In this document: piece after piece, positions 1 to 64,000 of the stretch
Layout of the letters: each line of letters opens with the position of its first letter
Numbering within the stretch: the first letter of the stretch is position 1
Assembly: GCF_054482525.1 (NCBI RefSeq)
Contig: NZ_CM137006.1
Length of the DNA stretch: 64,000 nucleotides
Direction: 5' to 3' (one strand)
Notes under the pieces: model-generated
The model's input: the letters and a program-made list of their open reading frames with translations, nothing else
What the model was told of the DNA's origin: nothing
Databases searched by the model: none
Program-made: the position numbers and the translations under genes

Positions 1-44
1 AACATCTTTGCAATCTTTTTTTGCTTATCTGTTGCGTTTGACAT
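1..44 (-). CDS. orf110 hypothetical protein, 5' 44 nt only (rest lies left of window)
   Basis: Positions 1-44 correspond to 8744-8787 of the complete copy-2 ORF 8455-8787. Confidence 0.4.
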   Translation of the reverse strand, partial: MSNATDKQKKIAKM

Positions 45-67
45 TTTCCCTTTCCCTTCAACTAGAT

Positions 68-364
68 TTAATCATTACATTCAACCGTTGCTACGGTTCC
101 ATAATAAGTAATGTAAAGAAAACTTCCATTATTGAACTGGCCAACAGAGGTCGATACTTTTACCCCGTAAATGACATTTCCTTGTCTACCTGCAGAATTC
201 ACGAACGCATCATAGGCTTCCTGGTGCTCATTTCTCTTGCGCTCCATAAAACCACGAATTAAACCTTTATCAGAAATTTCAATAGGATAGGTCTTCTCAA
301 TAAATCCATGAATCTCTACTACTTTCATATTGGAGGGCAATGTATCAGTGCTTAACACTAACAT
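68..364 (-). CDS. orf98, hypothetical accessory protein (first gene of a minus-strand two-gene cassette)
   Basis: 98-aa ORF with AAGGA Shine-Dalgarno about 8 nt upstream of the ATG; no TM segment or signal peptide apparent; no family recognised by eye. Confidence 0.55.
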   Translation of the reverse strand: MLVLSTDTLPSNMKVVEIHGFIEKTYPIEISDKGLIRGFMERKRNEHQEAYDAFVNSAGRQGNVIYGVKVSTSVGQFNNGSFLYITYYGTVATVECND

Positions 365-471
365 GTTGATTTCCTTTCAATTAAAGAACCTTAATGACAT
401 TACTTAATTATTTCATTTCAATCAACAACATATGGGTTGTTTTTTATCATTCCGACACTATATCTAGGCGA

Positions 472-494
472 GATAACTAAAATGGCTAGTTATC
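472..494. promoter_or_regulatory. Operator-like palindrome GATAACTA-N7-TAGTTATC in the divergent promoter region between orf98 and the 96-aa gene (recurs at +8743 multiples)
   Basis: Perfect 8-bp inverted repeat with 7-bp spacer, flanked by direct CACTATA repeats (456-462, 494-500), about 25 bp upstream of the ATG at 519. Confidence 0.4.
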
Positions 495-518
495 ACTATA
501 CCTCTAAAGGATAAAATA

Positions 519-809
519 ATGGCTGACTTCTACATAACAGCAGTAAAATATGATGAAAATCATGAACATATCGTTAAGGTTAAAACACGGCAACGAGTTG
601 ATGGTAAGGTTAAAGCACCAAGCATCAATTCTCGCCAATTTATCGTCGAATTGATTAATACCGGAAAGGTATCATTTTGGACTGGATTACAGGATAGCGA
701 AGGACGATGGGGAAAAGGGGCTGACGTGACCGTAACCTCTACTGGTTTCCTGACTACATCACCAAATAATACCACTCGGGATAACCTCGGCGAATTGCCT
801 GAATTTTAA
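519..809 (+). CDS. Hypothetical small protein (96 aa), possibly DUF3892-like
   Basis: AAAGG Shine-Dalgarno 8 nt upstream; the DUF3892 assignment rests on a recalled pattern only (N-terminal Y-I-T-x-V, H-x-H-I, C-terminal DNL-x-x-LPE) and needs an HMM search. Confidence 0.5.
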   Translation: MADFYITAVKYDENHEHIVKVKTRQRVDGKVKAPSINSRQFIVELINTGKVSFWTGLQDSEGRWGKGADVTVTSTGFLTTSPNNTTRDNLGELPEF

Positions 810-817
810 CCAAAAAT

Positions 818-850
818 CAAACGTGCAGTGTAGGTAATACTGCACGTTTG
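818..850. terminator. Stem-loop (11-bp stem) between convergent 96-aa gene and HTH gene; likely bidirectional terminator (recurs per copy)
   Basis: CAAACGTGCAG-N11-CTGCACGTTTG; T-run on the minus-strand side (ATTTTTGG). Confidence 0.55.
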
Positions 851-873
851 TCTCATTCCTGAGACTCTACCTT

Positions 874-1320
874 TTACTGTTCATCGCCAGTGATTAATTT
901 TCTGGTTAACATCTTTGCACTGTAGCTATATGAACTTAAAGCAGAAACCTGTCTTGCAAGTGATATGATATCTTGCTTGTCCAATGTCCTGATGTTCCAG
1001 ATAATGAAGTTATGGGCATCAGTGGTTTCTTTGTCAGTGTAACCATCTGCTGAAGTGATCAACTTTCTTTCTGTTGCGTCTTCTTTAACCGCAAGTGCAT
1101 CACCATGAGCCAAGGTGTTTAAATCCGTACCAGTGATTTTTGCGATTTCGATCACATCACTGAACTTAGGTTCTGTTTTAGCAGTCGCTATCCTAACAAG
1201 TGTCCTTACGTTGATGCCGGTTTTGTCTGCGACTTCTTCGTATGTCCCATGCTCCAGGATAGCTTTCCGTATTCTTTCTGCTCGCTTGCTATCAGCCATA
1301 ACATACAACTCTCGATTCAT
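874..1320 (-). CDS. HTH (XRE/Cro-C1-type) transcriptional regulator, candidate prophage repressor
   Basis: 148 aa; helix-turn-helix signature around residues 26-46 (TYEEVADKTGINVRTLVRIA); GGAG Shine-Dalgarno 9 nt upstream; divergent from gII across an operator-rich intergenic region. Confidence 0.7.
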   Translation of the reverse strand: MNRELYVMADSKRAERIRKAILEHGTYEEVADKTGINVRTLVRIATAKTEPKFSDVIEIAKITGTDLNTLAHGDALAVKEDATERKLITSADGYTDKETTDAHNFIIWNIRTLDKQDIISLARQVSALSSYSYSAKMLTRKLITGDEQ

Positions 1321-1364
1321 CTTAGGTGCTCCAGTTTACATCACTCTTTTTAGATGCTTTTTTT

Positions 1365-1442
1365 CATGGACAAATATGTCCTTAAAAACAAGACATCGTA
1401 TTGACAACAGATCTCAACATGCTTAGCATTTATTTGTCCATG
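1365..1442. promoter_or_regulatory. Candidate operator pair in the HTH-gII divergent intergenic region (recurs per copy)
   Basis: 12-mer TATTTGTCCATG at 1431-1442 with its reverse complement at 1365-1377; embedded palindrome GGACA-N4-TGTCC at 1368-1381; a degenerate third copy near 1455-1472. Confidence 0.45.
1401..1429 (+). promoter_or_regulatory. Candidate sigma70 promoter for gII (TTGACA-17 bp-TAGCAT)
   Basis: Consensus -35 hexamer at 1401-1406, 17-bp spacer, -10-like TAGCAT at 1424-1429; operator 12-mer lies at the predicted start region. Confidence 0.35.
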
Positions 1443-1526
1443 ACTGAAAGACACATTTGTCTATTGACATGGTAAATACAGGTAAAAGTCATTTTGATTC
1501 ATGTTTACTTGACTGCTGAGACACTT

Positions 1527-2579
1527 ATGATCGACTGGTTTACCGGAATCCTGCCTTGCACACACCGACCGTTACCGGCCGGTAGCGTCGTCAGCGTTGA
1601 TGCTGATGGTGCGGTGGAGTGGGAAACAGTAAAACGGTTGACCGTTCGCGGTTCGTATGAATCAACGATGAAAGTAAGATCTGTTGGATCTGATGGCGAA
1701 GGTCGGGCAACACATCTTTATATTGATGGGAATCCTTCAAAATTCCTTCAGGGACATTCTGTTATTGGTTCTGATGATTTGCAGGGACTGGTATTAACCG
1801 TATACGCAAGAATACTGGCATTACTTCATATTCCTCATGATCTCCCGTCATATCGTCAGGTAATGTCTGGTCAGTATAAGATTTCCCGTATTGATATTAA
1901 TTATATGTATTCATTGTCAACACTGGAAAATGTCCGTGCATGGTTATATGCCGCAGAATTTAAAGCGAAAACTCGCCATGGTCGCGCCTGTGGTAAAGGT
2001 GGCACTGTTTACTTAGGGAAAAACTCCCGTCGTTGGAGCCTGAAATTTTATTCAAAATATGATGAGCATATATCTGGCAAAAAAGGGCACCAGATGGCAG
2101 ACGAATTCGTTAAAGCAGGTTTACTGGACTGGTCAAAAGATAAATTACGCATTGAATTAACATTAAGAACAACTGAATTAATTGATTTGAATCTTACGCT
2201 TGGTAATAGCTGGAATATTCAGACGCCCAATAAATTATTCTCTGACTATGTAGGGAGAATAGAAATGAATCAAAATACTATATTAACTGATGAAAAAATA
2301 ATTAATCTCCCAAGAAAAATACAGTCTACATATTTATTGTGGAAGCAGGGCGCGAACATGAAAGAGATGTTACCGAAACCTACATTCTACCGACACCGTA
2401 AAGAATTACTTTCTTTCGGAATAGATATTAACTTTTATTGTGAGTCACCGGATTCTAATAACGTTGTTCCGTTGGTTCGTATTCTTGAAGCCAAACCGGC
2501 CAAAATTCCATCATGGTTTTATGAGAAAGGTTTAATTTTCGATCATAACCGTATTTCACATGCCAGTAACTGGTATTAA
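1527..2579 (+). CDS. gII: Rolling-circle replication initiator, gene II protein homologue
   Basis: N-terminus MIDWF and C-terminal block NNVVPLVR align with M13 gIIp as recalled; alternative in-frame ATG at 1494 (ORF-track start). Confidence 0.85.
   Translation: MIDWFTGILPCTHRPLPAGSVVSVDADGAVEWETVKRLTVRGSYESTMKVRSVGSDGEGRATHLYIDGNPSKFLQGHSVIGSDDLQGLVLTVYARILALLHIPHDLPSYRQVMSGQYKISRIDINYMYSLSTLENVRAWLYAAEFKAKTRHGRACGKGGTVYLGKNSRRWSLKFYSKYDEHISGKKGHQMADEFVKAGLLDWSKDKLRIELTLRTTELIDLNLTLGNSWNIQTPNKLFSDYVGRIEMNQNTILTDEKIINLPRKIQSTYLLWKQGANMKEMLPKPTFYRHRKELLSFGIDINFYCESPDSNNVVPLVRILEAKPAKIPSWFYEKGLIFDHNRISHASNWY
2265..2579 (+). CDS. gX: Gene X-like protein, in-frame internal restart within gII
   Basis: Internal ATG preceded by GGGAG (9 nt); MNQNT start aligns with the M13 gX start (EGDSMNIYDD versus GRIEMNQNT). 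Confidence 0.55.
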   Translation: MNQNTILTDEKIINLPRKIQSTYLLWKQGANMKEMLPKPTFYRHRKELLSFGIDINFYCESPDSNNVVPLVRILEAKPAKIPSWFYEKGLIFDHNRISHASNWY

Positions 2580-2590
2580 AGGAGAGTGAT

Positions 2591-2908
2591 ATGTCTAATT
2601 ATGGTCTTTTTGTAAAAGGTAAAATGCTTGGTGCTCGCCAGCGTAATAAGGTCAATGGTCAGGGATACTATAATGAAATTGGTATTGGCTTAGAGATCCC
2701 TGATGGTTTTGGCGGCACTAAGCAAGACCAGATTATTATTCGTGTTTCTCAGGCTCTTGTTAATGCCGGTGTAATGAATCAGGCAAATAATCTTATCGGT
2801 AAGTTAGTCCAGATACCTGTATATGTTCGTGTCTGGTCAATGGAAGGTAGAGAAGGAGTAACTTATAATATTTCATCTGACGGTGGAATCACTGAAATAA
2901 AAGGTTAA
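2591..2908 (+). CDS. gV: Putative ssDNA-binding protein, gene V analogue
   Basis: 105-aa ORF immediately after gII with AAGGAGAG Shine-Dalgarno; Ff-like position; only weak motif resemblance to M13 gVp. Confidence 0.55.
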   Translation: MSNYGLFVKGKMLGARQRNKVNGQGYYNEIGIGLEIPDGFGGTKQDQIIIRVSQALVNAGVMNQANNLIGKLVQIPVYVRVWSMEGREGVTYNISSDGGITEIKG

Positions 2909-2910
2909 AT

Positions 2911-2997
2911 ATGGCTGATGTTATACAAATATTAATAGCGTCAGGCATTGTTATCTCTTTTGGCCTCGGCGCAATTACTGCGGGGGTTTTTCGTTAA
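2911..2997 (+). CDS. gVII: Minor coat protein, gene VII analogue (28 aa)
   Basis: MADVIQILIASGIVISFGLGAITAGVFR; hydrophobic; C-terminal half resembles M13 gVIIp; too short for the ORF track. Confidence 0.5.
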   Translation: MADVIQILIASGIVISFGLGAITAGVFR

Positions 2998-3092
2998 TGT
3001 ATATAGCTTATTTCTTCGGGGCTTATACCTTTGGTTTTGCCCTTTTCTACGCGGTCGGTTCATTTAAATCATTTTCTGACCGATTAATGTAA
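2997..3092 (+). CDS. gIX: Minor coat protein, gene IX analogue (31 aa)
   Basis: MYIAYFFGAYTFGFALFYAVGSFKSFSDRLM; start overlaps the gVII stop by 1 nt (TAATG), as is typical for Ff VII/IX coupling. Confidence 0.45.
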   Translation: MYIAYFFGAYTFGFALFYAVGSFKSFSDRLM

Positions 3093-3116
3093 TGTAACTT
3101 TAATGGAGTTATTTAT

Positions 3117-3359
3117 ATGAAAGTTTTGTCTTTTGTTAAATCTAAAATTGCAGTAGCTTCAACAGCGCTTTTTGTTTCTGCGAGTTCTTTTGCGGCAGCT
3201 GAGTCTACAGGCGGGACTGATTATGCAGGTCAGGCAATGGATGCATTACTGACTCAGGCAAATGATCTTATTGGTAAAGTATGGCCTGTCGTTGTTGCTG
3301 TGGTTGGTGCTGGCCTTGCCATTCGTATTTTTAAAAAATTCGCTTCTAAAGCAGTTTAA
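3117..3359 (+). CDS. gVIII: Major coat protein precursor
   Basis: 80 aa; signal peptide ending SFAAAE, acidic N-terminus, hydrophobic core, basic C-terminus [12 protein letters not shown] (inovirus major-coat signature); GGAG Shine-Dalgarno. Confidence 0.85.
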
Positions 3360-3369
3360 AATTCACTCA

Positions 3370-3392
3370 GGGGCATTTGTTGCCCCTTTATT
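3370..3392 (+). terminator. Rho-independent terminator after the major coat gene (recurs per copy)
   Basis: GGGGCA-tttgt-TGCCCC followed by TTTATT; same position as the strong terminator after gVIII in Ff phages. Confidence 0.65.
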
Positions 3393-3405
3393 AAATTGGG
3401 TTATT

Positions 3406-4650
3406 ATGAAAAGGAAAATATTAATTACTTTCTCTATTTTTATTTCTTCTTTTTCATATGCTGATTCATGGGAAAGCATTACTAAATCTACTTTTCAAAG
3501 CTCTGCATATGCTGAAAGTAAGCAAATAACCAACCAAGATGGTACTAAACAAACTGTTTATTATATTGATGCAACCATGCAGGCTTCTTCCTGTCAGGGA
3601 GCTAAAGACAGTGCTCAGGTTGTTTTTAATCAGGTTAAACCAACTTATGAGGGAATGTGGCCTAACTCTGAATTCCGTCTTGTATTTTCTGACGCTTGTA
3701 CTTACAGCGACTCTCCAGGCCAGAAAGATAAATACTGGACTTTAACTGCTTATATTATAGGTGATATTCAACGATCTATTCCTGATGAAAAACCTTCCGA
3801 GCCTACGCCTGAAGAGATTTGTGAAGCTAAACCCCCCGAAGAAGGTGTATTCAATAATGTCTATTCTTATGACGGTGATCGTTATATTTATTATAACGGT
3901 TGTGAATATGAGGCCACTGGCGTCATTGTTTGCCAGAGTGATAGCACTGTTTGTGCTGCGACATGGAAGCCTACCGGAACTGTAGCCGCACCTTCAGATA
4001 AGCCTTCTTCTCCTGTTGGCGATGGCGGTGATACTGGAGGCGGGGATACGGGTGATGGTGATACCGGTGGAGGTGATACAGGCGGTGGTAACCCAAGTGG
4101 CAGTTCTGGCGGTGGTAATGGCTCAAGTATCACCAAAGGAGATATTCAGTCAGCTATCGAAGGTGCTTCACCTAAAATTGCCAGTGAGATTCATGATAAG
4201 TTAACAGAAAAAGATACCTCATCTGATGATAAAAAGTCGGCTGATGAACAGACTAAAAATAATATAAATCGTCTTGTTGACTCTATAAATAACCTTACTC
4301 GCGGAGCCGGACGTTTTGCTGATCCTTCTGGCGGCGATTCCCGTTATGGGGAGGGGGGGTCTGAATTAGATAGCGCTTCCACTTTAGCTGAATCTGAATT
4401 AGGAATTGCAAAGGATTCTCATGGTGCGTTATGGGAGGCTTTCTTAAATAAAGGTGCTATGTTGCCCAATTTACCTAATGGTAATGGTTGTTCTGATTTT
4501 ATTATTTTCCCCGGAGAGGTTTATCAGATCGATATTGGCTGCGATAAATTACTGACTATTAAAAATGCTCTTTCATGGGTTTTTTATTGCCTTACGTTCT
4601 GGTATGTATTTACTTCTTTAACTTCATTGCTTCGTAAAGGTGGTGAGTGA
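3406..4650 (+). CDS. gIII: Minor coat / adsorption protein pIII
   Basis: Signal peptide [19 protein letters not shown], Cys-containing N-terminal domains, Gly/Asp-rich linker repeats, C-terminal membrane anchor; ORF-track ORF 3262-4650 trimmed to the first in-frame ATG after the gVIII terminator. Confidence 0.8.
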
Positions 4651-4991
4651 TGCCTTTATTATTAGGTATTCCTGCATTGTTGCGTTTTCTTATTGGTCTT
4701 GTTCCTTTACTTATTGGCTATGCGGCAAGTTTTTTAGCTCGGCTTGCAACCAAAACAGGTTTAATAGCGGTTGCATTGGTTGCGCTAATTACAACAACTG
4801 TTACGCTTTTAATGCAGTACCTTGCTGAGGTCATGTATATCGGGTTACCCGCTGATTTTTCACATCTAATGGCGTCTGTACTGCCTGACCATTTTCAGGC
4901 GTGTGTTAACGTTATTATGGTTACTCGTATCAGTGTTTTTGTTTTCGATTTAAAACAAAAATTTCTTGATTATGCAAACAGGGTGATTTAA
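4647..4991 (+). CDS. gVI: Minor coat protein pVI
   Basis: 114 aa, hydrophobic; [15 protein letters not shown] aligns with M13 pVI MPVLLGIPLLLRFL. Confidence 0.8.
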
Positions 4992-6086
4992 ATGGCGGTT
5001 CATGTAGTAACAGGCAAATTAGGCTCAGGCAAGACACTGGTTAGTGTTTCCAGAATACAGGAAAGACTGGCTAAGGGTTGTCCTGTTGCCACTAATCTTG
5101 ATCTTAAATTGCATAATATGCCTATGGTTGGGCGTTATGCTAAAAAAACGCGCGTTATTCGTGTTCCTGATAAGCCTTCATTAAATGATTTACTGGCTAT
5201 TGGTATTGGAAATACATCTTACGATGAATCCCGCAATGGCCTTTTAGTGCTTGATGAATGTGGTACTTGGTTTAATTCCCGTTCATGGGGTGATAAAGAC
5301 AGACAACCTGTTATTGACTGGTTTTTACATGCCCGTAAATTAGGTTGGGATATTATTTTTTTGATTCAGGATATTTCGATAATGGATAAGCAAGCTCGTC
5401 TGGCACTTGCTGAACATGTTGTTTATTGTCGCCGTTCAGATAAATTAAACATTCCTTTTATTGGCTCTATTATAAATTTAGTTTCAGGAGCGCGATTTTC
5501 TTTACCAAAGGTACACTTTGGTATTGTTAAATATGGTGATAACGTTAATTCAATTACTGTTGATAAATGGATATACACCGGAAAATCATTATATTCCGCC
5601 TACAATACAAAACAGGTTTTTACTGATAACTATCCGCATGGTGCTTATTCTCTTTTACCGCCATTTATTACACATGGCCAGTTTTCTGTTCACAAAGGAC
5701 TTAATTATTATATGCGCCTCACGAAAATTTATTTCCGAAAATCAAACCGATTAATATTAATGCTTTCATTTTTTGCCTTTGGGCTTGGGCTTGGCTTCTG
5801 GCTACAATCTGGTAAGAATGCCGATGAAATTTCGGCTATTAAATCAGTTCATGCTGAACAGGTGAGGGCGGTAACACCTGACAGTACCAGCGATTTACCG
5901 AGACTTTCTATTGATTCTTTCTCTCAGCTTGGTTTTGATGTTTCTGTTACGTTTGTTGACGCTAAGGGTATGAAGTACCAGTATTTTGATTTAATTAAAG
6001 ATGGTTATTCCGTTGATATTAAAGATGCCTGCCGAATTGTTATCAGAAAAGGCCATTATTTACAAAGCGTCACCTGTCAGGAGTAA
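4992..6086 (+). CDS. gI: Assembly ATPase pI (Zot-like)
   Basis: 364 aa; Walker A GKLGSGKT; extensive similarity to M13 pI along the length as recalled. Confidence 0.9.
   Translation: MAVHVVTGKLGSGKTLVSVSRIQERLAKGCPVATNLDLKLHNMPMVGRYAKKTRVIRVPDKPSLNDLLAIGIGNTSYDESRNGLLVLDECGTWFNSRSWGDKDRQPVIDWFLHARKLGWDIIFLIQDISIMDKQARLALAEHVVYCRRSDKLNIPFIGSIINLVSGARFSLPKVHFGIVKYGDNVNSITVDKWIYTGKSLYSAYNTKQVFTDNYPHGAYSLLPPFITHGQFSVHKGLNYYMRLTKIYFRKSNRLILMLSFFAFGLGLGFWLQSGKNADEISAIKSVHAEQVRAVTPDSTSDLPRLSIDSFSQLGFDVSVTFVDAKGMKYQYFDLIKDGYSVDIKDACRIVIRKGHYLQSVTCQE
5712..6086 (+). CDS. gXI: pXI-like protein, in-frame internal restart within gI
   Basis: Internal Met at codon 241 (MRLTKIYFRK), the same codon position as M13 pXI (MKLTKIYLKK). 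Confidence 0.5.
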   Translation: MRLTKIYFRKSNRLILMLSFFAFGLGLGFWLQSGKNADEISAIKSVHAEQVRAVTPDSTSDLPRLSIDSFSQLGFDVSVTFVDAKGMKYQYFDLIKDGYSVDIKDACRIVIRKGHYLQSVTCQE

Positions 6087-6093
6087 TATTACT

Positions 6094-7359
6094 ATGCGTT
6101 TATTTTGCATTGCCATCTTATTCATTTATTCTTTTTGTGTTTCTGCTGAAACTGTTAATCTTAATAATTCATCCGTTCGTTCATTTGTCCAGTGGTATTC
6201 ATCAAAAACTGGTAAGCCTGTTATTGTTAACCCCGATGTTAAAGGCTCCGTAACAGTATTTAATGCTGATGTTAATCCCACAAATATTGATGACTTTTTC
6301 AAATCTGTTCTGAATGCTAATGGATTTGTCATGCTTTCTGGTAATCCTGCGGTAGTATCTTTGCCGTCAAAATTACCGTCACAGATGGCATCAGACCCTG
6401 ATGATTCCGATAATCAGTCTTATGACTCTTTTCCGCCAGAGCCATCCTGTCAGCCAGCGCCTGTGGCGCTCACTGTCAGAAATTTTAAGCTGACAAAAGT
6501 ACGAGCGTCTGATGTTCAGCAACTGGTTAAAATTTATCTGGATTCGAATGGCGGGGGTAATGTCGTGGATTATCCCGGCAATAACTCCCTGATTGTATCT
6601 GCGCCTGACGAGCTACTGCCTGTTCTGTCCAATTTCATTAACTCAGTTGATGTTGCCCGTGATCAGGTACTCATTCAATCGCTCATGTTTGAAACCAGTT
6701 TGTCTGATGGTGTTGATTTGTCATTTGCAGCTGGCTCTGCATCCGGCCATAAGGTGGCGGGGGGTTTTAATACTTCTGCGCTGGGTAATGCTCTTTCTAC
6801 GGTGGGCGGCTCTTTTGGTATTTTTGATGGTAACGTGTTGGCGCTGTCTCTGCGTGCTGTCCAGAGTAATTCACGCTCTAAGGTGATTTCAACACCGCGC
6901 ATTCTTACTCAGTCCGGTCAGACTGGTTATATTTCCGTAGGTAAGAATGTGCCGTTTATCACAGGAAAGGTAACGGGTGAATCTGCTGGGGTAAATAATC
7001 CGTTTCAGACTATCGAACGTCATGATGTTGGCGTTTCTCTCAAGGTAACGCCTGTTGTCATGGGGAACGGGCAATTAGTTTTGACCATCGATACCCGCGC
7101 CGATTCAATCAGCAATGATGACCAAGCATCTGATATTATTACTAATCAGCGCCAGATTCAGACCACTGTTCAGATTAAGGATGGCCAGACTCTCTTACTT
7201 GGTGGGTTGATTGATTCATCATCCAGCAATGCTGACCGTTCTGTACCATTTATCAGCAAAATTCCGGTAATTGGCTGGCTTTTCAGGAGTAAAGCTGACA
7301 GTAATGAGCAACGCATTATGTATGTCCTGCTGACTGCTCATATTATTCGTGCGCTTTGA
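6094..7359 (+). CDS. gIV: Secretin pIV (outer-membrane export channel)
   Basis: 421 aa from the ATG with AGGAG Shine-Dalgarno; signal peptide MRLFCIAILFIYSFCVSA; secretin motifs conserved with M13 pIV (e.g. GQNVPFITG-like, VPFISKIPVIG). Confidence 0.9.
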   Translation: MRLFCIAILFIYSFCVSAETVNLNNSSVRSFVQWYSSKTGKPVIVNPDVKGSVTVFNADVNPTNIDDFFKSVLNANGFVMLSGNPAVVSLPSKLPSQMASDPDDSDNQSYDSFPPEPSCQPAPVALTVRNFKLTKVRASDVQQLVKIYLDSNGGGNVVDYPGNNSLIVSAPDELLPVLSNFINSVDVARDQVLIQSLMFETSLSDGVDLSFAAGSASGHKVAGGFNTSALGNALSTVGGSFGIFDGNVLALSLRAVQSNSRSKVISTPRILTQSGQTGYISVGKNVPFITGKVTGESAGVNNPFQTIERHDVGVSLKVTPVVMGNGQLVLTIDTRADSISNDDQASDIITNQRQIQTTVQIKDGQTLLLGGLIDSSSSNADRSVPFISKIPVIGWLFRSKADSNEQRIMYVLLTAHIIRAL

Positions 7360-7402
7360 TGGGGCCGTGGCGGGTGCGTTAAGCCCCGGTATGGCCCCAT
7401 CA
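7357..7402 (+). terminator. Compound hairpin immediately after the secretin gene stop (recurs per copy)
   Basis: TGATGGGGCC ... GGCCCCATCA 10-bp inverted repeat enclosing a GC-rich inner region; start of the phage intergenic region. Confidence 0.4.
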
Positions 7403-7799
7403 AGAGCCAGATTTTACGTCTCACCACGGAGCCTCTATATGGCCTTAAAACTGACAGGATATGAACAGAAAAACATCTTCTAGGTGATTCAATTACTTAG
7501 AGGTTTTTATGTCTGTAAAAAGTAGGGGCGCGATCGACTTCCTGGTGGTCGCCTGAAGTCTTACCGTCGTGTTGGTTCACATTTTACCAGTTGTTCCAAG
7601 TGGTTTGATAAATCACCGTCCTGGTATCGCAATATGATGATGACCCGGCCAGAGCGCCGTGAAGTCAGAAAGCTTCTCAATCAGGTTGTACGTGGCCGTG
7701 ACGCTGACGGCATCGCATTTCCGGTCAGCAACAAGCCATTTGCATGGCGGTGGTGAACATTTTTAGCCGCTAAAACTTCATGCTGACGGAATTATCGAA

Positions 7800-7844
7800 A
7801 ACCCCGTACAGCAACAAAACTTGTTTTTGTTGCTGTACGGGGTT
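7800..7844. other. Perfect 20-bp-stem hairpin (5-nt loop) in the intergenic region: candidate packaging signal and/or minus-strand terminator for orf81 (recurs per copy)
   Basis: AAACCCCGTACAGCAACAAAA-cttgt-TTTTGTTGCTGTACGGGGTT; TTTTC follows on the minus strand. Confidence 0.5.
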
Positions 7845-7906
7845 GGCCAAGCCGCAACAGTACTCTATTTTTCTTTGGAGTTAATTGCGGCGCGGCTAGG
7901 GATGTA

Positions 7907-8152
7907 TCAGACTTTAATCTTAACTACTTTTTCAGTGCCGGTCATAAAACTAACCAGCTTCTTGCGGCCATCGGGATACTCTTTAATGACACATCCTTCT
8001 GGCGTATTTTTTTCAGCGTAATAAATAGGGACGCCACTAAGAAGACAGGCTCGGGCTGCTTCACCGACATCATGTTCTAGTTGCTGCTCGAAAACAGTCA
8101 AGAACTCTGCTTCCTCTGATGGTGTCATTTCAGCTAAATATGATAAGTCCAT
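7907..8152 (-). CDS. orf81, hypothetical accessory protein
   Basis: 81-aa ORF between the intergenic hairpin region and the att site; the 20-bp-stem hairpin at 7800-7844 is followed by a T-run on the minus strand and could terminate it. Confidence 0.45.
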   Translation of the reverse strand: MDLSYLAEMTPSEEAEFLTVFEQQLEHDVGEAARACLLSGVPIYYAEKNTPEGCVIKEYPDGRKKLVSFMTGTEKVVKIKV

Positions 8153-8354
8153 AAATGCTCATGCCTTCTGTAATTCATTGCTTAGTAACAATGATGAACA
8201 GGCCTGATTGGTGAGGTCAGGCTGTTCACTTACTGCTGACAGACATTTGATTCTGATTCGTTTGGAGAAACGGATGATTTTGAATCATTGTCGATAGTAA
8301 CCAGTTGACGGCCAGTGTCAACGATCCCCGCCAGATTCTGCCATCCTTACCATT

Positions 8355-8387
8355 GGTGCGCATAATGTGCTACACGTTATGTTGAAA
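8355..8387 (+). other. Phage att (dif-like) site at copy junction: XerC arm GGTGCGCATAA, 11-bp spacer TGTGCTACACG, XerD-like arm TTATGTTGAAA
   Basis: Perfect match to the XerC-binding arm of E. coli dif; best XerD-like arm (9 of 11) is displaced 5 bp relative to dif geometry. Confidence 0.8.
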
Positions 8388-8420
8388 AGGCCGCTGCGAA
8401 AATAGAACCCCGCAGCGGCC
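8385..8420 (-). terminator. Rho-independent terminator for the minus-strand orf98-orf110 cassette, abutting the att site (recurs per copy)
   Basis: GGCCGCTGCG-N12-CGCAGCGGCC with a T-run on the minus strand (8385-8388). Confidence 0.55.
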
Positions 8421-8454
8421 TCTTTAGCATAACGTCATTGTGCGAACCAATTAT

Positions 8455-8787
8455 TTATTTTTTTGATTTTTGAGTTGCCTCAATTTCTTTTTTTAAACCA
8501 TGAAGGTTTTTATGACCGGTTCCCTTTGGTTGTAACTGTCCCCTTTGTAACTTACTGATTCTATTTCCTCTTTCTGATATTACTATTTCATCATTCAGGG
8601 ATTTTTCAATCAATGCATACAACGCATTGAATACTTTGATGTTTTCTGATTCCCTCAACTCTTCGAGGATTTTACTTAGTTGTAGAAAGTCATTAATTAA
8701 ACTAACGCCATTTTTAGGATCGTAAAACTCCTCATGTCGTTTTAACATCTTTGCAATCTTTTTTTGCTTATCTGTTGCGTTTGACAT
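8455..8787 (-). CDS. orf110, hypothetical accessory protein (second gene of the minus-strand cassette)
   Basis: 110 aa, charged, basic C-terminal tail, no TM segment; 23-bp gap after orf98; followed by a hairpin plus T-run terminator at 8385-8420. Confidence 0.55.
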   Translation of the reverse strand: MSNATDKQKKIAKMLKRHEEFYDPKNGVSLINDFLQLSKILEELRESENIKVFNALYALIEKSLNDEIVISERGNRISKLQRGQLQPKGTGHKNLHGLKKEIEATQKSKK

Positions 8788-8810
8788 TTTCCCTTTCCCT
8801 TCAACTAGAT

Positions 8811-9107
8811 TTAATCATTACATTCAACCGTTGCTACGGTTCCATAATAAGTAATGTAAAGAAAACTTCCATTATTGAACTGGCCAACAGAGGTCGATAC
8901 TTTTACCCCGTAAATGACATTTCCTTGTCTACCTGCAGAATTCACGAACGCATCATAGGCTTCCTGGTGCTCATTTCTCTTGCGCTCCATAAAACCACGA
9001 ATTAAACCTTTATCAGAAATTTCAATAGGATAGGTCTTCTCAATAAATCCATGAATCTCTACTACTTTCATATTGGAGGGCAATGTATCAGTGCTTAACA
9101 CTAACAT
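8811..9107 (-). CDS. orf98 hypothetical accessory protein (copy 2)
   Basis: Repeat of 68-364 at +8743; identical translation. Confidence 0.55.
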   Translation of the reverse strand: MLVLSTDTLPSNMKVVEIHGFIEKTYPIEISDKGLIRGFMERKRNEHQEAYDAFVNSAGRQGNVIYGVKVSTSVGQFNNGSFLYITYYGTVATVECND

Positions 9108-9261
9108 GTTGATTTCCTTTCAATTAAAGAACCTTAATGACATTACTTAATTATTTCATTTCAATCAACAACATATGGGTTGTTTTTTATCATTCCGACA
9201 CTATATCTAGGCGAGATAACTAAAATGGCTAGTTATCACTATACCTCTAAAGGATAAAATA

Positions 9262-9552
9262 ATGGCTGACTTCTACATAACAGCAGTAAAATATGATGAA
9301 AATCATGAACATATCGTTAAGGTTAAAACACGGCAACGAGTTGATGGTAAGGTTAAAGCACCAAGCATCAATTCTCGCCAATTTATCGTCGAATTGATTA
9401 ATACCGGAAAGGTATCATTTTGGACTGGATTACAGGATAGCGAAGGACGATGGGGAAAAGGGGCTGACGTGACCGTAACCTCTACTGGTTTCCTGACTAC
9501 ATCACCAAATAATACCACTCGGGATAACCTCGGCGAATTGCCTGAATTTTAA
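9262..9552 (+). CDS. Hypothetical small protein (96 aa), possibly DUF3892-like (copy 2)
   Basis: Repeat of 519-809 at +8743. Confidence 0.5.
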   Translation: MADFYITAVKYDENHEHIVKVKTRQRVDGKVKAPSINSRQFIVELINTGKVSFWTGLQDSEGRWGKGADVTVTSTGFLTTSPNNTTRDNLGELPEF

Positions 9553-9616
9553 CCAAAAATCAAACGTGCAGTGTAGGTAATACTGCACGTTTGTCTCATT
9601 CCTGAGACTCTACCTT

Positions 9617-10063
9617 TTACTGTTCATCGCCAGTGATTAATTTTCTGGTTAACATCTTTGCACTGTAGCTATATGAACTTAAAGCAGAAACCTGTCTTGC
9701 AAGTGATATGATATCTTGCTTGTCCAATGTCCTGATGTTCCAGATAATGAAGTTATGGGCATCAGTGGTTTCTTTGTCAGTGTAACCATCTGCTGAAGTG
9801 ATCAACTTTCTTTCTGTTGCGTCTTCTTTAACCGCAAGTGCATCACCATGAGCCAAGGTGTTTAAATCCGTACCAGTGATTTTTGCGATTTCGATCACAT
9901 CACTGAACTTAGGTTCTGTTTTAGCAGTCGCTATCCTAACAAGTGTCCTTACGTTGATGCCGGTTTTGTCTGCGACTTCTTCGTATGTCCCATGCTCCAG
10001 GATAGCTTTCCGTATTCTTTCTGCTCGCTTGCTATCAGCCATAACATACAACTCTCGATTCAT
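9617..10063 (-). CDS. HTH regulator, candidate repressor (copy 2)
   Basis: Repeat of 874-1320 at +8743. Confidence 0.7.
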   Translation of the reverse strand: MNRELYVMADSKRAERIRKAILEHGTYEEVADKTGINVRTLVRIATAKTEPKFSDVIEIAKITGTDLNTLAHGDALAVKEDATERKLITSADGYTDKETTDAHNFIIWNIRTLDKQDIISLARQVSALSSYSYSAKMLTRKLITGDEQ

Positions 10064-10269
10064 CTTAGGTGCTCCAGTTTACATCACTCTTTTTAGATGC
10101 TTTTTTTCATGGACAAATATGTCCTTAAAAACAAGACATCGTATTGACAACAGATCTCAACATGCTTAGCATTTATTTGTCCATGACTGAAAGACACATT
10201 TGTCTATTGACATGGTAAATACAGGTAAAAGTCATTTTGATTCATGTTTACTTGACTGCTGAGACACTT

Positions 10270-11322
10270 ATGATCGACTGGTTTACCGGAATCCTGCCTT
10301 GCACACACCGACCGTTACCGGCCGGTAGCGTCGTCAGCGTTGATGCTGATGGTGCGGTGGAGTGGGAAACAGTAAAACGGTTGACCGTTCGCGGTTCGTA
10401 TGAATCAACGATGAAAGTAAGATCTGTTGGATCTGATGGCGAAGGTCGGGCAACACATCTTTATATTGATGGGAATCCTTCAAAATTCCTTCAGGGACAT
10501 TCTGTTATTGGTTCTGATGATTTGCAGGGACTGGTATTAACCGTATACGCAAGAATACTGGCATTACTTCATATTCCTCATGATCTCCCGTCATATCGTC
10601 AGGTAATGTCTGGTCAGTATAAGATTTCCCGTATTGATATTAATTATATGTATTCATTGTCAACACTGGAAAATGTCCGTGCATGGTTATATGCCGCAGA
10701 ATTTAAAGCGAAAACTCGCCATGGTCGCGCCTGTGGTAAAGGTGGCACTGTTTACTTAGGGAAAAACTCCCGTCGTTGGAGCCTGAAATTTTATTCAAAA
10801 TATGATGAGCATATATCTGGCAAAAAAGGGCACCAGATGGCAGACGAATTCGTTAAAGCAGGTTTACTGGACTGGTCAAAAGATAAATTACGCATTGAAT
10901 TAACATTAAGAACAACTGAATTAATTGATTTGAATCTTACGCTTGGTAATAGCTGGAATATTCAGACGCCCAATAAATTATTCTCTGACTATGTAGGGAG
11001 AATAGAAATGAATCAAAATACTATATTAACTGATGAAAAAATAATTAATCTCCCAAGAAAAATACAGTCTACATATTTATTGTGGAAGCAGGGCGCGAAC
11101 ATGAAAGAGATGTTACCGAAACCTACATTCTACCGACACCGTAAAGAATTACTTTCTTTCGGAATAGATATTAACTTTTATTGTGAGTCACCGGATTCTA
11201 ATAACGTTGTTCCGTTGGTTCGTATTCTTGAAGCCAAACCGGCCAAAATTCCATCATGGTTTTATGAGAAAGGTTTAATTTTCGATCATAACCGTATTTC
11301 ACATGCCAGTAACTGGTATTAA
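10270..11322 (+). CDS. gII: Replication initiator gII homologue (copy 2)
   Basis: Repeat of 1527-2579 at +8743; nested gX-like restart at 11008. Confidence 0.85.
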   Translation: MIDWFTGILPCTHRPLPAGSVVSVDADGAVEWETVKRLTVRGSYESTMKVRSVGSDGEGRATHLYIDGNPSKFLQGHSVIGSDDLQGLVLTVYARILALLHIPHDLPSYRQVMSGQYKISRIDINYMYSLSTLENVRAWLYAAEFKAKTRHGRACGKGGTVYLGKNSRRWSLKFYSKYDEHISGKKGHQMADEFVKAGLLDWSKDKLRIELTLRTTELIDLNLTLGNSWNIQTPNKLFSDYVGRIEMNQNTILTDEKIINLPRKIQSTYLLWKQGANMKEMLPKPTFYRHRKELLSFGIDINFYCESPDSNNVVPLVRILEAKPAKIPSWFYEKGLIFDHNRISHASNWY

Positions 11323-11333
11323 AGGAGAGTGAT

Positions 11334-11651
11334 ATGTCTAATTATGGTCTTTTTGTAAAAGGTAAAATGCTTGGTGCTCGCCAGCGTAATAAGGTCAATG
11401 GTCAGGGATACTATAATGAAATTGGTATTGGCTTAGAGATCCCTGATGGTTTTGGCGGCACTAAGCAAGACCAGATTATTATTCGTGTTTCTCAGGCTCT
11501 TGTTAATGCCGGTGTAATGAATCAGGCAAATAATCTTATCGGTAAGTTAGTCCAGATACCTGTATATGTTCGTGTCTGGTCAATGGAAGGTAGAGAAGGA
11601 GTAACTTATAATATTTCATCTGACGGTGGAATCACTGAAATAAAAGGTTAA
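11334..11651 (+). CDS. gV: Putative ssDNA-binding protein gV analogue (copy 2)
   Basis: Repeat at +8743. Confidence 0.55.
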   Translation: MSNYGLFVKGKMLGARQRNKVNGQGYYNEIGIGLEIPDGFGGTKQDQIIIRVSQALVNAGVMNQANNLIGKLVQIPVYVRVWSMEGREGVTYNISSDGGITEIKG

Positions 11652-11653
11652 AT

Positions 11654-11740
11654 ATGGCTGATGTTATACAAATATTAATAGCGTCAGGCATTGTTATCTC
11701 TTTTGGCCTCGGCGCAATTACTGCGGGGGTTTTTCGTTAA
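11654..11740 (+). CDS. gVII: gVII analogue (copy 2)
   Basis: Repeat at +8743. Confidence 0.5.
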   Translation: MADVIQILIASGIVISFGLGAITAGVFR

Positions 11741-11835
11741 TGTATATAGCTTATTTCTTCGGGGCTTATACCTTTGGTTTTGCCCTTTTCTACGCGGTCG
11801 GTTCATTTAAATCATTTTCTGACCGATTAATGTAA
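11740..11835 (+). CDS. gIX: gIX analogue (copy 2)
   Basis: Repeat at +8743. Confidence 0.45.
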   Translation: MYIAYFFGAYTFGFALFYAVGSFKSFSDRLM

Positions 11836-11859
11836 TGTAACTTTAATGGAGTTATTTAT

Positions 11860-12102
11860 ATGAAAGTTTTGTCTTTTGTTAAATCTAAAATTGCAGTAGC
11901 TTCAACAGCGCTTTTTGTTTCTGCGAGTTCTTTTGCGGCAGCTGAGTCTACAGGCGGGACTGATTATGCAGGTCAGGCAATGGATGCATTACTGACTCAG
12001 GCAAATGATCTTATTGGTAAAGTATGGCCTGTCGTTGTTGCTGTGGTTGGTGCTGGCCTTGCCATTCGTATTTTTAAAAAATTCGCTTCTAAAGCAGTTT
12101 AA
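11860..12102 (+). CDS. gVIII: Major coat protein precursor (copy 2)
   Basis: Repeat at +8743. Confidence 0.85.
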
Positions 12103-12148
12103 AATTCACTCAGGGGCATTTGTTGCCCCTTTATTAAATTGGGTTATT

Positions 12149-13393
12149 ATGAAAAGGAAAATATTAATTACTTTCTCTATTTTTATTTCTTCTTTTTCAT
12201 ATGCTGATTCATGGGAAAGCATTACTAAATCTACTTTTCAAAGCTCTGCATATGCTGAAAGTAAGCAAATAACCAACCAAGATGGTACTAAACAAACTGT
12301 TTATTATATTGATGCAACCATGCAGGCTTCTTCCTGTCAGGGAGCTAAAGACAGTGCTCAGGTTGTTTTTAATCAGGTTAAACCAACTTATGAGGGAATG
12401 TGGCCTAACTCTGAATTCCGTCTTGTATTTTCTGACGCTTGTACTTACAGCGACTCTCCAGGCCAGAAAGATAAATACTGGACTTTAACTGCTTATATTA
12501 TAGGTGATATTCAACGATCTATTCCTGATGAAAAACCTTCCGAGCCTACGCCTGAAGAGATTTGTGAAGCTAAACCCCCCGAAGAAGGTGTATTCAATAA
12601 TGTCTATTCTTATGACGGTGATCGTTATATTTATTATAACGGTTGTGAATATGAGGCCACTGGCGTCATTGTTTGCCAGAGTGATAGCACTGTTTGTGCT
12701 GCGACATGGAAGCCTACCGGAACTGTAGCCGCACCTTCAGATAAGCCTTCTTCTCCTGTTGGCGATGGCGGTGATACTGGAGGCGGGGATACGGGTGATG
12801 GTGATACCGGTGGAGGTGATACAGGCGGTGGTAACCCAAGTGGCAGTTCTGGCGGTGGTAATGGCTCAAGTATCACCAAAGGAGATATTCAGTCAGCTAT
12901 CGAAGGTGCTTCACCTAAAATTGCCAGTGAGATTCATGATAAGTTAACAGAAAAAGATACCTCATCTGATGATAAAAAGTCGGCTGATGAACAGACTAAA
13001 AATAATATAAATCGTCTTGTTGACTCTATAAATAACCTTACTCGCGGAGCCGGACGTTTTGCTGATCCTTCTGGCGGCGATTCCCGTTATGGGGAGGGGG
13101 GGTCTGAATTAGATAGCGCTTCCACTTTAGCTGAATCTGAATTAGGAATTGCAAAGGATTCTCATGGTGCGTTATGGGAGGCTTTCTTAAATAAAGGTGC
13201 TATGTTGCCCAATTTACCTAATGGTAATGGTTGTTCTGATTTTATTATTTTCCCCGGAGAGGTTTATCAGATCGATATTGGCTGCGATAAATTACTGACT
13301 ATTAAAAATGCTCTTTCATGGGTTTTTTATTGCCTTACGTTCTGGTATGTATTTACTTCTTTAACTTCATTGCTTCGTAAAGGTGGTGAGTGA
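12149..13393 (+). CDS. gIII: Adsorption protein pIII (copy 2)
   Basis: Repeat at +8743. Confidence 0.8.
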
Positions 13394-13734
13394 TGCCTTT
13401 ATTATTAGGTATTCCTGCATTGTTGCGTTTTCTTATTGGTCTTGTTCCTTTACTTATTGGCTATGCGGCAAGTTTTTTAGCTCGGCTTGCAACCAAAACA
13501 GGTTTAATAGCGGTTGCATTGGTTGCGCTAATTACAACAACTGTTACGCTTTTAATGCAGTACCTTGCTGAGGTCATGTATATCGGGTTACCCGCTGATT
13601 TTTCACATCTAATGGCGTCTGTACTGCCTGACCATTTTCAGGCGTGTGTTAACGTTATTATGGTTACTCGTATCAGTGTTTTTGTTTTCGATTTAAAACA
13701 AAAATTTCTTGATTATGCAAACAGGGTGATTTAA
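13390..13734 (+). CDS. gVI: Minor coat protein pVI (copy 2)
   Basis: Repeat at +8743. Confidence 0.8.
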
Positions 13735-14829
13735 ATGGCGGTTCATGTAGTAACAGGCAAATTAGGCTCAGGCAAGACACTGGTTAGTGTTTCCAGAATA
13801 CAGGAAAGACTGGCTAAGGGTTGTCCTGTTGCCACTAATCTTGATCTTAAATTGCATAATATGCCTATGGTTGGGCGTTATGCTAAAAAAACGCGCGTTA
13901 TTCGTGTTCCTGATAAGCCTTCATTAAATGATTTACTGGCTATTGGTATTGGAAATACATCTTACGATGAATCCCGCAATGGCCTTTTAGTGCTTGATGA
14001 ATGTGGTACTTGGTTTAATTCCCGTTCATGGGGTGATAAAGACAGACAACCTGTTATTGACTGGTTTTTACATGCCCGTAAATTAGGTTGGGATATTATT
14101 TTTTTGATTCAGGATATTTCGATAATGGATAAGCAAGCTCGTCTGGCACTTGCTGAACATGTTGTTTATTGTCGCCGTTCAGATAAATTAAACATTCCTT
14201 TTATTGGCTCTATTATAAATTTAGTTTCAGGAGCGCGATTTTCTTTACCAAAGGTACACTTTGGTATTGTTAAATATGGTGATAACGTTAATTCAATTAC
14301 TGTTGATAAATGGATATACACCGGAAAATCATTATATTCCGCCTACAATACAAAACAGGTTTTTACTGATAACTATCCGCATGGTGCTTATTCTCTTTTA
14401 CCGCCATTTATTACACATGGCCAGTTTTCTGTTCACAAAGGACTTAATTATTATATGCGCCTCACGAAAATTTATTTCCGAAAATCAAACCGATTAATAT
14501 TAATGCTTTCATTTTTTGCCTTTGGGCTTGGGCTTGGCTTCTGGCTACAATCTGGTAAGAATGCCGATGAAATTTCGGCTATTAAATCAGTTCATGCTGA
14601 ACAGGTGAGGGCGGTAACACCTGACAGTACCAGCGATTTACCGAGACTTTCTATTGATTCTTTCTCTCAGCTTGGTTTTGATGTTTCTGTTACGTTTGTT
14701 GACGCTAAGGGTATGAAGTACCAGTATTTTGATTTAATTAAAGATGGTTATTCCGTTGATATTAAAGATGCCTGCCGAATTGTTATCAGAAAAGGCCATT
14801 ATTTACAAAGCGTCACCTGTCAGGAGTAA
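13735..14829 (+). CDS. gI: Assembly ATPase pI (copy 2)
   Basis: Repeat at +8743; nested pXI-like restart at 14455. Confidence 0.9.
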   Translation: MAVHVVTGKLGSGKTLVSVSRIQERLAKGCPVATNLDLKLHNMPMVGRYAKKTRVIRVPDKPSLNDLLAIGIGNTSYDESRNGLLVLDECGTWFNSRSWGDKDRQPVIDWFLHARKLGWDIIFLIQDISIMDKQARLALAEHVVYCRRSDKLNIPFIGSIINLVSGARFSLPKVHFGIVKYGDNVNSITVDKWIYTGKSLYSAYNTKQVFTDNYPHGAYSLLPPFITHGQFSVHKGLNYYMRLTKIYFRKSNRLILMLSFFAFGLGLGFWLQSGKNADEISAIKSVHAEQVRAVTPDSTSDLPRLSIDSFSQLGFDVSVTFVDAKGMKYQYFDLIKDGYSVDIKDACRIVIRKGHYLQSVTCQE

Positions 14830-14836
14830 TATTACT

Positions 14837-16102
14837 ATGCGTTTATTTTGCATTGCCATCTTATTCATTTATTCTTTTTGTGTTTCTGCTGAAACTGTTA
14901 ATCTTAATAATTCATCCGTTCGTTCATTTGTCCAGTGGTATTCATCAAAAACTGGTAAGCCTGTTATTGTTAACCCCGATGTTAAAGGCTCCGTAACAGT
15001 ATTTAATGCTGATGTTAATCCCACAAATATTGATGACTTTTTCAAATCTGTTCTGAATGCTAATGGATTTGTCATGCTTTCTGGTAATCCTGCGGTAGTA
15101 TCTTTGCCGTCAAAATTACCGTCACAGATGGCATCAGACCCTGATGATTCCGATAATCAGTCTTATGACTCTTTTCCGCCAGAGCCATCCTGTCAGCCAG
15201 CGCCTGTGGCGCTCACTGTCAGAAATTTTAAGCTGACAAAAGTACGAGCGTCTGATGTTCAGCAACTGGTTAAAATTTATCTGGATTCGAATGGCGGGGG
15301 TAATGTCGTGGATTATCCCGGCAATAACTCCCTGATTGTATCTGCGCCTGACGAGCTACTGCCTGTTCTGTCCAATTTCATTAACTCAGTTGATGTTGCC
15401 CGTGATCAGGTACTCATTCAATCGCTCATGTTTGAAACCAGTTTGTCTGATGGTGTTGATTTGTCATTTGCAGCTGGCTCTGCATCCGGCCATAAGGTGG
15501 CGGGGGGTTTTAATACTTCTGCGCTGGGTAATGCTCTTTCTACGGTGGGCGGCTCTTTTGGTATTTTTGATGGTAACGTGTTGGCGCTGTCTCTGCGTGC
15601 TGTCCAGAGTAATTCACGCTCTAAGGTGATTTCAACACCGCGCATTCTTACTCAGTCCGGTCAGACTGGTTATATTTCCGTAGGTAAGAATGTGCCGTTT
15701 ATCACAGGAAAGGTAACGGGTGAATCTGCTGGGGTAAATAATCCGTTTCAGACTATCGAACGTCATGATGTTGGCGTTTCTCTCAAGGTAACGCCTGTTG
15801 TCATGGGGAACGGGCAATTAGTTTTGACCATCGATACCCGCGCCGATTCAATCAGCAATGATGACCAAGCATCTGATATTATTACTAATCAGCGCCAGAT
15901 TCAGACCACTGTTCAGATTAAGGATGGCCAGACTCTCTTACTTGGTGGGTTGATTGATTCATCATCCAGCAATGCTGACCGTTCTGTACCATTTATCAGC
16001 AAAATTCCGGTAATTGGCTGGCTTTTCAGGAGTAAAGCTGACAGTAATGAGCAACGCATTATGTATGTCCTGCTGACTGCTCATATTATTCGTGCGCTTT
16101 GA
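14837..16102 (+). CDS. gIV: Secretin pIV (copy 2)
   Basis: Repeat at +8743. Confidence 0.9.
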   Translation: MRLFCIAILFIYSFCVSAETVNLNNSSVRSFVQWYSSKTGKPVIVNPDVKGSVTVFNADVNPTNIDDFFKSVLNANGFVMLSGNPAVVSLPSKLPSQMASDPDDSDNQSYDSFPPEPSCQPAPVALTVRNFKLTKVRASDVQQLVKIYLDSNGGGNVVDYPGNNSLIVSAPDELLPVLSNFINSVDVARDQVLIQSLMFETSLSDGVDLSFAAGSASGHKVAGGFNTSALGNALSTVGGSFGIFDGNVLALSLRAVQSNSRSKVISTPRILTQSGQTGYISVGKNVPFITGKVTGESAGVNNPFQTIERHDVGVSLKVTPVVMGNGQLVLTIDTRADSISNDDQASDIITNQRQIQTTVQIKDGQTLLLGGLIDSSSSNADRSVPFISKIPVIGWLFRSKADSNEQRIMYVLLTAHIIRAL

Positions 16103-16649
16103 TGGGGCCGTGGCGGGTGCGTTAAGCCCCGGTATGGCCCCATCAAGAGCCAGATTTTACGTCTCACCACGGAGCCTCTATATGGCCTTAAAACTGACAG
16201 GATATGAACAGAAAAACATCTTCTAGGTGATTCAATTACTTAGAGGTTTTTATGTCTGTAAAAAGTAGGGGCGCGATCGACTTCCTGGTGGTCGCCTGAA
16301 GTCTTACCGTCGTGTTGGTTCACATTTTACCAGTTGTTCCAAGTGGTTTGATAAATCACCGTCCTGGTATCGCAATATGATGATGACCCGGCCAGAGCGC
16401 CGTGAAGTCAGAAAGCTTCTCAATCAGGTTGTACGTGGCCGTGACGCTGACGGCATCGCATTTCCGGTCAGCAACAAGCCATTTGCATGGCGGTGGTGAA
16501 CATTTTTAGCCGCTAAAACTTCATGCTGACGGAATTATCGAAAACCCCGTACAGCAACAAAACTTGTTTTTGTTGCTGTACGGGGTTGGCCAAGCCGCAA
16601 CAGTACTCTATTTTTCTTTGGAGTTAATTGCGGCGCGGCTAGGGATGTA

Positions 16650-16895
16650 TCAGACTTTAATCTTAACTACTTTTTCAGTGCCGGTCATAAAACTAACCAG
16701 CTTCTTGCGGCCATCGGGATACTCTTTAATGACACATCCTTCTGGCGTATTTTTTTCAGCGTAATAAATAGGGACGCCACTAAGAAGACAGGCTCGGGCT
16801 GCTTCACCGACATCATGTTCTAGTTGCTGCTCGAAAACAGTCAAGAACTCTGCTTCCTCTGATGGTGTCATTTCAGCTAAATATGATAAGTCCAT
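16650..16895 (-). CDS. orf81 hypothetical accessory protein (copy 2)
   Basis: Repeat at +8743. Confidence 0.45.
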   Translation of the reverse strand: MDLSYLAEMTPSEEAEFLTVFEQQLEHDVGEAARACLLSGVPIYYAEKNTPEGCVIKEYPDGRKKLVSFMTGTEKVVKIKV

Positions 16896-17097
16896 AAATG
16901 CTCATGCCTTCTGTAATTCATTGCTTAGTAACAATGATGAACAGGCCTGATTGGTGAGGTCAGGCTGTTCACTTACTGCTGACAGACATTTGATTCTGAT
17001 TCGTTTGGAGAAACGGATGATTTTGAATCATTGTCGATAGTAACCAGTTGACGGCCAGTGTCAACGATCCCCGCCAGATTCTGCCATCCTTACCATT

Positions 17098-17130
17098 GGT
17101 GCGCATAATGTGCTACACGTTATGTTGAAA
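17098..17130 (+). other. Phage att (dif-like) site, junction of copies 2 and 3
   Basis: Identical to 8355-8387. Confidence 0.8.
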
Positions 17131-17197
17131 AGGCCGCTGCGAAAATAGAACCCCGCAGCGGCCTCTTTAGCATAACGTCATTGTGCGAACCAATTAT

Positions 17198-17530
17198 TTA
17201 TTTTTTTGATTTTTGAGTTGCCTCAATTTCTTTTTTTAAACCATGAAGGTTTTTATGACCGGTTCCCTTTGGTTGTAACTGTCCCCTTTGTAACTTACTG
17301 ATTCTATTTCCTCTTTCTGATATTACTATTTCATCATTCAGGGATTTTTCAATCAATGCATACAACGCATTGAATACTTTGATGTTTTCTGATTCCCTCA
17401 ACTCTTCGAGGATTTTACTTAGTTGTAGAAAGTCATTAATTAAACTAACGCCATTTTTAGGATCGTAAAACTCCTCATGTCGTTTTAACATCTTTGCAAT
17501 CTTTTTTTGCTTATCTGTTGCGTTTGACAT
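17198..17530 (-). CDS. orf110 hypothetical accessory protein (copy 3)
   Basis: Repeat of 8455-8787 at +8743. Confidence 0.55.
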   Translation of the reverse strand: MSNATDKQKKIAKMLKRHEEFYDPKNGVSLINDFLQLSKILEELRESENIKVFNALYALIEKSLNDEIVISERGNRISKLQRGQLQPKGTGHKNLHGLKKEIEATQKSKK

Positions 17531-17553
17531 TTTCCCTTTCCCTTCAACTAGAT

Positions 17554-17850
17554 TTAATCATTACATTCAACCGTTGCTACGGTTCCATAATAAGTAATGT
17601 AAAGAAAACTTCCATTATTGAACTGGCCAACAGAGGTCGATACTTTTACCCCGTAAATGACATTTCCTTGTCTACCTGCAGAATTCACGAACGCATCATA
17701 GGCTTCCTGGTGCTCATTTCTCTTGCGCTCCATAAAACCACGAATTAAACCTTTATCAGAAATTTCAATAGGATAGGTCTTCTCAATAAATCCATGAATC
17801 TCTACTACTTTCATATTGGAGGGCAATGTATCAGTGCTTAACACTAACAT
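17554..17850 (-). CDS. orf98 hypothetical accessory protein (copy 3)
   Basis: Repeat at +17486. Confidence 0.55.
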   Translation of the reverse strand: MLVLSTDTLPSNMKVVEIHGFIEKTYPIEISDKGLIRGFMERKRNEHQEAYDAFVNSAGRQGNVIYGVKVSTSVGQFNNGSFLYITYYGTVATVECND

Positions 17851-18004
17851 GTTGATTTCCTTTCAATTAAAGAACCTTAATGACATTACTTAATTATTTC
17901 ATTTCAATCAACAACATATGGGTTGTTTTTTATCATTCCGACACTATATCTAGGCGAGATAACTAAAATGGCTAGTTATCACTATACCTCTAAAGGATAA
18001 AATA

Positions 18005-18295
18005 ATGGCTGACTTCTACATAACAGCAGTAAAATATGATGAAAATCATGAACATATCGTTAAGGTTAAAACACGGCAACGAGTTGATGGTAAGGTTAAA
18101 GCACCAAGCATCAATTCTCGCCAATTTATCGTCGAATTGATTAATACCGGAAAGGTATCATTTTGGACTGGATTACAGGATAGCGAAGGACGATGGGGAA
18201 AAGGGGCTGACGTGACCGTAACCTCTACTGGTTTCCTGACTACATCACCAAATAATACCACTCGGGATAACCTCGGCGAATTGCCTGAATTTTAA
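18005..18295 (+). CDS. Hypothetical small protein (96 aa), possibly DUF3892-like (copy 3)
   Basis: Repeat at +17486. Confidence 0.5.
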   Translation: MADFYITAVKYDENHEHIVKVKTRQRVDGKVKAPSINSRQFIVELINTGKVSFWTGLQDSEGRWGKGADVTVTSTGFLTTSPNNTTRDNLGELPEF

Positions 18296-18359
18296 CCAAA
18301 AATCAAACGTGCAGTGTAGGTAATACTGCACGTTTGTCTCATTCCTGAGACTCTACCTT

Positions 18360-18806
18360 TTACTGTTCATCGCCAGTGATTAATTTTCTGGTTAACATCT
18401 TTGCACTGTAGCTATATGAACTTAAAGCAGAAACCTGTCTTGCAAGTGATATGATATCTTGCTTGTCCAATGTCCTGATGTTCCAGATAATGAAGTTATG
18501 GGCATCAGTGGTTTCTTTGTCAGTGTAACCATCTGCTGAAGTGATCAACTTTCTTTCTGTTGCGTCTTCTTTAACCGCAAGTGCATCACCATGAGCCAAG
18601 GTGTTTAAATCCGTACCAGTGATTTTTGCGATTTCGATCACATCACTGAACTTAGGTTCTGTTTTAGCAGTCGCTATCCTAACAAGTGTCCTTACGTTGA
18701 TGCCGGTTTTGTCTGCGACTTCTTCGTATGTCCCATGCTCCAGGATAGCTTTCCGTATTCTTTCTGCTCGCTTGCTATCAGCCATAACATACAACTCTCG
18801 ATTCAT
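18360..18806 (-). CDS. HTH regulator, candidate repressor (copy 3)
   Basis: Repeat at +17486. Confidence 0.7.
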   Translation of the reverse strand: MNRELYVMADSKRAERIRKAILEHGTYEEVADKTGINVRTLVRIATAKTEPKFSDVIEIAKITGTDLNTLAHGDALAVKEDATERKLITSADGYTDKETTDAHNFIIWNIRTLDKQDIISLARQVSALSSYSYSAKMLTRKLITGDEQ

Positions 18807-19012
18807 CTTAGGTGCTCCAGTTTACATCACTCTTTTTAGATGCTTTTTTTCATGGACAAATATGTCCTTAAAAACAAGACATCGTATTGACAACAGATCT
18901 CAACATGCTTAGCATTTATTTGTCCATGACTGAAAGACACATTTGTCTATTGACATGGTAAATACAGGTAAAAGTCATTTTGATTCATGTTTACTTGACT
19001 GCTGAGACACTT

Positions 19013-20065
19013 ATGATCGACTGGTTTACCGGAATCCTGCCTTGCACACACCGACCGTTACCGGCCGGTAGCGTCGTCAGCGTTGATGCTGATGGTGCGG
19101 TGGAGTGGGAAACAGTAAAACGGTTGACCGTTCGCGGTTCGTATGAATCAACGATGAAAGTAAGATCTGTTGGATCTGATGGCGAAGGTCGGGCAACACA
19201 TCTTTATATTGATGGGAATCCTTCAAAATTCCTTCAGGGACATTCTGTTATTGGTTCTGATGATTTGCAGGGACTGGTATTAACCGTATACGCAAGAATA
19301 CTGGCATTACTTCATATTCCTCATGATCTCCCGTCATATCGTCAGGTAATGTCTGGTCAGTATAAGATTTCCCGTATTGATATTAATTATATGTATTCAT
19401 TGTCAACACTGGAAAATGTCCGTGCATGGTTATATGCCGCAGAATTTAAAGCGAAAACTCGCCATGGTCGCGCCTGTGGTAAAGGTGGCACTGTTTACTT
19501 AGGGAAAAACTCCCGTCGTTGGAGCCTGAAATTTTATTCAAAATATGATGAGCATATATCTGGCAAAAAAGGGCACCAGATGGCAGACGAATTCGTTAAA
19601 GCAGGTTTACTGGACTGGTCAAAAGATAAATTACGCATTGAATTAACATTAAGAACAACTGAATTAATTGATTTGAATCTTACGCTTGGTAATAGCTGGA
19701 ATATTCAGACGCCCAATAAATTATTCTCTGACTATGTAGGGAGAATAGAAATGAATCAAAATACTATATTAACTGATGAAAAAATAATTAATCTCCCAAG
19801 AAAAATACAGTCTACATATTTATTGTGGAAGCAGGGCGCGAACATGAAAGAGATGTTACCGAAACCTACATTCTACCGACACCGTAAAGAATTACTTTCT
19901 TTCGGAATAGATATTAACTTTTATTGTGAGTCACCGGATTCTAATAACGTTGTTCCGTTGGTTCGTATTCTTGAAGCCAAACCGGCCAAAATTCCATCAT
20001 GGTTTTATGAGAAAGGTTTAATTTTCGATCATAACCGTATTTCACATGCCAGTAACTGGTATTAA
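19013..20065 (+). CDS. gII: Replication initiator gII homologue (copy 3)
   Basis: Repeat at +17486; nested gX-like restart at 19751. Confidence 0.85.
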   Translation: MIDWFTGILPCTHRPLPAGSVVSVDADGAVEWETVKRLTVRGSYESTMKVRSVGSDGEGRATHLYIDGNPSKFLQGHSVIGSDDLQGLVLTVYARILALLHIPHDLPSYRQVMSGQYKISRIDINYMYSLSTLENVRAWLYAAEFKAKTRHGRACGKGGTVYLGKNSRRWSLKFYSKYDEHISGKKGHQMADEFVKAGLLDWSKDKLRIELTLRTTELIDLNLTLGNSWNIQTPNKLFSDYVGRIEMNQNTILTDEKIINLPRKIQSTYLLWKQGANMKEMLPKPTFYRHRKELLSFGIDINFYCESPDSNNVVPLVRILEAKPAKIPSWFYEKGLIFDHNRISHASNWY

Positions 20066-20076
20066 AGGAGAGTGAT

Positions 20077-20394
20077 ATGTCTAATTATGGTCTTTTTGTA
20101 AAAGGTAAAATGCTTGGTGCTCGCCAGCGTAATAAGGTCAATGGTCAGGGATACTATAATGAAATTGGTATTGGCTTAGAGATCCCTGATGGTTTTGGCG
20201 GCACTAAGCAAGACCAGATTATTATTCGTGTTTCTCAGGCTCTTGTTAATGCCGGTGTAATGAATCAGGCAAATAATCTTATCGGTAAGTTAGTCCAGAT
20301 ACCTGTATATGTTCGTGTCTGGTCAATGGAAGGTAGAGAAGGAGTAACTTATAATATTTCATCTGACGGTGGAATCACTGAAATAAAAGGTTAA
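20077..20394 (+). CDS. gV: Putative ssDNA-binding protein gV analogue (copy 3)
   Basis: Repeat at +17486. Confidence 0.55.
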   Translation: MSNYGLFVKGKMLGARQRNKVNGQGYYNEIGIGLEIPDGFGGTKQDQIIIRVSQALVNAGVMNQANNLIGKLVQIPVYVRVWSMEGREGVTYNISSDGGITEIKG

Positions 20395-20396
20395 AT

Positions 20397-20483
20397 ATGG
20401 CTGATGTTATACAAATATTAATAGCGTCAGGCATTGTTATCTCTTTTGGCCTCGGCGCAATTACTGCGGGGGTTTTTCGTTAA
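20397..20483 (+). CDS. gVII: gVII analogue (copy 3)
   Basis: Repeat at +17486. Confidence 0.5.
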   Translation: MADVIQILIASGIVISFGLGAITAGVFR

Positions 20484-20578
20484 TGTATATAGCTTATTTC
20501 TTCGGGGCTTATACCTTTGGTTTTGCCCTTTTCTACGCGGTCGGTTCATTTAAATCATTTTCTGACCGATTAATGTAA
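20483..20578 (+). CDS. gIX: gIX analogue (copy 3)
   Basis: Repeat at +17486. Confidence 0.45.
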   Translation: MYIAYFFGAYTFGFALFYAVGSFKSFSDRLM

Positions 20579-20602
20579 TGTAACTTTAATGGAGTTATTT
20601 AT

Positions 20603-20845
20603 ATGAAAGTTTTGTCTTTTGTTAAATCTAAAATTGCAGTAGCTTCAACAGCGCTTTTTGTTTCTGCGAGTTCTTTTGCGGCAGCTGAGTCTACAGGCGG
20701 GACTGATTATGCAGGTCAGGCAATGGATGCATTACTGACTCAGGCAAATGATCTTATTGGTAAAGTATGGCCTGTCGTTGTTGCTGTGGTTGGTGCTGGC
20801 CTTGCCATTCGTATTTTTAAAAAATTCGCTTCTAAAGCAGTTTAA
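20603..20845 (+). CDS. gVIII: Major coat protein precursor (copy 3)
   Basis: Repeat at +17486. Confidence 0.85.
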
Positions 20846-20891
20846 AATTCACTCAGGGGCATTTGTTGCCCCTTTATTAAATTGGGTTATT

Positions 20892-22136
20892 ATGAAAAGG
20901 AAAATATTAATTACTTTCTCTATTTTTATTTCTTCTTTTTCATATGCTGATTCATGGGAAAGCATTACTAAATCTACTTTTCAAAGCTCTGCATATGCTG
21001 AAAGTAAGCAAATAACCAACCAAGATGGTACTAAACAAACTGTTTATTATATTGATGCAACCATGCAGGCTTCTTCCTGTCAGGGAGCTAAAGACAGTGC
21101 TCAGGTTGTTTTTAATCAGGTTAAACCAACTTATGAGGGAATGTGGCCTAACTCTGAATTCCGTCTTGTATTTTCTGACGCTTGTACTTACAGCGACTCT
21201 CCAGGCCAGAAAGATAAATACTGGACTTTAACTGCTTATATTATAGGTGATATTCAACGATCTATTCCTGATGAAAAACCTTCCGAGCCTACGCCTGAAG
21301 AGATTTGTGAAGCTAAACCCCCCGAAGAAGGTGTATTCAATAATGTCTATTCTTATGACGGTGATCGTTATATTTATTATAACGGTTGTGAATATGAGGC
21401 CACTGGCGTCATTGTTTGCCAGAGTGATAGCACTGTTTGTGCTGCGACATGGAAGCCTACCGGAACTGTAGCCGCACCTTCAGATAAGCCTTCTTCTCCT
21501 GTTGGCGATGGCGGTGATACTGGAGGCGGGGATACGGGTGATGGTGATACCGGTGGAGGTGATACAGGCGGTGGTAACCCAAGTGGCAGTTCTGGCGGTG
21601 GTAATGGCTCAAGTATCACCAAAGGAGATATTCAGTCAGCTATCGAAGGTGCTTCACCTAAAATTGCCAGTGAGATTCATGATAAGTTAACAGAAAAAGA
21701 TACCTCATCTGATGATAAAAAGTCGGCTGATGAACAGACTAAAAATAATATAAATCGTCTTGTTGACTCTATAAATAACCTTACTCGCGGAGCCGGACGT
21801 TTTGCTGATCCTTCTGGCGGCGATTCCCGTTATGGGGAGGGGGGGTCTGAATTAGATAGCGCTTCCACTTTAGCTGAATCTGAATTAGGAATTGCAAAGG
21901 ATTCTCATGGTGCGTTATGGGAGGCTTTCTTAAATAAAGGTGCTATGTTGCCCAATTTACCTAATGGTAATGGTTGTTCTGATTTTATTATTTTCCCCGG
22001 AGAGGTTTATCAGATCGATATTGGCTGCGATAAATTACTGACTATTAAAAATGCTCTTTCATGGGTTTTTTATTGCCTTACGTTCTGGTATGTATTTACT
22101 TCTTTAACTTCATTGCTTCGTAAAGGTGGTGAGTGA
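20892..22136 (+). CDS. gIII: Adsorption protein pIII (copy 3)
   Basis: Repeat at +17486. Confidence 0.8.
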
Positions 22137-22477
22137 TGCCTTTATTATTAGGTATTCCTGCATTGTTGCGTTTTCTTATTGGTCTTGTTCCTTTACTTAT
22201 TGGCTATGCGGCAAGTTTTTTAGCTCGGCTTGCAACCAAAACAGGTTTAATAGCGGTTGCATTGGTTGCGCTAATTACAACAACTGTTACGCTTTTAATG
22301 CAGTACCTTGCTGAGGTCATGTATATCGGGTTACCCGCTGATTTTTCACATCTAATGGCGTCTGTACTGCCTGACCATTTTCAGGCGTGTGTTAACGTTA
22401 TTATGGTTACTCGTATCAGTGTTTTTGTTTTCGATTTAAAACAAAAATTTCTTGATTATGCAAACAGGGTGATTTAA
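22133..22477 (+). CDS. gVI: Minor coat protein pVI (copy 3)
   Basis: Repeat at +17486. Confidence 0.8.
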
Positions 22478-23572
22478 ATGGCGGTTCATGTAGTAACAGG
22501 CAAATTAGGCTCAGGCAAGACACTGGTTAGTGTTTCCAGAATACAGGAAAGACTGGCTAAGGGTTGTCCTGTTGCCACTAATCTTGATCTTAAATTGCAT
22601 AATATGCCTATGGTTGGGCGTTATGCTAAAAAAACGCGCGTTATTCGTGTTCCTGATAAGCCTTCATTAAATGATTTACTGGCTATTGGTATTGGAAATA
22701 CATCTTACGATGAATCCCGCAATGGCCTTTTAGTGCTTGATGAATGTGGTACTTGGTTTAATTCCCGTTCATGGGGTGATAAAGACAGACAACCTGTTAT
22801 TGACTGGTTTTTACATGCCCGTAAATTAGGTTGGGATATTATTTTTTTGATTCAGGATATTTCGATAATGGATAAGCAAGCTCGTCTGGCACTTGCTGAA
22901 CATGTTGTTTATTGTCGCCGTTCAGATAAATTAAACATTCCTTTTATTGGCTCTATTATAAATTTAGTTTCAGGAGCGCGATTTTCTTTACCAAAGGTAC
23001 ACTTTGGTATTGTTAAATATGGTGATAACGTTAATTCAATTACTGTTGATAAATGGATATACACCGGAAAATCATTATATTCCGCCTACAATACAAAACA
23101 GGTTTTTACTGATAACTATCCGCATGGTGCTTATTCTCTTTTACCGCCATTTATTACACATGGCCAGTTTTCTGTTCACAAAGGACTTAATTATTATATG
23201 CGCCTCACGAAAATTTATTTCCGAAAATCAAACCGATTAATATTAATGCTTTCATTTTTTGCCTTTGGGCTTGGGCTTGGCTTCTGGCTACAATCTGGTA
23301 AGAATGCCGATGAAATTTCGGCTATTAAATCAGTTCATGCTGAACAGGTGAGGGCGGTAACACCTGACAGTACCAGCGATTTACCGAGACTTTCTATTGA
23401 TTCTTTCTCTCAGCTTGGTTTTGATGTTTCTGTTACGTTTGTTGACGCTAAGGGTATGAAGTACCAGTATTTTGATTTAATTAAAGATGGTTATTCCGTT
23501 GATATTAAAGATGCCTGCCGAATTGTTATCAGAAAAGGCCATTATTTACAAAGCGTCACCTGTCAGGAGTAA
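22478..23572 (+). CDS. gI: Assembly ATPase pI (copy 3)
   Basis: Repeat at +17486; nested pXI-like restart at 23198. Confidence 0.9.
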   Translation: MAVHVVTGKLGSGKTLVSVSRIQERLAKGCPVATNLDLKLHNMPMVGRYAKKTRVIRVPDKPSLNDLLAIGIGNTSYDESRNGLLVLDECGTWFNSRSWGDKDRQPVIDWFLHARKLGWDIIFLIQDISIMDKQARLALAEHVVYCRRSDKLNIPFIGSIINLVSGARFSLPKVHFGIVKYGDNVNSITVDKWIYTGKSLYSAYNTKQVFTDNYPHGAYSLLPPFITHGQFSVHKGLNYYMRLTKIYFRKSNRLILMLSFFAFGLGLGFWLQSGKNADEISAIKSVHAEQVRAVTPDSTSDLPRLSIDSFSQLGFDVSVTFVDAKGMKYQYFDLIKDGYSVDIKDACRIVIRKGHYLQSVTCQE

Positions 23573-23579
23573 TATTACT

Positions 23580-24845
23580 ATGCGTTTATTTTGCATTGCC
23601 ATCTTATTCATTTATTCTTTTTGTGTTTCTGCTGAAACTGTTAATCTTAATAATTCATCCGTTCGTTCATTTGTCCAGTGGTATTCATCAAAAACTGGTA
23701 AGCCTGTTATTGTTAACCCCGATGTTAAAGGCTCCGTAACAGTATTTAATGCTGATGTTAATCCCACAAATATTGATGACTTTTTCAAATCTGTTCTGAA
23801 TGCTAATGGATTTGTCATGCTTTCTGGTAATCCTGCGGTAGTATCTTTGCCGTCAAAATTACCGTCACAGATGGCATCAGACCCTGATGATTCCGATAAT
23901 CAGTCTTATGACTCTTTTCCGCCAGAGCCATCCTGTCAGCCAGCGCCTGTGGCGCTCACTGTCAGAAATTTTAAGCTGACAAAAGTACGAGCGTCTGATG
24001 TTCAGCAACTGGTTAAAATTTATCTGGATTCGAATGGCGGGGGTAATGTCGTGGATTATCCCGGCAATAACTCCCTGATTGTATCTGCGCCTGACGAGCT
24101 ACTGCCTGTTCTGTCCAATTTCATTAACTCAGTTGATGTTGCCCGTGATCAGGTACTCATTCAATCGCTCATGTTTGAAACCAGTTTGTCTGATGGTGTT
24201 GATTTGTCATTTGCAGCTGGCTCTGCATCCGGCCATAAGGTGGCGGGGGGTTTTAATACTTCTGCGCTGGGTAATGCTCTTTCTACGGTGGGCGGCTCTT
24301 TTGGTATTTTTGATGGTAACGTGTTGGCGCTGTCTCTGCGTGCTGTCCAGAGTAATTCACGCTCTAAGGTGATTTCAACACCGCGCATTCTTACTCAGTC
24401 CGGTCAGACTGGTTATATTTCCGTAGGTAAGAATGTGCCGTTTATCACAGGAAAGGTAACGGGTGAATCTGCTGGGGTAAATAATCCGTTTCAGACTATC
24501 GAACGTCATGATGTTGGCGTTTCTCTCAAGGTAACGCCTGTTGTCATGGGGAACGGGCAATTAGTTTTGACCATCGATACCCGCGCCGATTCAATCAGCA
24601 ATGATGACCAAGCATCTGATATTATTACTAATCAGCGCCAGATTCAGACCACTGTTCAGATTAAGGATGGCCAGACTCTCTTACTTGGTGGGTTGATTGA
24701 TTCATCATCCAGCAATGCTGACCGTTCTGTACCATTTATCAGCAAAATTCCGGTAATTGGCTGGCTTTTCAGGAGTAAAGCTGACAGTAATGAGCAACGC
24801 ATTATGTATGTCCTGCTGACTGCTCATATTATTCGTGCGCTTTGA
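23580..24845 (+). CDS. gIV: Secretin pIV (copy 3)
   Basis: Repeat at +17486. Confidence 0.9.
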   Translation: MRLFCIAILFIYSFCVSAETVNLNNSSVRSFVQWYSSKTGKPVIVNPDVKGSVTVFNADVNPTNIDDFFKSVLNANGFVMLSGNPAVVSLPSKLPSQMASDPDDSDNQSYDSFPPEPSCQPAPVALTVRNFKLTKVRASDVQQLVKIYLDSNGGGNVVDYPGNNSLIVSAPDELLPVLSNFINSVDVARDQVLIQSLMFETSLSDGVDLSFAAGSASGHKVAGGFNTSALGNALSTVGGSFGIFDGNVLALSLRAVQSNSRSKVISTPRILTQSGQTGYISVGKNVPFITGKVTGESAGVNNPFQTIERHDVGVSLKVTPVVMGNGQLVLTIDTRADSISNDDQASDIITNQRQIQTTVQIKDGQTLLLGGLIDSSSSNADRSVPFISKIPVIGWLFRSKADSNEQRIMYVLLTAHIIRAL

Positions 24846-25392
24846 TGGGGCCGTGGCGGGTGCGTTAAGCCCCGGTATGGCCCCATCAAGAGCCAGATTT
24901 TACGTCTCACCACGGAGCCTCTATATGGCCTTAAAACTGACAGGATATGAACAGAAAAACATCTTCTAGGTGATTCAATTACTTAGAGGTTTTTATGTCT
25001 GTAAAAAGTAGGGGCGCGATCGACTTCCTGGTGGTCGCCTGAAGTCTTACCGTCGTGTTGGTTCACATTTTACCAGTTGTTCCAAGTGGTTTGATAAATC
25101 ACCGTCCTGGTATCGCAATATGATGATGACCCGGCCAGAGCGCCGTGAAGTCAGAAAGCTTCTCAATCAGGTTGTACGTGGCCGTGACGCTGACGGCATC
25201 GCATTTCCGGTCAGCAACAAGCCATTTGCATGGCGGTGGTGAACATTTTTAGCCGCTAAAACTTCATGCTGACGGAATTATCGAAAACCCCGTACAGCAA
25301 CAAAACTTGTTTTTGTTGCTGTACGGGGTTGGCCAAGCCGCAACAGTACTCTATTTTTCTTTGGAGTTAATTGCGGCGCGGCTAGGGATGTA

Positions 25393-25638
25393 TCAGACTT
25401 TAATCTTAACTACTTTTTCAGTGCCGGTCATAAAACTAACCAGCTTCTTGCGGCCATCGGGATACTCTTTAATGACACATCCTTCTGGCGTATTTTTTTC
25501 AGCGTAATAAATAGGGACGCCACTAAGAAGACAGGCTCGGGCTGCTTCACCGACATCATGTTCTAGTTGCTGCTCGAAAACAGTCAAGAACTCTGCTTCC
25601 TCTGATGGTGTCATTTCAGCTAAATATGATAAGTCCAT
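25393..25638 (-). CDS. orf81 hypothetical accessory protein (copy 3)
   Basis: Repeat at +17486. Confidence 0.45.
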   Translation of the reverse strand: MDLSYLAEMTPSEEAEFLTVFEQQLEHDVGEAARACLLSGVPIYYAEKNTPEGCVIKEYPDGRKKLVSFMTGTEKVVKIKV

Positions 25639-25840
25639 AAATGCTCATGCCTTCTGTAATTCATTGCTTAGTAACAATGATGAACAGGCCTGATTGGTGA
25701 GGTCAGGCTGTTCACTTACTGCTGACAGACATTTGATTCTGATTCGTTTGGAGAAACGGATGATTTTGAATCATTGTCGATAGTAACCAGTTGACGGCCA
25801 GTGTCAACGATCCCCGCCAGATTCTGCCATCCTTACCATT

Positions 25841-25873
25841 GGTGCGCATAATGTGCTACACGTTATGTTGAAA
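25841..25873 (+). other. Phage att (dif-like) site, junction of copies 3 and 4
   Basis: Identical to 8355-8387. Confidence 0.8.
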
Positions 25874-25940
25874 AGGCCGCTGCGAAAATAGAACCCCGCA
25901 GCGGCCTCTTTAGCATAACGTCATTGTGCGAACCAATTAT

Positions 25941-26273
25941 TTATTTTTTTGATTTTTGAGTTGCCTCAATTTCTTTTTTTAAACCATGAAGGTTTTTATG
26001 ACCGGTTCCCTTTGGTTGTAACTGTCCCCTTTGTAACTTACTGATTCTATTTCCTCTTTCTGATATTACTATTTCATCATTCAGGGATTTTTCAATCAAT
26101 GCATACAACGCATTGAATACTTTGATGTTTTCTGATTCCCTCAACTCTTCGAGGATTTTACTTAGTTGTAGAAAGTCATTAATTAAACTAACGCCATTTT
26201 TAGGATCGTAAAACTCCTCATGTCGTTTTAACATCTTTGCAATCTTTTTTTGCTTATCTGTTGCGTTTGACAT
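25941..26273 (-). CDS. orf110 hypothetical accessory protein (copy 4)
   Basis: Repeat of 8455-8787 at +17486. Confidence 0.55.
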   Translation of the reverse strand: MSNATDKQKKIAKMLKRHEEFYDPKNGVSLINDFLQLSKILEELRESENIKVFNALYALIEKSLNDEIVISERGNRISKLQRGQLQPKGTGHKNLHGLKKEIEATQKSKK

Positions 26274-26296
26274 TTTCCCTTTCCCTTCAACTAGAT

Positions 26297-26593
26297 TTAA
26301 TCATTACATTCAACCGTTGCTACGGTTCCATAATAAGTAATGTAAAGAAAACTTCCATTATTGAACTGGCCAACAGAGGTCGATACTTTTACCCCGTAAA
26401 TGACATTTCCTTGTCTACCTGCAGAATTCACGAACGCATCATAGGCTTCCTGGTGCTCATTTCTCTTGCGCTCCATAAAACCACGAATTAAACCTTTATC
26501 AGAAATTTCAATAGGATAGGTCTTCTCAATAAATCCATGAATCTCTACTACTTTCATATTGGAGGGCAATGTATCAGTGCTTAACACTAACAT
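26297..26593 (-). CDS. orf98 hypothetical accessory protein (copy 4)
   Basis: Repeat at +26229. Confidence 0.55.
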   Translation of the reverse strand: MLVLSTDTLPSNMKVVEIHGFIEKTYPIEISDKGLIRGFMERKRNEHQEAYDAFVNSAGRQGNVIYGVKVSTSVGQFNNGSFLYITYYGTVATVECND

Positions 26594-26747
26594 GTTGATT
26601 TCCTTTCAATTAAAGAACCTTAATGACATTACTTAATTATTTCATTTCAATCAACAACATATGGGTTGTTTTTTATCATTCCGACACTATATCTAGGCGA
26701 GATAACTAAAATGGCTAGTTATCACTATACCTCTAAAGGATAAAATA

Positions 26748-27038
26748 ATGGCTGACTTCTACATAACAGCAGTAAAATATGATGAAAATCATGAACATAT
26801 CGTTAAGGTTAAAACACGGCAACGAGTTGATGGTAAGGTTAAAGCACCAAGCATCAATTCTCGCCAATTTATCGTCGAATTGATTAATACCGGAAAGGTA
26901 TCATTTTGGACTGGATTACAGGATAGCGAAGGACGATGGGGAAAAGGGGCTGACGTGACCGTAACCTCTACTGGTTTCCTGACTACATCACCAAATAATA
27001 CCACTCGGGATAACCTCGGCGAATTGCCTGAATTTTAA
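26748..27038 (+). CDS. Hypothetical small protein (96 aa), possibly DUF3892-like (copy 4)
   Basis: Repeat at +26229. Confidence 0.5.
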   Translation: MADFYITAVKYDENHEHIVKVKTRQRVDGKVKAPSINSRQFIVELINTGKVSFWTGLQDSEGRWGKGADVTVTSTGFLTTSPNNTTRDNLGELPEF

Positions 27039-27102
27039 CCAAAAATCAAACGTGCAGTGTAGGTAATACTGCACGTTTGTCTCATTCCTGAGACTCTACC
27101 TT

Positions 27103-27549
27103 TTACTGTTCATCGCCAGTGATTAATTTTCTGGTTAACATCTTTGCACTGTAGCTATATGAACTTAAAGCAGAAACCTGTCTTGCAAGTGATATGATAT
27201 CTTGCTTGTCCAATGTCCTGATGTTCCAGATAATGAAGTTATGGGCATCAGTGGTTTCTTTGTCAGTGTAACCATCTGCTGAAGTGATCAACTTTCTTTC
27301 TGTTGCGTCTTCTTTAACCGCAAGTGCATCACCATGAGCCAAGGTGTTTAAATCCGTACCAGTGATTTTTGCGATTTCGATCACATCACTGAACTTAGGT
27401 TCTGTTTTAGCAGTCGCTATCCTAACAAGTGTCCTTACGTTGATGCCGGTTTTGTCTGCGACTTCTTCGTATGTCCCATGCTCCAGGATAGCTTTCCGTA
27501 TTCTTTCTGCTCGCTTGCTATCAGCCATAACATACAACTCTCGATTCAT
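27103..27549 (-). CDS. HTH regulator, candidate repressor (copy 4)
   Basis: Repeat at +26229. Confidence 0.7.
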   Translation of the reverse strand: MNRELYVMADSKRAERIRKAILEHGTYEEVADKTGINVRTLVRIATAKTEPKFSDVIEIAKITGTDLNTLAHGDALAVKEDATERKLITSADGYTDKETTDAHNFIIWNIRTLDKQDIISLARQVSALSSYSYSAKMLTRKLITGDEQ

Positions 27550-27755
27550 CTTAGGTGCTCCAGTTTACATCACTCTTTTTAGATGCTTTTTTTCATGGAC
27601 AAATATGTCCTTAAAAACAAGACATCGTATTGACAACAGATCTCAACATGCTTAGCATTTATTTGTCCATGACTGAAAGACACATTTGTCTATTGACATG
27701 GTAAATACAGGTAAAAGTCATTTTGATTCATGTTTACTTGACTGCTGAGACACTT

Positions 27756-28808
27756 ATGATCGACTGGTTTACCGGAATCCTGCCTTGCACACACCGACCG
27801 TTACCGGCCGGTAGCGTCGTCAGCGTTGATGCTGATGGTGCGGTGGAGTGGGAAACAGTAAAACGGTTGACCGTTCGCGGTTCGTATGAATCAACGATGA
27901 AAGTAAGATCTGTTGGATCTGATGGCGAAGGTCGGGCAACACATCTTTATATTGATGGGAATCCTTCAAAATTCCTTCAGGGACATTCTGTTATTGGTTC
28001 TGATGATTTGCAGGGACTGGTATTAACCGTATACGCAAGAATACTGGCATTACTTCATATTCCTCATGATCTCCCGTCATATCGTCAGGTAATGTCTGGT
28101 CAGTATAAGATTTCCCGTATTGATATTAATTATATGTATTCATTGTCAACACTGGAAAATGTCCGTGCATGGTTATATGCCGCAGAATTTAAAGCGAAAA
28201 CTCGCCATGGTCGCGCCTGTGGTAAAGGTGGCACTGTTTACTTAGGGAAAAACTCCCGTCGTTGGAGCCTGAAATTTTATTCAAAATATGATGAGCATAT
28301 ATCTGGCAAAAAAGGGCACCAGATGGCAGACGAATTCGTTAAAGCAGGTTTACTGGACTGGTCAAAAGATAAATTACGCATTGAATTAACATTAAGAACA
28401 ACTGAATTAATTGATTTGAATCTTACGCTTGGTAATAGCTGGAATATTCAGACGCCCAATAAATTATTCTCTGACTATGTAGGGAGAATAGAAATGAATC
28501 AAAATACTATATTAACTGATGAAAAAATAATTAATCTCCCAAGAAAAATACAGTCTACATATTTATTGTGGAAGCAGGGCGCGAACATGAAAGAGATGTT
28601 ACCGAAACCTACATTCTACCGACACCGTAAAGAATTACTTTCTTTCGGAATAGATATTAACTTTTATTGTGAGTCACCGGATTCTAATAACGTTGTTCCG
28701 TTGGTTCGTATTCTTGAAGCCAAACCGGCCAAAATTCCATCATGGTTTTATGAGAAAGGTTTAATTTTCGATCATAACCGTATTTCACATGCCAGTAACT
28801 GGTATTAA
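27756..28808 (+). CDS. gII: Replication initiator gII homologue (copy 4)
   Basis: Repeat at +26229; nested gX-like restart at 28494. Confidence 0.85.
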   Translation: MIDWFTGILPCTHRPLPAGSVVSVDADGAVEWETVKRLTVRGSYESTMKVRSVGSDGEGRATHLYIDGNPSKFLQGHSVIGSDDLQGLVLTVYARILALLHIPHDLPSYRQVMSGQYKISRIDINYMYSLSTLENVRAWLYAAEFKAKTRHGRACGKGGTVYLGKNSRRWSLKFYSKYDEHISGKKGHQMADEFVKAGLLDWSKDKLRIELTLRTTELIDLNLTLGNSWNIQTPNKLFSDYVGRIEMNQNTILTDEKIINLPRKIQSTYLLWKQGANMKEMLPKPTFYRHRKELLSFGIDINFYCESPDSNNVVPLVRILEAKPAKIPSWFYEKGLIFDHNRISHASNWY

Positions 28809-28819
28809 AGGAGAGTGAT

Positions 28820-29137
28820 ATGTCTAATTATGGTCTTTTTGTAAAAGGTAAAATGCTTGGTGCTCGCCAGCGTAATAAGGTCAATGGTCAGGGATACTAT
28901 AATGAAATTGGTATTGGCTTAGAGATCCCTGATGGTTTTGGCGGCACTAAGCAAGACCAGATTATTATTCGTGTTTCTCAGGCTCTTGTTAATGCCGGTG
29001 TAATGAATCAGGCAAATAATCTTATCGGTAAGTTAGTCCAGATACCTGTATATGTTCGTGTCTGGTCAATGGAAGGTAGAGAAGGAGTAACTTATAATAT
29101 TTCATCTGACGGTGGAATCACTGAAATAAAAGGTTAA
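28820..29137 (+). CDS. gV: Putative ssDNA-binding protein gV analogue (copy 4)
   Basis: Repeat at +26229. Confidence 0.55.
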   Translation: MSNYGLFVKGKMLGARQRNKVNGQGYYNEIGIGLEIPDGFGGTKQDQIIIRVSQALVNAGVMNQANNLIGKLVQIPVYVRVWSMEGREGVTYNISSDGGITEIKG

Positions 29138-29139
29138 AT

Positions 29140-29226
29140 ATGGCTGATGTTATACAAATATTAATAGCGTCAGGCATTGTTATCTCTTTTGGCCTCGGCG
29201 CAATTACTGCGGGGGTTTTTCGTTAA
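29140..29226 (+). CDS. gVII: gVII analogue (copy 4)
   Basis: Repeat at +26229. Confidence 0.5.
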   Translation: MADVIQILIASGIVISFGLGAITAGVFR

Positions 29227-29321
29227 TGTATATAGCTTATTTCTTCGGGGCTTATACCTTTGGTTTTGCCCTTTTCTACGCGGTCGGTTCATTTAAATCA
29301 TTTTCTGACCGATTAATGTAA
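29226..29321 (+). CDS. gIX: gIX analogue (copy 4)
   Basis: Repeat at +26229. Confidence 0.45.
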   Translation: MYIAYFFGAYTFGFALFYAVGSFKSFSDRLM

Positions 29322-29345
29322 TGTAACTTTAATGGAGTTATTTAT

Positions 29346-29588
29346 ATGAAAGTTTTGTCTTTTGTTAAATCTAAAATTGCAGTAGCTTCAACAGCGCTTT
29401 TTGTTTCTGCGAGTTCTTTTGCGGCAGCTGAGTCTACAGGCGGGACTGATTATGCAGGTCAGGCAATGGATGCATTACTGACTCAGGCAAATGATCTTAT
29501 TGGTAAAGTATGGCCTGTCGTTGTTGCTGTGGTTGGTGCTGGCCTTGCCATTCGTATTTTTAAAAAATTCGCTTCTAAAGCAGTTTAA
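29346..29588 (+). CDS. gVIII: Major coat protein precursor (copy 4)
   Basis: Repeat at +26229. Confidence 0.85.
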
Positions 29589-29634
29589 AATTCACTCAGG
29601 GGCATTTGTTGCCCCTTTATTAAATTGGGTTATT

Positions 29635-30879
29635 ATGAAAAGGAAAATATTAATTACTTTCTCTATTTTTATTTCTTCTTTTTCATATGCTGATTCATGG
29701 GAAAGCATTACTAAATCTACTTTTCAAAGCTCTGCATATGCTGAAAGTAAGCAAATAACCAACCAAGATGGTACTAAACAAACTGTTTATTATATTGATG
29801 CAACCATGCAGGCTTCTTCCTGTCAGGGAGCTAAAGACAGTGCTCAGGTTGTTTTTAATCAGGTTAAACCAACTTATGAGGGAATGTGGCCTAACTCTGA
29901 ATTCCGTCTTGTATTTTCTGACGCTTGTACTTACAGCGACTCTCCAGGCCAGAAAGATAAATACTGGACTTTAACTGCTTATATTATAGGTGATATTCAA
30001 CGATCTATTCCTGATGAAAAACCTTCCGAGCCTACGCCTGAAGAGATTTGTGAAGCTAAACCCCCCGAAGAAGGTGTATTCAATAATGTCTATTCTTATG
30101 ACGGTGATCGTTATATTTATTATAACGGTTGTGAATATGAGGCCACTGGCGTCATTGTTTGCCAGAGTGATAGCACTGTTTGTGCTGCGACATGGAAGCC
30201 TACCGGAACTGTAGCCGCACCTTCAGATAAGCCTTCTTCTCCTGTTGGCGATGGCGGTGATACTGGAGGCGGGGATACGGGTGATGGTGATACCGGTGGA
30301 GGTGATACAGGCGGTGGTAACCCAAGTGGCAGTTCTGGCGGTGGTAATGGCTCAAGTATCACCAAAGGAGATATTCAGTCAGCTATCGAAGGTGCTTCAC
30401 CTAAAATTGCCAGTGAGATTCATGATAAGTTAACAGAAAAAGATACCTCATCTGATGATAAAAAGTCGGCTGATGAACAGACTAAAAATAATATAAATCG
30501 TCTTGTTGACTCTATAAATAACCTTACTCGCGGAGCCGGACGTTTTGCTGATCCTTCTGGCGGCGATTCCCGTTATGGGGAGGGGGGGTCTGAATTAGAT
30601 AGCGCTTCCACTTTAGCTGAATCTGAATTAGGAATTGCAAAGGATTCTCATGGTGCGTTATGGGAGGCTTTCTTAAATAAAGGTGCTATGTTGCCCAATT
30701 TACCTAATGGTAATGGTTGTTCTGATTTTATTATTTTCCCCGGAGAGGTTTATCAGATCGATATTGGCTGCGATAAATTACTGACTATTAAAAATGCTCT
30801 TTCATGGGTTTTTTATTGCCTTACGTTCTGGTATGTATTTACTTCTTTAACTTCATTGCTTCGTAAAGGTGGTGAGTGA
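29635..30879 (+). CDS. gIII: Adsorption protein pIII (copy 4)
   Basis: Repeat at +26229. Confidence 0.8.
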
Positions 30880-31220
30880 TGCCTTTATTATTAGGTATTC
30901 CTGCATTGTTGCGTTTTCTTATTGGTCTTGTTCCTTTACTTATTGGCTATGCGGCAAGTTTTTTAGCTCGGCTTGCAACCAAAACAGGTTTAATAGCGGT
31001 TGCATTGGTTGCGCTAATTACAACAACTGTTACGCTTTTAATGCAGTACCTTGCTGAGGTCATGTATATCGGGTTACCCGCTGATTTTTCACATCTAATG
31101 GCGTCTGTACTGCCTGACCATTTTCAGGCGTGTGTTAACGTTATTATGGTTACTCGTATCAGTGTTTTTGTTTTCGATTTAAAACAAAAATTTCTTGATT
31201 ATGCAAACAGGGTGATTTAA
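30876..31220 (+). CDS. gVI: Minor coat protein pVI (copy 4)
   Basis: Repeat at +26229. Confidence 0.8.
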
Positions 31221-32315
31221 ATGGCGGTTCATGTAGTAACAGGCAAATTAGGCTCAGGCAAGACACTGGTTAGTGTTTCCAGAATACAGGAAAGACTGGC
31301 TAAGGGTTGTCCTGTTGCCACTAATCTTGATCTTAAATTGCATAATATGCCTATGGTTGGGCGTTATGCTAAAAAAACGCGCGTTATTCGTGTTCCTGAT
31401 AAGCCTTCATTAAATGATTTACTGGCTATTGGTATTGGAAATACATCTTACGATGAATCCCGCAATGGCCTTTTAGTGCTTGATGAATGTGGTACTTGGT
31501 TTAATTCCCGTTCATGGGGTGATAAAGACAGACAACCTGTTATTGACTGGTTTTTACATGCCCGTAAATTAGGTTGGGATATTATTTTTTTGATTCAGGA
31601 TATTTCGATAATGGATAAGCAAGCTCGTCTGGCACTTGCTGAACATGTTGTTTATTGTCGCCGTTCAGATAAATTAAACATTCCTTTTATTGGCTCTATT
31701 ATAAATTTAGTTTCAGGAGCGCGATTTTCTTTACCAAAGGTACACTTTGGTATTGTTAAATATGGTGATAACGTTAATTCAATTACTGTTGATAAATGGA
31801 TATACACCGGAAAATCATTATATTCCGCCTACAATACAAAACAGGTTTTTACTGATAACTATCCGCATGGTGCTTATTCTCTTTTACCGCCATTTATTAC
31901 ACATGGCCAGTTTTCTGTTCACAAAGGACTTAATTATTATATGCGCCTCACGAAAATTTATTTCCGAAAATCAAACCGATTAATATTAATGCTTTCATTT
32001 TTTGCCTTTGGGCTTGGGCTTGGCTTCTGGCTACAATCTGGTAAGAATGCCGATGAAATTTCGGCTATTAAATCAGTTCATGCTGAACAGGTGAGGGCGG
32101 TAACACCTGACAGTACCAGCGATTTACCGAGACTTTCTATTGATTCTTTCTCTCAGCTTGGTTTTGATGTTTCTGTTACGTTTGTTGACGCTAAGGGTAT
32201 GAAGTACCAGTATTTTGATTTAATTAAAGATGGTTATTCCGTTGATATTAAAGATGCCTGCCGAATTGTTATCAGAAAAGGCCATTATTTACAAAGCGTC
32301 ACCTGTCAGGAGTAA
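31221..32315 (+). CDS. gI: Assembly ATPase pI (copy 4)
   Basis: Repeat at +26229; nested pXI-like restart at 31941. Confidence 0.9.
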   Translation: MAVHVVTGKLGSGKTLVSVSRIQERLAKGCPVATNLDLKLHNMPMVGRYAKKTRVIRVPDKPSLNDLLAIGIGNTSYDESRNGLLVLDECGTWFNSRSWGDKDRQPVIDWFLHARKLGWDIIFLIQDISIMDKQARLALAEHVVYCRRSDKLNIPFIGSIINLVSGARFSLPKVHFGIVKYGDNVNSITVDKWIYTGKSLYSAYNTKQVFTDNYPHGAYSLLPPFITHGQFSVHKGLNYYMRLTKIYFRKSNRLILMLSFFAFGLGLGFWLQSGKNADEISAIKSVHAEQVRAVTPDSTSDLPRLSIDSFSQLGFDVSVTFVDAKGMKYQYFDLIKDGYSVDIKDACRIVIRKGHYLQSVTCQE

Positions 32316-32322
32316 TATTACT

Positions 32323-33588
32323 ATGCGTTTATTTTGCATTGCCATCTTATTCATTTATTCTTTTTGTGTTTCTGCTGAAACTGTTAATCTTAATAATTCA
32401 TCCGTTCGTTCATTTGTCCAGTGGTATTCATCAAAAACTGGTAAGCCTGTTATTGTTAACCCCGATGTTAAAGGCTCCGTAACAGTATTTAATGCTGATG
32501 TTAATCCCACAAATATTGATGACTTTTTCAAATCTGTTCTGAATGCTAATGGATTTGTCATGCTTTCTGGTAATCCTGCGGTAGTATCTTTGCCGTCAAA
32601 ATTACCGTCACAGATGGCATCAGACCCTGATGATTCCGATAATCAGTCTTATGACTCTTTTCCGCCAGAGCCATCCTGTCAGCCAGCGCCTGTGGCGCTC
32701 ACTGTCAGAAATTTTAAGCTGACAAAAGTACGAGCGTCTGATGTTCAGCAACTGGTTAAAATTTATCTGGATTCGAATGGCGGGGGTAATGTCGTGGATT
32801 ATCCCGGCAATAACTCCCTGATTGTATCTGCGCCTGACGAGCTACTGCCTGTTCTGTCCAATTTCATTAACTCAGTTGATGTTGCCCGTGATCAGGTACT
32901 CATTCAATCGCTCATGTTTGAAACCAGTTTGTCTGATGGTGTTGATTTGTCATTTGCAGCTGGCTCTGCATCCGGCCATAAGGTGGCGGGGGGTTTTAAT
33001 ACTTCTGCGCTGGGTAATGCTCTTTCTACGGTGGGCGGCTCTTTTGGTATTTTTGATGGTAACGTGTTGGCGCTGTCTCTGCGTGCTGTCCAGAGTAATT
33101 CACGCTCTAAGGTGATTTCAACACCGCGCATTCTTACTCAGTCCGGTCAGACTGGTTATATTTCCGTAGGTAAGAATGTGCCGTTTATCACAGGAAAGGT
33201 AACGGGTGAATCTGCTGGGGTAAATAATCCGTTTCAGACTATCGAACGTCATGATGTTGGCGTTTCTCTCAAGGTAACGCCTGTTGTCATGGGGAACGGG
33301 CAATTAGTTTTGACCATCGATACCCGCGCCGATTCAATCAGCAATGATGACCAAGCATCTGATATTATTACTAATCAGCGCCAGATTCAGACCACTGTTC
33401 AGATTAAGGATGGCCAGACTCTCTTACTTGGTGGGTTGATTGATTCATCATCCAGCAATGCTGACCGTTCTGTACCATTTATCAGCAAAATTCCGGTAAT
33501 TGGCTGGCTTTTCAGGAGTAAAGCTGACAGTAATGAGCAACGCATTATGTATGTCCTGCTGACTGCTCATATTATTCGTGCGCTTTGA
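32323..33588 (+). CDS. gIV: Secretin pIV (copy 4)
   Basis: Repeat at +26229. Confidence 0.9.
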   Translation: MRLFCIAILFIYSFCVSAETVNLNNSSVRSFVQWYSSKTGKPVIVNPDVKGSVTVFNADVNPTNIDDFFKSVLNANGFVMLSGNPAVVSLPSKLPSQMASDPDDSDNQSYDSFPPEPSCQPAPVALTVRNFKLTKVRASDVQQLVKIYLDSNGGGNVVDYPGNNSLIVSAPDELLPVLSNFINSVDVARDQVLIQSLMFETSLSDGVDLSFAAGSASGHKVAGGFNTSALGNALSTVGGSFGIFDGNVLALSLRAVQSNSRSKVISTPRILTQSGQTGYISVGKNVPFITGKVTGESAGVNNPFQTIERHDVGVSLKVTPVVMGNGQLVLTIDTRADSISNDDQASDIITNQRQIQTTVQIKDGQTLLLGGLIDSSSSNADRSVPFISKIPVIGWLFRSKADSNEQRIMYVLLTAHIIRAL

Positions 33589-34135
33589 TGGGGCCGTGGC
33601 GGGTGCGTTAAGCCCCGGTATGGCCCCATCAAGAGCCAGATTTTACGTCTCACCACGGAGCCTCTATATGGCCTTAAAACTGACAGGATATGAACAGAAA
33701 AACATCTTCTAGGTGATTCAATTACTTAGAGGTTTTTATGTCTGTAAAAAGTAGGGGCGCGATCGACTTCCTGGTGGTCGCCTGAAGTCTTACCGTCGTG
33801 TTGGTTCACATTTTACCAGTTGTTCCAAGTGGTTTGATAAATCACCGTCCTGGTATCGCAATATGATGATGACCCGGCCAGAGCGCCGTGAAGTCAGAAA
33901 GCTTCTCAATCAGGTTGTACGTGGCCGTGACGCTGACGGCATCGCATTTCCGGTCAGCAACAAGCCATTTGCATGGCGGTGGTGAACATTTTTAGCCGCT
34001 AAAACTTCATGCTGACGGAATTATCGAAAACCCCGTACAGCAACAAAACTTGTTTTTGTTGCTGTACGGGGTTGGCCAAGCCGCAACAGTACTCTATTTT
34101 TCTTTGGAGTTAATTGCGGCGCGGCTAGGGATGTA

Positions 34136-34381
34136 TCAGACTTTAATCTTAACTACTTTTTCAGTGCCGGTCATAAAACTAACCAGCTTCTTGCGGCCAT
34201 CGGGATACTCTTTAATGACACATCCTTCTGGCGTATTTTTTTCAGCGTAATAAATAGGGACGCCACTAAGAAGACAGGCTCGGGCTGCTTCACCGACATC
34301 ATGTTCTAGTTGCTGCTCGAAAACAGTCAAGAACTCTGCTTCCTCTGATGGTGTCATTTCAGCTAAATATGATAAGTCCAT
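34136..34381 (-). CDS. orf81 hypothetical accessory protein (copy 4)
   Basis: Repeat at +26229. Confidence 0.45.
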   Translation of the reverse strand: MDLSYLAEMTPSEEAEFLTVFEQQLEHDVGEAARACLLSGVPIYYAEKNTPEGCVIKEYPDGRKKLVSFMTGTEKVVKIKV

Positions 34382-34583
34382 AAATGCTCATGCCTTCTGT
34401 AATTCATTGCTTAGTAACAATGATGAACAGGCCTGATTGGTGAGGTCAGGCTGTTCACTTACTGCTGACAGACATTTGATTCTGATTCGTTTGGAGAAAC
34501 GGATGATTTTGAATCATTGTCGATAGTAACCAGTTGACGGCCAGTGTCAACGATCCCCGCCAGATTCTGCCATCCTTACCATT

Positions 34584-34611
34584 GGTGCGCATAATGTATA
34601 TTATGTTAAAT
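34584..34611 (+). other. dif: Chromosomal dif site (XerC arm, 6-bp central region, XerD arm)
   Basis: Exact 28-mer GGTGCGCATAATGTATATTATGTTAAAT, the canonical E. coli dif as recalled; phage sequence ends within or next to the central region. Confidence 0.93.
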
Positions 34612-34779
34612 GGAATTTGAGTGATGCGAAGCGATTTTCCAGTCGTCGTTATTACTTCAGGGTTCCAGAACATAAAGCCTCTCCTCTTTCATGATTGGCC
34701 TGTGCATACCGGATATAGGCTGGCAGGTTTGCCGTTTGCCGCATCTTCCCTGCGTTGAAGAGTCAGGCTGGCAAACTGC

Positions 34780-35034
34780 GTGCAAATGAACACCCCCTCT
34801 TTCTATCAACACTTCAGACAGCTTGCGGGAATGAGTTCACTCCGGTATCAGAAATGGCTACGCCTCAATGAAGCCAGGCGACTGATGCTGAATGAACATT
34901 ACGATGTCACCACTGCAGCCTATGCTGTCGGTTACGAAAGCTTATCCCATTTCAGTCGGGAATATTCGCGGATATTTGGAGAGTCACCTAAGAGAGATAT
35001 TACTAAATTAAGAAAGCCTCTTGGTCAGCTTTAA
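34780..35034 (+). pseudogene. yneL: AraC-family HTH C-terminal fragment (yneL-like remnant)
   Basis: 84-aa ORF matching only the C-terminal HTH-containing part of AraC/XylS regulators; position next to dif matches the K-12 yneL pseudogene as recalled. Confidence 0.55.
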
Positions 35035-35467
35035 TAAACCCTGCACTTATCTGGTTAGAGCATTTCGGCATTAGTTTCACTATGCAAACATTAACCATAG
35101 CTAATGATTTATAGCCATATAAACCATTAGTCGCTCTTGACTTTTCCTGACACTTCCCTTGTTCGCAATAATATTCTGTTTAGTCGCTGTTTATAAATAT
35201 CATGCATAATGAAATCGTCATGTTATTTAGCGACATAAAATGTCTTTGCAAATACTCTCTACAACAAGTGCTGCAATAAACTTGTTGTGATTAGGTGTCC
35301 TTGTAATTTAAAGATATTATCGTTCTTCGTGAAATGTAATAACCCTGGAAACTATATTCTCAGGGCAACAACCAATTAAGAATGATTCTTGTTTTATAAG
35401 CAATAACAGAATGACTTAATTGTTAACTCTCTTTATTCAGCTACTTAAATATAAATTTTGGAGAATT

Positions 35468-36031
35468 ATGAAACTCAAACATGTCGGTATGATTGTCGTT
35501 TCTGTGTTGGCGATGTCGTCTGCTGCGGTAAGCGCAGCCGAGGGTGATGAATCAGTAACGACCACTGTTAATGGCGGTGTTATTCATTTTAAAGGTGAAG
35601 TGGTAAATGCCGCTTGTGCGATTGATTCAGAATCAATGAACCAAACGGTTGAGCTGGGTCAGGTTCGTTCTTCTCGCCTGGCAAAAGCGGGTGACCTCAG
35701 CTCTGCCGTTGGCTTCAATATCAAGCTGAATGATTGTGATACCAATGTTTCCAGTAATGCAGCTGTTGCATTCCTGGGTACTACTGTCACCAGTAATGAC
35801 GATACCTTAGCGCTGCAGAGTTCAGCGGCAGGCTCTGCCCAAAATGTCGGTATTCAAATTTTGGACCGTACGGGGGAGGTATTAATACTTGATGGTGCCA
35901 CTTTTAGCGCTAAAACCGACTTGATTGATGGCACGAATATACTGCCATTCCAGGCTCGTTATATTGCTCTCGGGCAGTCAGTAGCTGGTACTGCAAACGC
36001 TGATGCGACCTTCAAAGTTCAATATCTATAA
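35468..36031 (+). CDS. Fimbrial major subunit (FimA-like), F9-type chaperone-usher operon
   Basis: 187 aa from the ATG with GGAG Shine-Dalgarno; signal peptide ending AVSAAEG; type 1 fimbrial subunit features (Cys pair, C-terminal beta-strand ending FKVQYL). Confidence 0.85.
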
Positions 36032-36384
36032 TTCAATCTTAAGATGGCTATACGTCATCTGAAATTGAAACAGGGTGTGTGTTGCATGGCTACGCACACC
36101 CGAGCAATTCACCAATGTTCATCTCATTATTAATGAGGAATAGTTTGTGTTTTGGAGCGGTATGAAAAAATCACATAATATCTAAACGATCAATAAACAA
36201 CAGTAGTTAAACTTACTGTTATTTAAAATATTTACTTTGTAGCAAGGTTTTCCTATTAAAAGAGAACCAACATTTATTACAAACGCATTAAGTCTGGAAA
36301 CCCGGCGAGTCGCCAATGTATTAGCAACATTTACCGATTGTCTGATGTAACGGTTTCCCCGCTTATCCTCTTAACACATGGAGA

Positions 36385-37104
36385 ATGCATCAGATGCAAA
36401 CTACGCGTACCCCCTACTCTATTTCCTTTATGGCGACAGTGTTACTTTTATTGCTCTTTGCTTGCCATAGCACCGTTGCCAACGCAGCTGTCGCACTGGG
36501 TGCGACGCGGGTAATTTATCCGGCAAACCAGAAACAGGTTTTATTGCCTGTCACGAATAATGATCCTGCCAGTGTCTATCTCATTCAGTCATGGATAGAA
36601 AATGCAGGTGACCAAAAAGACACCCAGTTTGTCATTACGCCACCGCTTTTTTCCATGCAAGGTAAAAAAGAGAATACGCTGCGGATAATCAACGCCACTA
36701 ATCATCAGTTACCAGGCGACCGTGAAAGCCTGTTCTGGGTTAATGTCAAAGCTATTCCTGCTATGGAAAAAGACCAGAAGAATGAGAATACATTACAGCT
36801 GGCAATTATTAGCCGCATAAAAATGTTTTATCGCCCCACGAACCTGGCAATGGCACCTGAAGAAGCGCCTGCAATGCTTCGGTTTCGTCGCAGCGGTAGC
36901 AAACTTACTCTTATTAATCCAACGCCCTACTTCATTACCGTAACAAATATGAAAGCAGGAAATAGCAATCTCCCAAATACCATGGTGCCGCCAAAAGGTG
37001 ATGTATCGGTGGATATCCCGCATGCTGCAACCGGGGATATCAGTTTTCAGACGATCAATGATTACGGTGCATTAACTCCGCGTATTAAGGCAACCATGCA
37101 GTAA
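36385..37104 (+). CDS. Periplasmic fimbrial chaperone (PapD/FimC-like)
   Basis: 239-aa ORF with signal peptide and chaperone N-domain motifs; start may be a downstream in-frame ATG (36394 or 36430). Confidence 0.8.
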   Translation: MHQMQTTRTPYSISFMATVLLLLLFACHSTVANAAVALGATRVIYPANQKQVLLPVTNNDPASVYLIQSWIENAGDQKDTQFVITPPLFSMQGKKENTLRIINATNHQLPGDRESLFWVNVKAIPAMEKDQKNENTLQLAIISRIKMFYRPTNLAMAPEEAPAMLRFRRSGSKLTLINPTPYFITVTNMKAGNSNLPNTMVPPKGDVSVDIPHAATGDISFQTINDYGALTPRIKATMQ

Positions 37105-37145
37105 ACCAGTGACCTAATTAATAATAAACTCAATCGGAATTAATA

Positions 37146-39797
37146 ATGACAGCCTTTCGTGCCGCATTTAAGGCATATCGTATGCATCAGGTATTACTAC
37201 TGCCTCGCTTTGCACGGCTTACCATTGCCCTTGGCTTAGCAACTGCGGTTTTTCCCGTTGACGCAGAGTATTATTTTAATCCACGGTTTTTAAGCAATGA
37301 TCTTGCTGAATCTGTCGATTTATCCGCCTTTACTAAGGGACGCGAGGCACCACCTGGTACATATCGGGTCGACATTTATTTGAACGACGAATTTATGACT
37401 AGTCGGGATATTACTTTTATTGCAGATGATAATAATGCAGATCTCATCCCATGCCTGAGTACAGACCTTCTTGTCAGTCTTGGCATAAAAAAATCAGCAT
37501 TATTAGACAATAAGGAACATTCGGCAGAAAAACATGTGCCGGACAACAGCGCATGCACACCACTTCGGGATCGTTTGGCTGACGCATCATCTGAGTTTAA
37601 TGTTGGTCAGCAACATCTATCACTCTCCGTTCCGCAAATTTATGTTGGCAGAATGGCTCGCGGCTATGTTTCTCCTGATCTGTGGGAAGAAGGAATAAAT
37701 GCTGGGCTTCTAAACTATAGTTTTAATGGTAATTCTATTAATAATCGTAGTAACCATAATGCAGGAAAATCCAACTATGCATATTTGAATTTACAGAGTG
37801 GCATCAACATTGGTAGTTGGCGACTGCGCGATAACTCAACGTGGAGTTATAACAGTGGGATTAGCAATTCATCTGACAGCAATAAATGGCAGCATATCAA
37901 TACGTCGGCTGAACGTGACATTATTCCCTTACGCTCACGCTTAACGGTAGGTGATAGTTATACCGATGGCGATATTTTTGATAGTGTGAACTTTCGTGGC
38001 CTCAAAATAAATTCAACAGAAGCGATGTTGCCCGATAGCCAACATGGTTTCGCTCCGGTGATTCATGGTATTGCCCGCGGCACCGCACAAGTGAGTGTAA
38101 AACAGAATGGATACGATGTTTATCAGACTACTGTCCCACCCGGCCCTTTTACTATTAATGATATCAACTCTGCGGCCAATGGTGGTGATCTGCAAGTAAC
38201 CATAAAAGAGGCAGACGGCAGTATTCAGACATTATATGTTCCTTATTCGTCTGTTCCTGTTCTCCAACGTGCTGGATATACGCGTTATGCGCTTGCCATG
38301 GGGGAATATCGTAGTGGAAATAATCTGCAAAGCTCCCCCAAGTTCATACAAGGTAGCTTGATGCATGGGCTGGAAGGAAACTGGACACCTTATGGCGGAA
38401 TGCAAATTGCAGAAGATTATCAGGCCTTCAACCTTGGTATTGGTAAAGATTTAGGACTTTTTGGTGCCTTTTCTTTCGATATCACGCAGGCCAATACGAC
38501 ACTTGCAGATGGCACCCGTCACAGCGGGCAATCGATTAAATCCGTCTACAGCAAATCCTTCTACCAGACGGGAACCAATATCCAGGTCGCAGGATATCGC
38601 TATTCTACGCAAGGTTTTTATAACTTATCCGACAGTGCCTACAGTCGAATGAGTGGTTACACCGTCAAGCCTCCTACCGGAGACAGCAACGAGCAGACAC
38701 AATTTATTGATTATTTTAATCTGTTCTACAGTAAGCGTGGTCAGGAACAAATAAGCATCTCTCAGCAGCTTGGAAATTACGGTACGACATTTTTCAGTGC
38801 CAGTCGCCAAAGTTACTGGAACACGTCACGCAGCGACCAGCAAATATCATTTGGATTAAATGTGCCGTTTGGTGATATTACGACTTCGCTGAATTACAGC
38901 TATTCCAATAATATATGGCAAAACGATCGGGATCATTTACTTGCTTTTACGCTTAATGTTCCCTTCAGTCATTGGATGCGTACAGACAGTCAGTCGGCAT
39001 TTCGTAATTCAAACGCCAGTTACAGTGTGTCAAACGATTTGAAAGGCGGCATGACCAATCTATCGGGGGTTTATGGTACTCTGCTGCCGGATAATAACCT
39101 GAATTATAGCGTTCAGGTCGGTAACACCCACGGAGGTAATACATCGTCTGGCACCAGTGGTTACAGTTCTCTTAATTATCGTGGAGCTTACGGTAATACT
39201 AATGTCGGTTACAGTCGGAGTGGGGACAGCAGCCAGATTTATTACGGAATGAGTGGTGGCATTATTGCTCATGCTGATGGCATCACCTTTGGACAGCCGC
39301 TGGGCGACACAATGGTTCTGGTTAAGGCTCCTGGCGCTGATAATGTCAAAATAGAGAACCAGACCGGAATTCATACCGACTGGCGTGGCTATGCCATATT
39401 ACCATTTGCGACAGAATATAGAGAAAATCGTGTCGCTCTTAACGCGAATTCCCTTGCAGATAATGTTGAACTGGATGAAACCGTGGTCACTGTCATCCCA
39501 ACTCACGGTGCTATTGCCAGAGCAACATTTAATGCACAAATCGGCGGGAAAGTATTAATGACGTTGAAGTACGGTAATAAGAGCGTTCCATTCGGTGCAA
39601 TTGTCACACACGGAGAGAATAAAAATGGCAGCATTGTCGCGGAAAACGGTCAGGTTTATCTGACTGGACTTCCACAGTCAGGGAAATTACAGGTTTCATG
39701 GGGCAAAGATAAAAACTCAAACTGTATTGTCGAGTACAAGCTTCCTGAAGTTTCTCCTGGTACCTTACTGAACCAGCAGACAGCAATCTGTCGCTAA
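37146..39797 (+). CDS. ydeT: Outer-membrane fimbrial usher (FimD-like), intact
   Basis: 883 aa, usher family by size and sequence character (YFNPRFL motif near the N-terminus); recalled as a truncated pseudogene (ydeT) in K-12. Confidence 0.85.
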   Translation: MTAFRAAFKAYRMHQVLLLPRFARLTIALGLATAVFPVDAEYYFNPRFLSNDLAESVDLSAFTKGREAPPGTYRVDIYLNDEFMTSRDITFIADDNNADLIPCLSTDLLVSLGIKKSALLDNKEHSAEKHVPDNSACTPLRDRLADASSEFNVGQQHLSLSVPQIYVGRMARGYVSPDLWEEGINAGLLNYSFNGNSINNRSNHNAGKSNYAYLNLQSGINIGSWRLRDNSTWSYNSGISNSSDSNKWQHINTSAERDIIPLRSRLTVGDSYTDGDIFDSVNFRGLKINSTEAMLPDSQHGFAPVIHGIARGTAQVSVKQNGYDVYQTTVPPGPFTINDINSAANGGDLQVTIKEADGSIQTLYVPYSSVPVLQRAGYTRYALAMGEYRSGNNLQSSPKFIQGSLMHGLEGNWTPYGGMQIAEDYQAFNLGIGKDLGLFGAFSFDITQANTTLADGTRHSGQSIKSVYSKSFYQTGTNIQVAGYRYSTQGFYNLSDSAYSRMSGYTVKPPTGDSNEQTQFIDYFNLFYSKRGQEQISISQQLGNYGTTFFSASRQSYWNTSRSDQQISFGLNVPFGDITTSLNYSYSNNIWQNDRDHLLAFTLNVPFSHWMRTDSQSAFRNSNASYSVSNDLKGGMTNLSGVYGTLLPDNNLNYSVQVGNTHGGNTSSGTSGYSSLNYRGAYGNTNVGYSRSGDSSQIYYGMSGGIIAHADGITFGQPLGDTMVLVKAPGADNVKIENQTGIHTDWRGYAILPFATEYRENRVALNANSLADNVELDETVVTVIPTHGAIARATFNAQIGGKVLMTLKYGNKSVPFGAIVTHGENKNGSIVAENGQVYLTGLPQSGKLQVSWGKDKNSNCIVEYKLPEVSPGTLLNQQTAICR

Positions 39798-39810
39798 GGA
39801 ACAATAGATT

Positions 39811-40341
39811 ATGAAATACAATAACATTATTTTCCTCGGTTTATGTCTGGGGTTAACCACCTATTCTGCTTTATCCGCAGATAGCGTTATTAAAATTAGC
39901 GGGCGCGTCCTCGATTATGGCTGCACAGTCTCATCGGATTCGCTTAATTTTACCGTAGATCTCCAAAAAAACAGTGCCAGACAATTTCCAACGACCGGTA
40001 GCACAAGTCCAGCCGTCCCTTTTCAGATTACGTTAAGTGAATGCAGTAAAGGGACAACGGGGGTTCGGGTTGCATTTAACGGTATTGAGGATGCAGAAAA
40101 TAATACTCTGTTGAAACTGGATGAAGGAAGCAATACGGCCTCCGGTTTGGGTATAGAAATACTGGACGGAAATATGCGTCCGGTGAAATTGAATGACCTT
40201 CATGCCGGGATGCAGTGGATCCCACTGGTACCAGAACAGAACAATATTTTGCCTTACTCCGCTCGTCTGAAGTCAACTCAGAAGTCCGTCAATCCGGGAC
40301 TGGTGAGGGCTTCGGCAACCTTTACCCTTGAATTTCAATAA
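39811..40341 (+). CDS. ydeS: Fimbrial minor subunit
   Basis: 176 aa with signal peptide; size and order match K-12 ydeS. Confidence 0.8.
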   Translation: MKYNNIIFLGLCLGLTTYSALSADSVIKISGRVLDYGCTVSSDSLNFTVDLQKNSARQFPTTGSTSPAVPFQITLSECSKGTTGVRVAFNGIEDAENNTLLKLDEGSNTASGLGIEILDGNMRPVKLNDLHAGMQWIPLVPEQNNILPYSARLKSTQKSVNPGLVRASATFTLEFQ

Positions 40342-40353
40342 TCAGAGTCAGAT

Positions 40354-40857
40354 ATGAAAAGACTTCACAAGAGGTTCCTGTTAGCTACGTTTTGCGCGTT
40401 ATTCACAGCAACTCTCCAGGCCGCCGATGTCACTATCACTGTTAATGGTCGGGTAGTCGCTAAACCCTGCACTATTCAAACCAAAGAAGCTAACGTTAAT
40501 CTCGGGGATCTTTATACGCGCAATCTGCAACAACCTGGTTCTGCATCAGGGTGGCACAATATTACTTTGTCATTAACCGATTGTCCGGTTGAAACAAGTG
40601 CAGTGACGGCAATCGTGACAGGTTCAACTGACAATACGGGTTATTACAAAAATGAAGGTACTGCCGAAAATATTCAGATAGAGCTAAGGGATGACCAGGA
40701 TGCGACGTTAAAAAATGGCGATAGCAAAACGGTTATTGTTGATGAGATCACTCGTAATGCACAGTTTCCACTTAAGGCAAGAGCTATCACGGTGAATGGA
40801 AACGCAAGCCAGGGAACGATCGAGGCGCTAATCAATGTGATCTACACCTGGCAATAA
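40354..40857 (+). CDS. ydeR: Fimbrial minor subunit
   Basis: 167 aa with signal peptide; size and order match K-12 ydeR. Confidence 0.8.
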   Translation: MKRLHKRFLLATFCALFTATLQAADVTITVNGRVVAKPCTIQTKEANVNLGDLYTRNLQQPGSASGWHNITLSLTDCPVETSAVTAIVTGSTDNTGYYKNEGTAENIQIELRDDQDATLKNGDSKTVIVDEITRNAQFPLKARAITVNGNASQGTIEALINVIYTWQ

Positions 40858-40916
40858 CGTCGATTCGATTTTCTTAGCCTCCTTTTTAAATCAATTTTTT
40901 AACCTTAGGATATATC

Positions 40917-41831
40917 ATGGGTAAAACAATAAGTATGAAGCTTCTGTTCGGTATTTATCTTCTATTAATGGCAGGCAAAGTTTTTGCCTTCAGTTGTAAT
41001 GTCGATGGCGGGTCAAGTATTGGAGCAGGTACAACCTCTGTTTATGTTAATCTCGACCCTGTAATACAACCGGGCCAGAATCTGGTTGTAGACTTGTCTC
41101 AGCATATAAGTTGCTGGAATGATTACGGCGGCTGGTACGACACTGATCATATAAACCTGGTACAAGGCTCAGCTTTCGCAGGCTCTCTACAGTCATATAA
41201 AGGATCGCTGTACTGGAATAATGTGACCTACCCCTTCCCGTTGACGACAAATACTAATGTATTAGATATTGGTGATAAGACACCGATGCCATTACCGTTA
41301 AAACTCTATATTACCCCAGTCGGGGCGGCCGGTGGAGTTGTCATAAAAGCCGGGGAAGTTATTGCCCGTATTCATATGTATAAAATTGCCACGTTAGGAA
41401 GCGGAAATCCGCGTAATTTTACGTGGAATATTATTTCAAATAACAGTGTTGTTATGCCAACAGGCGGCTGCACTGTTGATAGTCGTAATGTCACCGTGAA
41501 TCTCCCGGACTTTCCTGGAAGCGCAGAAATACCCCTTGGCGTATATTGCTCAAGCGAACAAAAGCTCTCATTTTATCTTTCGGGTGCCACCACTGACAGT
41601 GCCCGACAAGTGTTTGCTAACACAGCACCAGATGCAACAAAAGCATCGGGAGTGGGTGTCTCTCTGATGCGTAATGGAAAAATACTGGCTACGGGAGAAA
41701 ACGTCTCCCTGGGGACAGTAAATAAAAGCAAAGTACCTCTGGGTTTAAGCGCAACCTATGGACAAACAGGAAACAAGGTTGCAGCCGGAACAGTTCAGTC
41801 AGTCATTGGTGTCACTTTTATCTATGAATAA
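40917..41831 (+). CDS. ydeQ: FimH-like two-domain fimbrial tip adhesin
   Basis: 304 aa with signal peptide; adhesin-sized last gene of the operon; size matches K-12 ydeQ. Confidence 0.8.
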
Positions 41832-41903
41832 TTGTGATTTTGACATTAGTCTATGCGTTCCATTCACGAAAATTGTGCGGATAATTATTTTGTGAAGGCT
41901 ATT

Positions 41904-41921
41904 ATCCTACACTTGTAAGAA
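41904..41921. promoter_or_regulatory. EvgA-box-like inverted repeat upstream of ydeP
   Basis: ATCCTACA-CT-TGTAAGAA resembles the recalled EvgA consensus TTCYTACA-N2-TGTARGAA; ydeP is a known EvgA target. Confidence 0.5.
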
Positions 41922-42169
41922 AATCCGCGCACAATTGAAGCCAGAGTCTTATTTTTTATATTGAAAAACATGTTAATTTAAACACTATGAGAGATGATGC
42001 TTAACTTATCGTATTTATACCATTCTATTATTTAACGATAATAGGTTAAAAATAGATAGAGAGTAGTCCCCTACTCTTATATATCCATATTGACGATAAT
42101 CCCTTTGTATATACTGTGCATCATCGCTATTACAAATCCTAATAATTCATTTCCACACAGGATAAGCAG

Positions 42170-44449
42170 ATGAAGAAAAAAATTGAATCCTACCAGGGAG
42201 CTGCCGGTGGATGGGGTGCTGTTAAATCCGTAGCAAATGCAGTACGTAAGCAGATGGATATACGCCAGGATGTTATTGCCATGTTTGACATGAATAAGCC
42301 AGAGGGCTTTGACTGTCCGGGATGTGCATGGCCAGATCCTAAGCACAGTGCGTCATTCGACATTTGTGAAAACGGCGCAAAAGCAATCGCCTGGGAAGTC
42401 ACGGATAAGCAGGTAAATGCCTCTTTCTTTGCTGAGAATACGGTTCAATCATTACTTACCTGGGGAGATCACGAGCTTGAGGCTGCGGGGCGTCTCACCC
42501 AGCCTTTGAAATATGATGCCGTCAGCGACTGTTACAAGCCATTAAGCTGGCAACAAGCTTTCGACGAAATTGGCGAACGCCTTCAAAGCTATAGTGATCC
42601 CAATCAGGTTGAATTCTATACTTCGGGCCGCACTTCCAATGAAGCTGCCTTTCTTTATCAGCTTTTTGCTCGTGAATACGGGAGCAATAACTTCCCCGAC
42701 TGCTCCAACATGTGCCATGAACCGACCAGTGTGGGTTTGGCAGCGAGTATCGGTGTAGGTAAAGGGACCGTGTTGCTGGAAGACTTTGAGAAATGCGATT
42801 TAGTCATTTGCATTGGGCATAACCCTGGTACAAACCACCCTCGCATGTTGACTTCGTTGCGCGCTTTAGTGAAACGGGGAGCGAAAATGATCGCCATCAA
42901 TCCTCTACAGGAACGTGGCCTGGAGCGATTTACCGCACCGCAAAACCCGTTTGAAATGCTGACGAACTCTGAGACTCAGTTGGCCAGTGCCTACTACAAC
43001 GTGCGCATTGGTGGTGATATGGCGTTGCTCAAGGGGATGATGCGCCTGTTAATTGAGCGCGATGATGCTGCAAGCGCCGCAGGTCGGCCCTCATTGCTGG
43101 ATGACGAATTTATTCAAACGCATACCGTCGGCTTTGACGAGCTACGCCGTGACGTTCTCAATTCCGAGTGGAAAGATATCGAGCGTATTTCTGGACTAAG
43201 TCAGACTCAAATCGCCGAACTGGCTGATGCATATGCCGCTGCCGAACGCACCATTATCTGTTACGGAATGGGGATCACTCAGCACGAACATGGTACCCAG
43301 AATGTACAGCAACTGGTCAATCTGCTGTTGATGAAAGGTAACATTGGCAAGCCTGGTGCGGGTATCTGCCCACTACGAGGTCACTCTAATGTACAGGGCG
43401 ACCGAACCGTCGGTATCACCGAGAAACCGTCTGCAGAGTTTCTGGCTCGCCTGGGTGAGCGCTATGGTTTCACCCCACCTCATGCACCTGGACATGCTGC
43501 AATTGCCAGCATGCAAGCAATATGTACGGGGCAGGCTCGAGCATTGATCTGCATGGGGGGCAACTTTGCACTGGCAATGCCAGATCGGGAAGCGAGCGCT
43601 GTACCGTTAACGCAATTAGATTTGGCGGTACACGTAGCCACTAAGCTTAACCGCTCTCATCTGCTGACCGCACAGCATAGCTATATTCTGCCGGTTCTTG
43701 GGCGTAGCGAGATTGACATGCAAAAAAGCGGTGCGCAGGCGGTAACCGTTGAGGATTCAATGTCGATGATTCATGCCTCGCGTGGCGTGTTAAAACCCGC
43801 CGGTGTAATGCTGAAATCAGAGTGTGCAGTGGTCGCGGGTATCGCGCAGGCGGCACTACCCCAGAGCGTGGTAGCCTGGGAGTATCTGGTGGAAGATTAT
43901 GATCGCATTCGCAATGACATTGAAGCTGTGCTGCCAGAATTCGCCGACTATAACCAGCGCATCCGACATCCTGGAGGTTTTCACCTGATAAACGCAGCTG
44001 CTGAAAGGCGCTGGAGGACGTCGTCAGGTAAGGCTAATTTCATTACCAGCAAAGGGCTGTTAGAAGATCCCTCTTCAGCGTTTAACAGTAAGCTGGTCAT
44101 GGCGACAGTGCGCAGTCACGATCAGTACAATACGACGATTTATGGTATGGATGATCGCTATCGAGGGGTATTCGGTCAACGAGATGTGGTCTTTATGAGT
44201 GCTAAACAAGCTAAAATTTGCCGTGTGAAAAACGGCGAAAGAGTTAATCTTATTGCGCTCACGCCAGACGGTAAGCGCAGCTCACGCCGCATGGATAGAT
44301 TAAAAGTGGTCATTTACCCTATGGCTGACCGCTCACTGGTGACCTATTTTCCAGAATCGAATCACATGCTAACACTTGATAACCACGATCCATTAAGTGG
44401 CATTCCTGGCTATAAAAGTATTCCGGTTGAATTAGAACCATCAAATTAA
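42170..44449 (+). CDS. ydeP: Acid-resistance-associated molybdopterin oxidoreductase YdeP
   Basis: 759 aa; N-terminal Cys motif [11 protein letters not shown]; formate-dehydrogenase-like family; size and sequence match E. coli YdeP as recalled. Confidence 0.9.
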
Positions 44450-44462
44450 TTCGCCTCCTCAT

Positions 44463-44493
44463 TTCTTCTGCTGTCATCCGCACAGCAGAAGAA
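44463..44493 (+). terminator. Stem-loop after ydeP (12-bp perfect stem)
   Basis: TTCTTCTGCTGT-catccgc-ACAGCAGAAGAA followed by T-rich sequence. Confidence 0.55.
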
Positions 44494-44568
44494 TTCCTCA
44501 TTGACCATTGTCGCGCAATTTACTCACATGTGCTAAATTAAACTGCTCGCTATAAGATATATACCTCC

Positions 44569-44585
44569 GCCTACAGCTGTAAGAA
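44569..44585. promoter_or_regulatory. EvgA-box-like inverted repeat upstream of safA-ydeO
   Basis: GCCTACA-GC-TGTAAGAA; safA-ydeO is a known EvgA-activated operon. Confidence 0.5.
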
Positions 44586-44696
44586 ACTCCGCTCAGTACT
44601 GAAGCGCCAATCCTATTTCCTCTTTTCTCCAGCCTGTTATATTAAGCATACTGATTAACGATGCTTAACGTTATTCGCTTAATAAACACATTTGAA

Positions 44697-44894
44697 ATGC
44701 ATGCGACCATAGTGAAAAATAAAATCACGCAAAGAGACAACTATAAAGAGATCATGTTTGTAATTGTGGTTGTCTTATTATTGACACTTACGTTGATAGC
44801 CATTTTTTCGGCGATTGATCAGCTGGGTATTTCAGGAATGGGTCGCATTGCAAGAGATATTACACATTTCATTATCAATAGTTTGCAAGACTGA
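44697..44894 (+). CDS. safA: Small membrane protein SafA (sensor-associated factor linking EvgS/EvgA to PhoQ/PhoP)
   Basis: 65 aa from MHATIVKNKITQRDNYKEIM with a single TM segment; matches K-12 SafA (b1500) as recalled; ORF-track ORF 44661-44894 trimmed to the homologous start. Confidence 0.8.
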   Translation: MHATIVKNKITQRDNYKEIMFVIVVVLLLTLTLIAIFSAIDQLGISGMGRIARDITHFIINSLQD

Positions 44895-44968
44895 AAATAA
44901 ACAGCAAATTATAAATATGAGATGTTAAAAATGTATCGATAAAAACTTTATTGTTTTAAGGAGATAAA

Positions 44969-45730
44969 ATGTCGCTCGTTTGTTCTGTTATATTTATTCA
45001 TCATGCCTTCAACGCTAACATTTTAGATAAAGATTACGCCTTCTCTGACGGCGAGATCCTGATGGTAGATAACGCTGTTCGTACGCATTTTGAACCTTAT
45101 GAGCGGCATTTCAAAGAAATCGGATTTAATGAAAACACCATTAAAAAATATCTACAATGCACTAACATTCAGACAGTGACGGTGCCTGTTCCTGCGAAGT
45201 TTTTACGTGCTTCAAATGTACCGACTGGATTGCTTAATGAAATGATTGCTTATCTCAACTCGGAAGAACGCAATCATCATAATTTTTCAGAACTTTTGCT
45301 TTTTTCCTGCCTGTCTATTTTTGCCGCATGCAAAGGTTTCATTACACTATTAACTAACGGTGTGCTATCCGTTTCCGGGAAAGTGAGAAATATTGTCAAT
45401 ATGAAGCTGGCGCACCCATGGAAACTGAAAGATATTTGTGACTGCCTGTACATCAGTGAAAGCCTGCTCAAGAAAAAACTAAAGCAAGAGCAAACGACAT
45501 TCTCACAGATTCTTTTAGATGCCAGAATGCAGCACGCAAAAAATTTGATACGCGTAGAAGGTTCAGTCAATAAAATTGCCGAGCAATGTGGTTATGCCAG
45601 TACATCTTATTTTATTTATGCGTTCCGCAAACATTTCGGCAACAGTCCGAAGAGAGTTTCTAAGGAGTACCGTTGTCAAAGGCACACGGGAATAAATACG
45701 GGCAACACGATGAATGCTTTAGCTATTTGA
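44969..45730 (+). CDS. ydeO: AraC-family acid-resistance regulator YdeO
   Basis: 253 aa; C-terminal AraC HTH (GYASTSYFIYAFRKHFGNSP); conserved position after safA. Confidence 0.9.
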   Translation: MSLVCSVIFIHHAFNANILDKDYAFSDGEILMVDNAVRTHFEPYERHFKEIGFNENTIKKYLQCTNIQTVTVPVPAKFLRASNVPTGLLNEMIAYLNSEERNHHNFSELLLFSCLSIFAACKGFITLLTNGVLSVSGKVRNIVNMKLAHPWKLKDICDCLYISESLLKKKLKQEQTTFSQILLDARMQHAKNLIRVEGSVNKIAEQCGYASTSYFIYAFRKHFGNSPKRVSKEYRCQRHTGINTGNTMNALAI

Positions 45731-45779
45731 TTATTTGCTAACGAGTAGTCAACCACGCACCCTACGTAAAAATTAAAAC

Positions 45780-45800
45780 GGGGCAGCCATTCCCTGCCCC
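45780..45800 (+). terminator. Rho-independent terminator after ydeO
   Basis: GGGGCAG-ccattcc-CTGCCCC followed by GCGTTGTTTT. Confidence 0.6.
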
Positions 45801-46133
45801 GCGTTGTTTTCAGGCGATATATTTTCATGAGATAAATAAGTGACAGCCGTCACATATTTATGCATTTGCATAACTTGTTGCATGATTATTTATGATCTCA
45901 ATTCTGAATTTTGTCAGTAAAATATAATATATTATTAAATATCAATGGATTAGATGTTTATCAGCGAGAAATTACTTAGTAGAACAGAAAGTAATGTCAA
46001 CGCTTTATGGACTGTTATTTCCCTTTTTTTAGCTAAATCTGCTATCTCTTTATGTGACTAACTTCACTTACATCCACTTATTTCTCTTCGTAAAATTACT
46101 TTGGAATTAAGTACAATAAGAAGAGGAACATTT

Positions 46134-47816
46134 ATGAAGTCTGCATTAAAGAAAAGTGTCGTAAGTACCTCGATATCTTTGATACTGGCATCTGGTATGG
46201 CTGCATTTGCTGCTCATGCGGCAGATGATGTAAAGCTGAAAGCAACCAAAACAAACGTTGCTTTCTCAGACTTTACGCCGACTGAATACAGTACCAAGGG
46301 AAAGCCAAATATTATCGTACTGACTATGGATGATCTTGGTTATGGACAACTTCCTTTTGATAAGGAATCTTTTGACCCAAAAACAATGGAAAATCGTGAA
46401 GTTGTCGATACCTACAAAATAGGGATAGATAAAGCCATTGAAGCTGCGCAAAAATCAACGCCGACGCTCCTTTCATTAATGGATGAAGGCGTACGTTTTA
46501 CTAACGGCTATGTGGCGCACGGTGTTTCCGGCCCCTCCCGCGCCGCAATAATGACCGGTCGAGCGCCCGCCCGCTTTGGTGTCTATTCCAATACCGATGC
46601 TCAGGATGGTATTCCGCTAACAGAAACTTTCTTGCCTGAATTATTCCAGAATCATGGTTATTACACTGCAGCAGTAGGTAAATGGCACTTGTCAAAAATC
46701 AGTAATGTGCCGGTACCGGAAGATAAACAAACGCGTGACTATCATGACAACTTCACCACATTTTCTGCGGAAGAATGGCAACCGCAAAACCGTGGCTTTG
46801 ATTACTTTATGGGATTCCACGCTGCAGGAACGGCATATTACAACTCCCCTTCACTGTTCAAAAACCGTGAACGCGTCCCCGCAAAAGGTTATATTAGCGA
46901 TCAGTTAACCGATGAGGCAATTGGCGTTGTTGATCGTGCCAAAACACTTGACCAGCCTTTTATGCTTTACCTGGCTTATAATGCTCCGCATCTGCCAAAT
47001 GATAATCCTGCACCGGAGCAATATCAGAAGCAATTTAATACCGGTAGTCAAACAGCAGATAACTACTACGCTTCCGTTTATTCTGTTGATCAGGGTGTAA
47101 AACGCATTCTCGAACAACTGAAGAAAAACGGACAGTATGACAATACAATTATTCTCTTTACCTCCGATAATGGTGCGGTTATCGATGGTCCTCTGCCGCT
47201 GAACGGGGCGCAAAAAGGCTATAAGAGTCAGACCTATCCTGGCGGTACTCACACCCCAATGTTTATGTGGTGGAAAGGAAAACTTCAACCCGGTAATTAT
47301 GACAAGCTGATTTCCGCAATGGATTTCTACCCGACAGCTCTTGATGCAGCCGATATCAGCATTCCAAAAGACCTTAAGCTGGATGGCGTTTCCTTGCTGC
47401 CCTGGTTGCAAGATAAGAAACAAGGTGAGCCACATAAAAATCTGACCTGGATAACCTCTTATTCTCACTGGTTTGATGAGGAAAATATTCCCTTCTGGGA
47501 TAATTACCACAAATTTGTCCGCCATCAGTCAGACGATTACCCGCATAACCCCAACACCGAAGATTTAAGCCAATTCTCTTATACGGTGAGAAATAACGAT
47601 TATTCGCTAGTCTATACAGTAGAAAACAATCAGTTAGGTCTCTACAAACTGACGGATCTACAGCAAAAAGATAACCTTGCCGCCGCCAATCCGCAGGTCG
47701 TTAAAGAGATGCAAGGCGTGGTAAGAGAGTTTATCGACAGCAGCCAACCACCGCTTAGCGAGGTAAATCAGGAGAAGTTTAACAATATCAAGAAAGCACT
47801 AAGCGAAGCGAAATAA
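46134..47816 (+). CDS. ydeN: Putative sulfatase YdeN
   Basis: 560 aa from MKSALKK (AAGAGGA Shine-Dalgarno); signal peptide; sulfatase motif region SGPSRAAIMTGR; ORF-track start 46101 trimmed. Confidence 0.85.
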   Translation: MKSALKKSVVSTSISLILASGMAAFAAHAADDVKLKATKTNVAFSDFTPTEYSTKGKPNIIVLTMDDLGYGQLPFDKESFDPKTMENREVVDTYKIGIDKAIEAAQKSTPTLLSLMDEGVRFTNGYVAHGVSGPSRAAIMTGRAPARFGVYSNTDAQDGIPLTETFLPELFQNHGYYTAAVGKWHLSKISNVPVPEDKQTRDYHDNFTTFSAEEWQPQNRGFDYFMGFHAAGTAYYNSPSLFKNRERVPAKGYISDQLTDEAIGVVDRAKTLDQPFMLYLAYNAPHLPNDNPAPEQYQKQFNTGSQTADNYYASVYSVDQGVKRILEQLKKNGQYDNTIILFTSDNGAVIDGPLPLNGAQKGYKSQTYPGGTHTPMFMWWKGKLQPGNYDKLISAMDFYPTALDAADISIPKDLKLDGVSLLPWLQDKKQGEPHKNLTWITSYSHWFDEENIPFWDNYHKFVRHQSDDYPHNPNTEDLSQFSYTVRNNDYSLVYTVENNQLGLYKLTDLQQKDNLAAANPQVVKEMQGVVREFIDSSQPPLSEVNQEKFNNIKKALSEAK

Positions 47817-47828
47817 CTAAACCTTCAT

Positions 47829-47848
47829 GCGGCGGATTTTTCCGCCGC
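47829..47848 (+). terminator. Stem-loop between ydeN and ydeM
   Basis: GCGGCGGA-tttt-TCCGCCGC; weak T-run, so function uncertain. Confidence 0.35.
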
Positions 47849-47867
47849 CTTATTGAGCGAGATAGCG

Positions 47868-49025
47868 ATGCACGTTACAGCCAAGCCCTCCAGTTTTCAA
47901 TGTAATCTCAAATGTGATTACTGTTTTTATCTTGAAAAAGAGTCGCAGTTTACTCATGAAAAATGGATGGATGACAGCACTCTGAAAGAGTTCATCAAAC
48001 AATATATCGCAGCGTCTGGCAATCAGGTCTATTTTACCTGGCAAGGCGGTGAACCCACTCTGGCTGGCCTGGATTTTTTCCGTAAAGTTATTCACTATCA
48101 ACAACGCTATGCAGGCCAAAAACGTATTTTTAATGCATTACAAACGAATGGCATTTTATTGAATAATGAATGGTGTGCCTTTCTCAAAGAACATGAGTTT
48201 TTGGTTGGTATCTCGATCGATGGACCCCAGGAGCTACATGACCGTTACAGACGCAGTAATTCAGGTAACGGTACTTTTGCAAAAGTGATAGCAGCCATCG
48301 AGCGTCTGAAATCATATCAAGTAGAGTTTAATACGTTAACCGTCATTAATAACGTTAATGTCCATTACCCTCTTGAGGTTTATCATTTTTTAAAATCTAT
48401 CGGCAGTAAACATATGCAATTTATCGAATTGCTCGAAACCGGGACGCCGAATATTGATTTCAGTGGTCATAGTGAGAACACATTCCGTATCATTGATTTT
48501 TCTGTGCCTCCCACGGCTTATGGCAAGTTTATGTCAACCATTTTTATGCAATGGGTTAAAAACGATGTGGGTGAAATTTTCATCCGTCAGTTTGAAAGCT
48601 TTGTCAGCCGTTTTTTGGGGAATGGGCATACCAGTTGTATTTTCCAGGAATCCTGCAAGGATAATCTGGTTGTTGAAAGTAATGGAGATATTTACGAATG
48701 CGACCATTTTGTCTATCCACAGTACAAAATTGGAAACATTAATAAATCTGAACTCAAAACGATGAACAGTGTTCAACTGACAGCGCAAAAAAAACGGATT
48801 TCCGCGAAATGTCAGCAATGTGCATATAAACCTATCTGCAATGGCGGTTGTCCTAAGCATCGTATTACTAAAGTAAACAATGAGACTGTTTCCTATTTTT
48901 GTGAAGGTTATAAAATCCTTTTTTCAACCATGGTGCCTTATATGAACGCCATGGTGGAGTTAGCTAAGAACAGAGTACCGCTTTACCACATCATGAATGT
49001 TGCAAGACAAATGGAGAATAATTAA
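47868..49025 (+). CDS. ydeM: Anaerobic sulfatase-maturating enzyme homologue (radical SAM)
   Basis: 385 aa from [21 protein letters not shown] (CxxxCxxC radical-SAM motif); ORF-track start 47853 is a TTG and was trimmed to the ATG. Confidence 0.85.
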
Positions 49026-49078
49026 TAACGCTCCCTCTTAGCTCCAGTCTTAGCCTCCTTCTTATGACCTTAACAAGG

Positions 49079-49104
49079 CACCCGACATAAATTCCTGTCG
49101 GGTG
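49079..49104 (+). terminator. Rho-independent terminator after ydeM
   Basis: CACCCGACA-taaattcc-TGTCGGGTG followed by TTTCGTC. Confidence 0.55.
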
Positions 49105-49315
49105 TTTCGTCATCATCATCTTCCCTTGCGAAAATCCTGGCTTACGTGGTATTCGTCAGGGTATTAGCAATATCCTTGATTATCAATAGTATAACCATAA
49201 CTACTGAAAATGAAGTATTTCTTTATATTTCATATTGTTAAATGATACTTAAATAAATTTCATCAGTAAATCATTGCCATAGATAATCATTGGATGGCAC
49301 AATCAATTTTCGCTA

Positions 49316-51001
49316 ATGATAACCATTCCCATTACGTTTCGTATGTTGATAGCAAAGTATCTCTGTCTGCTGAAGCCCTTTTGGCTGCGTAAGAATAATA
49401 AAACTTCAGTGCTGTTAATCATTATTATCCTCGCCATGATCCTTGGCGTTGTTAAAATTCAGGTCTGGTTAAACGACTGGAATAATGATTTTTTCAATGC
49501 GCTAAGCCAGAAAGAAACCGATAAGCTTTGGCAGCTTGTTCTTTGGTTCCCTGCCCTGCTGGGGATCTTTGTATTAATATCTGTAAACAAAACATGGTTA
49601 ATTAAACTACTGACTATTCGCTGGCGCGAATGGTTAACAGATTACTACCTTAATCGCTGGTTTGCAGATAAAAACTACTACTTCACGCAAATCTACGGCG
49701 AGCATAAAAATACAGATAACCCTGACCAACGTATCGCTGAGGACATTCTCTTACTGATCAGTAAAACGCTCAACCTTTCATTTGGCTTCATCCAGTCGCT
49801 TAGCATGCTTATCACCTTTACCGTTATTCTTTGGCAAAGCGCGGGTACGCTCTCATTCACTGTTGGTGGAACAGAATGGAATATCCAGGGGTATATGGTC
49901 TATACCGTCGTGCTCATTGTGATCGGTGGAACTTTATTTACTCATAAGGTTGGTAAACGTATTCGTCCGCTTAATGTGGAAAAACAACGTAGCGAAGCGA
50001 CATTTCGAACTAATCTTGTGCAGCATAATAAGCAGGCTGAACTGATTGCGCTAAGCAATGCTGAGTCTCTACAACGCCAGGAGTTGAGCGACAATTTTCA
50101 TACCATTAAAGAGAACTGGCATCGTTTAATGAATCGTCAGCGGTGGCTTGATTACTGGCAGAATATTTATTCGCGCTCGCTTAGCGTTCTTCCCTACTTT
50201 CTGTTATTGCCGCAGTTTATTAGCGGACAGATCAATCTGGGCGGACTGATGAAATCGCGCCAGGCATTTATGCTGGTATCGAACAATTTAAGCTGGTTTA
50301 TTTATAAATATGATGAACTTGCTGAACTGGCTGCGGTTATCGATCGCTTGTATGAGTTCCATCAACTCACCGAACAGCGCCCTACAAATAAGCCTAAAAA
50401 TTGCCAACATGCGGTTCAAGTGGCTGACGCGAGTATTCGTACTCCTGATAATAAGGTCATATTAGAGAACCTGAACTTTCATGTTTCGCCAGGCAAATGG
50501 CTATTACTGAAAGGTTACTCTGGTGCGGGAAAAACCACACTGCTTAAAACATTATCCCACTGCTGGCCGTGGTTTAAAGGTGATATTTCGTCTCCTGCTG
50601 ACAGTTGGTATGTGTCACAAACACCGTTAATAAAAACCGGCTTACTGAAAGAGATAATTTGTAAAGCACTTCCCCTACCCGTGGATGATAAATCGTTGAG
50701 CGAAGTACTGCATCAGGTTGGTCTGGGGAAATTGGCTGCGCGTATTCATGACCACGATCGCTGGGGAGATATTCTTTCCAGCGGCGAAAAACAACGTATC
50801 GCGCTGGCACGATTAATTTTACGACGTCCGAAATGGATATTTCTTGACGAAACTACCTCTCATCTTGAGGAACAAGAGGCTATCCGCTTACTGCGTTTAG
50901 TGCGTGAAAAACTACCCTCAAGCGGCGTCATTATGGTTACACATCAACCCGGTGTCTGGAACCTGGCCGATGATATTTGTGACATTAGCGCGGTTTTATA
51001 A
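49316..51001 (+). CDS. yddA: ABC transporter, fused permease/ATP-binding protein YddA
   Basis: 561 aa; N-terminal TM region; C-terminal ABC ATPase with Walker A GYSGAGKTT and signature LSSGEKQR. Confidence 0.85.
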   Translation: MITIPITFRMLIAKYLCLLKPFWLRKNNKTSVLLIIIILAMILGVVKIQVWLNDWNNDFFNALSQKETDKLWQLVLWFPALLGIFVLISVNKTWLIKLLTIRWREWLTDYYLNRWFADKNYYFTQIYGEHKNTDNPDQRIAEDILLLISKTLNLSFGFIQSLSMLITFTVILWQSAGTLSFTVGGTEWNIQGYMVYTVVLIVIGGTLFTHKVGKRIRPLNVEKQRSEATFRTNLVQHNKQAELIALSNAESLQRQELSDNFHTIKENWHRLMNRQRWLDYWQNIYSRSLSVLPYFLLLPQFISGQINLGGLMKSRQAFMLVSNNLSWFIYKYDELAELAAVIDRLYEFHQLTEQRPTNKPKNCQHAVQVADASIRTPDNKVILENLNFHVSPGKWLLLKGYSGAGKTTLLKTLSHCWPWFKGDISSPADSWYVSQTPLIKTGLLKEIICKALPLPVDDKSLSEVLHQVGLGKLAARIHDHDRWGDILSSGEKQRIALARLILRRPKWIFLDETTSHLEEQEAIRLLRLVREKLPSSGVIMVTHQPGVWNLADDICDISAVL

Positions 51002-51038
51002 AAACAATAAAAGCCCTGCTGTACGGAGATAAAAATAA

Positions 51039-53411
51039 ATGAAGCGAGTTCTTATTCCTGGCGTCATTTTATGTGGCGCTGATGTGGCGCAGGCCGTCGA
51101 TGACAAAAACATGTACATGCATGTTTTTGAAGAGATGACGGTCTATGCTCCTGTCCCTGTACCCGTAAACGGCAACACGCATTACACCAGTGAAAGCATC
51201 GAGCGTTTACCGACCGGGAATGGCAATATCAGCGATCTGCTGAGAACAAACCCTGCGGTGCGCATGGATTCAACGCAAAGTACCTCGTTGAACCAGGGCG
51301 ATATTCGCCCGGAGAAAATCTCTATTCACGGTGCGTCGCCCTACCAGAATGCCTATTTGATTGACGGTATTAGTGCAACTAATAACCTGAACCCAGCGAA
51401 TGAGTCCGATGCCAGTAGTGCAACCAATATTAGCGGGATGTCACAGGGGTATTATCTTGATGTCAGCTTACTGGACAATGTGACGCTTTATGACAGTTTT
51501 GTGCCGGTTGAATTTGGTCGCTTCAATGGCGGGGTAATTGATGCAAAGATCAAACGCTTCAACGCTGATGATAGCAGCGTGAAACTGGGTTACCGCACTA
51601 CGCGTTCGGACTGGTTAACATCGCATATCGATGAGAATAACAAGAGCGCATTTAATCAAGGTTCTTCAGGAAGTACTTATTTCTCTCCAGATTTTAAAAA
51701 GAACTTTTATACCTTGTCGTTTAATCAGGAACTGGCTGATAACTTTGGCGTTACTGCCGGTTTATCGCGCCGCCAGTCTGATATCACCCGCGCGGATTAT
51801 GTTTCGAATGACGGCATTGTCGCCGGTCGGGCACAGTATAAAAATGTTATCGATACCGCATTGAGCAAATTTACCTGGTTTGCCAGCGACCGCTTTACCC
51901 ACGATTTAACCTTAAAATATACCGGCTCCAGTCGTGATTATAATACCAGCACCTTCCCGCAGTCTGATCGCGAAATGGGTAATAAATCCTACGGTCTGGC
52001 ATGGGATATGGATACGCAACTTGCATGGGCCAAACTACGTACCACCGTTGGTTGGGATCATATTAGTGATTATACCCGTCACGATCATGACATCTGGTAC
52101 ACCGAACTTTCATGTACATATGGTGATATTACAGGGCGTTGCACCCGTGGCGGATTAGGACACATTTCCCAGGCTGTAGATAATTACACCTTCAAAACAC
52201 GCCTGGACTGGCAAAAATTCACCGTGGGTAATGTTTCGCATCAACCCTACTTCGGCGCGGAATACATCTATTCCGATGCATGGACTGAACGCCATAACCA
52301 GTCTGAATCCTATGTGATTAATGCTGCCGGAAAGAAAACTAACCATACCATTTACCATAAAGGTAAAGGCAGCCTGGGAATTGACAACTACACGCTGTAT
52401 ATGGCGGATCGCATTAGCTGGCGTAATGTGTCATTAATGCCCGGCGTGCGGTATGACTATGACAACTATCTGTCAAACCACAATATCTCCCCGCGCTTTA
52501 TGACGGAATGGGATATTTTTGCTGATCAAACCTCAATGATTACCGCAGGTTATAACCGTTACTATGGCGGGAATATTCTTGATATGGGATTACGTGATAT
52601 CCGCAATAGCTGGACGGAATCGGTATCAGGCAATAAAACCCTGACGCGTTATCAGGATTTGAAAACACCTTATAACGATGAACTGGCAATGGGGTTGCAG
52701 CAGAAAATCGGTAAGAACGTTATTGCGCGTGCAAACTATGTTTATCGTGAAGCGCATGATCAAATCAGTAAAAGCAGTCGTACCGACAGCGCGACTAAAA
52801 CTACCATTACTGAATATAACAACGACGGCAAAACCAAAACGCATTCGTTCAACCTCAGTTTTGAACTGGCCGAACCCCTGCATATCAGCCAGGTAGATAT
52901 TAACCCGCAAATTGTCTTTAGCTATATCAAGAGCAAGGGCAACTTGTCGTTAAACAATGGTTATGAGGAAAGCAATACCGGTGATAACCAGGTGGTTTAT
53001 AACGGTAATCTGGTCTCTTACGATAGCGTTCCAGTGGCAGATTTTAATAACCCATTAAAGATCTCCTTAAACATGGATTTCACGCATCAACCGAGCGGGT
53101 TGGTGTGGGCGAATACGCTGGCCTGGCAAGAAGCGCGTAAAGCTCGCATTATCCTTGGTAAGACAAATGCGCAATACATCAGTGAATATTCAGATTACAA
53201 GCAGTATGTTGACGAAAAACTGGATAGCAGCCTGACCTGGGACACCCGCTTGTCCTGGACGCCACAATTTTTTAAACAACAAAACCTGACGATCAGTGCC
53301 GATATTCTCAATGTACTGGATAGCAAAACCGCGGTTGATACAACGAATACCGGTGTGGCGACCTACGCCAGTGGCCGTACTTTCTGGCTTGATGTCAGCA
53401 TGAGATTTTAA
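51039..53411 (+). CDS. yddB: TonB-dependent-receptor-like outer-membrane protein YddB
   Basis: 790 aa with signal peptide, beta-barrel character, C-terminal aromatic residue (F); follows yddA as in K-12. Confidence 0.8.
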   Translation: MKRVLIPGVILCGADVAQAVDDKNMYMHVFEEMTVYAPVPVPVNGNTHYTSESIERLPTGNGNISDLLRTNPAVRMDSTQSTSLNQGDIRPEKISIHGASPYQNAYLIDGISATNNLNPANESDASSATNISGMSQGYYLDVSLLDNVTLYDSFVPVEFGRFNGGVIDAKIKRFNADDSSVKLGYRTTRSDWLTSHIDENNKSAFNQGSSGSTYFSPDFKKNFYTLSFNQELADNFGVTAGLSRRQSDITRADYVSNDGIVAGRAQYKNVIDTALSKFTWFASDRFTHDLTLKYTGSSRDYNTSTFPQSDREMGNKSYGLAWDMDTQLAWAKLRTTVGWDHISDYTRHDHDIWYTELSCTYGDITGRCTRGGLGHISQAVDNYTFKTRLDWQKFTVGNVSHQPYFGAEYIYSDAWTERHNQSESYVINAAGKKTNHTIYHKGKGSLGIDNYTLYMADRISWRNVSLMPGVRYDYDNYLSNHNISPRFMTEWDIFADQTSMITAGYNRYYGGNILDMGLRDIRNSWTESVSGNKTLTRYQDLKTPYNDELAMGLQQKIGKNVIARANYVYREAHDQISKSSRTDSATKTTITEYNNDGKTKTHSFNLSFELAEPLHISQVDINPQIVFSYIKSKGNLSLNNGYEESNTGDNQVVYNGNLVSYDSVPVADFNNPLKISLNMDFTHQPSGLVWANTLAWQEARKARIILGKTNAQYISEYSDYKQYVDEKLDSSLTWDTRLSWTPQFFKQQNLTISADILNVLDSKTAVDTTNTGVATYASGRTFWLDVSMRF

Positions 53412-53455
53412 TAGTTCGGATTTTACTTAACCGGGTAAATTCGCCCGGTTTTCGC

Positions 53456-56251
53456 ATGGAGATAATTATGAGAAACCTCTGTTTCTTACTGACGTTAGTG
53501 GCAACTCTGTTGCTCCCCGGGCGACTGTTTGCCGCCGCCTTACCGCAGGATGAAAAGTTAATTACCGGGCAACTGGACAATGGCTTGCGATATATGATTT
53601 ATCCGCATGCTCAACCAAAGGATCAGGTAAATTTATGGCTGCAAATTCATACGGGTTCATTGCAGGAAGAAGCCAATGAGCGCGGCGTGGCTCATTTTGT
53701 AGAACATATGATGTTTAACGGCACAAAAACATGGCCGGGTAATAAAGTCATCGAAACATTTGAGTCGATGGGTCTGCGCTTTGGTCGCGATGTTAATGCC
53801 TATACCAGCTATGACGAAACGGTGTATCAGGTGAGTTTGCCGACTACGCAGAAACAAAATCTGCAACAAGTGATGGCAATATTCAGTGAATGGGGTAATG
53901 CCGCAACCTTTGATAAACTCGAAGTAGACGCTGAACGCGGCGTAATTACTGAGGAATGGCGTGCCCATCAGGATGTGAAATGGCGCACCTCTCAGGCACG
54001 CCGCCCTTTCCTGCTGGCAAATACCCGTAATTTAGACCGTGAACCTATCGGCCTGATGGATACTGTCGCCACGGTCACACCGGCACAATTGCGCCAATTT
54101 TATCAACGCTGGTATCAACCAAATAATATGACCTTTATCGTGGTCGGCGATATTGACAGTAAAGAAGCGCTGGCGCTGATAAAGGATAATTTAAGTAAGC
54201 TTACGGCTAACAAAGCAGCTGAAAATCGCGTCTGGCCGACTAAAGCAGAAAACCACCTGCGCTTTAATATCATTAATGATAAAGAAAACCGGGTGAACGG
54301 CATCGCTCTCTATTATCGCCTGCCAATGGTACAAGTGAACGATGAGCAAAGCTTTATCGAACAAGCTGAATGGAGCATGTTAGTTCAGCTGTTCAATCAA
54401 CGTCTGCAGGAACGCATACAGTCGGGCGAGTTGAAGACTATTTCTGGCGGCACTGCGCGCAGCGTTAAAATTGCACCCGATTATCAGTCGCTGTTTTTCC
54501 GTGTAAATGCACGAGACGATAATATGCAGGATGCTGCGAATGCATTAATGGCAGAGTTGGCAACCATTGATCAGCATGGTTTTTCTGCTGAAGAACTCGA
54601 TGATGTCAAATCTACCCGCCTCACCTGGCTGAAAAATGCGGTTGATCAGCAAGCTGAACGTGATTTACGTATGCTGACCAGTCGCCTGGCATCCAGCTCA
54701 TTAAATAATACGCCGTTCTTGTCGCCGGAAGAGACATATCAACTTTCGAAACGTCTGTGGCAGCAAATTACCGTGCAAAGTCTGGCGAAAAAATGGCAGC
54801 AGTTAAGAAAGAACCAGGACGCATTTTGGGAGCAAATGGTAAACAATGAGGTTGCCGCCAAAAAAGCATTGTCTCCTGCGGCTATCCTGGCGCTGGAAAA
54901 AGAGTACGCCAACAAAAAGCTGGCGGCTTACATCTTCCCAGGCAGAAATTTATCGTTAACAGTAGACGCTGACCCACAGGCGGAAATTAGCAGCAAAGAA
55001 ACGCTGGCTGAGAATCTGACATCATTAACACTTTCTAATGGTGCCAGGGTTATTCTGGCAAAATCCGCGGGTGAAGAGCAAAAGCTACAAATTACTGCCG
55101 TATCTAATAAAGGCGATTTAAGTTTCCCTGCGCAGCAAAAATCACTTATCGCGCTGGCAAATAAAGCAGTAAGCGGAAGCGGCGTTGGTGAACTCTCCTC
55201 TTCCAGCCTGAAACGCTGGAGTGCGGAAAACTCGGTAACCATGAGCAGTAAAGTCAGTGGCATGAATACGTTGCTCTCCGTTAGCGCGCGGGCTAATAAC
55301 CCTGAACCTGGTTTCCAGTTGATTAACCAGCGAATCACCCACAGCACGATTAACGACAATATTTGGGCATCGCTACAAAATGCTCAAATTCAGGCGTTGA
55401 AAACGCTCGACCAGCGTCCAGCGGAGAAATTCGCCCAGCAGATGTATGAGACGCGCTATGCTGATAACCGCACGAAATTACTGCAAGAAAATCAGATTGC
55501 ACAGTTTACTGCCGCAGATGCGCTGGCTGCCGATCGCCAGTTGTTTTCATCTCCAGCGGATATCACGTTTGTCATTGTCGGTGATGTCGCAGAAGACAAA
55601 CTTCTTCCGTTAATTACGCGTTACTTAGGCTCAATCAAACACTATGATTCGCCATTAGCCGCAGGTAAACCATTAACTCGCGCGACGGACAATGCATCGG
55701 TTACGGTAAAAGAACAAAATGAACCTGTGGTACAGGTTTCACAGTGGAAGCGTTATGATTCCTGGACACCTGTAAATCTGGCGACGCGTATGGCGCTCGA
55801 TGCTTTTAACGTCGCACTGGCAAAAGATCTACGCATTAATATTCGTGAACAGGCATCTGGGGCATACAGCGTTTCTTCTCGCCTCTCGATTGATCCTCAG
55901 GCCAAAGATATCAGTCATTTGCTGGCTTTTACTTGTCAACCGGAACGACATGATGAACTGTTAACGTTAGCGAATGAAGTGATGGTTAAGCGTCTGGCTA
56001 AAGGGATCAGTGAGCAAGAACTGAACGAATACCAGCAAAACGTTCAGCGCAGCCTCGATATCCAACAGCGTAGCGTTCAACAATTAGCGAACACCATTGT
56101 AAATAGTCTTATTCAATATGACGATCCTGCAGCATGGACTGAGCAGGAGCAATTGTTGAAACAAATGACGGTAGAGAATGTTAACACTGCCGTTAAACAA
56201 TATCTTTCTCATCCGGTGAATACCTATACCGGAGTATTATTGCCAAAATAA
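53456..56251 (+). CDS. pqqL: Periplasmic zinc metalloprotease PqqL (M16 family)
   Basis: 931 aa; inverted zinc-binding motif HFVEH; signal peptide; alternative start at 53468 (MRNLC, GGAG Shine-Dalgarno) because a hairpin at 53429-53450 ends 6 bp before 53456. Confidence 0.85.
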   Translation: MEIIMRNLCFLLTLVATLLLPGRLFAAALPQDEKLITGQLDNGLRYMIYPHAQPKDQVNLWLQIHTGSLQEEANERGVAHFVEHMMFNGTKTWPGNKVIETFESMGLRFGRDVNAYTSYDETVYQVSLPTTQKQNLQQVMAIFSEWGNAATFDKLEVDAERGVITEEWRAHQDVKWRTSQARRPFLLANTRNLDREPIGLMDTVATVTPAQLRQFYQRWYQPNNMTFIVVGDIDSKEALALIKDNLSKLTANKAAENRVWPTKAENHLRFNIINDKENRVNGIALYYRLPMVQVNDEQSFIEQAEWSMLVQLFNQRLQERIQSGELKTISGGTARSVKIAPDYQSLFFRVNARDDNMQDAANALMAELATIDQHGFSAEELDDVKSTRLTWLKNAVDQQAERDLRMLTSRLASSSLNNTPFLSPEETYQLSKRLWQQITVQSLAKKWQQLRKNQDAFWEQMVNNEVAAKKALSPAAILALEKEYANKKLAAYIFPGRNLSLTVDADPQAEISSKETLAENLTSLTLSNGARVILAKSAGEEQKLQITAVSNKGDLSFPAQQKSLIALANKAVSGSGVGELSSSSLKRWSAENSVTMSSKVSGMNTLLSVSARANNPEPGFQLINQRITHSTINDNIWASLQNAQIQALKTLDQRPAEKFAQQMYETRYADNRTKLLQENQIAQFTAADALAADRQLFSSPADITFVIVGDVAEDKLLPLITRYLGSIKHYDSPLAAGKPLTRATDNASVTVKEQNEPVVQVSQWKRYDSWTPVNLATRMALDAFNVALAKDLRINIREQASGAYSVSSRLSIDPQAKDISHLLAFTCQPERHDELLTLANEVMVKRLAKGISEQELNEYQQNVQRSLDIQQRSVQQLANTIVNSLIQYDDPAAWTEQEQLLKQMTVENVNTAVKQYLSHPVNTYTGVLLPK

Positions 56252-56513
56252 TAACAGCCCCGTCAACACCTCGTTGGCGGGGATTTTAGCAATATTCGCC
56301 ATTTTTATGTAATAATTTTATAAATGCGTTCAAAATAATAGCCGAGTGCTAATAATGATATTTTAAGGTCTGATTTTTACGCGATAATTCATGAGGCATA
56401 GAAAGCGCATAAAAATAACAACATAAAACACCTTACTACCACCCAACAATTCTCTATTGTATTGTTTTTTAATGAAAAAACATTATTCGCGCAATATTTC
56501 ACGATAAATAACA

Positions 56514-56533
56514 TTAGGATTTTGTTATTTAAA
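56514..56533 (+). promoter_or_regulatory. GAD box (GadE binding site) upstream of gadB
   Basis: Exact 20-mer TTAGGATTTTGTTATTTAAA, the recalled GAD-box sequence, 80 bp upstream of the gadB ATG. Confidence 0.75.
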
Positions 56534-56612
56534 CCCGAGTCCTTTGCACTTGCTTACTTTATCGATAAATCCTACTTTTTTAATGCGATCCAATCATTTT
56601 AAGGAGTTTAAA

Positions 56613-58013
56613 ATGGATAAGAAGCAAGTAACGGATTTAAGGTCGGAACTACTCGATTCACGTTTTGGTGCGAAGTCTATTTCCACTATCGCAGAATCAA
56701 AACGTTTTCCGCTGCACGAAATGCGCGATGATGTCGCATTCCAGATTATCAATGACGAATTATATCTTGATGGCAACGCTCGTCAGAACCTGGCCACTTT
56801 CTGCCAGACCTGGGACGACGAAAATGTCCATAAGTTGATGGATTTATCCATTAACAAAAACTGGATCGACAAAGAAGAATATCCGCAATCTGCAGCCATC
56901 GACCTGCGTTGCGTAAACATGGTTGCCGATCTGTGGCATGCGCCTGCGCCGAAAAATGGTCAGGCCGTTGGCACCAACACCATTGGTTCTTCCGAGGCCT
57001 GTATGCTCGGCGGGATGGCGATGAAATGGCGTTGGCGCAAGCGTATGGAAGCCGCAGGCAAACCAACAGATAAACCAAACCTGGTGTGCGGTCCGGTACA
57101 AATCTGCTGGCATAAATTCGCCCGCTACTGGGATGTGGAGCTGCGTGAGATCCCTATGCGCCCCGGTCAGTTGTTTATGGACCCGAAACGCATGATTGAA
57201 GCCTGCGACGAAAACACCATCGGCGTGGTGCCGACTTTCGGCGTGACCTATACCGGTAACTATGAGTTCCCGCAACCGCTGCACGATGCGCTGGATAAAT
57301 TCCAGGCCGACACCGGCATCGACATCGACATGCACATCGACGCCGCCAGCGGTGGCTTCCTGGCACCGTTCGTCGCCCCGGATATCGTCTGGGACTTCCG
57401 CCTGCCGCGTGTGAAATCGATCAGTGCTTCAGGCCATAAATTCGGTCTGGCTCCGCTGGGCTGTGGCTGGGTTATCTGGCGTGATGAAGAAGCGCTGCCG
57501 CAGGAACTGGTGTTCAACGTTGACTATCTCGGTGGTCAGATTGGGACTTTCGCCATCAACTTCTCCCGCCCGGCGGGTCAGGTGATTGCACAGTACTATG
57601 AATTCCTGCGCCTTGGTCGTGAAGGCTATACCAAAGTACAGAACGCTTCCTACCAGGTCGCTGCCTATCTGGCGGATGAAATCGCCAAACTGGGGCCGTA
57701 TGAGTTCATCTGTACCGGTCGCCCGGACGAAGGCATTCCGGCGGTTTGCTTCAAACTGAAAGATGGTGAAGATCCGGGATACACCCTGTATGACCTCTCT
57801 GAACGTCTGCGTCTGCGCGGCTGGCAGGTTCCAGCCTTCACTCTCGGCGGTGAAGCCACTGACATCGTGGTGATGCGCATTATGTGTCGTCGCGGCTTCG
57901 AAATGGACTTTGCTGAACTGTTGCTGGAAGACTACAAAGCCTCCCTGAAATATCTCAGCGATCACCCGAAACTGCAGGGTATTGCCCAGCAGAACAGCTT
58001 TAAACATACCTGA
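56613..58013 (+). CDS. gadB: Glutamate decarboxylase beta (PLP-dependent)
   Basis: 466 aa from [19 protein letters not shown]; immediately upstream of gadC; ORF-track ORF 56544-58013 trimmed to the homologous ATG. Confidence 0.93.
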
Positions 58014-58023
58014 TAACGTTTAA

Positions 58024-58049
58024 CGGTAACGGTGTCCCGAAACGCACCC
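58024..58049 (+). terminator. Stem-loop in the gadB-gadC intergenic region (attenuator or partial terminator)
   Basis: GTCCCGAAACG-cacc-CGTTTCGGGAC (11-bp stem). Confidence 0.4.
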
Positions 58050-58168
58050 GTTTCGGGACAATTTCCAAAGTCTGTTCACTGGCATTAGCAACGGAAAATA
58101 TTGTTCTGAATACGCTTCAGAACAAAACAGGTGCGGTTCCGACAGGAATACCGTTTTAGGGGGATAAT

Positions 58169-59704
58169 ATGGCTACATCAGTACAGACAGGTAAAGCTAA
58201 GCAGCTCACATTACTCGGATTTTTTGCCATAACGGCATCGATGGTAATGGCTGTTTATGAATACCCTACCTTCGCAACATCGGGCTTTTCATTAGTCTTC
58301 TTCCTGCTATTAGGCGGGATTTTATGGTTTATTCCCGTGGGACTTTGTGCTGCGGAAATGGCCACCGTCGACGGCTGGGAAGAAGGTGGTGTCTTCGCCT
58401 GGGTATCAAATACTCTGGGGCCGAGATGGGGATTTGCAGCGATCTCATTTGGCTATCTGCAAATCGCCATTGGTTTTATTCCGATGCTCTATTTCGTGTT
58501 AGGGGCACTCTCCTACATCCTGAAATGGCCAGCGCTGAATGAAGACCCCATTACCAAAACTATTGCAGCACTCATCATTCTTTGGGCGCTGGCATTAACG
58601 CAGTTTGGTGGCACGAAATACACGGCGCGAATCGCTAAAGTTGGCTTCTTCGCCGGTATCCTGTTACCTGCATTTATTTTGATCGCATTAGCGGCTATTT
58701 ATTTGCACTCCGGTGCCCCCGTTGCTATCGAAATGGATTCGAAGACCTTCTTCCCTGACTTCTCTAAAGTGGGCACCCTGGTTGTATTTGTTGCCTTCAT
58801 TTTGAGTTATATGGGGGTAGAAGCATCTGCAACCCACGTCAATGAAATGAGCAACCCAGGGCGCGACTATCCGTTGGCTATGTTACTGCTGATGGTGGCG
58901 GCAATCTGCTTAAGCTCTGTTGGCGGTTTGTCTATTGCGATGGTCATTCCGGGTAATGAAATCAACCTCTCCGCAGGGGTAATGCAAACCTTTACCGTTC
59001 TGATGTCCCATGTGGCACCGGAAATTGAGTGGACGGTTCGCGTGATCTCCGCACTGCTGTTGCTGGGTGTTCTGGCGGAAATCGCTTCCTGGATTGTTGG
59101 CCCTTCTCGCGGTATGTATGTGACTGCGCAGAAAAACCTGCTACCCGCTGCGTTCGCCAAAATGAATAAAAATGGCGTGCCAGTAACGCTGGTTATTTCT
59201 CAGTTGGTAATTACTTCCATCGCGTTGATTATCCTCACCAATACTGGTGGTGGTAACAACATGTCCTTCCTGATCGCACTGGCGCTGACGGTGGTGATTT
59301 ATCTGTGTGCTTATTTCATGCTGTTTATTGGCTACATTGTGTTGGTTCTTAAACATCCTGACTTAAAACGCACATTTAATATCCCTGGTGGTAAAGGGGT
59401 GAAACTGGTCGTGGCTGTTGTCGGTCTGCTGACTTCAATTATGGCGTTTATTGTTTCCTTCCTGCCGCCGGATAACATCCAGGGTGACTCTACCGATATG
59501 TATGTTGAATTACTGGTCGTTAGTTTCCTGGTGGTACTTGCCCTGCCCTTTATTCTCTATGCTGTTCATGATCGTAAAGGCAAAGCGAATACCGGCGTCA
59601 CTCTGGAGCCAATCAACAGTAAGAACGCACCAAAAGGTCACTTCTTCCTGCACCCGCGTGCACGTTCACCACACTATATTGTGATGAATGACAAGAAACA
59701 CTAA
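58169..59704 (+). CDS. gadC: Glutamate:GABA antiporter
   Basis: 511 aa, polytopic membrane protein (APC family); follows gadB. Confidence 0.93.
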
Positions 59705-59728
59705 CCGTGGCTGAATGGTTATAAGACA

Positions 59729-59753
59729 AGGGAGCGATAATTCATCGCTCCCT
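59729..59753 (+). terminator. Rho-independent terminator after gadC
   Basis: AGGGAGCGAT-aattc-ATCGCTCCCT followed by TTTTCGT. Confidence 0.7.
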
Positions 59754-59834
59754 TTTTCGTGCTCGCTGTCGTATTGACTTAACCGGGATAAGTACGAGAA
59801 TGAGCGCACATCTGTTTACCGGAAACCAGCATAT

Positions 59835-61154
59835 ATGGATATCTGCTCCCGAAACGAGAAATTAGCGATTAGAAGACCAGCGGTACTGGTTGCACTGGCA
59901 CTTTTACTGTGTAGTTGCAAAAGCACGCCTCCAGAGTCAATGGTGACACCACCAACAGGTTCGAAGCCACCAGCTACGACGCAACAATCGTCACAACCGA
60001 TGCGTGGCATCTGGCTGGCTACGGTGTCTCGCCTCGACTGGCCACCGGTTTCCTCGGTTAACATTAGTAACCCCACCAGCCGGGCCCGTGTACAACAACA
60101 GGCGATGATCGACAAACTGGATCATCTGCAACGTCTCGGCATAAACACGGTCTTTTTCCAGGTCAAGCCGGACGGTACCGCCCTGTGGCCATCGAAAATT
60201 TTGCCGTGGTCCGATCTTATGACCGGAAAGATTGGTGAAAATCCAGGTTACGATCCGCTGCAATTTATGCTCGACGAAGCCCACAAGCGTGGGATGAAAG
60301 TACACGCCTGGTTTAACCCCTATCGCGTATCGGTTAATACGAAGCCCGGTACTATCAGGGAACTGAATAGCACTCTGTCTCAACAACCAGCGAGCGTCTA
60401 TGTGCAACACCGCGACTGGATCAGAACGTCCGGCGATCGCTTTGTCCTCGACCCGGGCATCCCTGAAGTTCAGGACTGGATCACATCAATAGTCGCGGAA
60501 GTGGTTTCCCGCTATCCGGTAGATGGCGTGCAGTTTGACGACTATTTCTATACTGAGTCACCAGGTTCACGGCTAAATGATAACGAAACGTACCGCAAAT
60601 ACGGAGGCGCATTTGCGTCAAAAGCAGACTGGCGGCGCAACAATACTCAGCAGTTAATTGCGAAGGTATCGCACACCATTAAAAGCATTAAGCCGGAAGT
60701 CGAATTTGGCGTTAGCCCGGCAGGCGTGTGGCGTAACCGATCACACGATCCGCTCGGTTCCGATACCCGAGGCGCGGCAGCCTATGACGAATCCTATGCT
60801 GACACCCGTCGATGGGTGGAACAAGGATTGCTGGATTACATTGCTCCCCAAATTTACTGGCCGTTCTCACGGAGTGCCGCGCGTTATGACGTGTTGGCAA
60901 AATGGTGGGCGGATGTCGTTAAACCGACCAGGACCCGCCTGTATATCGGTATCGCCTTCTATAAAGTGGGTGAACCTTCAAAGATAGAGCCAGACTGGAT
61001 GATTAACGGCGGCGTACCGGAACTGAAAAAACAGCTCGATCTTAACGATGCCGTGCCAGAAATTAGCGGCACAATCTTGTTCCGTGAGGACTATCTGAAT
61101 AAACCGCAGACTCAACAAGCGGTTAGCTATCTGCAAAGTCGTTGGGGCAGTTAA
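59835..61154 (+). CDS. yddW: Lipoprotein YddW (glycoside-hydrolase-like)
   Basis: 439 aa; lipobox LLLCSC; size and order match K-12 yddW. Confidence 0.8.
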   Translation: MDICSRNEKLAIRRPAVLVALALLLCSCKSTPPESMVTPPTGSKPPATTQQSSQPMRGIWLATVSRLDWPPVSSVNISNPTSRARVQQQAMIDKLDHLQRLGINTVFFQVKPDGTALWPSKILPWSDLMTGKIGENPGYDPLQFMLDEAHKRGMKVHAWFNPYRVSVNTKPGTIRELNSTLSQQPASVYVQHRDWIRTSGDRFVLDPGIPEVQDWITSIVAEVVSRYPVDGVQFDDYFYTESPGSRLNDNETYRKYGGAFASKADWRRNNTQQLIAKVSHTIKSIKPEVEFGVSPAGVWRNRSHDPLGSDTRGAAAYDESYADTRRWVEQGLLDYIAPQIYWPFSRSAARYDVLAKWWADVVKPTRTRLYIGIAFYKVGEPSKIEPDWMINGGVPELKKQLDLNDAVPEISGTILFREDYLNKPQTQQAVSYLQSRWGS

Positions 61155-61529
61155 ACTCCCATTCTTACTTTGTAACAAGCCGGTGCTTTCCCCCCGGCTT
61201 GTAACCCTCTTGAAATATCCCACTAGTAATCATGCTTACTTAAGTCAAATTAACTACGCAATTAACCACACTTAGTTAAACAGTCATAAATCCCCTAATA
61301 AAAATGTATGAATATGAAAAAACATACGATATTCGCTGTCACCGAAAAATAATTACGATGGGCTATACTCTTCTGAAGAACAGTAGCGTAGATTGAAACT
61401 GTCCTAAGTCGCTTATTTGTTTTCAGTATATCTTCATATTTCAGGAGAATATGGTGCAGTTAGTCGATCTCGCACGTTGCGTTTCGTTTTGATTCCGTCT
61501 GCTTTCCCAGCCTTATAAGGGTGTGAATT

Positions 61530-62912
61530 ATGGAGATGTATTTTAAAAGAATGAAAGATGAGTGGACCGGGCTTGTCGAACAAGCAGATCCGCTCATTCG
61601 TGCTAAAGCCGCGGAAATTGCCGTTGCGCATGCCCATTATCTGAGTATTGAGTTTTACCGAATTGTCCGTATCGACCCGCATGCCGAAGAATTCTTGAGT
61701 AATGAACAAGTTGAGCGGCAGTTGAAAAGTGCGATGGAACGCTGGATTATTAACGTGCTTTCTGCCCAGGTTGACGATGTCGAAAGGCTAATACAAATCC
61801 AGCATACCGTCGCGGAAGTGCATGCCCGCATAGGAATTCCGGTAGAAATTGTCGAGATGGGGTTTCGGGTGCTGAAAAAAATCCTCTATCCGGTCATCTT
61901 CTCTTCGGATTATTCCGCCGCAGAAAAACTTCAGGTCTACCATTTCTCTATTAACAGTATTGATATCGCTATGGAAGTGATGACCCGCGCGTTTACCTTT
62001 AGTGACAGTAGCGCCTCAAAGGAAGATGAAAACTATCGTATCTTCTCGTTACTGGAAAACGCCGAAGAAGAAAAAGAACGGCAAATAGCCTCAATACTTT
62101 CATGGGAAATAGATATTATCTATAAAGTCCTGCTGGATTCTGATTTAGGCAGTAGTTTGCCTTTAAGCCAGGCTGATTTTGGCCTGTGGTTTAACCATAA
62201 AGGTCGACATTATTTTAGCGGCATAGCCGAAGTGGGCCATATCTCCCGTCTGATTCAGGATTTTGACGGTATTTTCAATCAAACCATGCGTAATACCAGG
62301 AATTTGAATAACAGAAGTTTGCGGGTGAAATTTTTATTACAGATAAGAAATACCGTATCGCAGATTATTACCTTGCTGCGTGAATTGTTTGAAGAAGTAT
62401 CGCGCCACGAAGTCGGTATGGATGTACTGACGAAATTACTTAACCGCCGTTTCCTGCCGACTATCTTCAAACGCGAAATTGCCCATGCCAACCGGACCGG
62501 TACACCGCTGTCAGTGCTGATTATTGACGTTGATAAATTCAAAGAGATTAACGATACGTGGGGCCATAACACTGGCGATGAAATTCTGCGTAAAGTCTCT
62601 CAGGCCTTTTATGACAACGTCCGCAGTAGTGATTATGTTTTCCGCTACGGGGGCGATGAATTTATCATTGTTTTGACTGAAGCTTCTGAAAACGAAACGT
62701 TACGTACCGCAGAACGTATTCGCAGTCGGGTGGAGAAAACCAAACTGAAAGCCGCAAACGGCGAAGATATTGCCCTCTCACTTTCCATCGGTGCCGCCAT
62801 GTTTAATGGACATCCTGACTATGAGCGCCTCATTCAAATAGCCGATGAAGCTCTGTATATCGCCAAAAGACGAGGTAGAAACCGTGTTGAACTCTGGAAA
62901 GCCAGTCTTTAG
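61530..62912 (+). CDS. dosC: Globin-coupled oxygen-sensing diguanylate cyclase DosC
   Basis: 460 aa; N-terminal globin-sensor region, C-terminal GGDEF domain (RYGGDEF motif); directly upstream of dosP. Confidence 0.9.
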   Translation: MEMYFKRMKDEWTGLVEQADPLIRAKAAEIAVAHAHYLSIEFYRIVRIDPHAEEFLSNEQVERQLKSAMERWIINVLSAQVDDVERLIQIQHTVAEVHARIGIPVEIVEMGFRVLKKILYPVIFSSDYSAAEKLQVYHFSINSIDIAMEVMTRAFTFSDSSASKEDENYRIFSLLENAEEEKERQIASILSWEIDIIYKVLLDSDLGSSLPLSQADFGLWFNHKGRHYFSGIAEVGHISRLIQDFDGIFNQTMRNTRNLNNRSLRVKFLLQIRNTVSQIITLLRELFEEVSRHEVGMDVLTKLLNRRFLPTIFKREIAHANRTGTPLSVLIIDVDKFKEINDTWGHNTGDEILRKVSQAFYDNVRSSDYVFRYGGDEFIIVLTEASENETLRTAERIRSRVEKTKLKAANGEDIALSLSIGAAMFNGHPDYERLIQIADEALYIAKRRGRNRVELWKASL

Positions 62913-62936
62913 ATGCGCCAGGATGCAGAGGTAATC

Positions 62937-64000
62937 ATGAAGCTAACCGATGCGGATAATGCCGCCGATGGCATCTTTTTCCCCGCCCTTGAGCAAAATA
63001 TGATGGGCGCGGTGTTAATTAACGAAAATGATGAAGTGATGTTTTTCAACCCCGCCGCAGAGAAGCTCTGGGGATACAAACGTGAAGAAGTCATTGGCAA
63101 TAACATTGATATGCTGATTCCGCGGGATTTGCGTCCTGCGCATCCTGAATACATCCGTCACAACCGTGAAGGCGGTAAAGCGCGCGTCGAGGGGATGAGT
63201 CGTGAGCTGCAGCTGGAGAAAAAAGACGGCAGTAAAATCTGGACCCGTTTTGCGCTATCGAAAGTGAGCGCCGAGGGTAAAATTTATTACCTGGCGCTGG
63301 TACGGGATGCCAGCGTAGAAATGGCGCAAAAAGAACAGACCCGACAATTGATTATTGCCGTTGACCATCTCGACCGACCGGTGATTGTCCTCGATCCGGA
63401 ACGCCATATTGTGCAGTGCAATCGCGCATTTACCGAAATGTTTGGTTACTGCATTAGCGAAGCCAGCGGTATGCAGCCCGATACACTCCTGAACATTCCA
63501 GAATTCCCTGCTGATAACCGCATTCGTTTACAACAGTTGCTATGGAAAACCGCCCGCGATCAGGACGAATTTCTGCTGTTGACGCGCACCGGTGAAAAAA
63601 TCTGGATTAAAGCCTCTATCAGCCCGGTTTATGATGTGCTCGCGCATCTGCAGAACCTGGTAATGACTTTCTCGGATATCACCGAAGAACGGCAAATCCG
63701 CCAGCTTGAAGGCAATATTCTCGCCGCCATGTGCAGCAGCCCGCCATTTCATGAAATGGGGGAAATCATTTGTCGTAACATCGAATCTGTTCTCAACGAA
63801 TCGCATGTTTCGCTGTTCGCGCTGCGCAACGGGATGCCGATACACTGGGCGTCATCTTCGCACGGTACAGAAGTTCAAAATGCGCAAAGCTGGTCAGCGA
63901 CCATTCGTCAGCGTGATGGCGCGCCGGCGGGGATCCTGCAAATTAAAACCTCGTCAGGAGCAGAAACCAGCGCCTTTATCGAACGCGTGGCAGATATCAG
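62937..64000 (+). CDS. dosP: Oxygen-sensing c-di-GMP phosphodiesterase DosP, 5' part (runs off window end)
   Basis: Open frame from ATG 62937 to the window end with PAS-domain character (MKLTDADNAADGIFFPALEQN...); absent from the ORF track because no stop lies within the window. Confidence 0.85.
   Translation, partial: MKLTDADNAADGIFFPALEQNMMGAVLINENDEVMFFNPAAEKLWGYKREEVIGNNIDMLIPRDLRPAHPEYIRHNREGGKARVEGMSRELQLEKKDGSKIWTRFALSKVSAEGKIYYLALVRDASVEMAQKEQTRQLIIAVDHLDRPVIVLDPERHIVQCNRAFTEMFGYCISEASGMQPDTLLNIPEFPADNRIRLQQLLWKTARDQDEFLLLTRTGEKIWIKASISPVYDVLAHLQNLVMTFSDITEERQIRQLEGNILAAMCSSPPFHEMGEIICRNIESVLNESHVSLFALRNGMPIHWASSSHGTEVQNAQSWSATIRQRDGAPAGILQIKTSSGAETSAFIERVADI

Follow-up and report, generated by a model that had tools for sequence, protein, structure and literature searches.

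A glycine-rich protein linker encoded by short tandem DNA repeats raises the question of whether its length is free to change and, if so, by which route and how readily. Such a linker is found in the 64,000-nucleotide stretch of DNA analysed here (hereafter the window; contig NZ_CM137006.1, NCBI RefSeq assembly GCF_054482525.1), within gene III, which codes for the attachment protein (g3p or pIII) of a filamentous prophage. A first-pass annotation of the window had singled out this linker as a potential hotspot of variability. The features on which our analysis bears are collected in Table 1.

Table 1. Coordinates of the features discussed in the text (positions are those of the window)
Feature	Position	Strand	Basis
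Gene III (attachment protein g3p/pIII), 414 aa + stop	3406..4650	+	RefSeq start of 99% identical E. coli homologue; Pfam
Identical gene III copies	12149-13393, 20892-22136, 29635-30879		
gVIII	3117-3359		
Probable signal peptide, residues 1-19	3406-3462	+	Inferred from pLDDT <50 and from the PDB chain starting at D20
N-terminal pilus-binding domain (predicted), residues 20-128	3463..3789	+	4EO0, PF21443, AF2 pLDDT ~90
TolA-binding-type domain, residues 130-194	3793..3987	+	4EO1, fd/f1 N1 matches, PF05357
Pro/Ser-rich linker lead-in, residues 195-205	3988..4020	+	Translation; between folded domain and low-confidence AF2 segment
Four imperfect 15-nt tandem units, [D/G]GGDT type, residues 206-225	4021..4080	+	TRF, codon layout, motif search, lag-15 test
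Gly/Ser/Asn-rich linker tail, residues 226-240	4081..4125	+	Lag-15 match 0.37, without 15-periodicity
11-nt exact direct repeat GGCGGTGGTAA	4081-4091 and 4108-4118	+	27 nt apart; longest exact repeat in linker
C-terminal domain, residues 241-414, helical with C-terminal hydrophobic helix	4126..4647	+	AF2; full-length alignment to IKe/I2-2 g3p
Proline-rich 81-aa ORF	3891..4136	-	Mechanical ORF list; compositional artefact, not a gene
Tandem array of 8,743-bp filamentous prophage units	1..34597	+	Shift identity, half-dif search; first unit cut by window edge
Full 28-bp E. coli dif	34584..34611	+	Exact match to GGTGCGCATAATGTATATTATGTTAAAT; right array end
HTH regulator, accessory region	874-1320	-	
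DUF3892 protein, accessory region	519-809	+	
Accessory ORFs without family	68-364, 7907-8152, 8455-8787	-	

Predicted domains of the gene III product

Annotated relatives and homology place the true start of gene III at position 3406 (MKRKILITF...). The mechanical list of open reading frames had used ATG 3262, 144 nt further upstream, which carries the frame into the end of gVIII; this start was rejected, as the homologues start at 3406. The exact protein is already present in public databases, as the 'attachment protein' of E. coli and Salmonella. A phmmer search against the PDB matched residues 20-128 to 4EO0 (IKe G3P; E=7e-27) and residues 130-194 to 4EO1 (IKe G3P; E=4.8e-25), the second segment also matching the N1 domain of fd/f1 g3p (1G3P, 2G3P and 8B3O). 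In Pfam, PF21443 (G3P pilus-binding) was found at residues 22-125 (E=7.6e-24), followed by PF05357 (Phage_Coat_A) at residues 135-176 (E=3.8e-8); NCBIfam gave no family for g3p. The connector between the two domains is short and rich in Pro and Glu. Judged by these matches, the protein is an inovirus attachment protein of the IKe type, with predicted binding to a pilus and to TolA.

The AF2 model, built on an alignment of 35 sequences, gives a pLDDT of about 90 for residues 20-200 and of about 30 (<50), with no secondary structure, for residues 206-243, which are flanked by confident domains; the C-terminal domain (244-411) is helical, at 244-347 and 379-411, with a long hydrophobic helix at its end. 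In the 35 homologues, and also in the full-length alignment with IKe and I2-2 g3p, there are C-terminal residues that do not vary, and by analogy with f1 pIII (PMC10175506) this domain probably provides the virion anchor and a membrane segment. Positions 4021-4125 (105 nt) correspond exactly to residues 206-240. By analogy with Ff and IKe, as described in the literature, they would encode a disordered tether running from the TolA-binding domain to the C-terminal virion anchor; in f1, the pIII linkers are flexible and invisible in the cryo-EM map (PMC10175506). The first-pass assignment of the segment to a pIII linker is thus borne out by both Pfam families, by both IKe structures and by the low AF2 confidence over residues 206-243.

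The prophage array at dif and its relatives

When the window was compared with itself at a shift of 8,743 bases, a unit of that length was found to be repeated at 100% identity over positions 1-34597. The four or more prophage copies announced by the first-pass annotation are therefore present: at least four lie in the window, all 100% identical, and the array is cut by the left window edge, so that the true number is possibly higher. The half dif site GGTGCGCATAATGT, i.e., the first 14 bases of dif, is found at the unit junctions (8355, 17098 and 25841), and several E. coli chromosomes match the sequence past the full dif at 100% identity. The identical tandem copies probably arose by recent multiple integration, or by replication, of a single phage genome at dif.

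Each unit carries, according to Pfam, genes for a replication protein (G2P), an ssDNA-binding protein (G5P), the major coat protein (G8P), gIII, DUF5455 (at the position of gVI), a Zot-like gI and a secretin, gIV. Gene III has gVIII on one side and gVI-gI-gIV on the other (Phage_coatGP8, DUF5455, Zot and Secretin), which is concordant with the annotation of relatives, and the gene order is of the inovirus type. A prophage in APEC E19057 is 98% identical to that of the window. The accessory region between gIV and gII (1-1320, 7363-8743 and the equivalents in each unit) is unlike that of close relatives: of its ORFs, only the one at 7907-8152 is common to the APEC E19057 prophage, in which the nearest match to the HTH regulator has only 43% identity.

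TRF reported two further short imperfect repeats, which recur in the other copies: one of 21 nt x 1.9 at 4677-4717, close to where gVI begins, and one of 12 nt x 2.2 at 3286-3312, where gVIII codes for its hydrophobic part. Both lie in regions coding for membrane segments. In addition, two of the database proteins, P0036 and P0079, are chimeric, one being formed by the N-terminal two-thirds of g3p and the C-terminal part of gI (Zot), and one by a secretin and a fragment of g3p; they suggest that some prophage copies have been internally deleted or rearranged, unless they are products of mis-assembly.

A unit of 8.7 kb at dif had led to CUS-1/YpfΦ as a first guess. This identity was dropped, since genes II and V are all that UPΦ has in common with YpfΦ (PMC7307601) and ECONIH2, a genome to which the unit was compared, is a UPΦ case, named as such by Shapiro and Putonti (2020, Virus Evol 6:veaa030; PMC7307601). 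UPΦ integrates in tandem at dif and is related to IKe and I2-2, and IncI pili are suspected to be its receptor (PMC7307601). In tblastn searches, gII, gV, gVIII, gIII, gVI, gI and gIV matched the UPΦ prophage of ECONIH2 at 82-96% aa identity and in colinear order, the core being 86% identical at the nucleotide level. UPΦ901 is delimited by >99% aa identity and by a GGGES motif; the identity found here is 82-96%, with the ECONIH2 prophage serving as a stand-in for UPΦ901, and the linker is of another motif. A megablast search of the whole unit against the phage collection returned only a 75% match to I2-2, over part of gene I, and no deposited phage genome of the present lineage was found in that collection. 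On the strength of these sequence comparisons, the phage is a divergent lineage of the UPΦ group with a GGDT-type linker, and not UPΦ901.

Four codon-diverged units in the linker

Within the linker, TRF detected an array of period 15 at 4023-4079 (score 58; 3.8 copies with 76% matches), with counterparts at 12766, 21509 and 30252. The codons at 4021-4080 fall into four units: GAT GGC GGT GAT ACT; GGA GGC GGG GAT ACG; GGT GAT GGT GAT ACC; and GGT GGA GGT GAT ACA. Each prophage copy contains the motif GGNGATACNGG four times and no more, at a spacing of 15 nt, which makes 16 matches in the window against 0.23 expected, and the lag-15 nucleotide match over the same 60 positions is 0.73, as compared with 0.47 +/- 0.07 after codon shuffling, with none of 20,000 shuffles reaching 0.73. 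The first-pass annotation had spoken of four or more consecutive units. Four is confirmed, and the 'or more' is to be dropped, as the lag-15 match is low in the tail that follows (Table 1). The units of the window allele are identical to one another at 10-12 of 15 nt (67-80%). Their differences lie mostly at third codon positions, and the Thr codon is a different one in each unit (ACT, ACG, ACC and ACA).

The proline-rich ORF on the reverse strand had been dismissed at the outset as a mirror artefact, and we concur. All three reverse frames are free of stop codons across the linker in 16 of 16 alleles, as is to be expected of a G-rich coding strand, and substitutions fall mainly at position 3 of the forward codons (67/104 in the comparison with L003 and 144/211 with L004). 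Composition and codon-position evidence together rule out this ORF as an overlapping gene.

Linker length among related prophages

In an alignment of 13 E. coli homologues, all length differences lay in the linker. The linker was then cut out of 72 database homologues by means of the conserved segments on both sides. Among full-length homologues of at least 64% identity, the non-linker part measures 364 aa (363 or 365 in three), and the linker occurs in 13 lengths: 41, 43, 45, 46, 48, 50, 53, 55, 56, 57, 60, 61 and 76 aa; in E. coli genomes, it spans 46 to 77 aa. Repeat number is thus not the same in all related prophages, and the linker is the indel hotspot of gene III among them. Within the phage's own clade (at least 87% identity), the number of GGDT units is four in most alleles, five in P0011 and six in P0016-P0019 and P0024. 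Shorter linkers are also found in this clade, in P0021 and P0022 (both -9 residues), P0014 (-5) and P0009 (-2), of which P0009 and P0014 were compared at the protein level. The equivalent of the tail (4081-4125) is likewise variable in length in relatives, by -5 and -9 residues, and some changes do not amount to whole 15-nt units (-2 residues in P0009; +3 or +5 in P0023, P0025 and P0028).

Several alleles show how the length has changed. In L014, units 3-4 are duplicated as a 30-bp block, which leaves a 38-nt exact repeat; in L018, two different single units have each been duplicated, in two separate 15-bp duplications; and L016 has one 15-bp duplication relative to L017, the two otherwise showing 12 differences in about 3,250 positions. 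L019 (protein P0021) lacks exactly 27 bp between the GGCGGTGGTAA arms, both of which are present in the window. P0011 and P0012 provide a further difference in copy number between close relatives. The codons of the four ancestral units are distinct, so that an added unit can be recognised as an exact copy, and each event as derived and independent of the others. In the phage's own clade, four or more independent in-frame events bear signatures of slippage, and these signatures point to slippage as the probable mechanism of length change. The view that the linker is a slippage-prone hotspot is supported among the relatives by their linker lengths, the exact duplications and the 27-bp deletion, but applies less to the allele in the window, whose units have diverged and whose longest exact repeat is the 11-nt pair.

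Could the differences in linker length be artefacts of assembly or sequencing in a low-complexity repeat? The gene III copies of EC5502 differ by 1-3 nt, with frameshifts across the array, as is typical of uncorrected long-read error, and the sequence of F11 is frameshifted in a run of six C residues at the linker start. However, the linker DNA measures 123-231 bp and can be spanned by single short reads, and apart from EC5502 and F11 the variants are in frame and altered by repeat-bounded blocks. Moreover, at least 25 independent contigs carry the six-unit allele P0018 and 6 carry P0011, complete PacBio/Illumina genomes are each internally consistent while being different among themselves, and the same variation was seen in an independent study, including in that study's own isolates (PMC7307601). 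We regard an artefactual origin of the length differences as very improbable.

The frameshifts deserve mention in their own right. Gene III is frameshifted at or near the C6 run ACCCCCCAA in L008 (E. coli F11, CP076123) and in L006 and L020 (EC5502, CP092647), and a run of nine G residues is found within the linker of some GGDT alleles (L017). The frameshifts of F11 and EC5502 could represent long-read error, or else gene III may truly have become a pseudogene or be phase-variable; for UPΦ, an early stop was reported in one gene III (PMC7307601).

Linkers of tandem copies within one genome

The first-pass annotation had also suggested that repeat number be compared among prophage copies, and that recombination between them could alter the linker. 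Repeat number is identical within the window: its four copies are alike, and nothing in the window itself shows any instability of the linker. No variation of the linker between tandem copies was seen in the four copies of the window or in three other clean assemblies, those of ECONIH2 (three copies), KFu015 (three) and SCPM-O-B-12142 (two), and inter-copy recombination altering the linker left no sign in these four genomes. In the tandem copies of the same genomes, there was likewise no evidence for high-frequency switching within a population or for on/off phase variation. EC5502, with 11 gene III places, had been considered as a genome with differing linkers and was rejected, as its differences are homopolymer-type errors of 1-3 nt and frameshifts affect many of its genes.

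These comparisons bear on the idea that linker length is changed by homologous recombination between tandem prophage copies and not by intramolecular slippage. In YpfΦ, arrays of this kind change in copy number (PMC4266046), and identical tandem copies lend themselves well to RecA-dependent exchange. Yet in-register exchange between identical 8.7-kb units cannot alter the linker, and out-of-register exchange would have to act within about 140 bp of linker on identities of 11 nt, much shorter than RecA needs to work efficiently. The copies are identical in all four genomes compared, and the events seen are local changes of 15-30 bp. We regard recombination between copies as very improbable, and the suggestion is not upheld by our results.

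Repeat purity and the stability of the window allele

The length of exact repeats differs between two types of linker within the phage group. GGDT-type alleles have exact repeats of 11-14 nt and are mostly of one length, whereas GGGES-type alleles, which in E. coli are those of the published UPΦ phages, consist of perfect repeats of 15 or 30 bp, contain exact repeats of 26-101 nt and occur in many lengths. In the GGDT clade the 50-aa linker, with four units, is by far the commonest, as counted on public contigs and hence subject to sampling bias. With units only 67-80% identical, the slippage rate of the window allele may be very low; judged by its repeats, this allele appears to be a poor substrate for slippage and a comparatively stable form.

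Taken together, the results favour, with a probability of about 0.85, a disordered tether whose length is polymorphic through slippage or unequal exchange, the allele in the window being a common and fairly stable form. According to this proposal, the tether would join the two receptor-binding domains to a C-terminal domain anchored in the virion tip. Because flexibility and solubility would be all that is required of it, in-frame changes in its length would be tolerated. The short direct repeats in the DNA would allow replication slippage or unequal exchange to add or remove 15-nt units and, at times, other repeat-bounded blocks, with linker-length polymorphism among related phages as the outcome. 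The ancestral state of the clade would be four units, the codons of which have drifted apart; because this drift would lower the rate of slippage, the allele found in the window would have remained common and fairly stable.

The length of the linker need not be without consequence, and a different proposal is that it is under diversifying or directional selection, either tuning the reach or avidity for pili or envelopes or serving to evade host defences, as an adaptive contingency locus. The indels never break the reading frame and the peptide motif persists while the codons drift, and for these reasons the composition of the linker appears to be under purifying selection. In Ff phages, linker length reportedly affects infectivity. 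A possible effect on host range has been raised for UPΦ by Shapiro and Putonti (PMC7307601). However, in the account of Bruno and Bradbury (1997) given in PMC7307601, a longer glycine-rich region conferred no selective advantage on IKe, the nearest relative to have been characterised. In addition, one and the same 50-aa linker occurs in E. coli, Salmonella and Klebsiella hosts, and linker length did not track the host in the data examined. Selection on length therefore seems unlikely to us, and a near-neutral length, as the IKe account and the spread over hosts suggest, is the likelier case.

A more specific form of the same idea is no likelier: how far the five receptor-binding g3p heads reach, or how avidly they bind particular conjugative pili or envelope architectures, would depend on the length, the codon-scrambled four-unit allele would be kept for the stability of an optimal length, and the perfect GGGES repeats would act as a fast-mutating 'tuning knob' of host range. 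We accordingly retain as our working model a tether of polymorphic length, with a common and fairly stable allele in the window.

Significance and comparison with known systems

For the window itself, the outcome matters little beyond annotation: the start of gene III is set at 3406, a spurious reverse-strand ORF is dismissed, and the prophage is assigned to the UPΦ group already known from the literature, as a divergent, GGDT-type lineage. A small additional point is that linkers of a single phage group are nearly fixed in length where their repeats have diverged in codons, and occur in many lengths where the DNA repeats are perfect. The group offers an example from nature of slippage being governed by repeat purity, which could be of use in designing stable Gly-rich linkers for phage display. 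If linker length does affect host range, it would also offer a cheap marker for the typing of prophages, or for prediction, in uropathogenic and avian E. coli and in Salmonella.

Variability of this linker is not new, having been described for UPΦ by Shapiro and Putonti (2020) and for IKe by Bruno and Bradbury (1997), and the present case can be set beside four known systems. Bacterial VNTR and contingency loci resemble it in having short in-frame tandem repeats, the copy number of which is changed by slippage, new units being exact copies of their neighbours. They differ in that the allele in the window is low in repeat purity and gives no evidence of high-frequency or on/off switching.

The pIII linkers of the Ff phages (f1/fd/M13; EGGGS/GGGS) are likewise flexible, disordered, Gly-rich tethers to the C domain, and their TolA-binding N1 domain is homologous to the one found here. 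Ff pIII, however, has two Gly-rich linkers and the opposite order of domains, with the TolA-binding N1 followed by the pilus-binding N2, whereas in the present protein the first connector is rich in Pro and Glu and only the distal linker is Gly-rich.

The g3p of IKe and I2-2 (Lineavirus, N-pilus-specific) is closer, with the same pilus-binding domain, TolA-binding domain, Gly-rich linker and C-terminal domain, and with 53-56% identity over the matched parts. Its linker in IKe contains GGDTGG, GGSTGG and GGSSGG type units and is reported to vary naturally in length, the glycine-rich region having diversified within a few laboratory generations (Bruno and Bradbury 1997, as cited in PMC7307601). 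IKe and I2-2 are, in contrast, non-integrating phages of 6.7-6.9 kb with a linker of 67 aa, against 50 aa here, and their similarity to the present unit at the DNA level is limited to part of gene I.

UPΦ (UPΦ901), a filamentous prophage of Enterobacterales, is the most similar system. Like the present prophage, it is arranged in tandem at dif, half-dif sites marking the junctions; its core genes are the same and follow the same order; and its g3p is of the IKe type. No part of the phage is more variable than the glycine-rich linker that joins the N- and C-terminal parts of this protein. [quoted passage not shown] The two differ in the accessory genes between gIV and gII and in the repeat itself: the unit is GGDT[G] here and GGGES in UPΦ, and the units of the present linker are codon-diverged and much less variable in copy number, whereas those of UPΦ are perfect DNA repeats.

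Follow-up and report, generated by a model that had tools for sequence, protein, structure and literature searches.

A zeta-kinase-associated gene without its kinase in the att-side cargo slot of a dif-integrated filamentous prophage of Escherichia coli

The window analysed here, a 64,000-nucleotide stretch of DNA, is part of an E. coli chromosome in which copies of a dif-integrated filamentous prophage, with a unit of 8743 bp, lie head to tail. Positions 1-34597 repeat with a period of 8743 and zero mismatches, and the window therefore holds at least four identical prophage copies. The array terminates in a perfect host dif site, GGTGCGCATAATGTATATTATGTTAAAT, at 34584-34611, and the flank at 34600-38600 is 100% identical to E. 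coli chromosomes such as that of PCN033. The genes of each unit are ordered as in a filamentous phage, with gene II, gene V, the coat proteins, the attachment protein, a Zot-like pI and the secretin on the plus strand. Three leftward genes lie on the minus strand (8455-8787, 8811-9107 and 9617-10063), among them an HTH repressor; the gene at 9617-10063 encodes a 148-aa HTH protein. Similarity to phage I2-2 places the morphogenetic signal at 7312-7386, and an origin-like hairpin at 9563-9601, 92.5% identical to that of I2-2, is assigned as the (+) origin by the same kind of comparison.

At the DNA level the core of the phage shows about 66% identity to the Lineavirus phages I2-2 and IKe, and as far as the end of gene IV (query 1-7751) it reaches about 86% with the UPphi prophage of ECONIH2, an E. 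coli strain named as UPphi host (PMC7307601). The segment behind gene IV has other affinities: its counterparts are in a CUS-1/YpfPhi-type prophage (L015; 91.5% identity) and in a UPphi-like prophage (L001; 99%). A UPphi-like core joined to a post-gene-IV module common to L015 and L001 makes the phage a mosaic, and orf81, the gene that concerns us here, lies in its exchangeable accessory module. Assigning the whole phage to the CUS-1/YpfPhi type was ruled out, as the core is UPphi/I2-2/IKe-like and only the accessory module is shared. In the INPHARED phage collection neither a megablast search with 7500-9000 nor a tblastn search with orf81 gave a match; only core genes match there, at about 66%, with hits to I2-2, IKe and PEar phages.

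As the first-pass annotation had it, orf81 is an 81-aa reading frame on the minus strand at 7907-8152, and it begins with ATG. How much of its surroundings belongs to it can be read from related prophages with other cargo. CUS-1-like prophages (L012, L013) and a number of viral contigs (L036, L037, L039 and others) share 7797-7871 and the short block CGGCGCGGC at 7888-7896 with the window, as well as 8193-8368 at 96-98% identity, and carry a different sequence in between, often an ORF on the plus strand and thus cargo of opposite orientation. Alignment boundaries against L012, L013, L036, L037 and L039 define a cassette at approximately 7897-8192 on the minus strand, consisting of the gene, about 11 nt downstream and about 40 nt upstream, and this cassette is the only part replaced in the relatives. 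Copies of orf81 on plasmids and islands give the same picture from the other side, since their homology to the window spans only 7900/7906 to 8153/8176. The att-proximal segment at 8193-8354 is 96-98% identical across at least five cargo types; because it is common to phages without orf81, it is backbone and lies outside the orf81 unit. The earlier proposal that 8153-8354 forms a promoter and operator region of orf81's own is not supported by this comparison. Two relatives share less: L038 only 8226-8368, so that the left arm of an inverted repeat described below is missing, and the UPphi901-type L014 only 7797-7872 and 8329-8452, without 8193-8328.

The slot holds a different plus-strand ORF in the CUS-1-like L012 and L013, and orf81 in the CUS/Ypf-type L015. 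Identity of orf81 with the h1/h2 genes of UPphi (Shapiro & Putonti 2020) was considered and rejected: L014 has plus-strand ORFs of 102 and 77 aa at this place, and the match to ECONIH2 ends at gene IV. Nor is orf81 probably YPO2281 of YpfPhi, because no Yersinia locus occurs among the relatives of orf81 found in a search with one genome per species. A 45-aa minus-strand ORF at 8226-8363, which starts in the XerC arm and is open in five variants, was likewise set aside, with pN exceeding pS (0.080 versus 0.018, window versus L029) and a frameshift in L001.

On the downstream side the slot is bounded by two conserved hairpins. The first, whose 20-bp stem had already been noted behind orf81 on its strand, is perfectly paired around a loop of 5 nt (7800-7819/7825-7844) and begins 62 nt past the stop codon of the gene on the minus strand; the second follows and extends to about 7896. 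Across nine variants with and without orf81 the 20-bp hairpin shows four covarying pairs, and 95.6% of cells are paired, a level that none of 500 shuffles reaches. Without exception the 12 wobble cells are G.T on the plus strand and would be A.C mismatches on the minus strand. As these wobble pairs are valid on the plus strand only, the hairpin must have been selected on that strand, as virion DNA or as plus-sense RNA. The T-run that follows it on the minus strand is not conserved, and the hairpin is also found in prophages without orf81. By this sequence pattern it is a backbone element and not the gene's own terminator; in this phage it may also stop orf81 transcription.

The upstream side, between the cassette and att, is rich in repeats. 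The imperfect inverted repeat at 8195-8228, noticed earlier, was confirmed: TGAACAGGCCTGA (8195-8207) and TCAGGCTGTTCA (8217-8228) form 12 pairs with one bulged G. Folded as minus-strand RNA it reaches a dG of -18.9 kcal/mol (z = -4.4, none of 200 shuffles as stable). A T-to-C change in L012-type variants moves the bulge and keeps 12 pairs, and L015 has a 9-nt insertion in the loop. The hairpin would form either in the predicted leader RNA of orf81 or in the single-stranded DNA of the virion. The short palindrome ATGATT-ttg-AATCAT is present as reported, at 8274-8288 and not at about 8266-8280; an exact copy occurs once per phage unit, and its last base changes from T to C in L012-type variants. 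A second palindrome, GTTGAC-N7-GTCAAC at 8304-8322, had been missed. One of its arms is mismatched in L015, and a relative with two mismatches lies at 10143-10161, where it overlaps the -35 box of the promoter-like site of gene II. We estimate that a stretch of 200 nt should contain about 0.2 perfect 6-bp palindromes with loops of 3-7 nt, against the two seen. As single-stranded DNA, 8153-8354 folds modestly better than its shuffles (z = -2.8, 0/200), and an Rfam scan of 7300-10300 gave no known RNA family, its hits being all below threshold and to eukaryotic or otherwise unrelated families.

The same segment contains a predicted sigma70-like promoter on the minus strand at 8321-8294, with the -35 box TTGACA (8321-8316), a spacer of 16 nt and the -10 box TACTAT (8299-8294). 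It has 10 of 12 consensus matches, in a scan that found nine such sites against 7.4 expected by chance, and among the correctly oriented candidates nearby it is the best. The site lies 33 nt inside the att boundary and reads leftward to orf81 with a leader of about 135 nt. The palindrome at 8304-8322 overlaps its -35 box, and the one at 8274-8288 covers about +1 to +14. Apart from a 1-nt deletion in L001, the two hexamers are the same in every variant, a degree of variation too low to test their conservation. Phages with cargo in the opposite orientation conserve the promoter to the same extent. Given that the cassette leaves no room for a promoter of its own, the predicted site at 8321-8294 is, from its consensus match, the most likely source of orf81 mRNA. 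Of the promoter and operator proposed upstream of orf81, the former has a predicted counterpart in the right orientation, and for the latter we found no evidence. The likely operators of the phage repressor are the palindromes (G/A)GACA-N4-TGTC(C/T) at 10110-10123 and 10192-10205, between the repressor gene and gene II (10064-10236), and a search for this motif in 8153-8354 found no counterpart.

What else could have kept this segment constant? One answer is that 8193-8354, with or without the hairpins at 7800-7896, is a cis-acting element of single-stranded DNA, for example a minus-strand origin primed by RNA polymerase or an accessory sequence for Xer recombination, and that orf81 owes its expression to readthrough or to a weak promoter that arose by chance. 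The conservation across cargo types would fit this explanation, and so would the three hairpin-forming repeats on the packaged plus strand and the action of the neighbouring 20-bp hairpin on that same strand. In the minus-strand origin of the Ff phages a -35-like sequence lies inside a hairpin stem, and the -35-like TTGAC is placed in the same way here. With the (+) origin and the morphogenetic signal located elsewhere, a minus-strand origin is also the element left over. Against this stands L014, whose attP is near-identical and whose gene II belongs to the same family, and which lacks all of 8193-8328, as well as L038, which lacks the left arm of the inverted repeat; the folding z-score of -2.8 is modest, and there is too little sequence variation for covariation to be assessed. 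We regard the explanation as unlikely, though it is the best of the alternatives.

The att site follows the structured region directly, as had been proposed, with the XerC arm GGTGCGCATAA at 8355-8365. An 11-nt central region and the XerD arm (8377-8387) come next, then a GC stem-loop (8389-8420) and, both inverted, a XerD-like arm (8422-8432) and a XerC-like arm (8438-8448). The attP (8352-8451) consists of two dif-like sites in inverted orientation, and the packaged plus strand would fold into a forked hairpin of about 100 nt (dG -34, z = -8.6), the strongest structure nearby. Together with the intact dif regenerated at 34584-34611, this sequence organisation marks the attP as the CTX type of Xer-dependent integrative elements. 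A CTXphi-type attP is also described in a review of YpfPhi (PMC4266046).

Would integration alter the expression of orf81, as the first-pass annotation suggested? A prophage copy and the terminal dif cease to be identical at 8368/34597, which places strand exchange beside the XerC arm, at 8366-8369. This crossover leaves the whole of the predicted promoter in phage DNA, and integration thus does not alter it. What differs is the sequence that comes before the promoter. In a tandem array or a circle this consists of the att hairpin and three leftward genes; in the last copy it is host DNA. Since the three upstream genes of the tandem or circular form are on the same strand as orf81, readthrough from the neighbouring copy is geometrically possible, and to that extent the earlier suggestion stands. 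On the minus-strand RNA, however, the att hairpin presents a GC-rich apex followed by UUUU, a terminator-like structure (dG -31.5), which would probably limit such readthrough.

The protein itself had been described as belonging to no recognisable family. This holds for Pfam and NCBIfam, neither of which gave a match, and it does not hold more widely. Residues 1-81 align with positions 1-81 of the 81-position profile PHROG 21003, a family of unknown function, at E = 4.2e-55. A library of 1.84 billion representative proteins yields 170 homologue clusters, defined at 50% identity, at E <= 1e-3. The family consists of proteins of about 85 aa with the consensus DDGxAARxHLAAGxPIYYxExDTPxGxVIKEYPDGRRELVxF, of which G-x-P-I-Y-Y...T-P-x-G-x-V-I-K-E-Y-P-D-G-R-x-E-L-V-x-F is the core. 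A Pfam hit to L51_S25_CI-B8 (E = 0.04) was set aside as chance. A search of PADLOC likewise found nothing, and the absence of the family from that collection of systems speaks against a reading as antitoxin or defence gene. Nei-Gojobori estimates of dN/dS are 0.09 against a plasmid homologue, 0.18-0.22 against homologues on chromosomal islands and 0.27 against the L015 allele. This is the substitution pattern of a coding sequence, and the opposite pattern named beforehand as refuting is absent. With dN/dS of 0.09-0.27 and 170 clusters, orf81 is a real, conserved accessory gene under purifying selection, which bears out its earlier description as accessory.

Both homology and structure searches had been proposed for the protein; the former return many homologues and the latter no match to a known fold. 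The AlphaFold2 model, built from a 73-sequence alignment, has a pLDDT of 90.6 and predicts two helices followed by a four-stranded meander sheet. Comparison with the PDB and with predicted viral structures found nothing similar. The sole echo in a PDB profile search is the 'fPDGrkE' beta-hairpin of the CPAP G-box/TCP10-like repeats, which corresponds to the C-terminal half of orf81. Homology to the CPAP G-box repeats was rejected, and we take the likeness as a shared short hairpin motif. No homology to the epsilon antitoxin (PF08998) or to the C-terminal domain of PezA was detected in orf81.

More can be learned from the neighbours of its relatives. A plasmid homologue with 79% protein identity to orf81 sits between kleE and korA on IncP-1-like conjugative plasmids of about 41 kb (L010), which encode TrfA, KorA/IncC/KorB and Trb/Tra. 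There it is overlapped by one base by a gene for a 196-aa protein that matches the Pfam Zeta_toxin model with 37.6 bits (cut-off 22.3), and the pair is placed in the stable-inheritance region kle/korA-incC-korB. Dozens more such plasmids are found in Escherichia, Salmonella, Klebsiella and Shigella. At only 79% identity between the phage protein and its antitoxin-like plasmid counterpart, cross-neutralisation is not guaranteed, which counts against a role in trans.

A small gene followed by a kinase gene recurs on metagenome loci (L003-5, L016, L017/18 and L019/20) and, in a genome search with a 12-sequence query and one genome per species, in Salmonella diarizonae, three Azospirillum, Anaerobiospirillum and one Campylobacterota genome. 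A partner was counted when the downstream gene matched Pfam Zeta_toxin and/or AAA_33 or had a Walker A motif. Altogether the paired layout is known for homologues in at least 11 lineages besides the phage, on plasmids and in Alpha-, Gamma- and Epsilonproteobacteria. The start of the kinase gene mostly overlaps the stop of the small gene by 1-4 nt, with a 3-nt gap in L016 and an 11-nt gap in L059. The partner kinases, P-loop proteins of about 195 aa, form one family with 44-86% identity and have the motifs GPNGAGKST, ETTLTG and GGHxVP in common. In the literature we found no characterisation of this zeta pair on IncP-like plasmids. The zeta/epsilon system of gonococcal IncP1 plasmids was considered and is a different pair, with long toxins of about 400 aa.

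Where a small gene precedes the gene of a zeta-family kinase and the two are coupled in translation, the layout is that typical of a type II toxin-antitoxin operon with the antitoxin in first place, as in epsilon/zeta and PezAT. By this guilt by association, the gene layout suggests with moderate confidence that the relatives of orf81 are antitoxins of zeta-type kinases. Like epsilon/zeta and PezA/PezT, the homologues of orf81 are partnered by a Zeta_toxin (PF06414) protein whose gene overlaps the small gene upstream; like epsilon, orf81 lacks a DNA-binding domain and its plasmid pair occupies a stable-inheritance region. The differences are that the kinase of the orf81 family is short (about 195 aa) and also matches AAA_33, that orf81 resembles epsilon and PezA in neither sequence nor fold, with a helix-helix and beta-sheet arrangement where those are helical bundles, and that the toxin is absent from the window.

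The 8743-bp phage unit indeed contains no ORF for a kinase or toxin, a point that also weighs against an antitoxin role, and what comes after orf81 are the hairpins at 7800-7896. Members of the family usually precede a gene for a short zeta-toxin kinase, and measured against them orf81 is an orphan; its family membership and orphan status we assign with high confidence. Other orphans occur in Brenneria, in Acidocella and on an integrative element adjacent to guaA, where the gene adjoins an EexN entry-exclusion gene, RepA and TraJ. Orphans make up about half of the sampled lineages, and the family may have a role independent of a toxin.

E. coli offers a census. A gene of the orf81 family is present in 103 of 5426 complete genomes. 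Sixteen of the 103 carriers have phage-type copies (at least 95% identity), about 57 have orphans on the guaA element, and 30 have plasmid copies, of which 29 are accompanied by a complete toxin gene and one by a 50-nt toxin fragment. The kinase gene itself was found in only 30 of the 5426 genomes, always on plasmids, and these belong to a single group, the IncP-1-like conjugative plasmids of about 41 kb. In this species complete pairs are thus fewer than the toxin-less copies, which reside on two other kinds of mobile element. Such an excess of orphans on other mobile elements is the pattern expected if the antitoxin is used for anti-addiction or counter-defence.

On balance we lean toward reading orf81 as a toxin-less antitoxin that would act in trans on a zeta-like kinase and would be transcribed from a promoter in the phage backbone. 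It would then be a 'moron' gene, a tight cassette of about 300 bp in the cargo slot between gene IV and attP. Transcription would start at the sigma70-like promoter at 8321-8294, pass through the leader of about 135 nt with the hairpin of 8195-8228 and end at the backbone hairpins of 7800-7896. The protein would bind and neutralise a plasmid-encoded zeta-like kinase, and in this way could shield the lysogen, or a chronic phage infection, from activation of the toxin, be it by post-segregational killing or by a defence of the abortive-infection type. The antitoxin activity, the action in trans and the use of this promoter are what we infer here, and the action against plasmid toxins in particular is speculative.

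The partnership with the kinase could also have another meaning, with the small protein serving as a cofactor, substrate adaptor or regulator of the kinase, or with the orphans having gained an unrelated function. Such a role would fit a protein that is unlike known antitoxin folds and whose C-terminal half recalls protein-binding beta-hairpin repeats (the G-box/TCP10-like 'fPDGrkE'), as well as a family in which orphans outnumber pairs in E. coli. Yet gene order, size and start/stop overlap agree with type II toxin-antitoxin operons in every paired lineage, the plasmid pair lies among stable-inheritance genes, and the orphans reside on rival mobile elements, as expected of anti-addiction genes; we find this alternative quite improbable. 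Slightly less credible still is the first-pass model of orf81 and 8153-8354 as one self-contained unit, in which the repeats are operators of a phage regulator, expression reports the integration state and the protein affects lysogeny or virion yield: the orientation of the promoter-like site, the palindrome at its predicted start and the related palindromes on the -35 boxes here and at gene II would suit it, but 8193-8354 is common to phages without orf81, the probable repressor operators are another motif that is absent here, the palindrome arms are not strictly conserved, strand exchange keeps the promoter intact in every integration state, and the relatives of orf81 live mostly outside phages, which argues against a role in the phage life cycle.

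The reading of orf81 as a toxin-less antitoxin can be carried further. It is possible, if doubtful, that orf81 founds an antitoxin family of new fold without a Pfam entry, cognate to short zeta-like kinases, and that filamentous phages, and likewise the guaA element, took up the antitoxin without its toxin as a means to counter addiction or defence by IncP-1-like conjugative plasmids. The closest phage relatives, IKe and I2-2, enter their hosts via the pili of conjugative plasmids; if so here, the phage would carry the antidote to a toxin of the very type of replicon that may supply its receptor.

In kind, neither a phage-borne orphan antitoxin nor an accessory gene beside att is new; the pair of orf81 homologue and zeta-like kinase is uncharacterised and widespread. 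Phage orphan antitoxins directed against a toxin-antitoxin defence are documented for DarTG1 (PMC11257639), and the orphan DarG-like proteins offer a parallel in which the phage has the antitoxin-like half and the full system resides on other replicons. The case of orf81 differs in that its carrier is a temperate, non-lytic filamentous prophage and that the zeta-like pair has no known anti-phage role. Accessory genes close to att are known from several dif-integrating inoviruses, with ctxAB in CTXphi, YPO2280a/YPO2281 in YpfPhi/CUS-1 and h1/h2 in UPphi (PMC4266046, PMC7307601). orf81 occupies the same slot, from the secretion gene to attR, and like those genes it varies among related phages; tandem integration at dif and a CTX-like inverted pair of Xer sites are further traits in common with this group.

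The accessory genes that dif-integrating filamentous phages carry beside att include cholera toxin, and for one such gene there is now a concrete hypothesis, namely that it is the toxin-less half of a zeta-kinase pair. Conserved cis elements flank its cargo slot on both sides, namely the hairpins at 7800-7896 and the segment at 8193-8354. If the hypothesis is true, orf81 would represent a new antitoxin family and fold, its carrier would be a non-lytic phage equipped with an orphan antitoxin, and the distribution of the family would reflect a three-way conflict between phage, plasmid and integrative element.

The filamentous prophage stands in tandem across window 1-34611, where it is present in at least four copies with a period of 8743 and zero mismatches, and an intact host dif at 34584-34611 marks the end of the array. 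This copy number is a lower bound: the first copy extends beyond the left window edge, and the real number may exceed four. One frameshift is shared by the whole array. On the plus strand 3' of gene IV, a UPphi-like (L001), a CUS-1-like (L012) and a CUS/Ypf-type prophage (L015) carry an intact 82-aa ORF (MSVK..RLPGGRLKSYRRVGSHF..), and in all window copies (7509-7556 and its repeats at +8743) a 1-nt deletion near 7526 shifts its frame and brings in a stop after 15 codons. Either the ORF has decayed to a pseudogene, or a single assembly error has been repeated through the array.

Beyond this point the cargo varies between prophages. In the CUS-1-like prophage, the slot equivalent to window 7897-8192, which here holds the orf81 cassette, is occupied by an alternative cargo, a plus-strand 65-aa ORF (MTHQELKVMLLKDPAFRAAYEA...YQIIRHHGDGTEEVVF; 2631-2828 of that locus). 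The C-terminal hairpin motif of this ORF is loosely reminiscent of the orf81 family motif (VIKEYPDGRKELVSF). Close to att on its other side lie two minus-strand ORFs of 110 aa (8455-8787) and 98 aa (8811-9107), for which Pfam, PHROG and NCBIfam hold no family; the sole match for the pair is a weak one of YbjQ_2 to the 98-aa protein. Other prophages have different genes in these positions, among them genes for a membrane protein, a DUF6953 protein and a PD-(D/E)XK nuclease.

Hundreds of E. coli records, with L060 and L061 as example loci, contain a sequence about 90% identical to the right half of the attP hairpin (8378-8449). There it adjoins hipA/dif or is carried by large F-like plasmids, and is followed by leftward cargo genes whose products include a SIR2-family protein and an STM4504/CBY_0614 protein. 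Such copies look like the left ends of decayed Xer-integrated elements with defence-like cargo.

Within the repressor/gene II intergenic region (10100-10210), promoter-like sites are flanked by two palindromes, GGACAAATATGTCC (10110-10123) and AGACACATTTGTCT (10192-10205), together with a half-site related to them; these sequences probably serve the 148-aa HTH repressor as operators.

Several elements may be signals of the phage DNA cycle. On the plus strand, 7800-7896 contains a perfect 20-bp hairpin and another conserved one, GCCGCAA...TTGCGGC, in which CGGCGCGGC is invariant. Both are kept in UPphi-type and CUS/Ypf-type prophages; the 20-bp stem shows compensatory changes and wobble pairs that are functional on this strand only. 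The element is a candidate for a complementary-strand origin or another ssDNA signal. The packaging signal is probably not the 20-bp hairpin but 7312-7386 (the gene IV end and downstream sequence), because this segment aligns at 76% with positions 2260-2330 of phage I2-2, which are annotated as its 'morphogenetic signal'. A 12-bp perfect hairpin at 9561-9601 (CAAACGTGCAGT...ACTGCACGTTTG) shares 92.5% identity over 40 nt with the I2-2 intergenic region (2667-2706) and probably represents the gene II (+) strand origin. The distance from attP to this hairpin, on its right, is 1.2 kb, and with an origin in this position a complete genome would be rolled off from tandem copies only.

Follow-up and report, generated by a model that had tools for sequence, protein, structure and literature searches.

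A probable CTXphi-type two-part attachment site in a tandem filamentous prophage array of the UPphi group

Background

The characterised Xer recombination sites dif, psi and cer have central regions of 6-8 bp. The window analysed here, a stretch of 64,000 nucleotides, contains a tandem array of a filamentous prophage, and each junction between copies carries a dif-like 33-mer whose two Xer-binding arms are separated by 11 bp. [quoted passage not shown]

Several modes of Xer-dependent integration have been described for filamentous phages. The attP(+) site of CTXphi is a forked hairpin formed by two sites, attP1 and attP2 (Val et al. 2005, as reviewed in PMC3089051 and PMC4246890), and the CTXphi mechanism is the precedent for the catalysis, the use of single-stranded DNA and the irreversibility considered below (PMC3089051, PMC4246890, PMC3442271). 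Reviews have for more than ten years credited CUS-1phi and Ypfphi with attP features suited to direct integration of single-stranded DNA (PMC3089051), and both phages have been tabulated together with CTXphi (PMC4246890). For Ypfphi, an inverted pair of XerC/XerD sites, two to four tandem copies and an inter-copy junction classed as an imperfect dif have been reported (PMC4266046). The UPphi group of Enterobacterales inoviruses, which includes the ECONIH2 and F11 prophages, was described by Shapiro & Turner 2020 (PMC7307601) as carrying "a copy of the dif site", with dif incompletely repeated between copies; the words attP and hairpin have 0 occurrences in that paper, and attP2 is not described there.

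In this study, we conclude that a UPphi-group, Ypfphi-related filamentous prophage probably has a two-part attachment site of the CTXphi type, of which the 33-mer forms one half, attP1. This reading is built on the anatomy of the site, a predicted fold together with its conservation and covariation, the junction sequences, the strand orientation and the lack of an integrase among the prophage genes searched.

Results and discussion

Three junction copies and a reconstituted dif

The 33-mer GGTGCGCATAATGTGCTACACGTTATGTTGAAA, which reads GGTGCGCATAA-TGTGCTACACG-TTATGTTGAAA, has exactly three matches with 0 mismatches on the plus strand of the window, all of them at junctions of the tandem array (8355-8387, 17098-17130 and 25841-25873), and no match in 100 shuffles. 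The array has a period of 8743 bp, and the copies compared (1-8743, 8744-17486 and 17487-26229) were 100% identical. It occupies positions 1-34583 on the plus strand and comprises a partial prophage copy (1-8354) followed by three full units (8355-17097, 17098-25840 and 25841-34583), that is, at least 3.96 copies, a further copy being already under way at the window start. The left-most junction of the array (attL) lies beyond the window.

At the right end, a fourth XerC arm (34584) is the start of a perfect E. coli dif which closes the array. This attR (34584-34611, plus strand) reads GGTGCGCATAA-TGTATA-TTATGTTAAAT, the dif sequence given for E. coli K12 by Carnoy and Roten (PMC2731167), and from 34582 to 64000 the sequence runs collinear with E. 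coli PCN033 in the terminus region, at 99.99% identity. The first-pass annotation was right to call the 33-mer a phage att site.

Within attP1 (8355-8387), the XerC arm GGTGCGCATAA (8355-8365) matches dif at 11/11 positions and is followed by the 11-nt central region TGTGCTACACG (8366-8376) and the XerD-like arm TTATGTTGAAA (8377-8387), all on the plus strand. The arm assignments of the annotation were confirmed: a 6-bp spacing would put the 11-mer ACACGTTATGT at the XerD position, where it matches the XerD arm at 6/11 positions (hand count), while TTATGTTGAAA, another 5 bp away, matches at 9/11. The repeat register holds for the first 14 nt of the site and is lost at 25855/34598; phage and dif therefore have the XerC arm and TGT in common, exactly the extent of homology first proposed. 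On the XerD side of the centre, phage and dif differ (ACG vs ATA on the top strand, 5'-CGT vs 5'-TAT on the bottom strand) and there is no homology. A crossover on the XerC side, as annotated, agrees with this distribution.

The poor XerD arm found at canonical spacing in double-stranded attP1 (6/11) might recall TLCphi, where the centre matches dif on the XerD side and XerD exchanges first, aided by an activator that the phage encodes. We consider a TLCphi-like route extremely unlikely here: the centre is without XerD-side homology, the crossover in relatives lies on the XerC side (see below), and no family match among the scanned listed ORFs hinted at an Xer activation factor of the XafT type.

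A mosaic prophage without a detected integrase

The core genes of the unit that starts at 8355 all lie on the plus strand: gII (10237-11322), a gV-like gene (11334-11651), gVIII (11860-12102), gIII (12143-13393), gVI (13390-13734), gI/Zot-like (13735-14829) and the gIV secretin (14834-16102). An accessory and regulatory region adjoining attP2 (8455-10063) is mostly on the minus strand, and consists of orf110 (8455-8787, minus), orf98 (8811-9107, minus), orf96 with a DUF3892 domain in Pfam (9262-9552, plus) and a divergent HTH regulator (9617-10063, minus). PHROGs and NCBIfam searches assigned replication, structural, assembly and regulator proteins and left some small ORFs without assignment; among the listed prophage ORFs searched in this way, no integrase or recombinase was found. 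NCBIfam and PADLOC gave nothing credible for the accessory ORFs, and in Pfam orf98 had a non-significant YbjQ-like match and orf110 no match.

The core genes fall into two blocks by similarity. The gII and gV products share 95% and 98% amino acid identity with those of the Y. pestis Ypfphi prophage (L120). Those from gVIII to gIV share 84-95% with E. coli prophages of the F11/ECONIH2 type (gI 95% and gIV 93% with F11) and are unlike their Ypfphi counterparts, with 26% identity for gIV. At the nucleotide level, the unit is about 86% identical to the ECONIH2 and F11 prophages over 68% of its length; the best phage match among complete E. coli assemblies was APEC E19057 (97.8% over 79%), an IMG/VR contig (L046) was 99.9% identical over 7.2 kb, and I2-2 was the sole match in a search of a phage collection lacking Ypfphi, CUS-1 and UPphi records (75% over 6% of the unit, in gene I). 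As judged from these similarities, the prophage is a mosaic of the UPphi group in which a replication and attachment module of Ypfphi type is joined to I2-2/IKe-like morphogenesis genes. It shares with that group the Lineavirus-like (I2-2/IKe) morphogenesis genes, the Ypfphi-like gII and gV, the tandem arrangement at dif and the accessory ORFs in reverse orientation directly past the site; unlike in other members, these are orf110, orf98 and orf96, which are specific to the present variant.

The orientation of the site relative to the genes is of importance for what follows. The core genes gII-gIV are encoded on the plus strand, which is also the strand that reads as dif at attP1; attR lies downstream, and the plus strand of the window aligns to the plus strand of the I2-2 phage genome record. 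In inoviruses, the packaged strand is the gene-sense strand.

A second inverted site and a predicted hairpin

Both strands of the window were scanned for two-armed dif-like sites with spacers of 4-13 and at most 4 mismatches. Apart from a trivial alternative reading of dif itself with an 11-nt spacer, the scan returned the attP1 sites, dif and one extra inverted site in each prophage copy, against a mean of 0.17 matches in shuffled windows. The extra site, attP2, reads GGTTCGCACAA-TGACG-TTATGCTAAAG on the minus strand (8448->8422), with 9/11 matches in each arm and a 5-nt centre, and recurs at 17165-17191 and 25908-25934 (minus strand). In every copy it is inverted relative to attP1 and lies 34 nt downstream of it. 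The whole 34-nt gap is made up of a 10-bp GC-rich stem, GGCCGCTGCG/CGCAGCGGCC, in which 8389-8398 pairs with 8411-8420, and a 12-nt loop (apical stem-loop 8389-8420, plus strand).

When folded in silico, the plus strand between 8345 and 8458 gave -34 kcal/mol compared with -12.3 +/- 2.5 for shuffled sequences (z -8.6). In the predicted fold of the single-stranded, gene-sense DNA (complete attP(+) hairpin, 8352-8451, plus strand), the XerC arms of attP1 and attP2 pair with each other, and likewise the XerD arms, so that both arms become duplex, and the XerC-arm duplex is prolonged outward by 3 bp. From the 11-nt centre, TG (8366-8367) and ACG (8374-8376) pair with the 5-nt centre of attP2, and TGCTAC (8368-8373) is bulged. 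An Rfam search found no family match anywhere in the window.

Since six of the centre nucleotides are looped out in this model, the "11-bp spacer" would be no spacer in the active site. The XerD arm of attP1 is predicted to sit undisplaced in the folded plus strand, with the arms five paired positions apart. The first-pass annotation had read the site as double-stranded, its XerD arm being "displaced"; that description overlooked the partner attP2 and counted as spacer the 6 of 11 nucleotides which the predicted fold loops out. The functional unit of attP is probably the 100-nt module 8352-8451 rather than the 33-mer, and the att annotation is corrected to this extent. A point against the hairpin model is that the bottom-strand centre, at 5 nt, falls below the range of 6-8 bp that dif, psi and cer have.

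Conservation and covariation of the module

Related modules were collected by a pattern scan of viral contigs, a gI-based search and a scan of species-representative genomes, which together yielded 32 distinct modules from E. coli, Yersinia, Photorhabdus, Pectobacterium, Kluyvera, Lelliottia and Kosakonia. The alignment contains 31 of these, namely those of 92-95 nt, and independent variation in attP1 is under-sampled in it as many of the 31 were gathered by a pattern that fixes most of attP1. Variants with centres of 10-11 nt occur among the relatives. The att module is about 90% conserved per column, with the looped-out nucleotides of the centre and the apical loop as its variable positions, and the sequence just past attP2 changes between phages.

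RNAalifold predicted the same in-register hairpin for the 31 modules, with 35 pairs of which 11 showed double changes. In the hand-drawn structure, 95.1% of the cells were standard pairs and 12 pairs were changed on both sides, as compared with 1.6 in shuffles and no more than 2 in controls with slid partners; the majority of these double compensatory changes came from two divergent sequences (L013 and L061). They occur in the XerC arm (columns 7/89, C-G to T-A), in the XerD arm (29/72, T-A to A-T), at the first central position (12/84) and, in L013 and L061, in most of the apical stem.

Both sites were found in every contig that keeps the region among relatives with a gI identity of at least 92%. 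Relatives with gI identities of 51-56% mostly had no dif-like site at the thresholds used, and neither dif-like site was found in the non-integrating I2-2/IKe-like genomes. An exact scan of the species-representative genomes for the attP1 and stem of the window found nothing; a scan of these genomes for the conserved stem motif found 10 loci, Y. pestis among them.

These data also bear on what the inverted repeat is for. Its main role might be another one in the plus strand or its transcripts (bidirectional terminator, packaging signal or minus-strand origin), the likeness to the CTXphi hairpin being secondary and the array having arisen by replication slippage or homologous recombination; we regard this as very unlikely. 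The apical stem is GC-rich, has short T runs flanking it on both strands and stands between the plus-strand structural operon and the minus-strand accessory genes, so its pairing could be under selection for transcription termination instead of for a DNA hairpin, and homologous recombination was suggested for changes of copy number in Ypfphi (PMC4266046). A simple terminator scan did not call the stem-loop, however, its loop being too long and only four T following it, and the pairing runs well past the GC stem through both Xer arms. The four arms match dif at 11/11, 9/11, 9/11 and 9/11 positions, and the crossover falls at an arm border. The hairpin as packaging signal or minus-strand origin was ranked low, as other strong plus-strand hairpins (16099-16146 and 16543-16587) occur right after gIV, at the position expected for a signal of the Ff/IKe type. 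The "terminator" first noted as abutting the att site is present as a stem-loop, and it is the tip of the predicted hairpin, conserved with compensatory changes whatever the neighbouring gene; it may in addition end transcription in both directions.

Junctions and the position of the crossover

The left-most junction was accessible in relatives. In E. coli relatives, both single-copy and tandem, attL consists of the hipA-side flank, the XerC arm, TGT, the phage centre and TTATGTTGAAA, and the right junction is dif. An attL of the form predicted by the first-pass annotation (flank, XerC arm, phage centre) was seen in L001, L002, L044 and L020, in Y. pestis (L120) and on a K. pneumoniae plasmid (L130); in L020 the exact centre of the window, TGTGCTACACG, stands behind the E. 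coli flank.

In two targets, the exchange point is marked by polymorphic XerC arms. In Y. pestis NCTC5923, attL reads GGTGCACATAA-TGTACGACTCG, and GGTGCGCATAA, the arm of the phage, stands at the junction between copies. On the K. pneumoniae plasmid, which carries a Ypfphi-like tandem dimer, attL retains the target arm AGTGCGCTTAA, and attR joins the arm of the phage to the centre and XerD arm of the target. The exchange interval in the relatives extends from arm position 8 (the last marker, in the plasmid case) to base 4 of the centre. XerC cleaves after base 11 of its arm. The polymorphic-arm junctions therefore place the crossover in an interval that holds the XerC cleavage position, and an attL made up of target flank, target XerC arm and phage centre is what a crossover at the XerC cleavage point produces.

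These junctions are those expected of XerC exchange at attP1, and single-stranded and double-stranded substrates would give the same sequences. Double-stranded attP1 could accordingly be the substrate by itself, as in VGJphi, with the XerD arm displaced by 5 bp or idle and with attP2 and the stem-loop unrelated to integration. Double-stranded integration by XerC alone does exist in VGJphi (PMC4246890), and an inverted pair of Xer-binding sites looks like an inverted repeat even without folding. We nevertheless think this explanation unlikely. With 11 bp between them, the arms lie roughly half a turn of the helix out of phase, and the double-stranded attP1 of CTXphi (12 bp) was reported to be unsuitable for Xer recombination (PMC4246890). 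It would also leave unexplained attP2 and its register with attP1, conserved wherever the region is kept, the compensatory changes in both arms, and a module that stays constant beside varying neighbour genes.

Proposed integration mechanism

That XerC alone catalyses the exchange, that the substrate is single-stranded DNA, that replication resolves the intermediate and that integration is irreversible, we infer from the CTXphi precedent. In the circular single-stranded (+) genome, attP1 (8355-8387) would pair with attP2 (8448->8422), and the stem-loop 8389-8420 would cap the structure. This hairpin would offer duplex XerC and XerD arms, with TG and ACG paired between them and TGCTAC looped out, and host XerC and XerD would bind both the hairpin and the chromosomal dif. 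XerC would then cut the top strands past GGTGCGCATAA and swap them, an exchange that the common TGT would stabilise, while the second exchange would be absent owing to the lack of homology on the XerD side. Replication would turn the pseudo-Holliday junction into a prophage.

The expected products are an attL with the target XerC arm and the phage centre, and an attR that is an intact dif, open to the next integration. Because dif would be rebuilt at the right end each time, integration could be repeated, and tandem arrays with attP1 as their internal junctions would result. Tandem copies, in turn, would supply successive gII origins between which rolling-circle replication could make new (+) strands.

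As the hairpin would be absent from the double-stranded prophage, Xer should be unable to reverse the integration; in the CTXphi model, it is this loss of the hairpin substrate on conversion to a double-stranded prophage that makes integration irreversible. The earlier proposal of an XerC-only and irreversible integration thus probably stands, and the reason differs: it would lie in a single-stranded hairpin substrate instead of a displaced arm. That exchange by XerC only makes integration irreversible is wrong as a general rule, since VGJphi integration relies on XerC only and is reversible, both junctions staying recombinogenic (PMC4246890).

We consider it very unlikely that Xer can use the 33-mer junction as a target in its double-stranded form, in which 11 bp separate the arms. 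If it could, incoming hairpins would enter the array between copies already in place, which is what has been reported of superinfecting Ypfphi; XerCD would be active on a spacing beyond the known range of 6-8 bp; and the growth and turnover of arrays in very common E. coli prophages would be driven by Xer at internal junctions besides the terminal dif.

Comparison with CTXphi, VGJphi, Ypfphi and the UPphi group

The attP1 sequence of CTXphi was confirmed in CTXphi records at 100% identity. In record GQ466608, it reads AGTGCGTATTA-TGTGGCGCGGCA(12)-TTATGTTGAGG on the ctxB-sense strand, with an inverted attP2 about 90 nt downstream that has a 7-nt centre, and the CTXphi (+) strand folds with the arm and TG paired, followed by a 5-nt bulge, partial pairing and the XerD arm. 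The present module has the same plan: two inverted dif-like sites, an over-long attP1 centre that starts with TGT (11 vs 12 nt) and a short attP2 centre (5 vs 7 nt), which leave neither site a canonical double-stranded Xer site, an attP1 XerD arm of the form TTATGTTGAxx, and the first two centre nucleotides paired and followed by a bulge of 5-6 nt. Also shared are the dif-sense on the gene-sense strand, the intact dif at attR, the tandem arrays and the lack of an integrase. Differences from CTXphi are the inter-site connector (34 nt with a single GC stem-loop vs a branched stem of about 90 nt), the arms, which fit enterobacterial dif, and the phage itself, which is unrelated beyond the general inovirus gene set.

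Ypfphi of Y. pestis and CUS-1phi of E. coli O18:K1:H7 have an att module nearly identical to the present one (94-95% over 99 nt). They share its arms, apical stem and attP2 as well as the left phage flank gccagattctgccatccttaccatt, and they too integrate in tandem at dif. They differ in the centre (TGT-GCTACA-CG here vs TGT-ACGACT-CG), in the morphogenesis genes from gVIII to gIV and in the accessory genes. The first-pass annotation had grouped Ypfphi, CUS-1, VGJphi and CTXphi together, in a class that VGJphi does not fit: it has one site with a near-canonical 7-bp centre that is used as double-stranded DNA, and its integration is reversible, whereas the present site combines an 11-nt spacing with a second inverted site. 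What the two have in common is homology on the XerC side only and the absence of an XerD exchange. By its sequence features, the present site is assigned to the CTXphi class, the likely mechanism being one already known, with no new principle.

The modestly new elements are the second site and predicted hairpin in the UPphi group and a different looped-out hexamer. The CTXphi-type design for single-stranded integration would thereby extend from Ypfphi and CUS-1phi to the UPphi group, and the natural variants, which differ in the centre (10-11 nt), in the arms through compensatory changes and in the XerC arm of the target, would be suitable substrates for the study of XerCD on a bulged hairpin. 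Among 5426 complete E. coli genomes, 636 carry the att module, with at least 80% of it present in 186, and remnants occur on about 400 conjugative plasmids.

Mosaic organization of the phage genome

Judged from comparison with related phages, the genome of the window phage is a mosaic, in which positions 10237-11651 and 11860-16102 of the window differ in affinity. The replication module (gII and gV), together with the att module comprising attP1, the apical GC stem-loop and inverted attP2, is 94-98% alike to that of the Y. pestis filamentous phage Ypfphi, whereas the morphogenesis module (11860-16102) resembles those of UPphi and I2-2, and the gIV of Ypfphi shares only 26% amino acid identity with the window gIV.

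Two strong hairpins on the + strand (window 16099-16146 and 16543-16587) were found just beyond gIV and are repeated in each prophage copy, one stem being of 19 bp with 84% of positions paired and the other a perfect 20-bp stem with a 5-nt loop. Their position, analogous to that in Ff and IKe, marks them as candidate terminators, packaging signals or minus-strand origins.

The sequences of the relatives diverge directly beyond attP2 (window 8452-9560, in every copy), so that this region is a cargo hotspot. Among its accessory ORFs, orf96 was assigned to DUF3892 (E 4e-9), while orf98 gave only a non-significant YbjQ-like match (E 0.17) and orf110 no family match in any library searched; none of the three matched a known defence family.

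Chromosomal integration sites and their flanks

The dif of Y. pestis CO92 has been tabulated with the arm GGTGCGCATAA (PMC2731167). The left junction (attL) of the prophage in Y. pestis NCTC5923 (position 5165 of locus L120) carries the arm GGTGCACATAA, unlike the one tabulated, and the catalogued CO92 'dif' may be a reconstituted attR bearing the phage XerC arm.

The closest phage-free chromosome to the window was that of E. coli PCN033, which is 100% identical right of dif. In PCN033, the opposite side of dif (30392-31284 of locus L128) is occupied by a truncated hipA and a fragment of ISNCY; the window's array may therefore likewise have a left flank that departs from the standard hipBA arrangement.

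Two IMG/VR contigs (L013 and L004) each contain two different att modules, which differ in arms, stems and centres and include one with a GGT centre and a different, fully compensated apical stem; these contigs may represent arrays of different phages sharing one dif. In contigs from two MAGs, one labelled Candidatus Nanosynbacter (L119) and the other Ruminococcaceae (L126), an attL was present whose flank is that of the E. coli hipA side, most likely as Enterobacteriaceae DNA introduced by binning contamination.

Integration and module relics on plasmids

On K. pneumoniae plasmid NZ_CP132684.1, a Ypfphi-like filamentous prophage is present as a tandem dimer (L130 positions 1500, 11004 and 20508), integrated in a plasmid-borne dif-like site, AGTGCGCTTAA-TGTACG-TTATGTTAAAT; therefore, the Ypfphi-like family can target plasmid Xer sites besides chromosomal dif.

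Plasmid relics of the att module consist of the last part of the XerD arm of attP1, followed by the apical stem-loop and attP2. A single plasmid was inspected, the IncF plasmid NZ_CP080157.1 of E. coli; there the relic (L129 6003-6071) directly adjoins a gene of the STM4504/CBY_0614 family, and genes of this family also lie inside the prophages of some chromosomal relatives, which points to an ancient phage remnant or to a cargo block that was captured. Relics were recorded in approximately 424 plasmid records, mostly of conjugative plasmids, from E. coli, Klebsiella and Salmonella.

Follow-up and report, generated by a model that had tools for sequence, protein, structure and literature searches.

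An exact dif site at the right end of a tandem array of UPΦ-type inovirus prophages

The prophage array and its boundary with the host

The window, by which we mean the whole 64-kb stretch of DNA that was analysed, opens inside a tandem array of an inovirus prophage and passes into host DNA after position 34597. The array is apparent in base composition as a periodicity of about 9 kb from position 1 to about 34.6 kb, and its GC skew is positive. Repeat finding and direct shifted comparison set the period at 8743 bp, with copies that are 100% identical. At a shift of 8743 bp, there are zero mismatches from position 1 until 25854 is compared with 34597, and the first mismatch is that of 25855 with 34598. 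The array comprises at least four copies, of which three are complete and the first is truncated by the left edge of the window. As position 1 is 375 nt into that copy, the junction before it would be at -388, and the left boundary of the array is outside the window. The copies, and the genes of the last of them, are as follows.

1..34597, + strand: tandem array of an 8743-bp inovirus prophage (no mismatch at period 8743)
1-8368: array copy cut by the window start
8369-17111, 17112-25854 and 25855-34597: complete array copies
25941-26273, - strand: 110-aa accessory ORF (last copy)
26297-26593, - strand: 98-aa accessory ORF (non-significant YbjQ-like Pfam match)
26748-27038, + strand: 96-aa accessory ORF, DUF3892 (Pfam)
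27103..27549, - strand: HTH transcriptional regulator, placed where CTXΦ has its repressor RstR (phrog_3557, E = 1e-61)
27723..28808, + strand: rolling-circle replication initiator of the pII/X family (phrog_702, E = 7e-120; annotation of relatives)
28820-29137, + strand: single-stranded DNA (ssDNA)-binding protein
29140-29226, + strand: small virion protein
29346-29588, + strand: major coat protein
29632-30879, + strand: attachment protein pIII, with a Gly-rich repeat (phrog_4150 / phrog_1944 matches for the pair of pIII and pVI-like protein)
30876-31220, + strand: pVI-like minor protein (phrog_4150 / phrog_1944, as one of the same pair)
31221-32315, + strand: assembly ATPase pI/Zot (phrog_1675 / phrog_1012 matches for the pair of pI and pIV)
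32323-33588, + strand: secretin pIV (phrog_1675 / phrog_1012, as one of the same pair; TIGR02517)
34136..34381, - strand: conserved 81-aa phage ORF near attR (phrog_21003, E = 4e-55)

Each unit carries a complete filamentous-phage gene set on the + strand, in the sense II-V-VIII-III-VI-I-IV, and small accessory ORFs are present at both of its ends. Apart from pII, pIII, pI and pIV, the 8743-bp unit includes no ORF of integrase size, and the accessory ORFs encode at most 148 aa. The unit shares with CTX-type elements the lack of an element-encoded recombinase, its ORFs having either inovirus functions or small accessory products. The accessory and regulator module (25956-27737, with segments 25956-27047 and 27104-27737, and likewise in each copy) has no relative of at least 80% identity among about 30 related prophage loci, and a search of the accessory ORFs with PADLOC gave no credible match to defence systems. 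The nicking sequence of Ff gpII was not found in a search that allowed up to three mismatches. Within the pIII gene, the Gly-rich repeat is of the GGGDTG type (30230-30340, and in each copy), and an FtsK-orienting KOPS motif at 30577 is located further downstream in the same gene. Variation in repeat number has been reported for the Gly-rich linker of UPΦ g3p.

An 82-aa conserved hypothetical ORF is frameshifted at 33739-33985, and at the equivalent position of each copy, by the loss of one T near 33756. The lesion leaves a 40-aa ORF at 33863-33985, and the ORF is intact in the prophage of strain LSN03-016011/A (20139-20387). Because the copies are identical and all carry this 1-nt frameshift, the amplification postdates the mutation and all copies descend from one element. 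Identical copies do not, however, distinguish successive integration from unequal crossing-over or an assembly effect.

The boundary between phage and host falls within a dif site, which is followed by host genes.

34584..34611, + strand: chromosomal dif, which is also attR of the prophage array (exact, unique 28-mer)
34584-34594, + strand: XerC arm of dif, GGTGCGCATAA
34595-34600, + strand: central region of dif, TGTATA
34601-34611, + strand: XerD arm of dif, TTATGTTAAAT
34780..35034, + strand: yneL-type remnant on the XerD side of dif, a C-terminal fragment of an AraC-family HTH protein

The sequence GGTGCGCATAATGTATATTATGTTAAAT at 34584-34611 (+ strand) is the exact 28-bp E. coli dif, composed of GGTGCGCATAA-TGTATA-TTATGTTAAAT and set within ...ccatt and ggaatt... 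(34561-34620). It is the single match to the 28-mer in the window at up to three mismatches, where 0 are expected from 100 shuffles, and the sole 11-6-11 Xer layout on either strand when each arm must match at 8 or more of 11 positions. A search for a second, independent dif in the window gave only one other half-site match, at 57872, which has two mismatches, is at chance level and was rejected. The first 14 bases of dif, GGTGCGCATAATGT, occur at 8355, 17098, 25841 and 34584, whereas the last 14, ATATTATGTTAAAT, occur at 34598 only. The last copy stops right after GGTGCGCATAATGT (34597), and host sequence starts with ATATTATGTTAAAT at 34598. Thus, the first 11-14 nt of the site are derived from the phage and the remainder from the host. 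The 28-mer is probably the chromosome-dimer-resolution site of the host, surviving as the right attachment site of the array.

The host sequence to the right conforms to the expected neighborhood of dif. The interval 34563-35289 is 84% identical to the dif-yneL interval of K-12, and relatives annotate the yneL-type fragment as an incomplete HTH regulator. The original prediction held that an exact dif is rebuilt where the last copy meets the host, beside a yneL-like remnant, and that hybrid sites separate the copies. Each of these statements agrees with the site's exactness and uniqueness, the end of identity after GGTGCGCATAATGT, the C-terminal AraC-type HTH fragment encoded by the ORF at 34780-35034 and the junction sequences described below. 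The prediction also placed a hybrid site at the left boundary, a position beyond the window, and a hybrid attL was seen in two relatives (strains LSN03-016011/A and F11). The yneL-type fragment is followed by a fimA-like/ydeS/ydeR/ydeQ fimbrial operon and then ydeP. Like most E. coli, the window has an intact version of this operon (35420-40000: fimA-like, chaperone, full-length usher, ydeS, ydeR and ydeQ), and K-12 keeps just a truncated usher (ydeT) by yneL. The gene order in K-12 is hipA-dif-yneL, of which the hipA side is outside the window.

Inter-copy junctions and the attP hairpin

Three junctions between copies are present in the window, and each corresponds to the attP region of the phage.

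8352..8451, + strand: junction 1, the phage attP region (fold and inverted arms)
17095..17194, + strand: junction 2, identical to junction 1
25838..25937, + strand: junction 3, identical to junction 1

All three share only 14 bases with dif and then continue as GCTACACG-TTATGTTGAAA, in a non-canonical 11-11-11 layout. In order, each junction comprises the XerC arm GGTGCGCATAA, the 11-nt spacer TGTGCTACACG, the XerD-like arm TTATGTTGAAA, an apical stem-loop and an inverted second dif-like site. The XerC arm and the adjoining TGT are identical to those of dif. On the XerD side, matches to dif at spacings of 6, 7 and 8 bp are 6/11, 2/11 and 2/11, and the sole good XerD-like arm of the duplex form (9/11) is at 11-bp spacing. 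The second dif-like site is on the - strand about 60 nt downstream and has a 5-bp spacer, GGTTCGCACAA-TGACG-TTATGCTAAAG. Known Xer sites have central regions of 6-8 bp. For this reason, the junctions, with spacers of 11 bp (+ strand) and 5 bp (- strand), are presumably non-functional as duplex Xer substrates.

As a single strand, 8352-8451 (+) is predicted to fold into a forked hairpin of -34 kcal/mol (z = -7.9), formed by the inverted arms 8352-8367/8436-8451 and 8374-8398/8411-8435. In this structure the two XerC-like arms pair together, as do the two XerD-like arms, six nucleotides (TGCTAC) bulge out, and the loop consists of 12 nt. In Ff and CTXΦ, the packaged strand is the one with the sense of the phage genes. 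The strand that forms the hairpin has the sense of the phage genes, and by this rule it is therefore the packaged strand.

The conservation of the hairpin was assessed in 21 distinct attP sequences that were collected by pattern scans of IMG/VR and of E. coli loci. Positions are paired in 98% of cells across this set, compared with 28-48% in slid controls, and five pairs exhibit compensatory changes. Few events underlie the covariation: the 5' arm was a constant of the search pattern, and a single divergent locus (L030) contributed three of the five compensatory pairs. The bulge and the apical loop are hypervariable. A pattern in which the whole spacer was left free returned the same 23 loci, every one of them with the TGT, and the next six bases vary. 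At least ten variants of the spacer bulge occur; the GCTACA of the window is also found in L023, and ACGACT is a common type.

This attP cassette of about 100 nt is common to inoviruses whose matches to the phage otherwise cover just 1% or so of its length (L007, L009, L011-L013, L017, L019, L022-L024, L026 and L029, compared with window positions 8355-8451). With its invariant arms and TGT, the cassette resembles an exchangeable module. The apical stem-loop might also terminate transcription of the accessory genes that run leftward; a terminator scan did not flag it, as its 12-nt loop is longer than the scan allows.

Prophage-free relatives, KOPS polarity and related prophages

The right flank of 24.4 kb has 100.0% identity to the genomes SCU-102, PCN033 and 19KM1776. 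A probe spanning the junction matches each of them from two bases before dif onward, hence no phage end is present. The empty locus of PCN033 has the same 28-mer (position 3003), with the identical flank after it and host DNA before it. The dif of the window is thus the same as that of K-12 and of the empty site in PCN033, which is the outcome anticipated when a comparison with a prophage-free relative was originally proposed. To the left of dif, PCN033 has a truncated hipA and an ISNCY transposase remnant (2041-2933) and no intact hipA. In a metagenomic prophage contig (L027, 951-962), identical left-flank bases, ctctataatttt, adjoin another UPΦ-like phage. Lysogeny at dif has therefore been established in this host lineage on more than one occasion.

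Motifs of the KOPS type point to the same site from both sides.

30577..30584 (also 4348, 13091 and 21834), + strand: KOPS GGGNAGGG, directed toward dif, one per phage copy

No KOPS that opposes translocation toward dif is found in the array. The KOPS to the left of dif are on the + strand only, and the five to the right (41232-59541) are all on the - strand. The polarity also switches at dif in LSN03-016011/A and in the five-unit array of strain F11. The 28-mer is therefore at the terminus position expected of dif, with the yneL-type fragment on its right and KOPS converging on it. The pattern is consistent with tolerance of the array and stops short of proving selection. The orientation of the KOPS within the phage was considered as a sign of selection and set aside, since a single motif in each unit is insufficient for this purpose and the richness of the coding strand in G would by itself favor that orientation.

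A search of deposited phage genomes with the whole unit as query matched only Lineavirus I2-2, in gene I and at 75%, so the collection contains no reference genome for this phage. Related prophages were found in a survey of 5426 complete E. coli genomes, a set from which the window's own genome is absent. The best match has 97.8% identity over 79% of the unit and belongs to a closest group with 97-98% over about 79%; a large group that includes ECONIH2 and F11 has about 86% identity over 68%. The same phage end, fused to a full dif, is present in 110 of the 5426 genomes (about 2%). The prophage of LSN03-016011/A is a single copy, flanked by a hybrid attL by hipA and a perfect dif at attR.

In F11 (NZ_CP076123), hipA and a perfect dif enclose five tandem units that represent two or three kinds, again with a hybrid attL (records L006 19984-47535 and L032 1-9741). 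UPΦ-like units come first in this array, followed by units with structural genes of the DUF2523/GspD type, and accessory modules are swapped. Such a mixed array would permit the formation of hybrid phages, as in CTXΦ. Our unit shares only part of its DNA sequence with the other type of phage in the array (F11 units 3-5), whose structural genes are different. FDAARGOS_1257 and EC5502 carry arrays too. That of EC5502 (NZ_CP092647, record 1-38 kb) is very long, with 14-16 matching places, and has frameshifts and internal stops in every copy. These lesions look like uncorrected long-read error, which makes copy number and sequence unreliable in such arrays.

Integration model and its alternatives

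The locus is very probably the product of a CTX-type element that exploits XerC/XerD and whose integration rebuilt dif at the right end of the array. The element is a UPΦ-group filamentous phage of 8.7 kb, a relative of I2-2 and IKe, and its attachment module is that of phages in the CUS-1/YpfΦ circle. In CTXΦ, whose attP1 is AGTGCGTATTA-TGTGGCGCGGCA-TTATGTTGAGG, the substrate is folded (+) ssDNA; XerC exchanges one pair of strands, the exchange is stabilized by pairing at the cleavage site, replication completes the reaction, and one functional dif results together with non-functional attP1/attP2 (PMC3089051). CUS-1 and Ypf also have features for ssDNA integration (PMC3089051). CTX-type integration, whose members include RS1, YpfΦ and CUS-1Φ, is irreversible, and phage production relies on rolling-circle replication from tandem prophages (PMC4246890).

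The unit resembles CTXΦ of Vibrio cholerae in several respects: a XerC arm, a long spacer starting with TGT and then a XerD arm (TTATGTTGA.. in CTXΦ), a second inverted site, a forked hairpin on the (+) strand, regeneration of dif on one side, tandem arrays and the lack of a phage integrase. It differs in its host and dif sequence, in having no toxin genes and in details of the attachment site, with a spacer of 11 rather than 12 nt and a hairpin of about 100 nt with a 12-nt loop, compared with about 150 nt and a 90-nt separation in CTXΦ. It also differs from CTXΦ in being known here from sequence alone. Three CTX-type features of the attachment site are recognizable: two inverted dif-like sites fold on (+) ssDNA into a forked hairpin, homology to the central region of dif is confined to the XerC side (TGT), and, at the level of sequence, one perfect dif is accompanied by junctions with 11-bp or 5-bp spacers.

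Among phages that use the E. coli dif, the closest description is that of UPΦ (UPΦ901 and ECONIH2; Shapiro and Putonti 2020, PMC7307601). Its tandem repeats at dif match only the first fifteen bases of that site, and ECONIH2, a tandem triple, is a named example (PMC7307601). In common with UPΦ, the unit repeats only the first 14-15 bases of dif, and it has core genes related to those of I2-2/IKe and reverse-oriented accessory ORFs right after the dif-like site. Its assignment to this group was made through ECONIH2 (86% over 68%) and gene I of I2-2, both as stand-ins for UPΦ901. The unit differs from UPΦ in its private accessory and regulator module (25956-27737), its GCTACA bulge in place of the common ACGACT and its array of at least four identical copies; no hairpin is described for UPΦ in PMC7307601. 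YpfΦ of Yersinia pestis and CUS-1 of E. coli O18:K1:H7, compared here by description, are also 8.7-kb inoviruses at dif, with dif rebuilt on the 3' side, 2-4 copies, inverted XerC/XerD sites and variable ORFs by attL (PMC4266046). The private accessory segment fits this known mosaicism by attL (PMC4266046).

In the CTX-type model, the forked hairpin of about 100 nt on the viral (+) strand would bring two inverted dif-like sites together, providing a duplex for XerC, another for XerD and a central region from which 6 nt bulge out. XerC would then exchange a single strand pair of the hairpin with dif, directly 3' of GGTGCGCATAA; the TGT in common with the central region TGTATA would stabilize this exchange, and replication would resolve the resulting pseudo-Holliday junction. 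By analogy with CTXΦ, we infer that the substrate is ssDNA and that XerC alone catalyzes the reaction. Because the XerC arm and TGT of the phage are those of dif, a perfect dif results on the right. The junctions between copies, and presumably that on the left, consist of the XerC arm, the phage spacer and the phage XerD-like arm, and are not expected to be Xer substrates as duplex DNA. The rebuilt dif would serve as a landing site for further copies, which would produce the array, and copies would be lost by homologous recombination (RecA) between the identical 8.7-kb repeats. A tandem array would, as in CTXΦ, allow the rolling-circle initiator to make phage ssDNA without excision.

Dimer resolution probably continues at the rebuilt dif, since the polarity of the KOPS still converges on this site. 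That a regenerated dif explains the tolerance of a multi-copy insertion, as originally predicted, is also the explanation published for CTXΦ, YpfΦ, CUS-1 and UPΦ, in which the rebuilt site is, in addition, the target of further integrations (PMC3089051, PMC4266046, PMC7307601); that the site functions in this way here would follow by analogy. The same prediction proposed that Xer recombination both adds and removes copies. Gain at the rebuilt dif is plausible and has published precedent. Loss by this route is unlikely, because the duplex spacers are 11 and 5 bp and CTX-type attP sites are described as irreversible (PMC4246890). In YpfΦ, an intact dif is rebuilt at the 3' end, 2-4 tandem copies vary in number within a population, and homologous recombination was suggested to account for their loss (PMC4266046).

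Xer-mediated loss would be expected if the phage integrated reversibly as a duplex, as VGJΦ- and TLCΦ-type phages do. Those phages resemble the unit in using XerCD at dif and in restoring dif on integration, but their attP is one duplex of 28-29 bp and their integration is reversible (PMC4246890), whereas the unit has non-canonical spacing and a second site that forms a hairpin. Under such a reading, the junction GGTGCGCATAA-TGTGCT-ACACGTTATGT would itself be attP, and Xer would add and remove copies. A XerC arm and TGT identical to those of dif are a hallmark of VGJ-type sites too, and an 'imperfect dif' between resident copies is a reported insertion site of YpfΦ (PMC4266046). The XerD-side arm, however, is only 6/11, 2/11 and 2/11 at spacings of 6-8 bp, its 9/11 version being at 11 bp, and the second inverted site and conserved hairpin would be unneeded by a VGJ-type phage. 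With the related CUS-1 and YpfΦ classed as CTX-type (PMC4246890), we consider duplex integration improbable. The reported preferential insertion of superinfecting YpfΦ between copies (PMC4266046) nevertheless does not fit the simple CTX-type model. It would be explained if the junctions were still live, each folding into an attP(+)-like hairpin in every replication round or extruding as a cruciform, and recombining with the neighboring dif or an incoming phage. The insertion orientation is fixed, such that the (+) strand of the hairpin is the lagging-strand template of the fork that nears dif from the left, and GC skew and KOPS agree on this. If this idea were true, copy number would change in a Xer-dependent and RecA-independent manner, but we give it slightly less credence still than duplex integration.

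Other alternatives accept the sequence of the site and question either the array or the role of the 28-mer. Perhaps dif and the phage-host junction are real, and the copy number reflects an effect of the assembler on replicative-form or concatemeric DNA, or unequal crossing-over by RecA. All copies are 100% identical and have the same 1-nt frameshift relative to LSN03-016011/A, the related EC5502 array comes from an evidently error-rich assembly, and short-read assemblies collapse such repeats (PMC7307601), all of which such a reading would accommodate. Arrays of 2-5 units have, on the other hand, been demonstrated by experiment for YpfΦ (PMC4266046) and by read coverage for UPΦ (PMC7307601), and the F11 array is in a good assembly with non-identical units, which is not the product of a collapse or expansion artefact. 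This explanation of the copy number is therefore unlikely, yet it merits some weight. Only 64 kb of the genome is in view, so that the 28-mer might instead be a bystander, with a working dimer-resolution site elsewhere and the array tolerated for another reason. Its canonical position by yneL, its presence in empty-locus relatives, the switch of KOPS polarity exactly here and the lack of any other Xer-like site with a 6-bp spacer in the window make this idea scarcely credible.

The array is, then, a further example of an already described phage group and an already described mechanism, with a private accessory module. The locus should be annotated as dif plus a tandem array of a UPΦ-type inovirus, and the junctions should not be annotated as extra dif sites. 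The survey adds that the attP cassette is common to otherwise unrelated enterobacterial inoviruses and that about 2% of complete E. coli genomes contain a fusion of this phage end with dif. The case illustrates how a multi-copy phage may reside at the replication terminus without harm to chromosome segregation. The ingredients of this tolerance appear to be an exact XerC arm supplied by the phage, a fixed orientation of insertion and an absence of KOPS directed against FtsK translocation.

Follow-up and report, generated by a model that had tools for sequence, protein, structure and literature searches.

In the 64,000-nucleotide window analysed here (RefSeq assembly GCF_054482525.1, contig NZ_CM137006.1), positions 35468-41831 of the plus strand almost certainly hold the intact, ancestral F9 (Fml/Yde) chaperone-usher fimbrial operon of Escherichia coli, which has six genes and is paralogous to the type 1 (fim) system. 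Judged from its DNA, the operon is complete and apparently functional, and it occupies its usual chromosomal place beside the dif site; its sequence contains nothing that speaks against this reading. The locus is already described and ordinary; the source strain has retained all genes of the F9/Fml pilus, which is of little importance beyond annotation. Since the ligand-binding domain of its adhesin is that of the FmlH targeted by galactoside anti-adhesives and vaccines, those reagents should apply to the source lineage.

Gene content and integrity of the operon

The first-pass annotation had described an intact six-gene operon of the F9 type with these limits, and this proves correct to the base: translation gives six uninterrupted ORFs without internal stops, their Pfam domains agree, and PGAP annotates identical DNA in strain PCN033 as six CDS with zero pseudogene flags and the same outer coordinates. 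The genes are as follows.

35468-36031, plus strand: major subunit (FimA-like pilin), 187 aa; signal peptide of about 23 aa; Pfam Fimbrial, E = 5.9e-31
36394-37104 (PGAP start), plus strand: periplasmic chaperone (FimC-like), 236 aa; Pfam PapD_N 8e-40, PapD_C 1.4e-11
37146-39797, plus strand: outer-membrane usher (FimD-like), full length, 883 aa; Pfam PapC_N, Usher 1.2e-198, PapC_C
39811-40341, plus strand: minor subunit YdeS (FimF-like adaptor), 176 aa; Pfam Fimbrial; best solved relative FimF, 5.3e-39
40354-40857, plus strand: minor subunit YdeR (FimG-like adaptor), 167 aa; Pfam Fimbrial; best solved relative FimG, 1.3e-60
40917-41831, plus strand: tip adhesin FmlH/YdeQ, 304 aa; 24-aa signal peptide; lectin domain mature 1-160, pilin domain 161-280

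The F9 operon has been defined as a six-gene set (PMC3966885), and comparison of ORFs and Pfam domains recovers that set here, the matches running in gene order from Fimbrial through PapD_N with PapD_C, PapC_N with Usher and PapC_C, and Fimbrial twice to FimH_man-bind (E-values down to 1e-198). Among solved structures, the Fim counterpart is the best relative of each of the six proteins. For the major subunit (PGAP CDS WP_001296758.1 in PCN033) this is FimA (E = 7.5e-68), and the protein is the same as that of O157:H7 (dN = 0). The chaperone, which would have 239 aa if translated from the first ATG at 36385, is closest to FimC (2.9e-88) and SfaE, and its conserved subunit-anchoring Arg ('GATRVIYP') and Lys ('NVKAIP') both align with those of FimC. 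The usher covers positions 1-549 of the 549 in the Pfam Usher model and aligns end to end with FimD structures (1145-1159 bits). YdeS matches its K-12 namesake at 176 of 177 compared positions (stop codon counted), and the N-terminal donor strand of YdeR, ADVTITVNGRVVAKP, is one residue different from that of FimG. The operon thus has the make-up of a chaperone-usher pilus with an usher of the FimD-like group, namely a two-domain PapD-like chaperone, a full-length usher with N-terminal, pore/plug and C-terminal domains, pilins with a signal peptide and an N-terminal donor strand, and a two-domain adhesin that starts directly with its lectin domain (alignment to mature FimA, FimF, FimG and FimH/FmlH). 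The signal-peptide cleavage sites coincide with the first mature residues of Fim/FmlH chains in solved structures.

Purifying selection on the operon is continuing, since each of the six genes has a dN/dS of 0-0.19 in comparisons with three other lineages, and their lengths are preserved in lineages up to ~10 % diverged at the nucleotide level. Synteny is conserved as well: ydeP starts at 42170, immediately downstream, and the arrangement of ydeP downstream with the hipBA/dif side upstream is shared by PCN033, K-12, O157 and strain 4/0, the hipBA side being displaced in the window by a prophage array. Assignment to F9 follows from this position between ydeP and the hipBA side, from an FmlH/YdeQ orthologue with a galactoside-binding pocket and from the promoter mapped in strain CFT073. 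Compared with the known F9/Fml/Yde loci (CFT073 c1936-c1931, the F9 operon of O157:H7 and the K-12 remnant ydeT-ydeS-ydeR-ydeQ; PMC3966885), the six-gene order, flanks, promoter and transcription start are the same; there is no difference of substance, and the locus here has an inovirus array at the adjoining dif. The G+C content of the region is ~42-45 %, versus 50.7 % for the PCN033 genome, which fits a target of H-NS. An Rfam scan of positions 33500-42500 (E <= 1) returned no known RNA element, the sole match being a chance-level one to OxyS (23 bits, the gathering score being 75).

The FmlH adhesin

The adhesin had been called FimH-like in the first-pass annotation, which gave FmlH-like adhesins for the intact F9 operons of several pathogenic E. 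coli, and the comparison with FmlH and YdeQ proposed there identifies it as FmlH. Its lectin domain is identical at 160 of 160 positions to crystallised FmlH (PDB 6AOW/5LNE), and the whole protein shows 98.0 % identity to FmlH of strain UTI89 and 97.7 % to YdeQ of K-12. All six ligand-contacting pocket residues are kept (F1, Y46, D53, K132, N140 and R142; roles from Kalas et al. 2018, PMC5866590). FimH_man-bind is the best Pfam domain, and the Fimbrial match is sub-threshold (23.1 bits versus a cut-off of 25.6). Mature residues 1-160 are those of the FmlH of uropathogenic E. coli (PDB 6AOW, 6ARM and 5LNE), and the UTI89 allele differs from the present one at three pilin-domain and three signal-peptide positions; whereas the UTI89 record has an operon with a 1.9-kb deletion, the operon here is whole.

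Promoter, spacer and regulation

Two non-coding features of the operon are relevant to its regulation.

35181-35217, plus strand: f9 promoter, read from the sequence; -35 TAGTCG at 35181-35186, 18-bp spacer, -10 CATAAT at 35205-35210, start G at 35217
36032-36393, plus strand: AT-rich non-coding spacer of 362 bp that separates the chaperone gene from that of the major subunit

The transcription start lies 251 nt ahead of the major-subunit ATG. The promoter is an exact match to that of CFT073, where promoter and start were mapped by 5'-RACE (PMC3966885), and it was recovered in six comparison loci with 0-3 mismatches. Consensus scans for promoters and terminators gave counts not above shuffled expectation and missed this experimentally mapped promoter; hence, they were not used. 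In CFT073, H-NS silences F9 at 37 °C, and low temperature lifts this silencing (PMC3966885). Because the strains studied express F9 poorly at 37 °C, with wild-type expression only at 20 °C (PMC3966885), the operon could be silent in practice.

Within the spacer, a G+C-rich hairpin at 36073-36101, 42 nt past the major-subunit stop, is formed by the inverted repeat GGGTGTGTGTTGC/GCTACGCACACCC (folding z-score -3.4); it may be an attenuator or a stem that stabilises the mRNA, and so fix how much major subunit is made relative to the assembly proteins. Type 1 fimbriae (fimAICDFGH) have fimI where F9 has this spacer, and neither fimI nor a degraded fimI or other small gene was found in its 362 bp, all ORFs confined to it being <=44 aa. 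Type 1 fimbriae are also controlled by the fimB/fimE/fimS switch, whereas the F9 operon is without recombinases or an invertible promoter: no fimB/fimE-type recombinase gene lies near the operon among the ORFs of the window or in the PGAP annotation of PCN033, and the inverted repeats are only short and AT-rich. The sole candidate for a fimS-like switch, a 10-nt inverted repeat (90 %) flanking the promoter at 35188-35197 and 35393-35402, was rejected; when inversion of 35198-35392 was modelled, the junctions matched in 0 of 5426 complete genomes. Lacking a FimI-like subunit and a fimB/fimE-type switch, F9 would appear to differ from type 1 pili in termination and in phase control, if any.

Proposed assembly and function

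It is by homology with the Fim system, together with published work on F9 and FmlH, that we infer expression, assembly and ligand binding in the source strain. FimA, FimC, FimD, FimF, FimG and FimH each have a one-to-one paralogue here, and the same assembly is expected. All six precursors would be exported by Sec; the FimC-like chaperone would fold and cap each pilin by donor-strand complementation, and the FimD-like usher would build the fibre tip-first via donor-strand exchange. The predicted order is FmlH adhesin, YdeR (FimG-like), YdeS (FimF-like) and, behind these, a rod built of FimA-like major subunits. At the tip, the FmlH lectin would bind terminal galactosides (Gal-beta1-3-GalNAc, i.e. 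TF antigen, and Gal-beta1-3-GlcNAc) and not mannose. Transcription would begin at the G at 35217; as in CFT073, H-NS probably keeps it off at 37 °C, and low temperature would lift the silencing.

Distribution and closest genomes

At the F9 locus, the DNA of the window is 100 % identical to the corresponding locus of PCN033, an extraintestinal pathogenic E. coli (ExPEC) of porcine origin, serotype O11 and phylogroup D whose genome paper already lists F9 (PMC4578781). To the right of dif, the window comes nearest, among complete genomes, to PCN033, SCU-102 (human) and 19KM1776 (dog); the source lineage is closest to one porcine ExPEC, one human and one dog isolate. This allele is found at >=99 % identity in only 4 records of the genome collection. 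The locus itself is widespread: some part of it occurs in 5361 of 5426 complete genomes, and >=80 % of its length lies in one place in 3588 of them, including O157:H7, O111 and environmental strains; about a third of the genomes are without most of the locus in one place, as a result of several independent deletions or IS insertions. Likewise, an intact F9 was reported in 25 of 42 genomes, commensals among them (Wurpel et al. 2014, PMC3966885).

The K-12 strain MG1655 is without the DNA of window positions 35290-38570, where the major subunit, chaperone and N-terminal part of the usher are encoded, and retains, from 38571 onward, the C-terminal usher fragment ydeT along with ydeS, ydeR and ydeQ. 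This bears out the earlier statements that the K-12 locus is degraded, with a truncated usher and neither major subunit nor chaperone; the host, which the first-pass annotation had thought probably not K-12-like, does differ from K-12 at F9. The accompanying suggestion of an ExPEC-type host deserves less weight than it was given: an intact F9 is the majority, common state in E. coli, so that it excludes a K-12-like locus and is not a marker of ExPEC or pathotype, given the 3588 genomes and the commensals just cited. The hint of an ExPEC source comes from the PCN033 match and not from F9.

The dif site and the adjoining prophage

Upstream of the operon, the following elements adjoin one another.

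1-34597, plus strand: tandem array of identical 8743-bp filamentous (inovirus) prophage units, >=3.96 copies, the base at position i being equal to that at i + 8743 for i = 1 to 25854
34584-34611, plus strand: chromosomal dif site (XerCD target), a perfect 28/28 match with 0 expected by chance

The array exceeds the left edge of the window and ends on the right within dif, at 34597. Each unit encodes G2P, G5P, G3P, Zot and a secretin (Pfam) as well as a major coat protein and a repressor (PHROGs), and hybrid dif-like sites at the junctions between units start at 8355, 17098 and 25841. This filamentous-phage gene set, the intact dif on one side and the hybrid sites between copies identify a dif-integrating inovirus according to the published paradigm (PMC4266046). 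By organisation, the array resembles the CUS-1/YpfPhi type, with which it shares the inovirus gene set, integration at dif, an intact 3' dif, imperfect junction dif sites and tandem copies; for YpfPhi, 2-4 copies are reported, and the >=3.96 copies in the window are at the top of that range. In the phage collection there was only a weak 6 % match, to gene I of Lineavirus I22 (75.5 %). No complete genome among the 5426 has the unit at >=80 % coverage and only 659 have any match; the array is absent from PCN033, SCU-102 and 19KM1776. Identity between the window and PCN033 begins 2 bp left of dif.

The dif site precedes the first codon of the operon by 856 bp, and its position relative to f9 is the same in PCN033, O157:H7, strain 4/0 and K-12, with distances of 804-863 bp in three prophage-free strains. 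The first-pass annotation had remarked that operon and prophage sit within 1 kb of each other; the distance is right, at 870 bp from the array's end in dif to the major-subunit ATG, and the implied weight is not, since the closeness is a consequence of dif lying ~0.85 kb upstream of f9, also in prophage-free strains, and is not a functional linkage. There is a slim chance that an AT-rich, multi-copy inovirus array ~585 bp upstream of the f9 -35 hexamer alters F9 expression, in which case H-NS redistribution or residual read-through would couple carriage of a dif phage to adhesin output.

Alternative interpretations

The operon might be intact on paper but cryptic, i.e. permanently silenced by H-NS, without a part in adhesion and a step towards a decayed locus such as that of K-12, UTI89 and all phylogroup A strains. 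The repression at 37 °C noted above, the AT-richness of the operon and the third of genomes without most of the locus in one place all speak for such a state; however, the low dN/dS with preserved gene lengths, the unaltered mapped promoter and the published in vivo phenotypes of fmlH in CFT073 (PMC5866590) make it unlikely. The reading of the operon as an additional set of mannose-binding type 1 fimbriae has next to no probability and is refuted at the sequence level. PGAP does name the major subunit 'type 1 fimbrial major subunit FimA', and the reading could also draw on the adhesin's FimH_man-bind domain and on the nearness of all six proteins to solved Fim structures. Yet the adhesin is only 50.5 % identical to FimH overall and 46.8 % in the lectin domain, it has substitutions at five residues of the FimH pocket or tyrosine gate (Q133K, N135A, Y137L, D140N and F142R), and the pocket is of the galactoside type, as in the identical FmlH domain, versus the mannose type of FimH. 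The FimH mannose-binding pocket, fimS with FimB/FimE and fimI are all missing, and the operon is next to ydeP and not at the fim locus.

A single virulence island at the terminus, acquired horizontally and made up of fimbrial operon and filamentous prophage, is likewise extremely improbable. The 870 bp between them, a G+C content below the genome average in both and the link of CUS-1-type prophages to ExPEC fitness (PMC4266046) would suit an island, but the F9 sequences stand at the same place in 5361 of 5426 genomes when the prophage unit is matched in so few, and only 6 genomes share the prophage-end/dif/flank junction. With an identical operon and dif but no prophage in PCN033, and dif 804-863 bp from f9 in the prophage-free strains, this empty-site comparison rules the island out and leaves an ancestral F9 operon beside which an inovirus has entered dif.

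The 5' region between dif and the operon

One further element lies between dif and the promoter.

34780-35034, plus strand: truncated yneL-like gene of an AraC-family regulator, reduced to its C-terminal HTH; Pfam HTH_18 5.6e-20

Its N-terminus is missing on the side that faces dif, and the PGAP annotations of PCN033, K-12 and O157 class the gene as a partial pseudogene. The F9 literature describes a 'variable 5' region' and a truncated regulator gene without mention of dif, and mobile elements targeted to dif may explain both.

Gene content and integrity of the F9 operon

Window 35468-41831 contains six plus-strand ORFs with no internal stops, which together form the F9 (Fml or Yde) chaperone-usher fimbrial operon of E. 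coli. Its features are as follows.

35468-36031, plus strand: major subunit, 187 aa; Pfam Fimbrial; closest solved structure FimA (7.5e-68)
36032-36393: non-coding, AT-rich spacer of 362 bp after the major-subunit gene
36394-37104, plus strand: chaperone, 236 aa; Pfam PapD_N and PapD_C; closest solved structure FimC (2.9e-88)
37146-39797, plus strand: usher, 883 aa; Pfam PapC_N, Usher (1.2e-198, full model) and PapC_C; closest solved structure FimD
39811-40341, plus strand: minor subunit YdeS, 176 aa; Pfam Fimbrial; closest solved structure FimF (5.3e-39)
40354-40857, plus strand: minor subunit YdeR, 167 aa; Pfam Fimbrial; closest solved structure FimG (1.3e-60)
40917-41831, plus strand: adhesin, 304 aa; Pfam FimH_man-bind and a sub-threshold Fimbrial match

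The gaps between the genes are, in order, 362, 41, 13, 12 and 59 bp, and an in-frame ATG further 5' at 36385 would give a chaperone of 239 aa. For all F9 proteins but the adhesin, the nearest solved structure is the matching type 1 pilus component, the usher aligning end-to-end with FimD structures at 1145-1159 bits. Because the F9 proteins align to the mature chains of solved structures, their signal-peptide cleavage sites are fixed. Window 35000-42200 is 100 % identical to the porcine ExPEC strain PCN033, where NCBI's annotation pipeline calls these six CDS too, with equal outer coordinates and without a pseudogene flag. The first-pass annotation, which had proposed an intact six-gene operon with a full-length usher and plausible signal peptides, is therefore accurate in its observation, and its interpretation holds; the operon is well characterised, already known and here in its common intact state, and F9 is already in the list given in the genome paper for the PCN033 lineage (PMC4578781).

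When the six genes were compared with those of O157:H7, a phylogroup-B2 UTI strain and a lineage approximately 10 % diverged at the nucleotide level, dN/dS ranged from 0 to 0.19 and all lengths were identical, indicating clear purifying selection and counting against a decaying locus. Presumably, the fimbriae are expressed, assembled and capable of binding in the source strain.

In relation to the fim operon, the F9 spacer occupies the exact place of fimI, and F9, unlike type 1 fimbriae, has no FimI-type subunit. The 5' part of the spacer forms a strong G+C-rich hairpin (36073-36101) that would be the usual attenuator or stabiliser found after a major-subunit gene.

The adhesin

The best match of the adhesin is the F9 adhesin FmlH rather than FimH, with residues 25-184 identical (160/160) to PDB 6AOW/5LNE. 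The residues reported to contact Gal-beta1-3-GalNAc and synthetic galactosides, i.e. F1, Y46, D53, K132, N140 and R142 (PMC5866590), are all kept at the same mature positions. Identity to FimH is only 50.5 % over the entire protein and 46.8 % within the lectin domain, and at the mannose-pocket positions where FimH has Q133, N135, Y137, D140 and F142, the adhesin has K, A, L, N and R, respectively. Since the full-length adhesin shares 98.0 % identity with the UTI89 FmlH allele and 97.7 % with K-12 YdeQ, YdeQ and FmlH represent one orthologue.

Distribution of F9 and the source lineage

As stated for K-12 in the first-pass annotation, the locus is degraded in MG1655, which is missing window 35290-38570; the deletion begins 3' of the promoter and takes out the genes for the major subunit and the chaperone together with the initial ~475 codons of the usher gene. 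What remains is ydeS, ydeR, ydeQ and ydeT, the last of which encodes a C-terminal fragment of the usher. A different deletion of 1896 bp, equivalent to window 38665-40560, is present in the UTI89 record NZ_CP062985.1 (locus L002, 5108-5110), where ydeS is removed and the usher is joined to ydeR, in agreement with the classification of UTI89 F9 as 'disrupted' (PMC3966885). Thus, the FmlH allele that matches the crystallised lectin domain comes from a strain whose F9 operon is disrupted. Among 5426 complete genomes, F9 is at least partly present in 5361 and at least 80 % present in one place in 3588 (66 %), a figure similar to the 25 of 42 genomes with intact F9 in the literature (PMC3966885). 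O157:H7, O111:H8 and isolates from animals and the environment are among the full-length carriers, and the whole operon is therefore not a marker of ExPEC, although it does rule out a K-12-like or phylogroup-A-like locus, which upholds at F9 the view that the host is not K-12-like. An intact yet markedly divergent allele (90.3 % nucleotide identity, dS 0.2-0.47) occurs at 1884-8247 of locus L005 (NZ_AP027764.1, strain 2017-02-2CC), preceded by an ankyrin-repeat gene and IS/hydrolase fragments, with no dif found in the 1.9 kb upstream examined.

The proposal of an ExPEC-type host is nonetheless plausible, on the basis of the neighbouring lineage and not of F9. The window lacks phylotyping markers. 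The 24.9 kb to the right of dif are essentially identical to PCN033 (O11, phylogroup D; PMC4578781), SCU-102 (human) and 19KM1776 (dog), with the next genomes at 98.5 % or less. Over the 19.6 kb compared to the right of dif, the window departs from PCN033 by just three substitutions (at 49215, 53673 and 54154), which shows that this part of the chromosome descends from a very recent shared ancestor.

The dif-F9 neighbourhood

The following features lie to the left of the operon.

1-34597: head-to-tail array of at least 3.96 copies of an 8743-bp prophage unit, all identical, continuing past the left edge
25941-26593 and 34136-34381, minus strand: cargo ORFs near the unit ends, recurring in each unit
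34584-34611: dif, perfect match
34780-35034: yneL-like AraC-family HTH gene remnant, N-terminus truncated on the dif-facing side
35181-35186 (TAGTCG), 35205-35210 (CATAAT) and 35217 (G), plus strand: f9 promoter, an exact match to the CFT073 arrangement

The adhesin operon and the filamentous prophage had been remarked upon as lying within 1 kb of each other. That adjacency is real at dif, but it is a by-product, because the dif-f9 neighbourhood is ancestral: from dif to the f9 ATG downstream of it, the distance is 804-863 bp in PCN033, O157:H7 and strain 4/0, and K-12 has dif at the corresponding position. In PCN033, this dif and f9 occur without the prophage, and the sequence diverges from the window 2 bp left of dif. 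The f9 promoter region in the window is intact despite the prophage. The F9 paper describes truncated regulators in a 'variable 5' region' and never names dif (PMC3966885); dif-targeted elements are a reasonable, if putative, explanation for that variability. The yneL-like remnant, which is common to K-12, O157 and PCN033, may be a casualty of past dif events or a lost F9 regulator.

Promoter and regulation

In CFT073, 5'-RACE placed the f9 transcription start at a G 251 nt 5' of the ATG, with a -35 box (TAGTCG), an 18-bp spacer and a -10 box (CATAAT); H-NS binds f9 directly, and expression occurs at 20 °C (PMC3966885). The 37-nt promoter string has 0-3 mismatches in every comparison locus, and the operon's low G+C content (about 42-45 % vs 50.7 % for the PCN033 genome) fits with an H-NS target. 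The locus has neither a fimB/fimE-type recombinase nor a convincing invertible element. The only inverted repeat flanking the promoter, an imperfect 10-nt one (35188-35197/35393-35402), encloses the -10 box and the transcription start; as the modelled inversion between its arms is seen in 0 of the 5426 genomes, it is probably chance in AT-rich DNA.

The inovirus array

Each prophage unit encodes G2P, G5P, a major coat protein, G3P, a DUF5455/minor coat protein, Zot/pI, a pIV secretin and an HTH repressor, with a terminator-like hairpin 3' of the secretin gene (33706-33732). Internal junctions carry the hybrid site GGTGCGCATAATGTGCTACACGTTATGT, which shares 20 of 28 positions with dif, including all of the XerC arm and the three central-region nucleotides next to it; the intact dif stands at the array's right end, an anatomy as reported for YpfPhi/CUS-1 (PMC4266046). 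A perfect inovirus array of at least 3.96 copies at dif is rare: none of the complete E. coli genomes in the collection has the unit at ≥80 % coverage, and the right junction is found in only six genomes. The closest relatives cover 79 % of the unit and differ at its two ends. Cargo ORFs of 110 and 98 aa have no reliable family match (for the latter, sub-threshold YbjQ_2 only), and the sole match of an 81-aa ORF is phrog_21003, of unknown function. On E. coli plasmids, 465 places match part of the unit, taken as the copy at 25855-34597.
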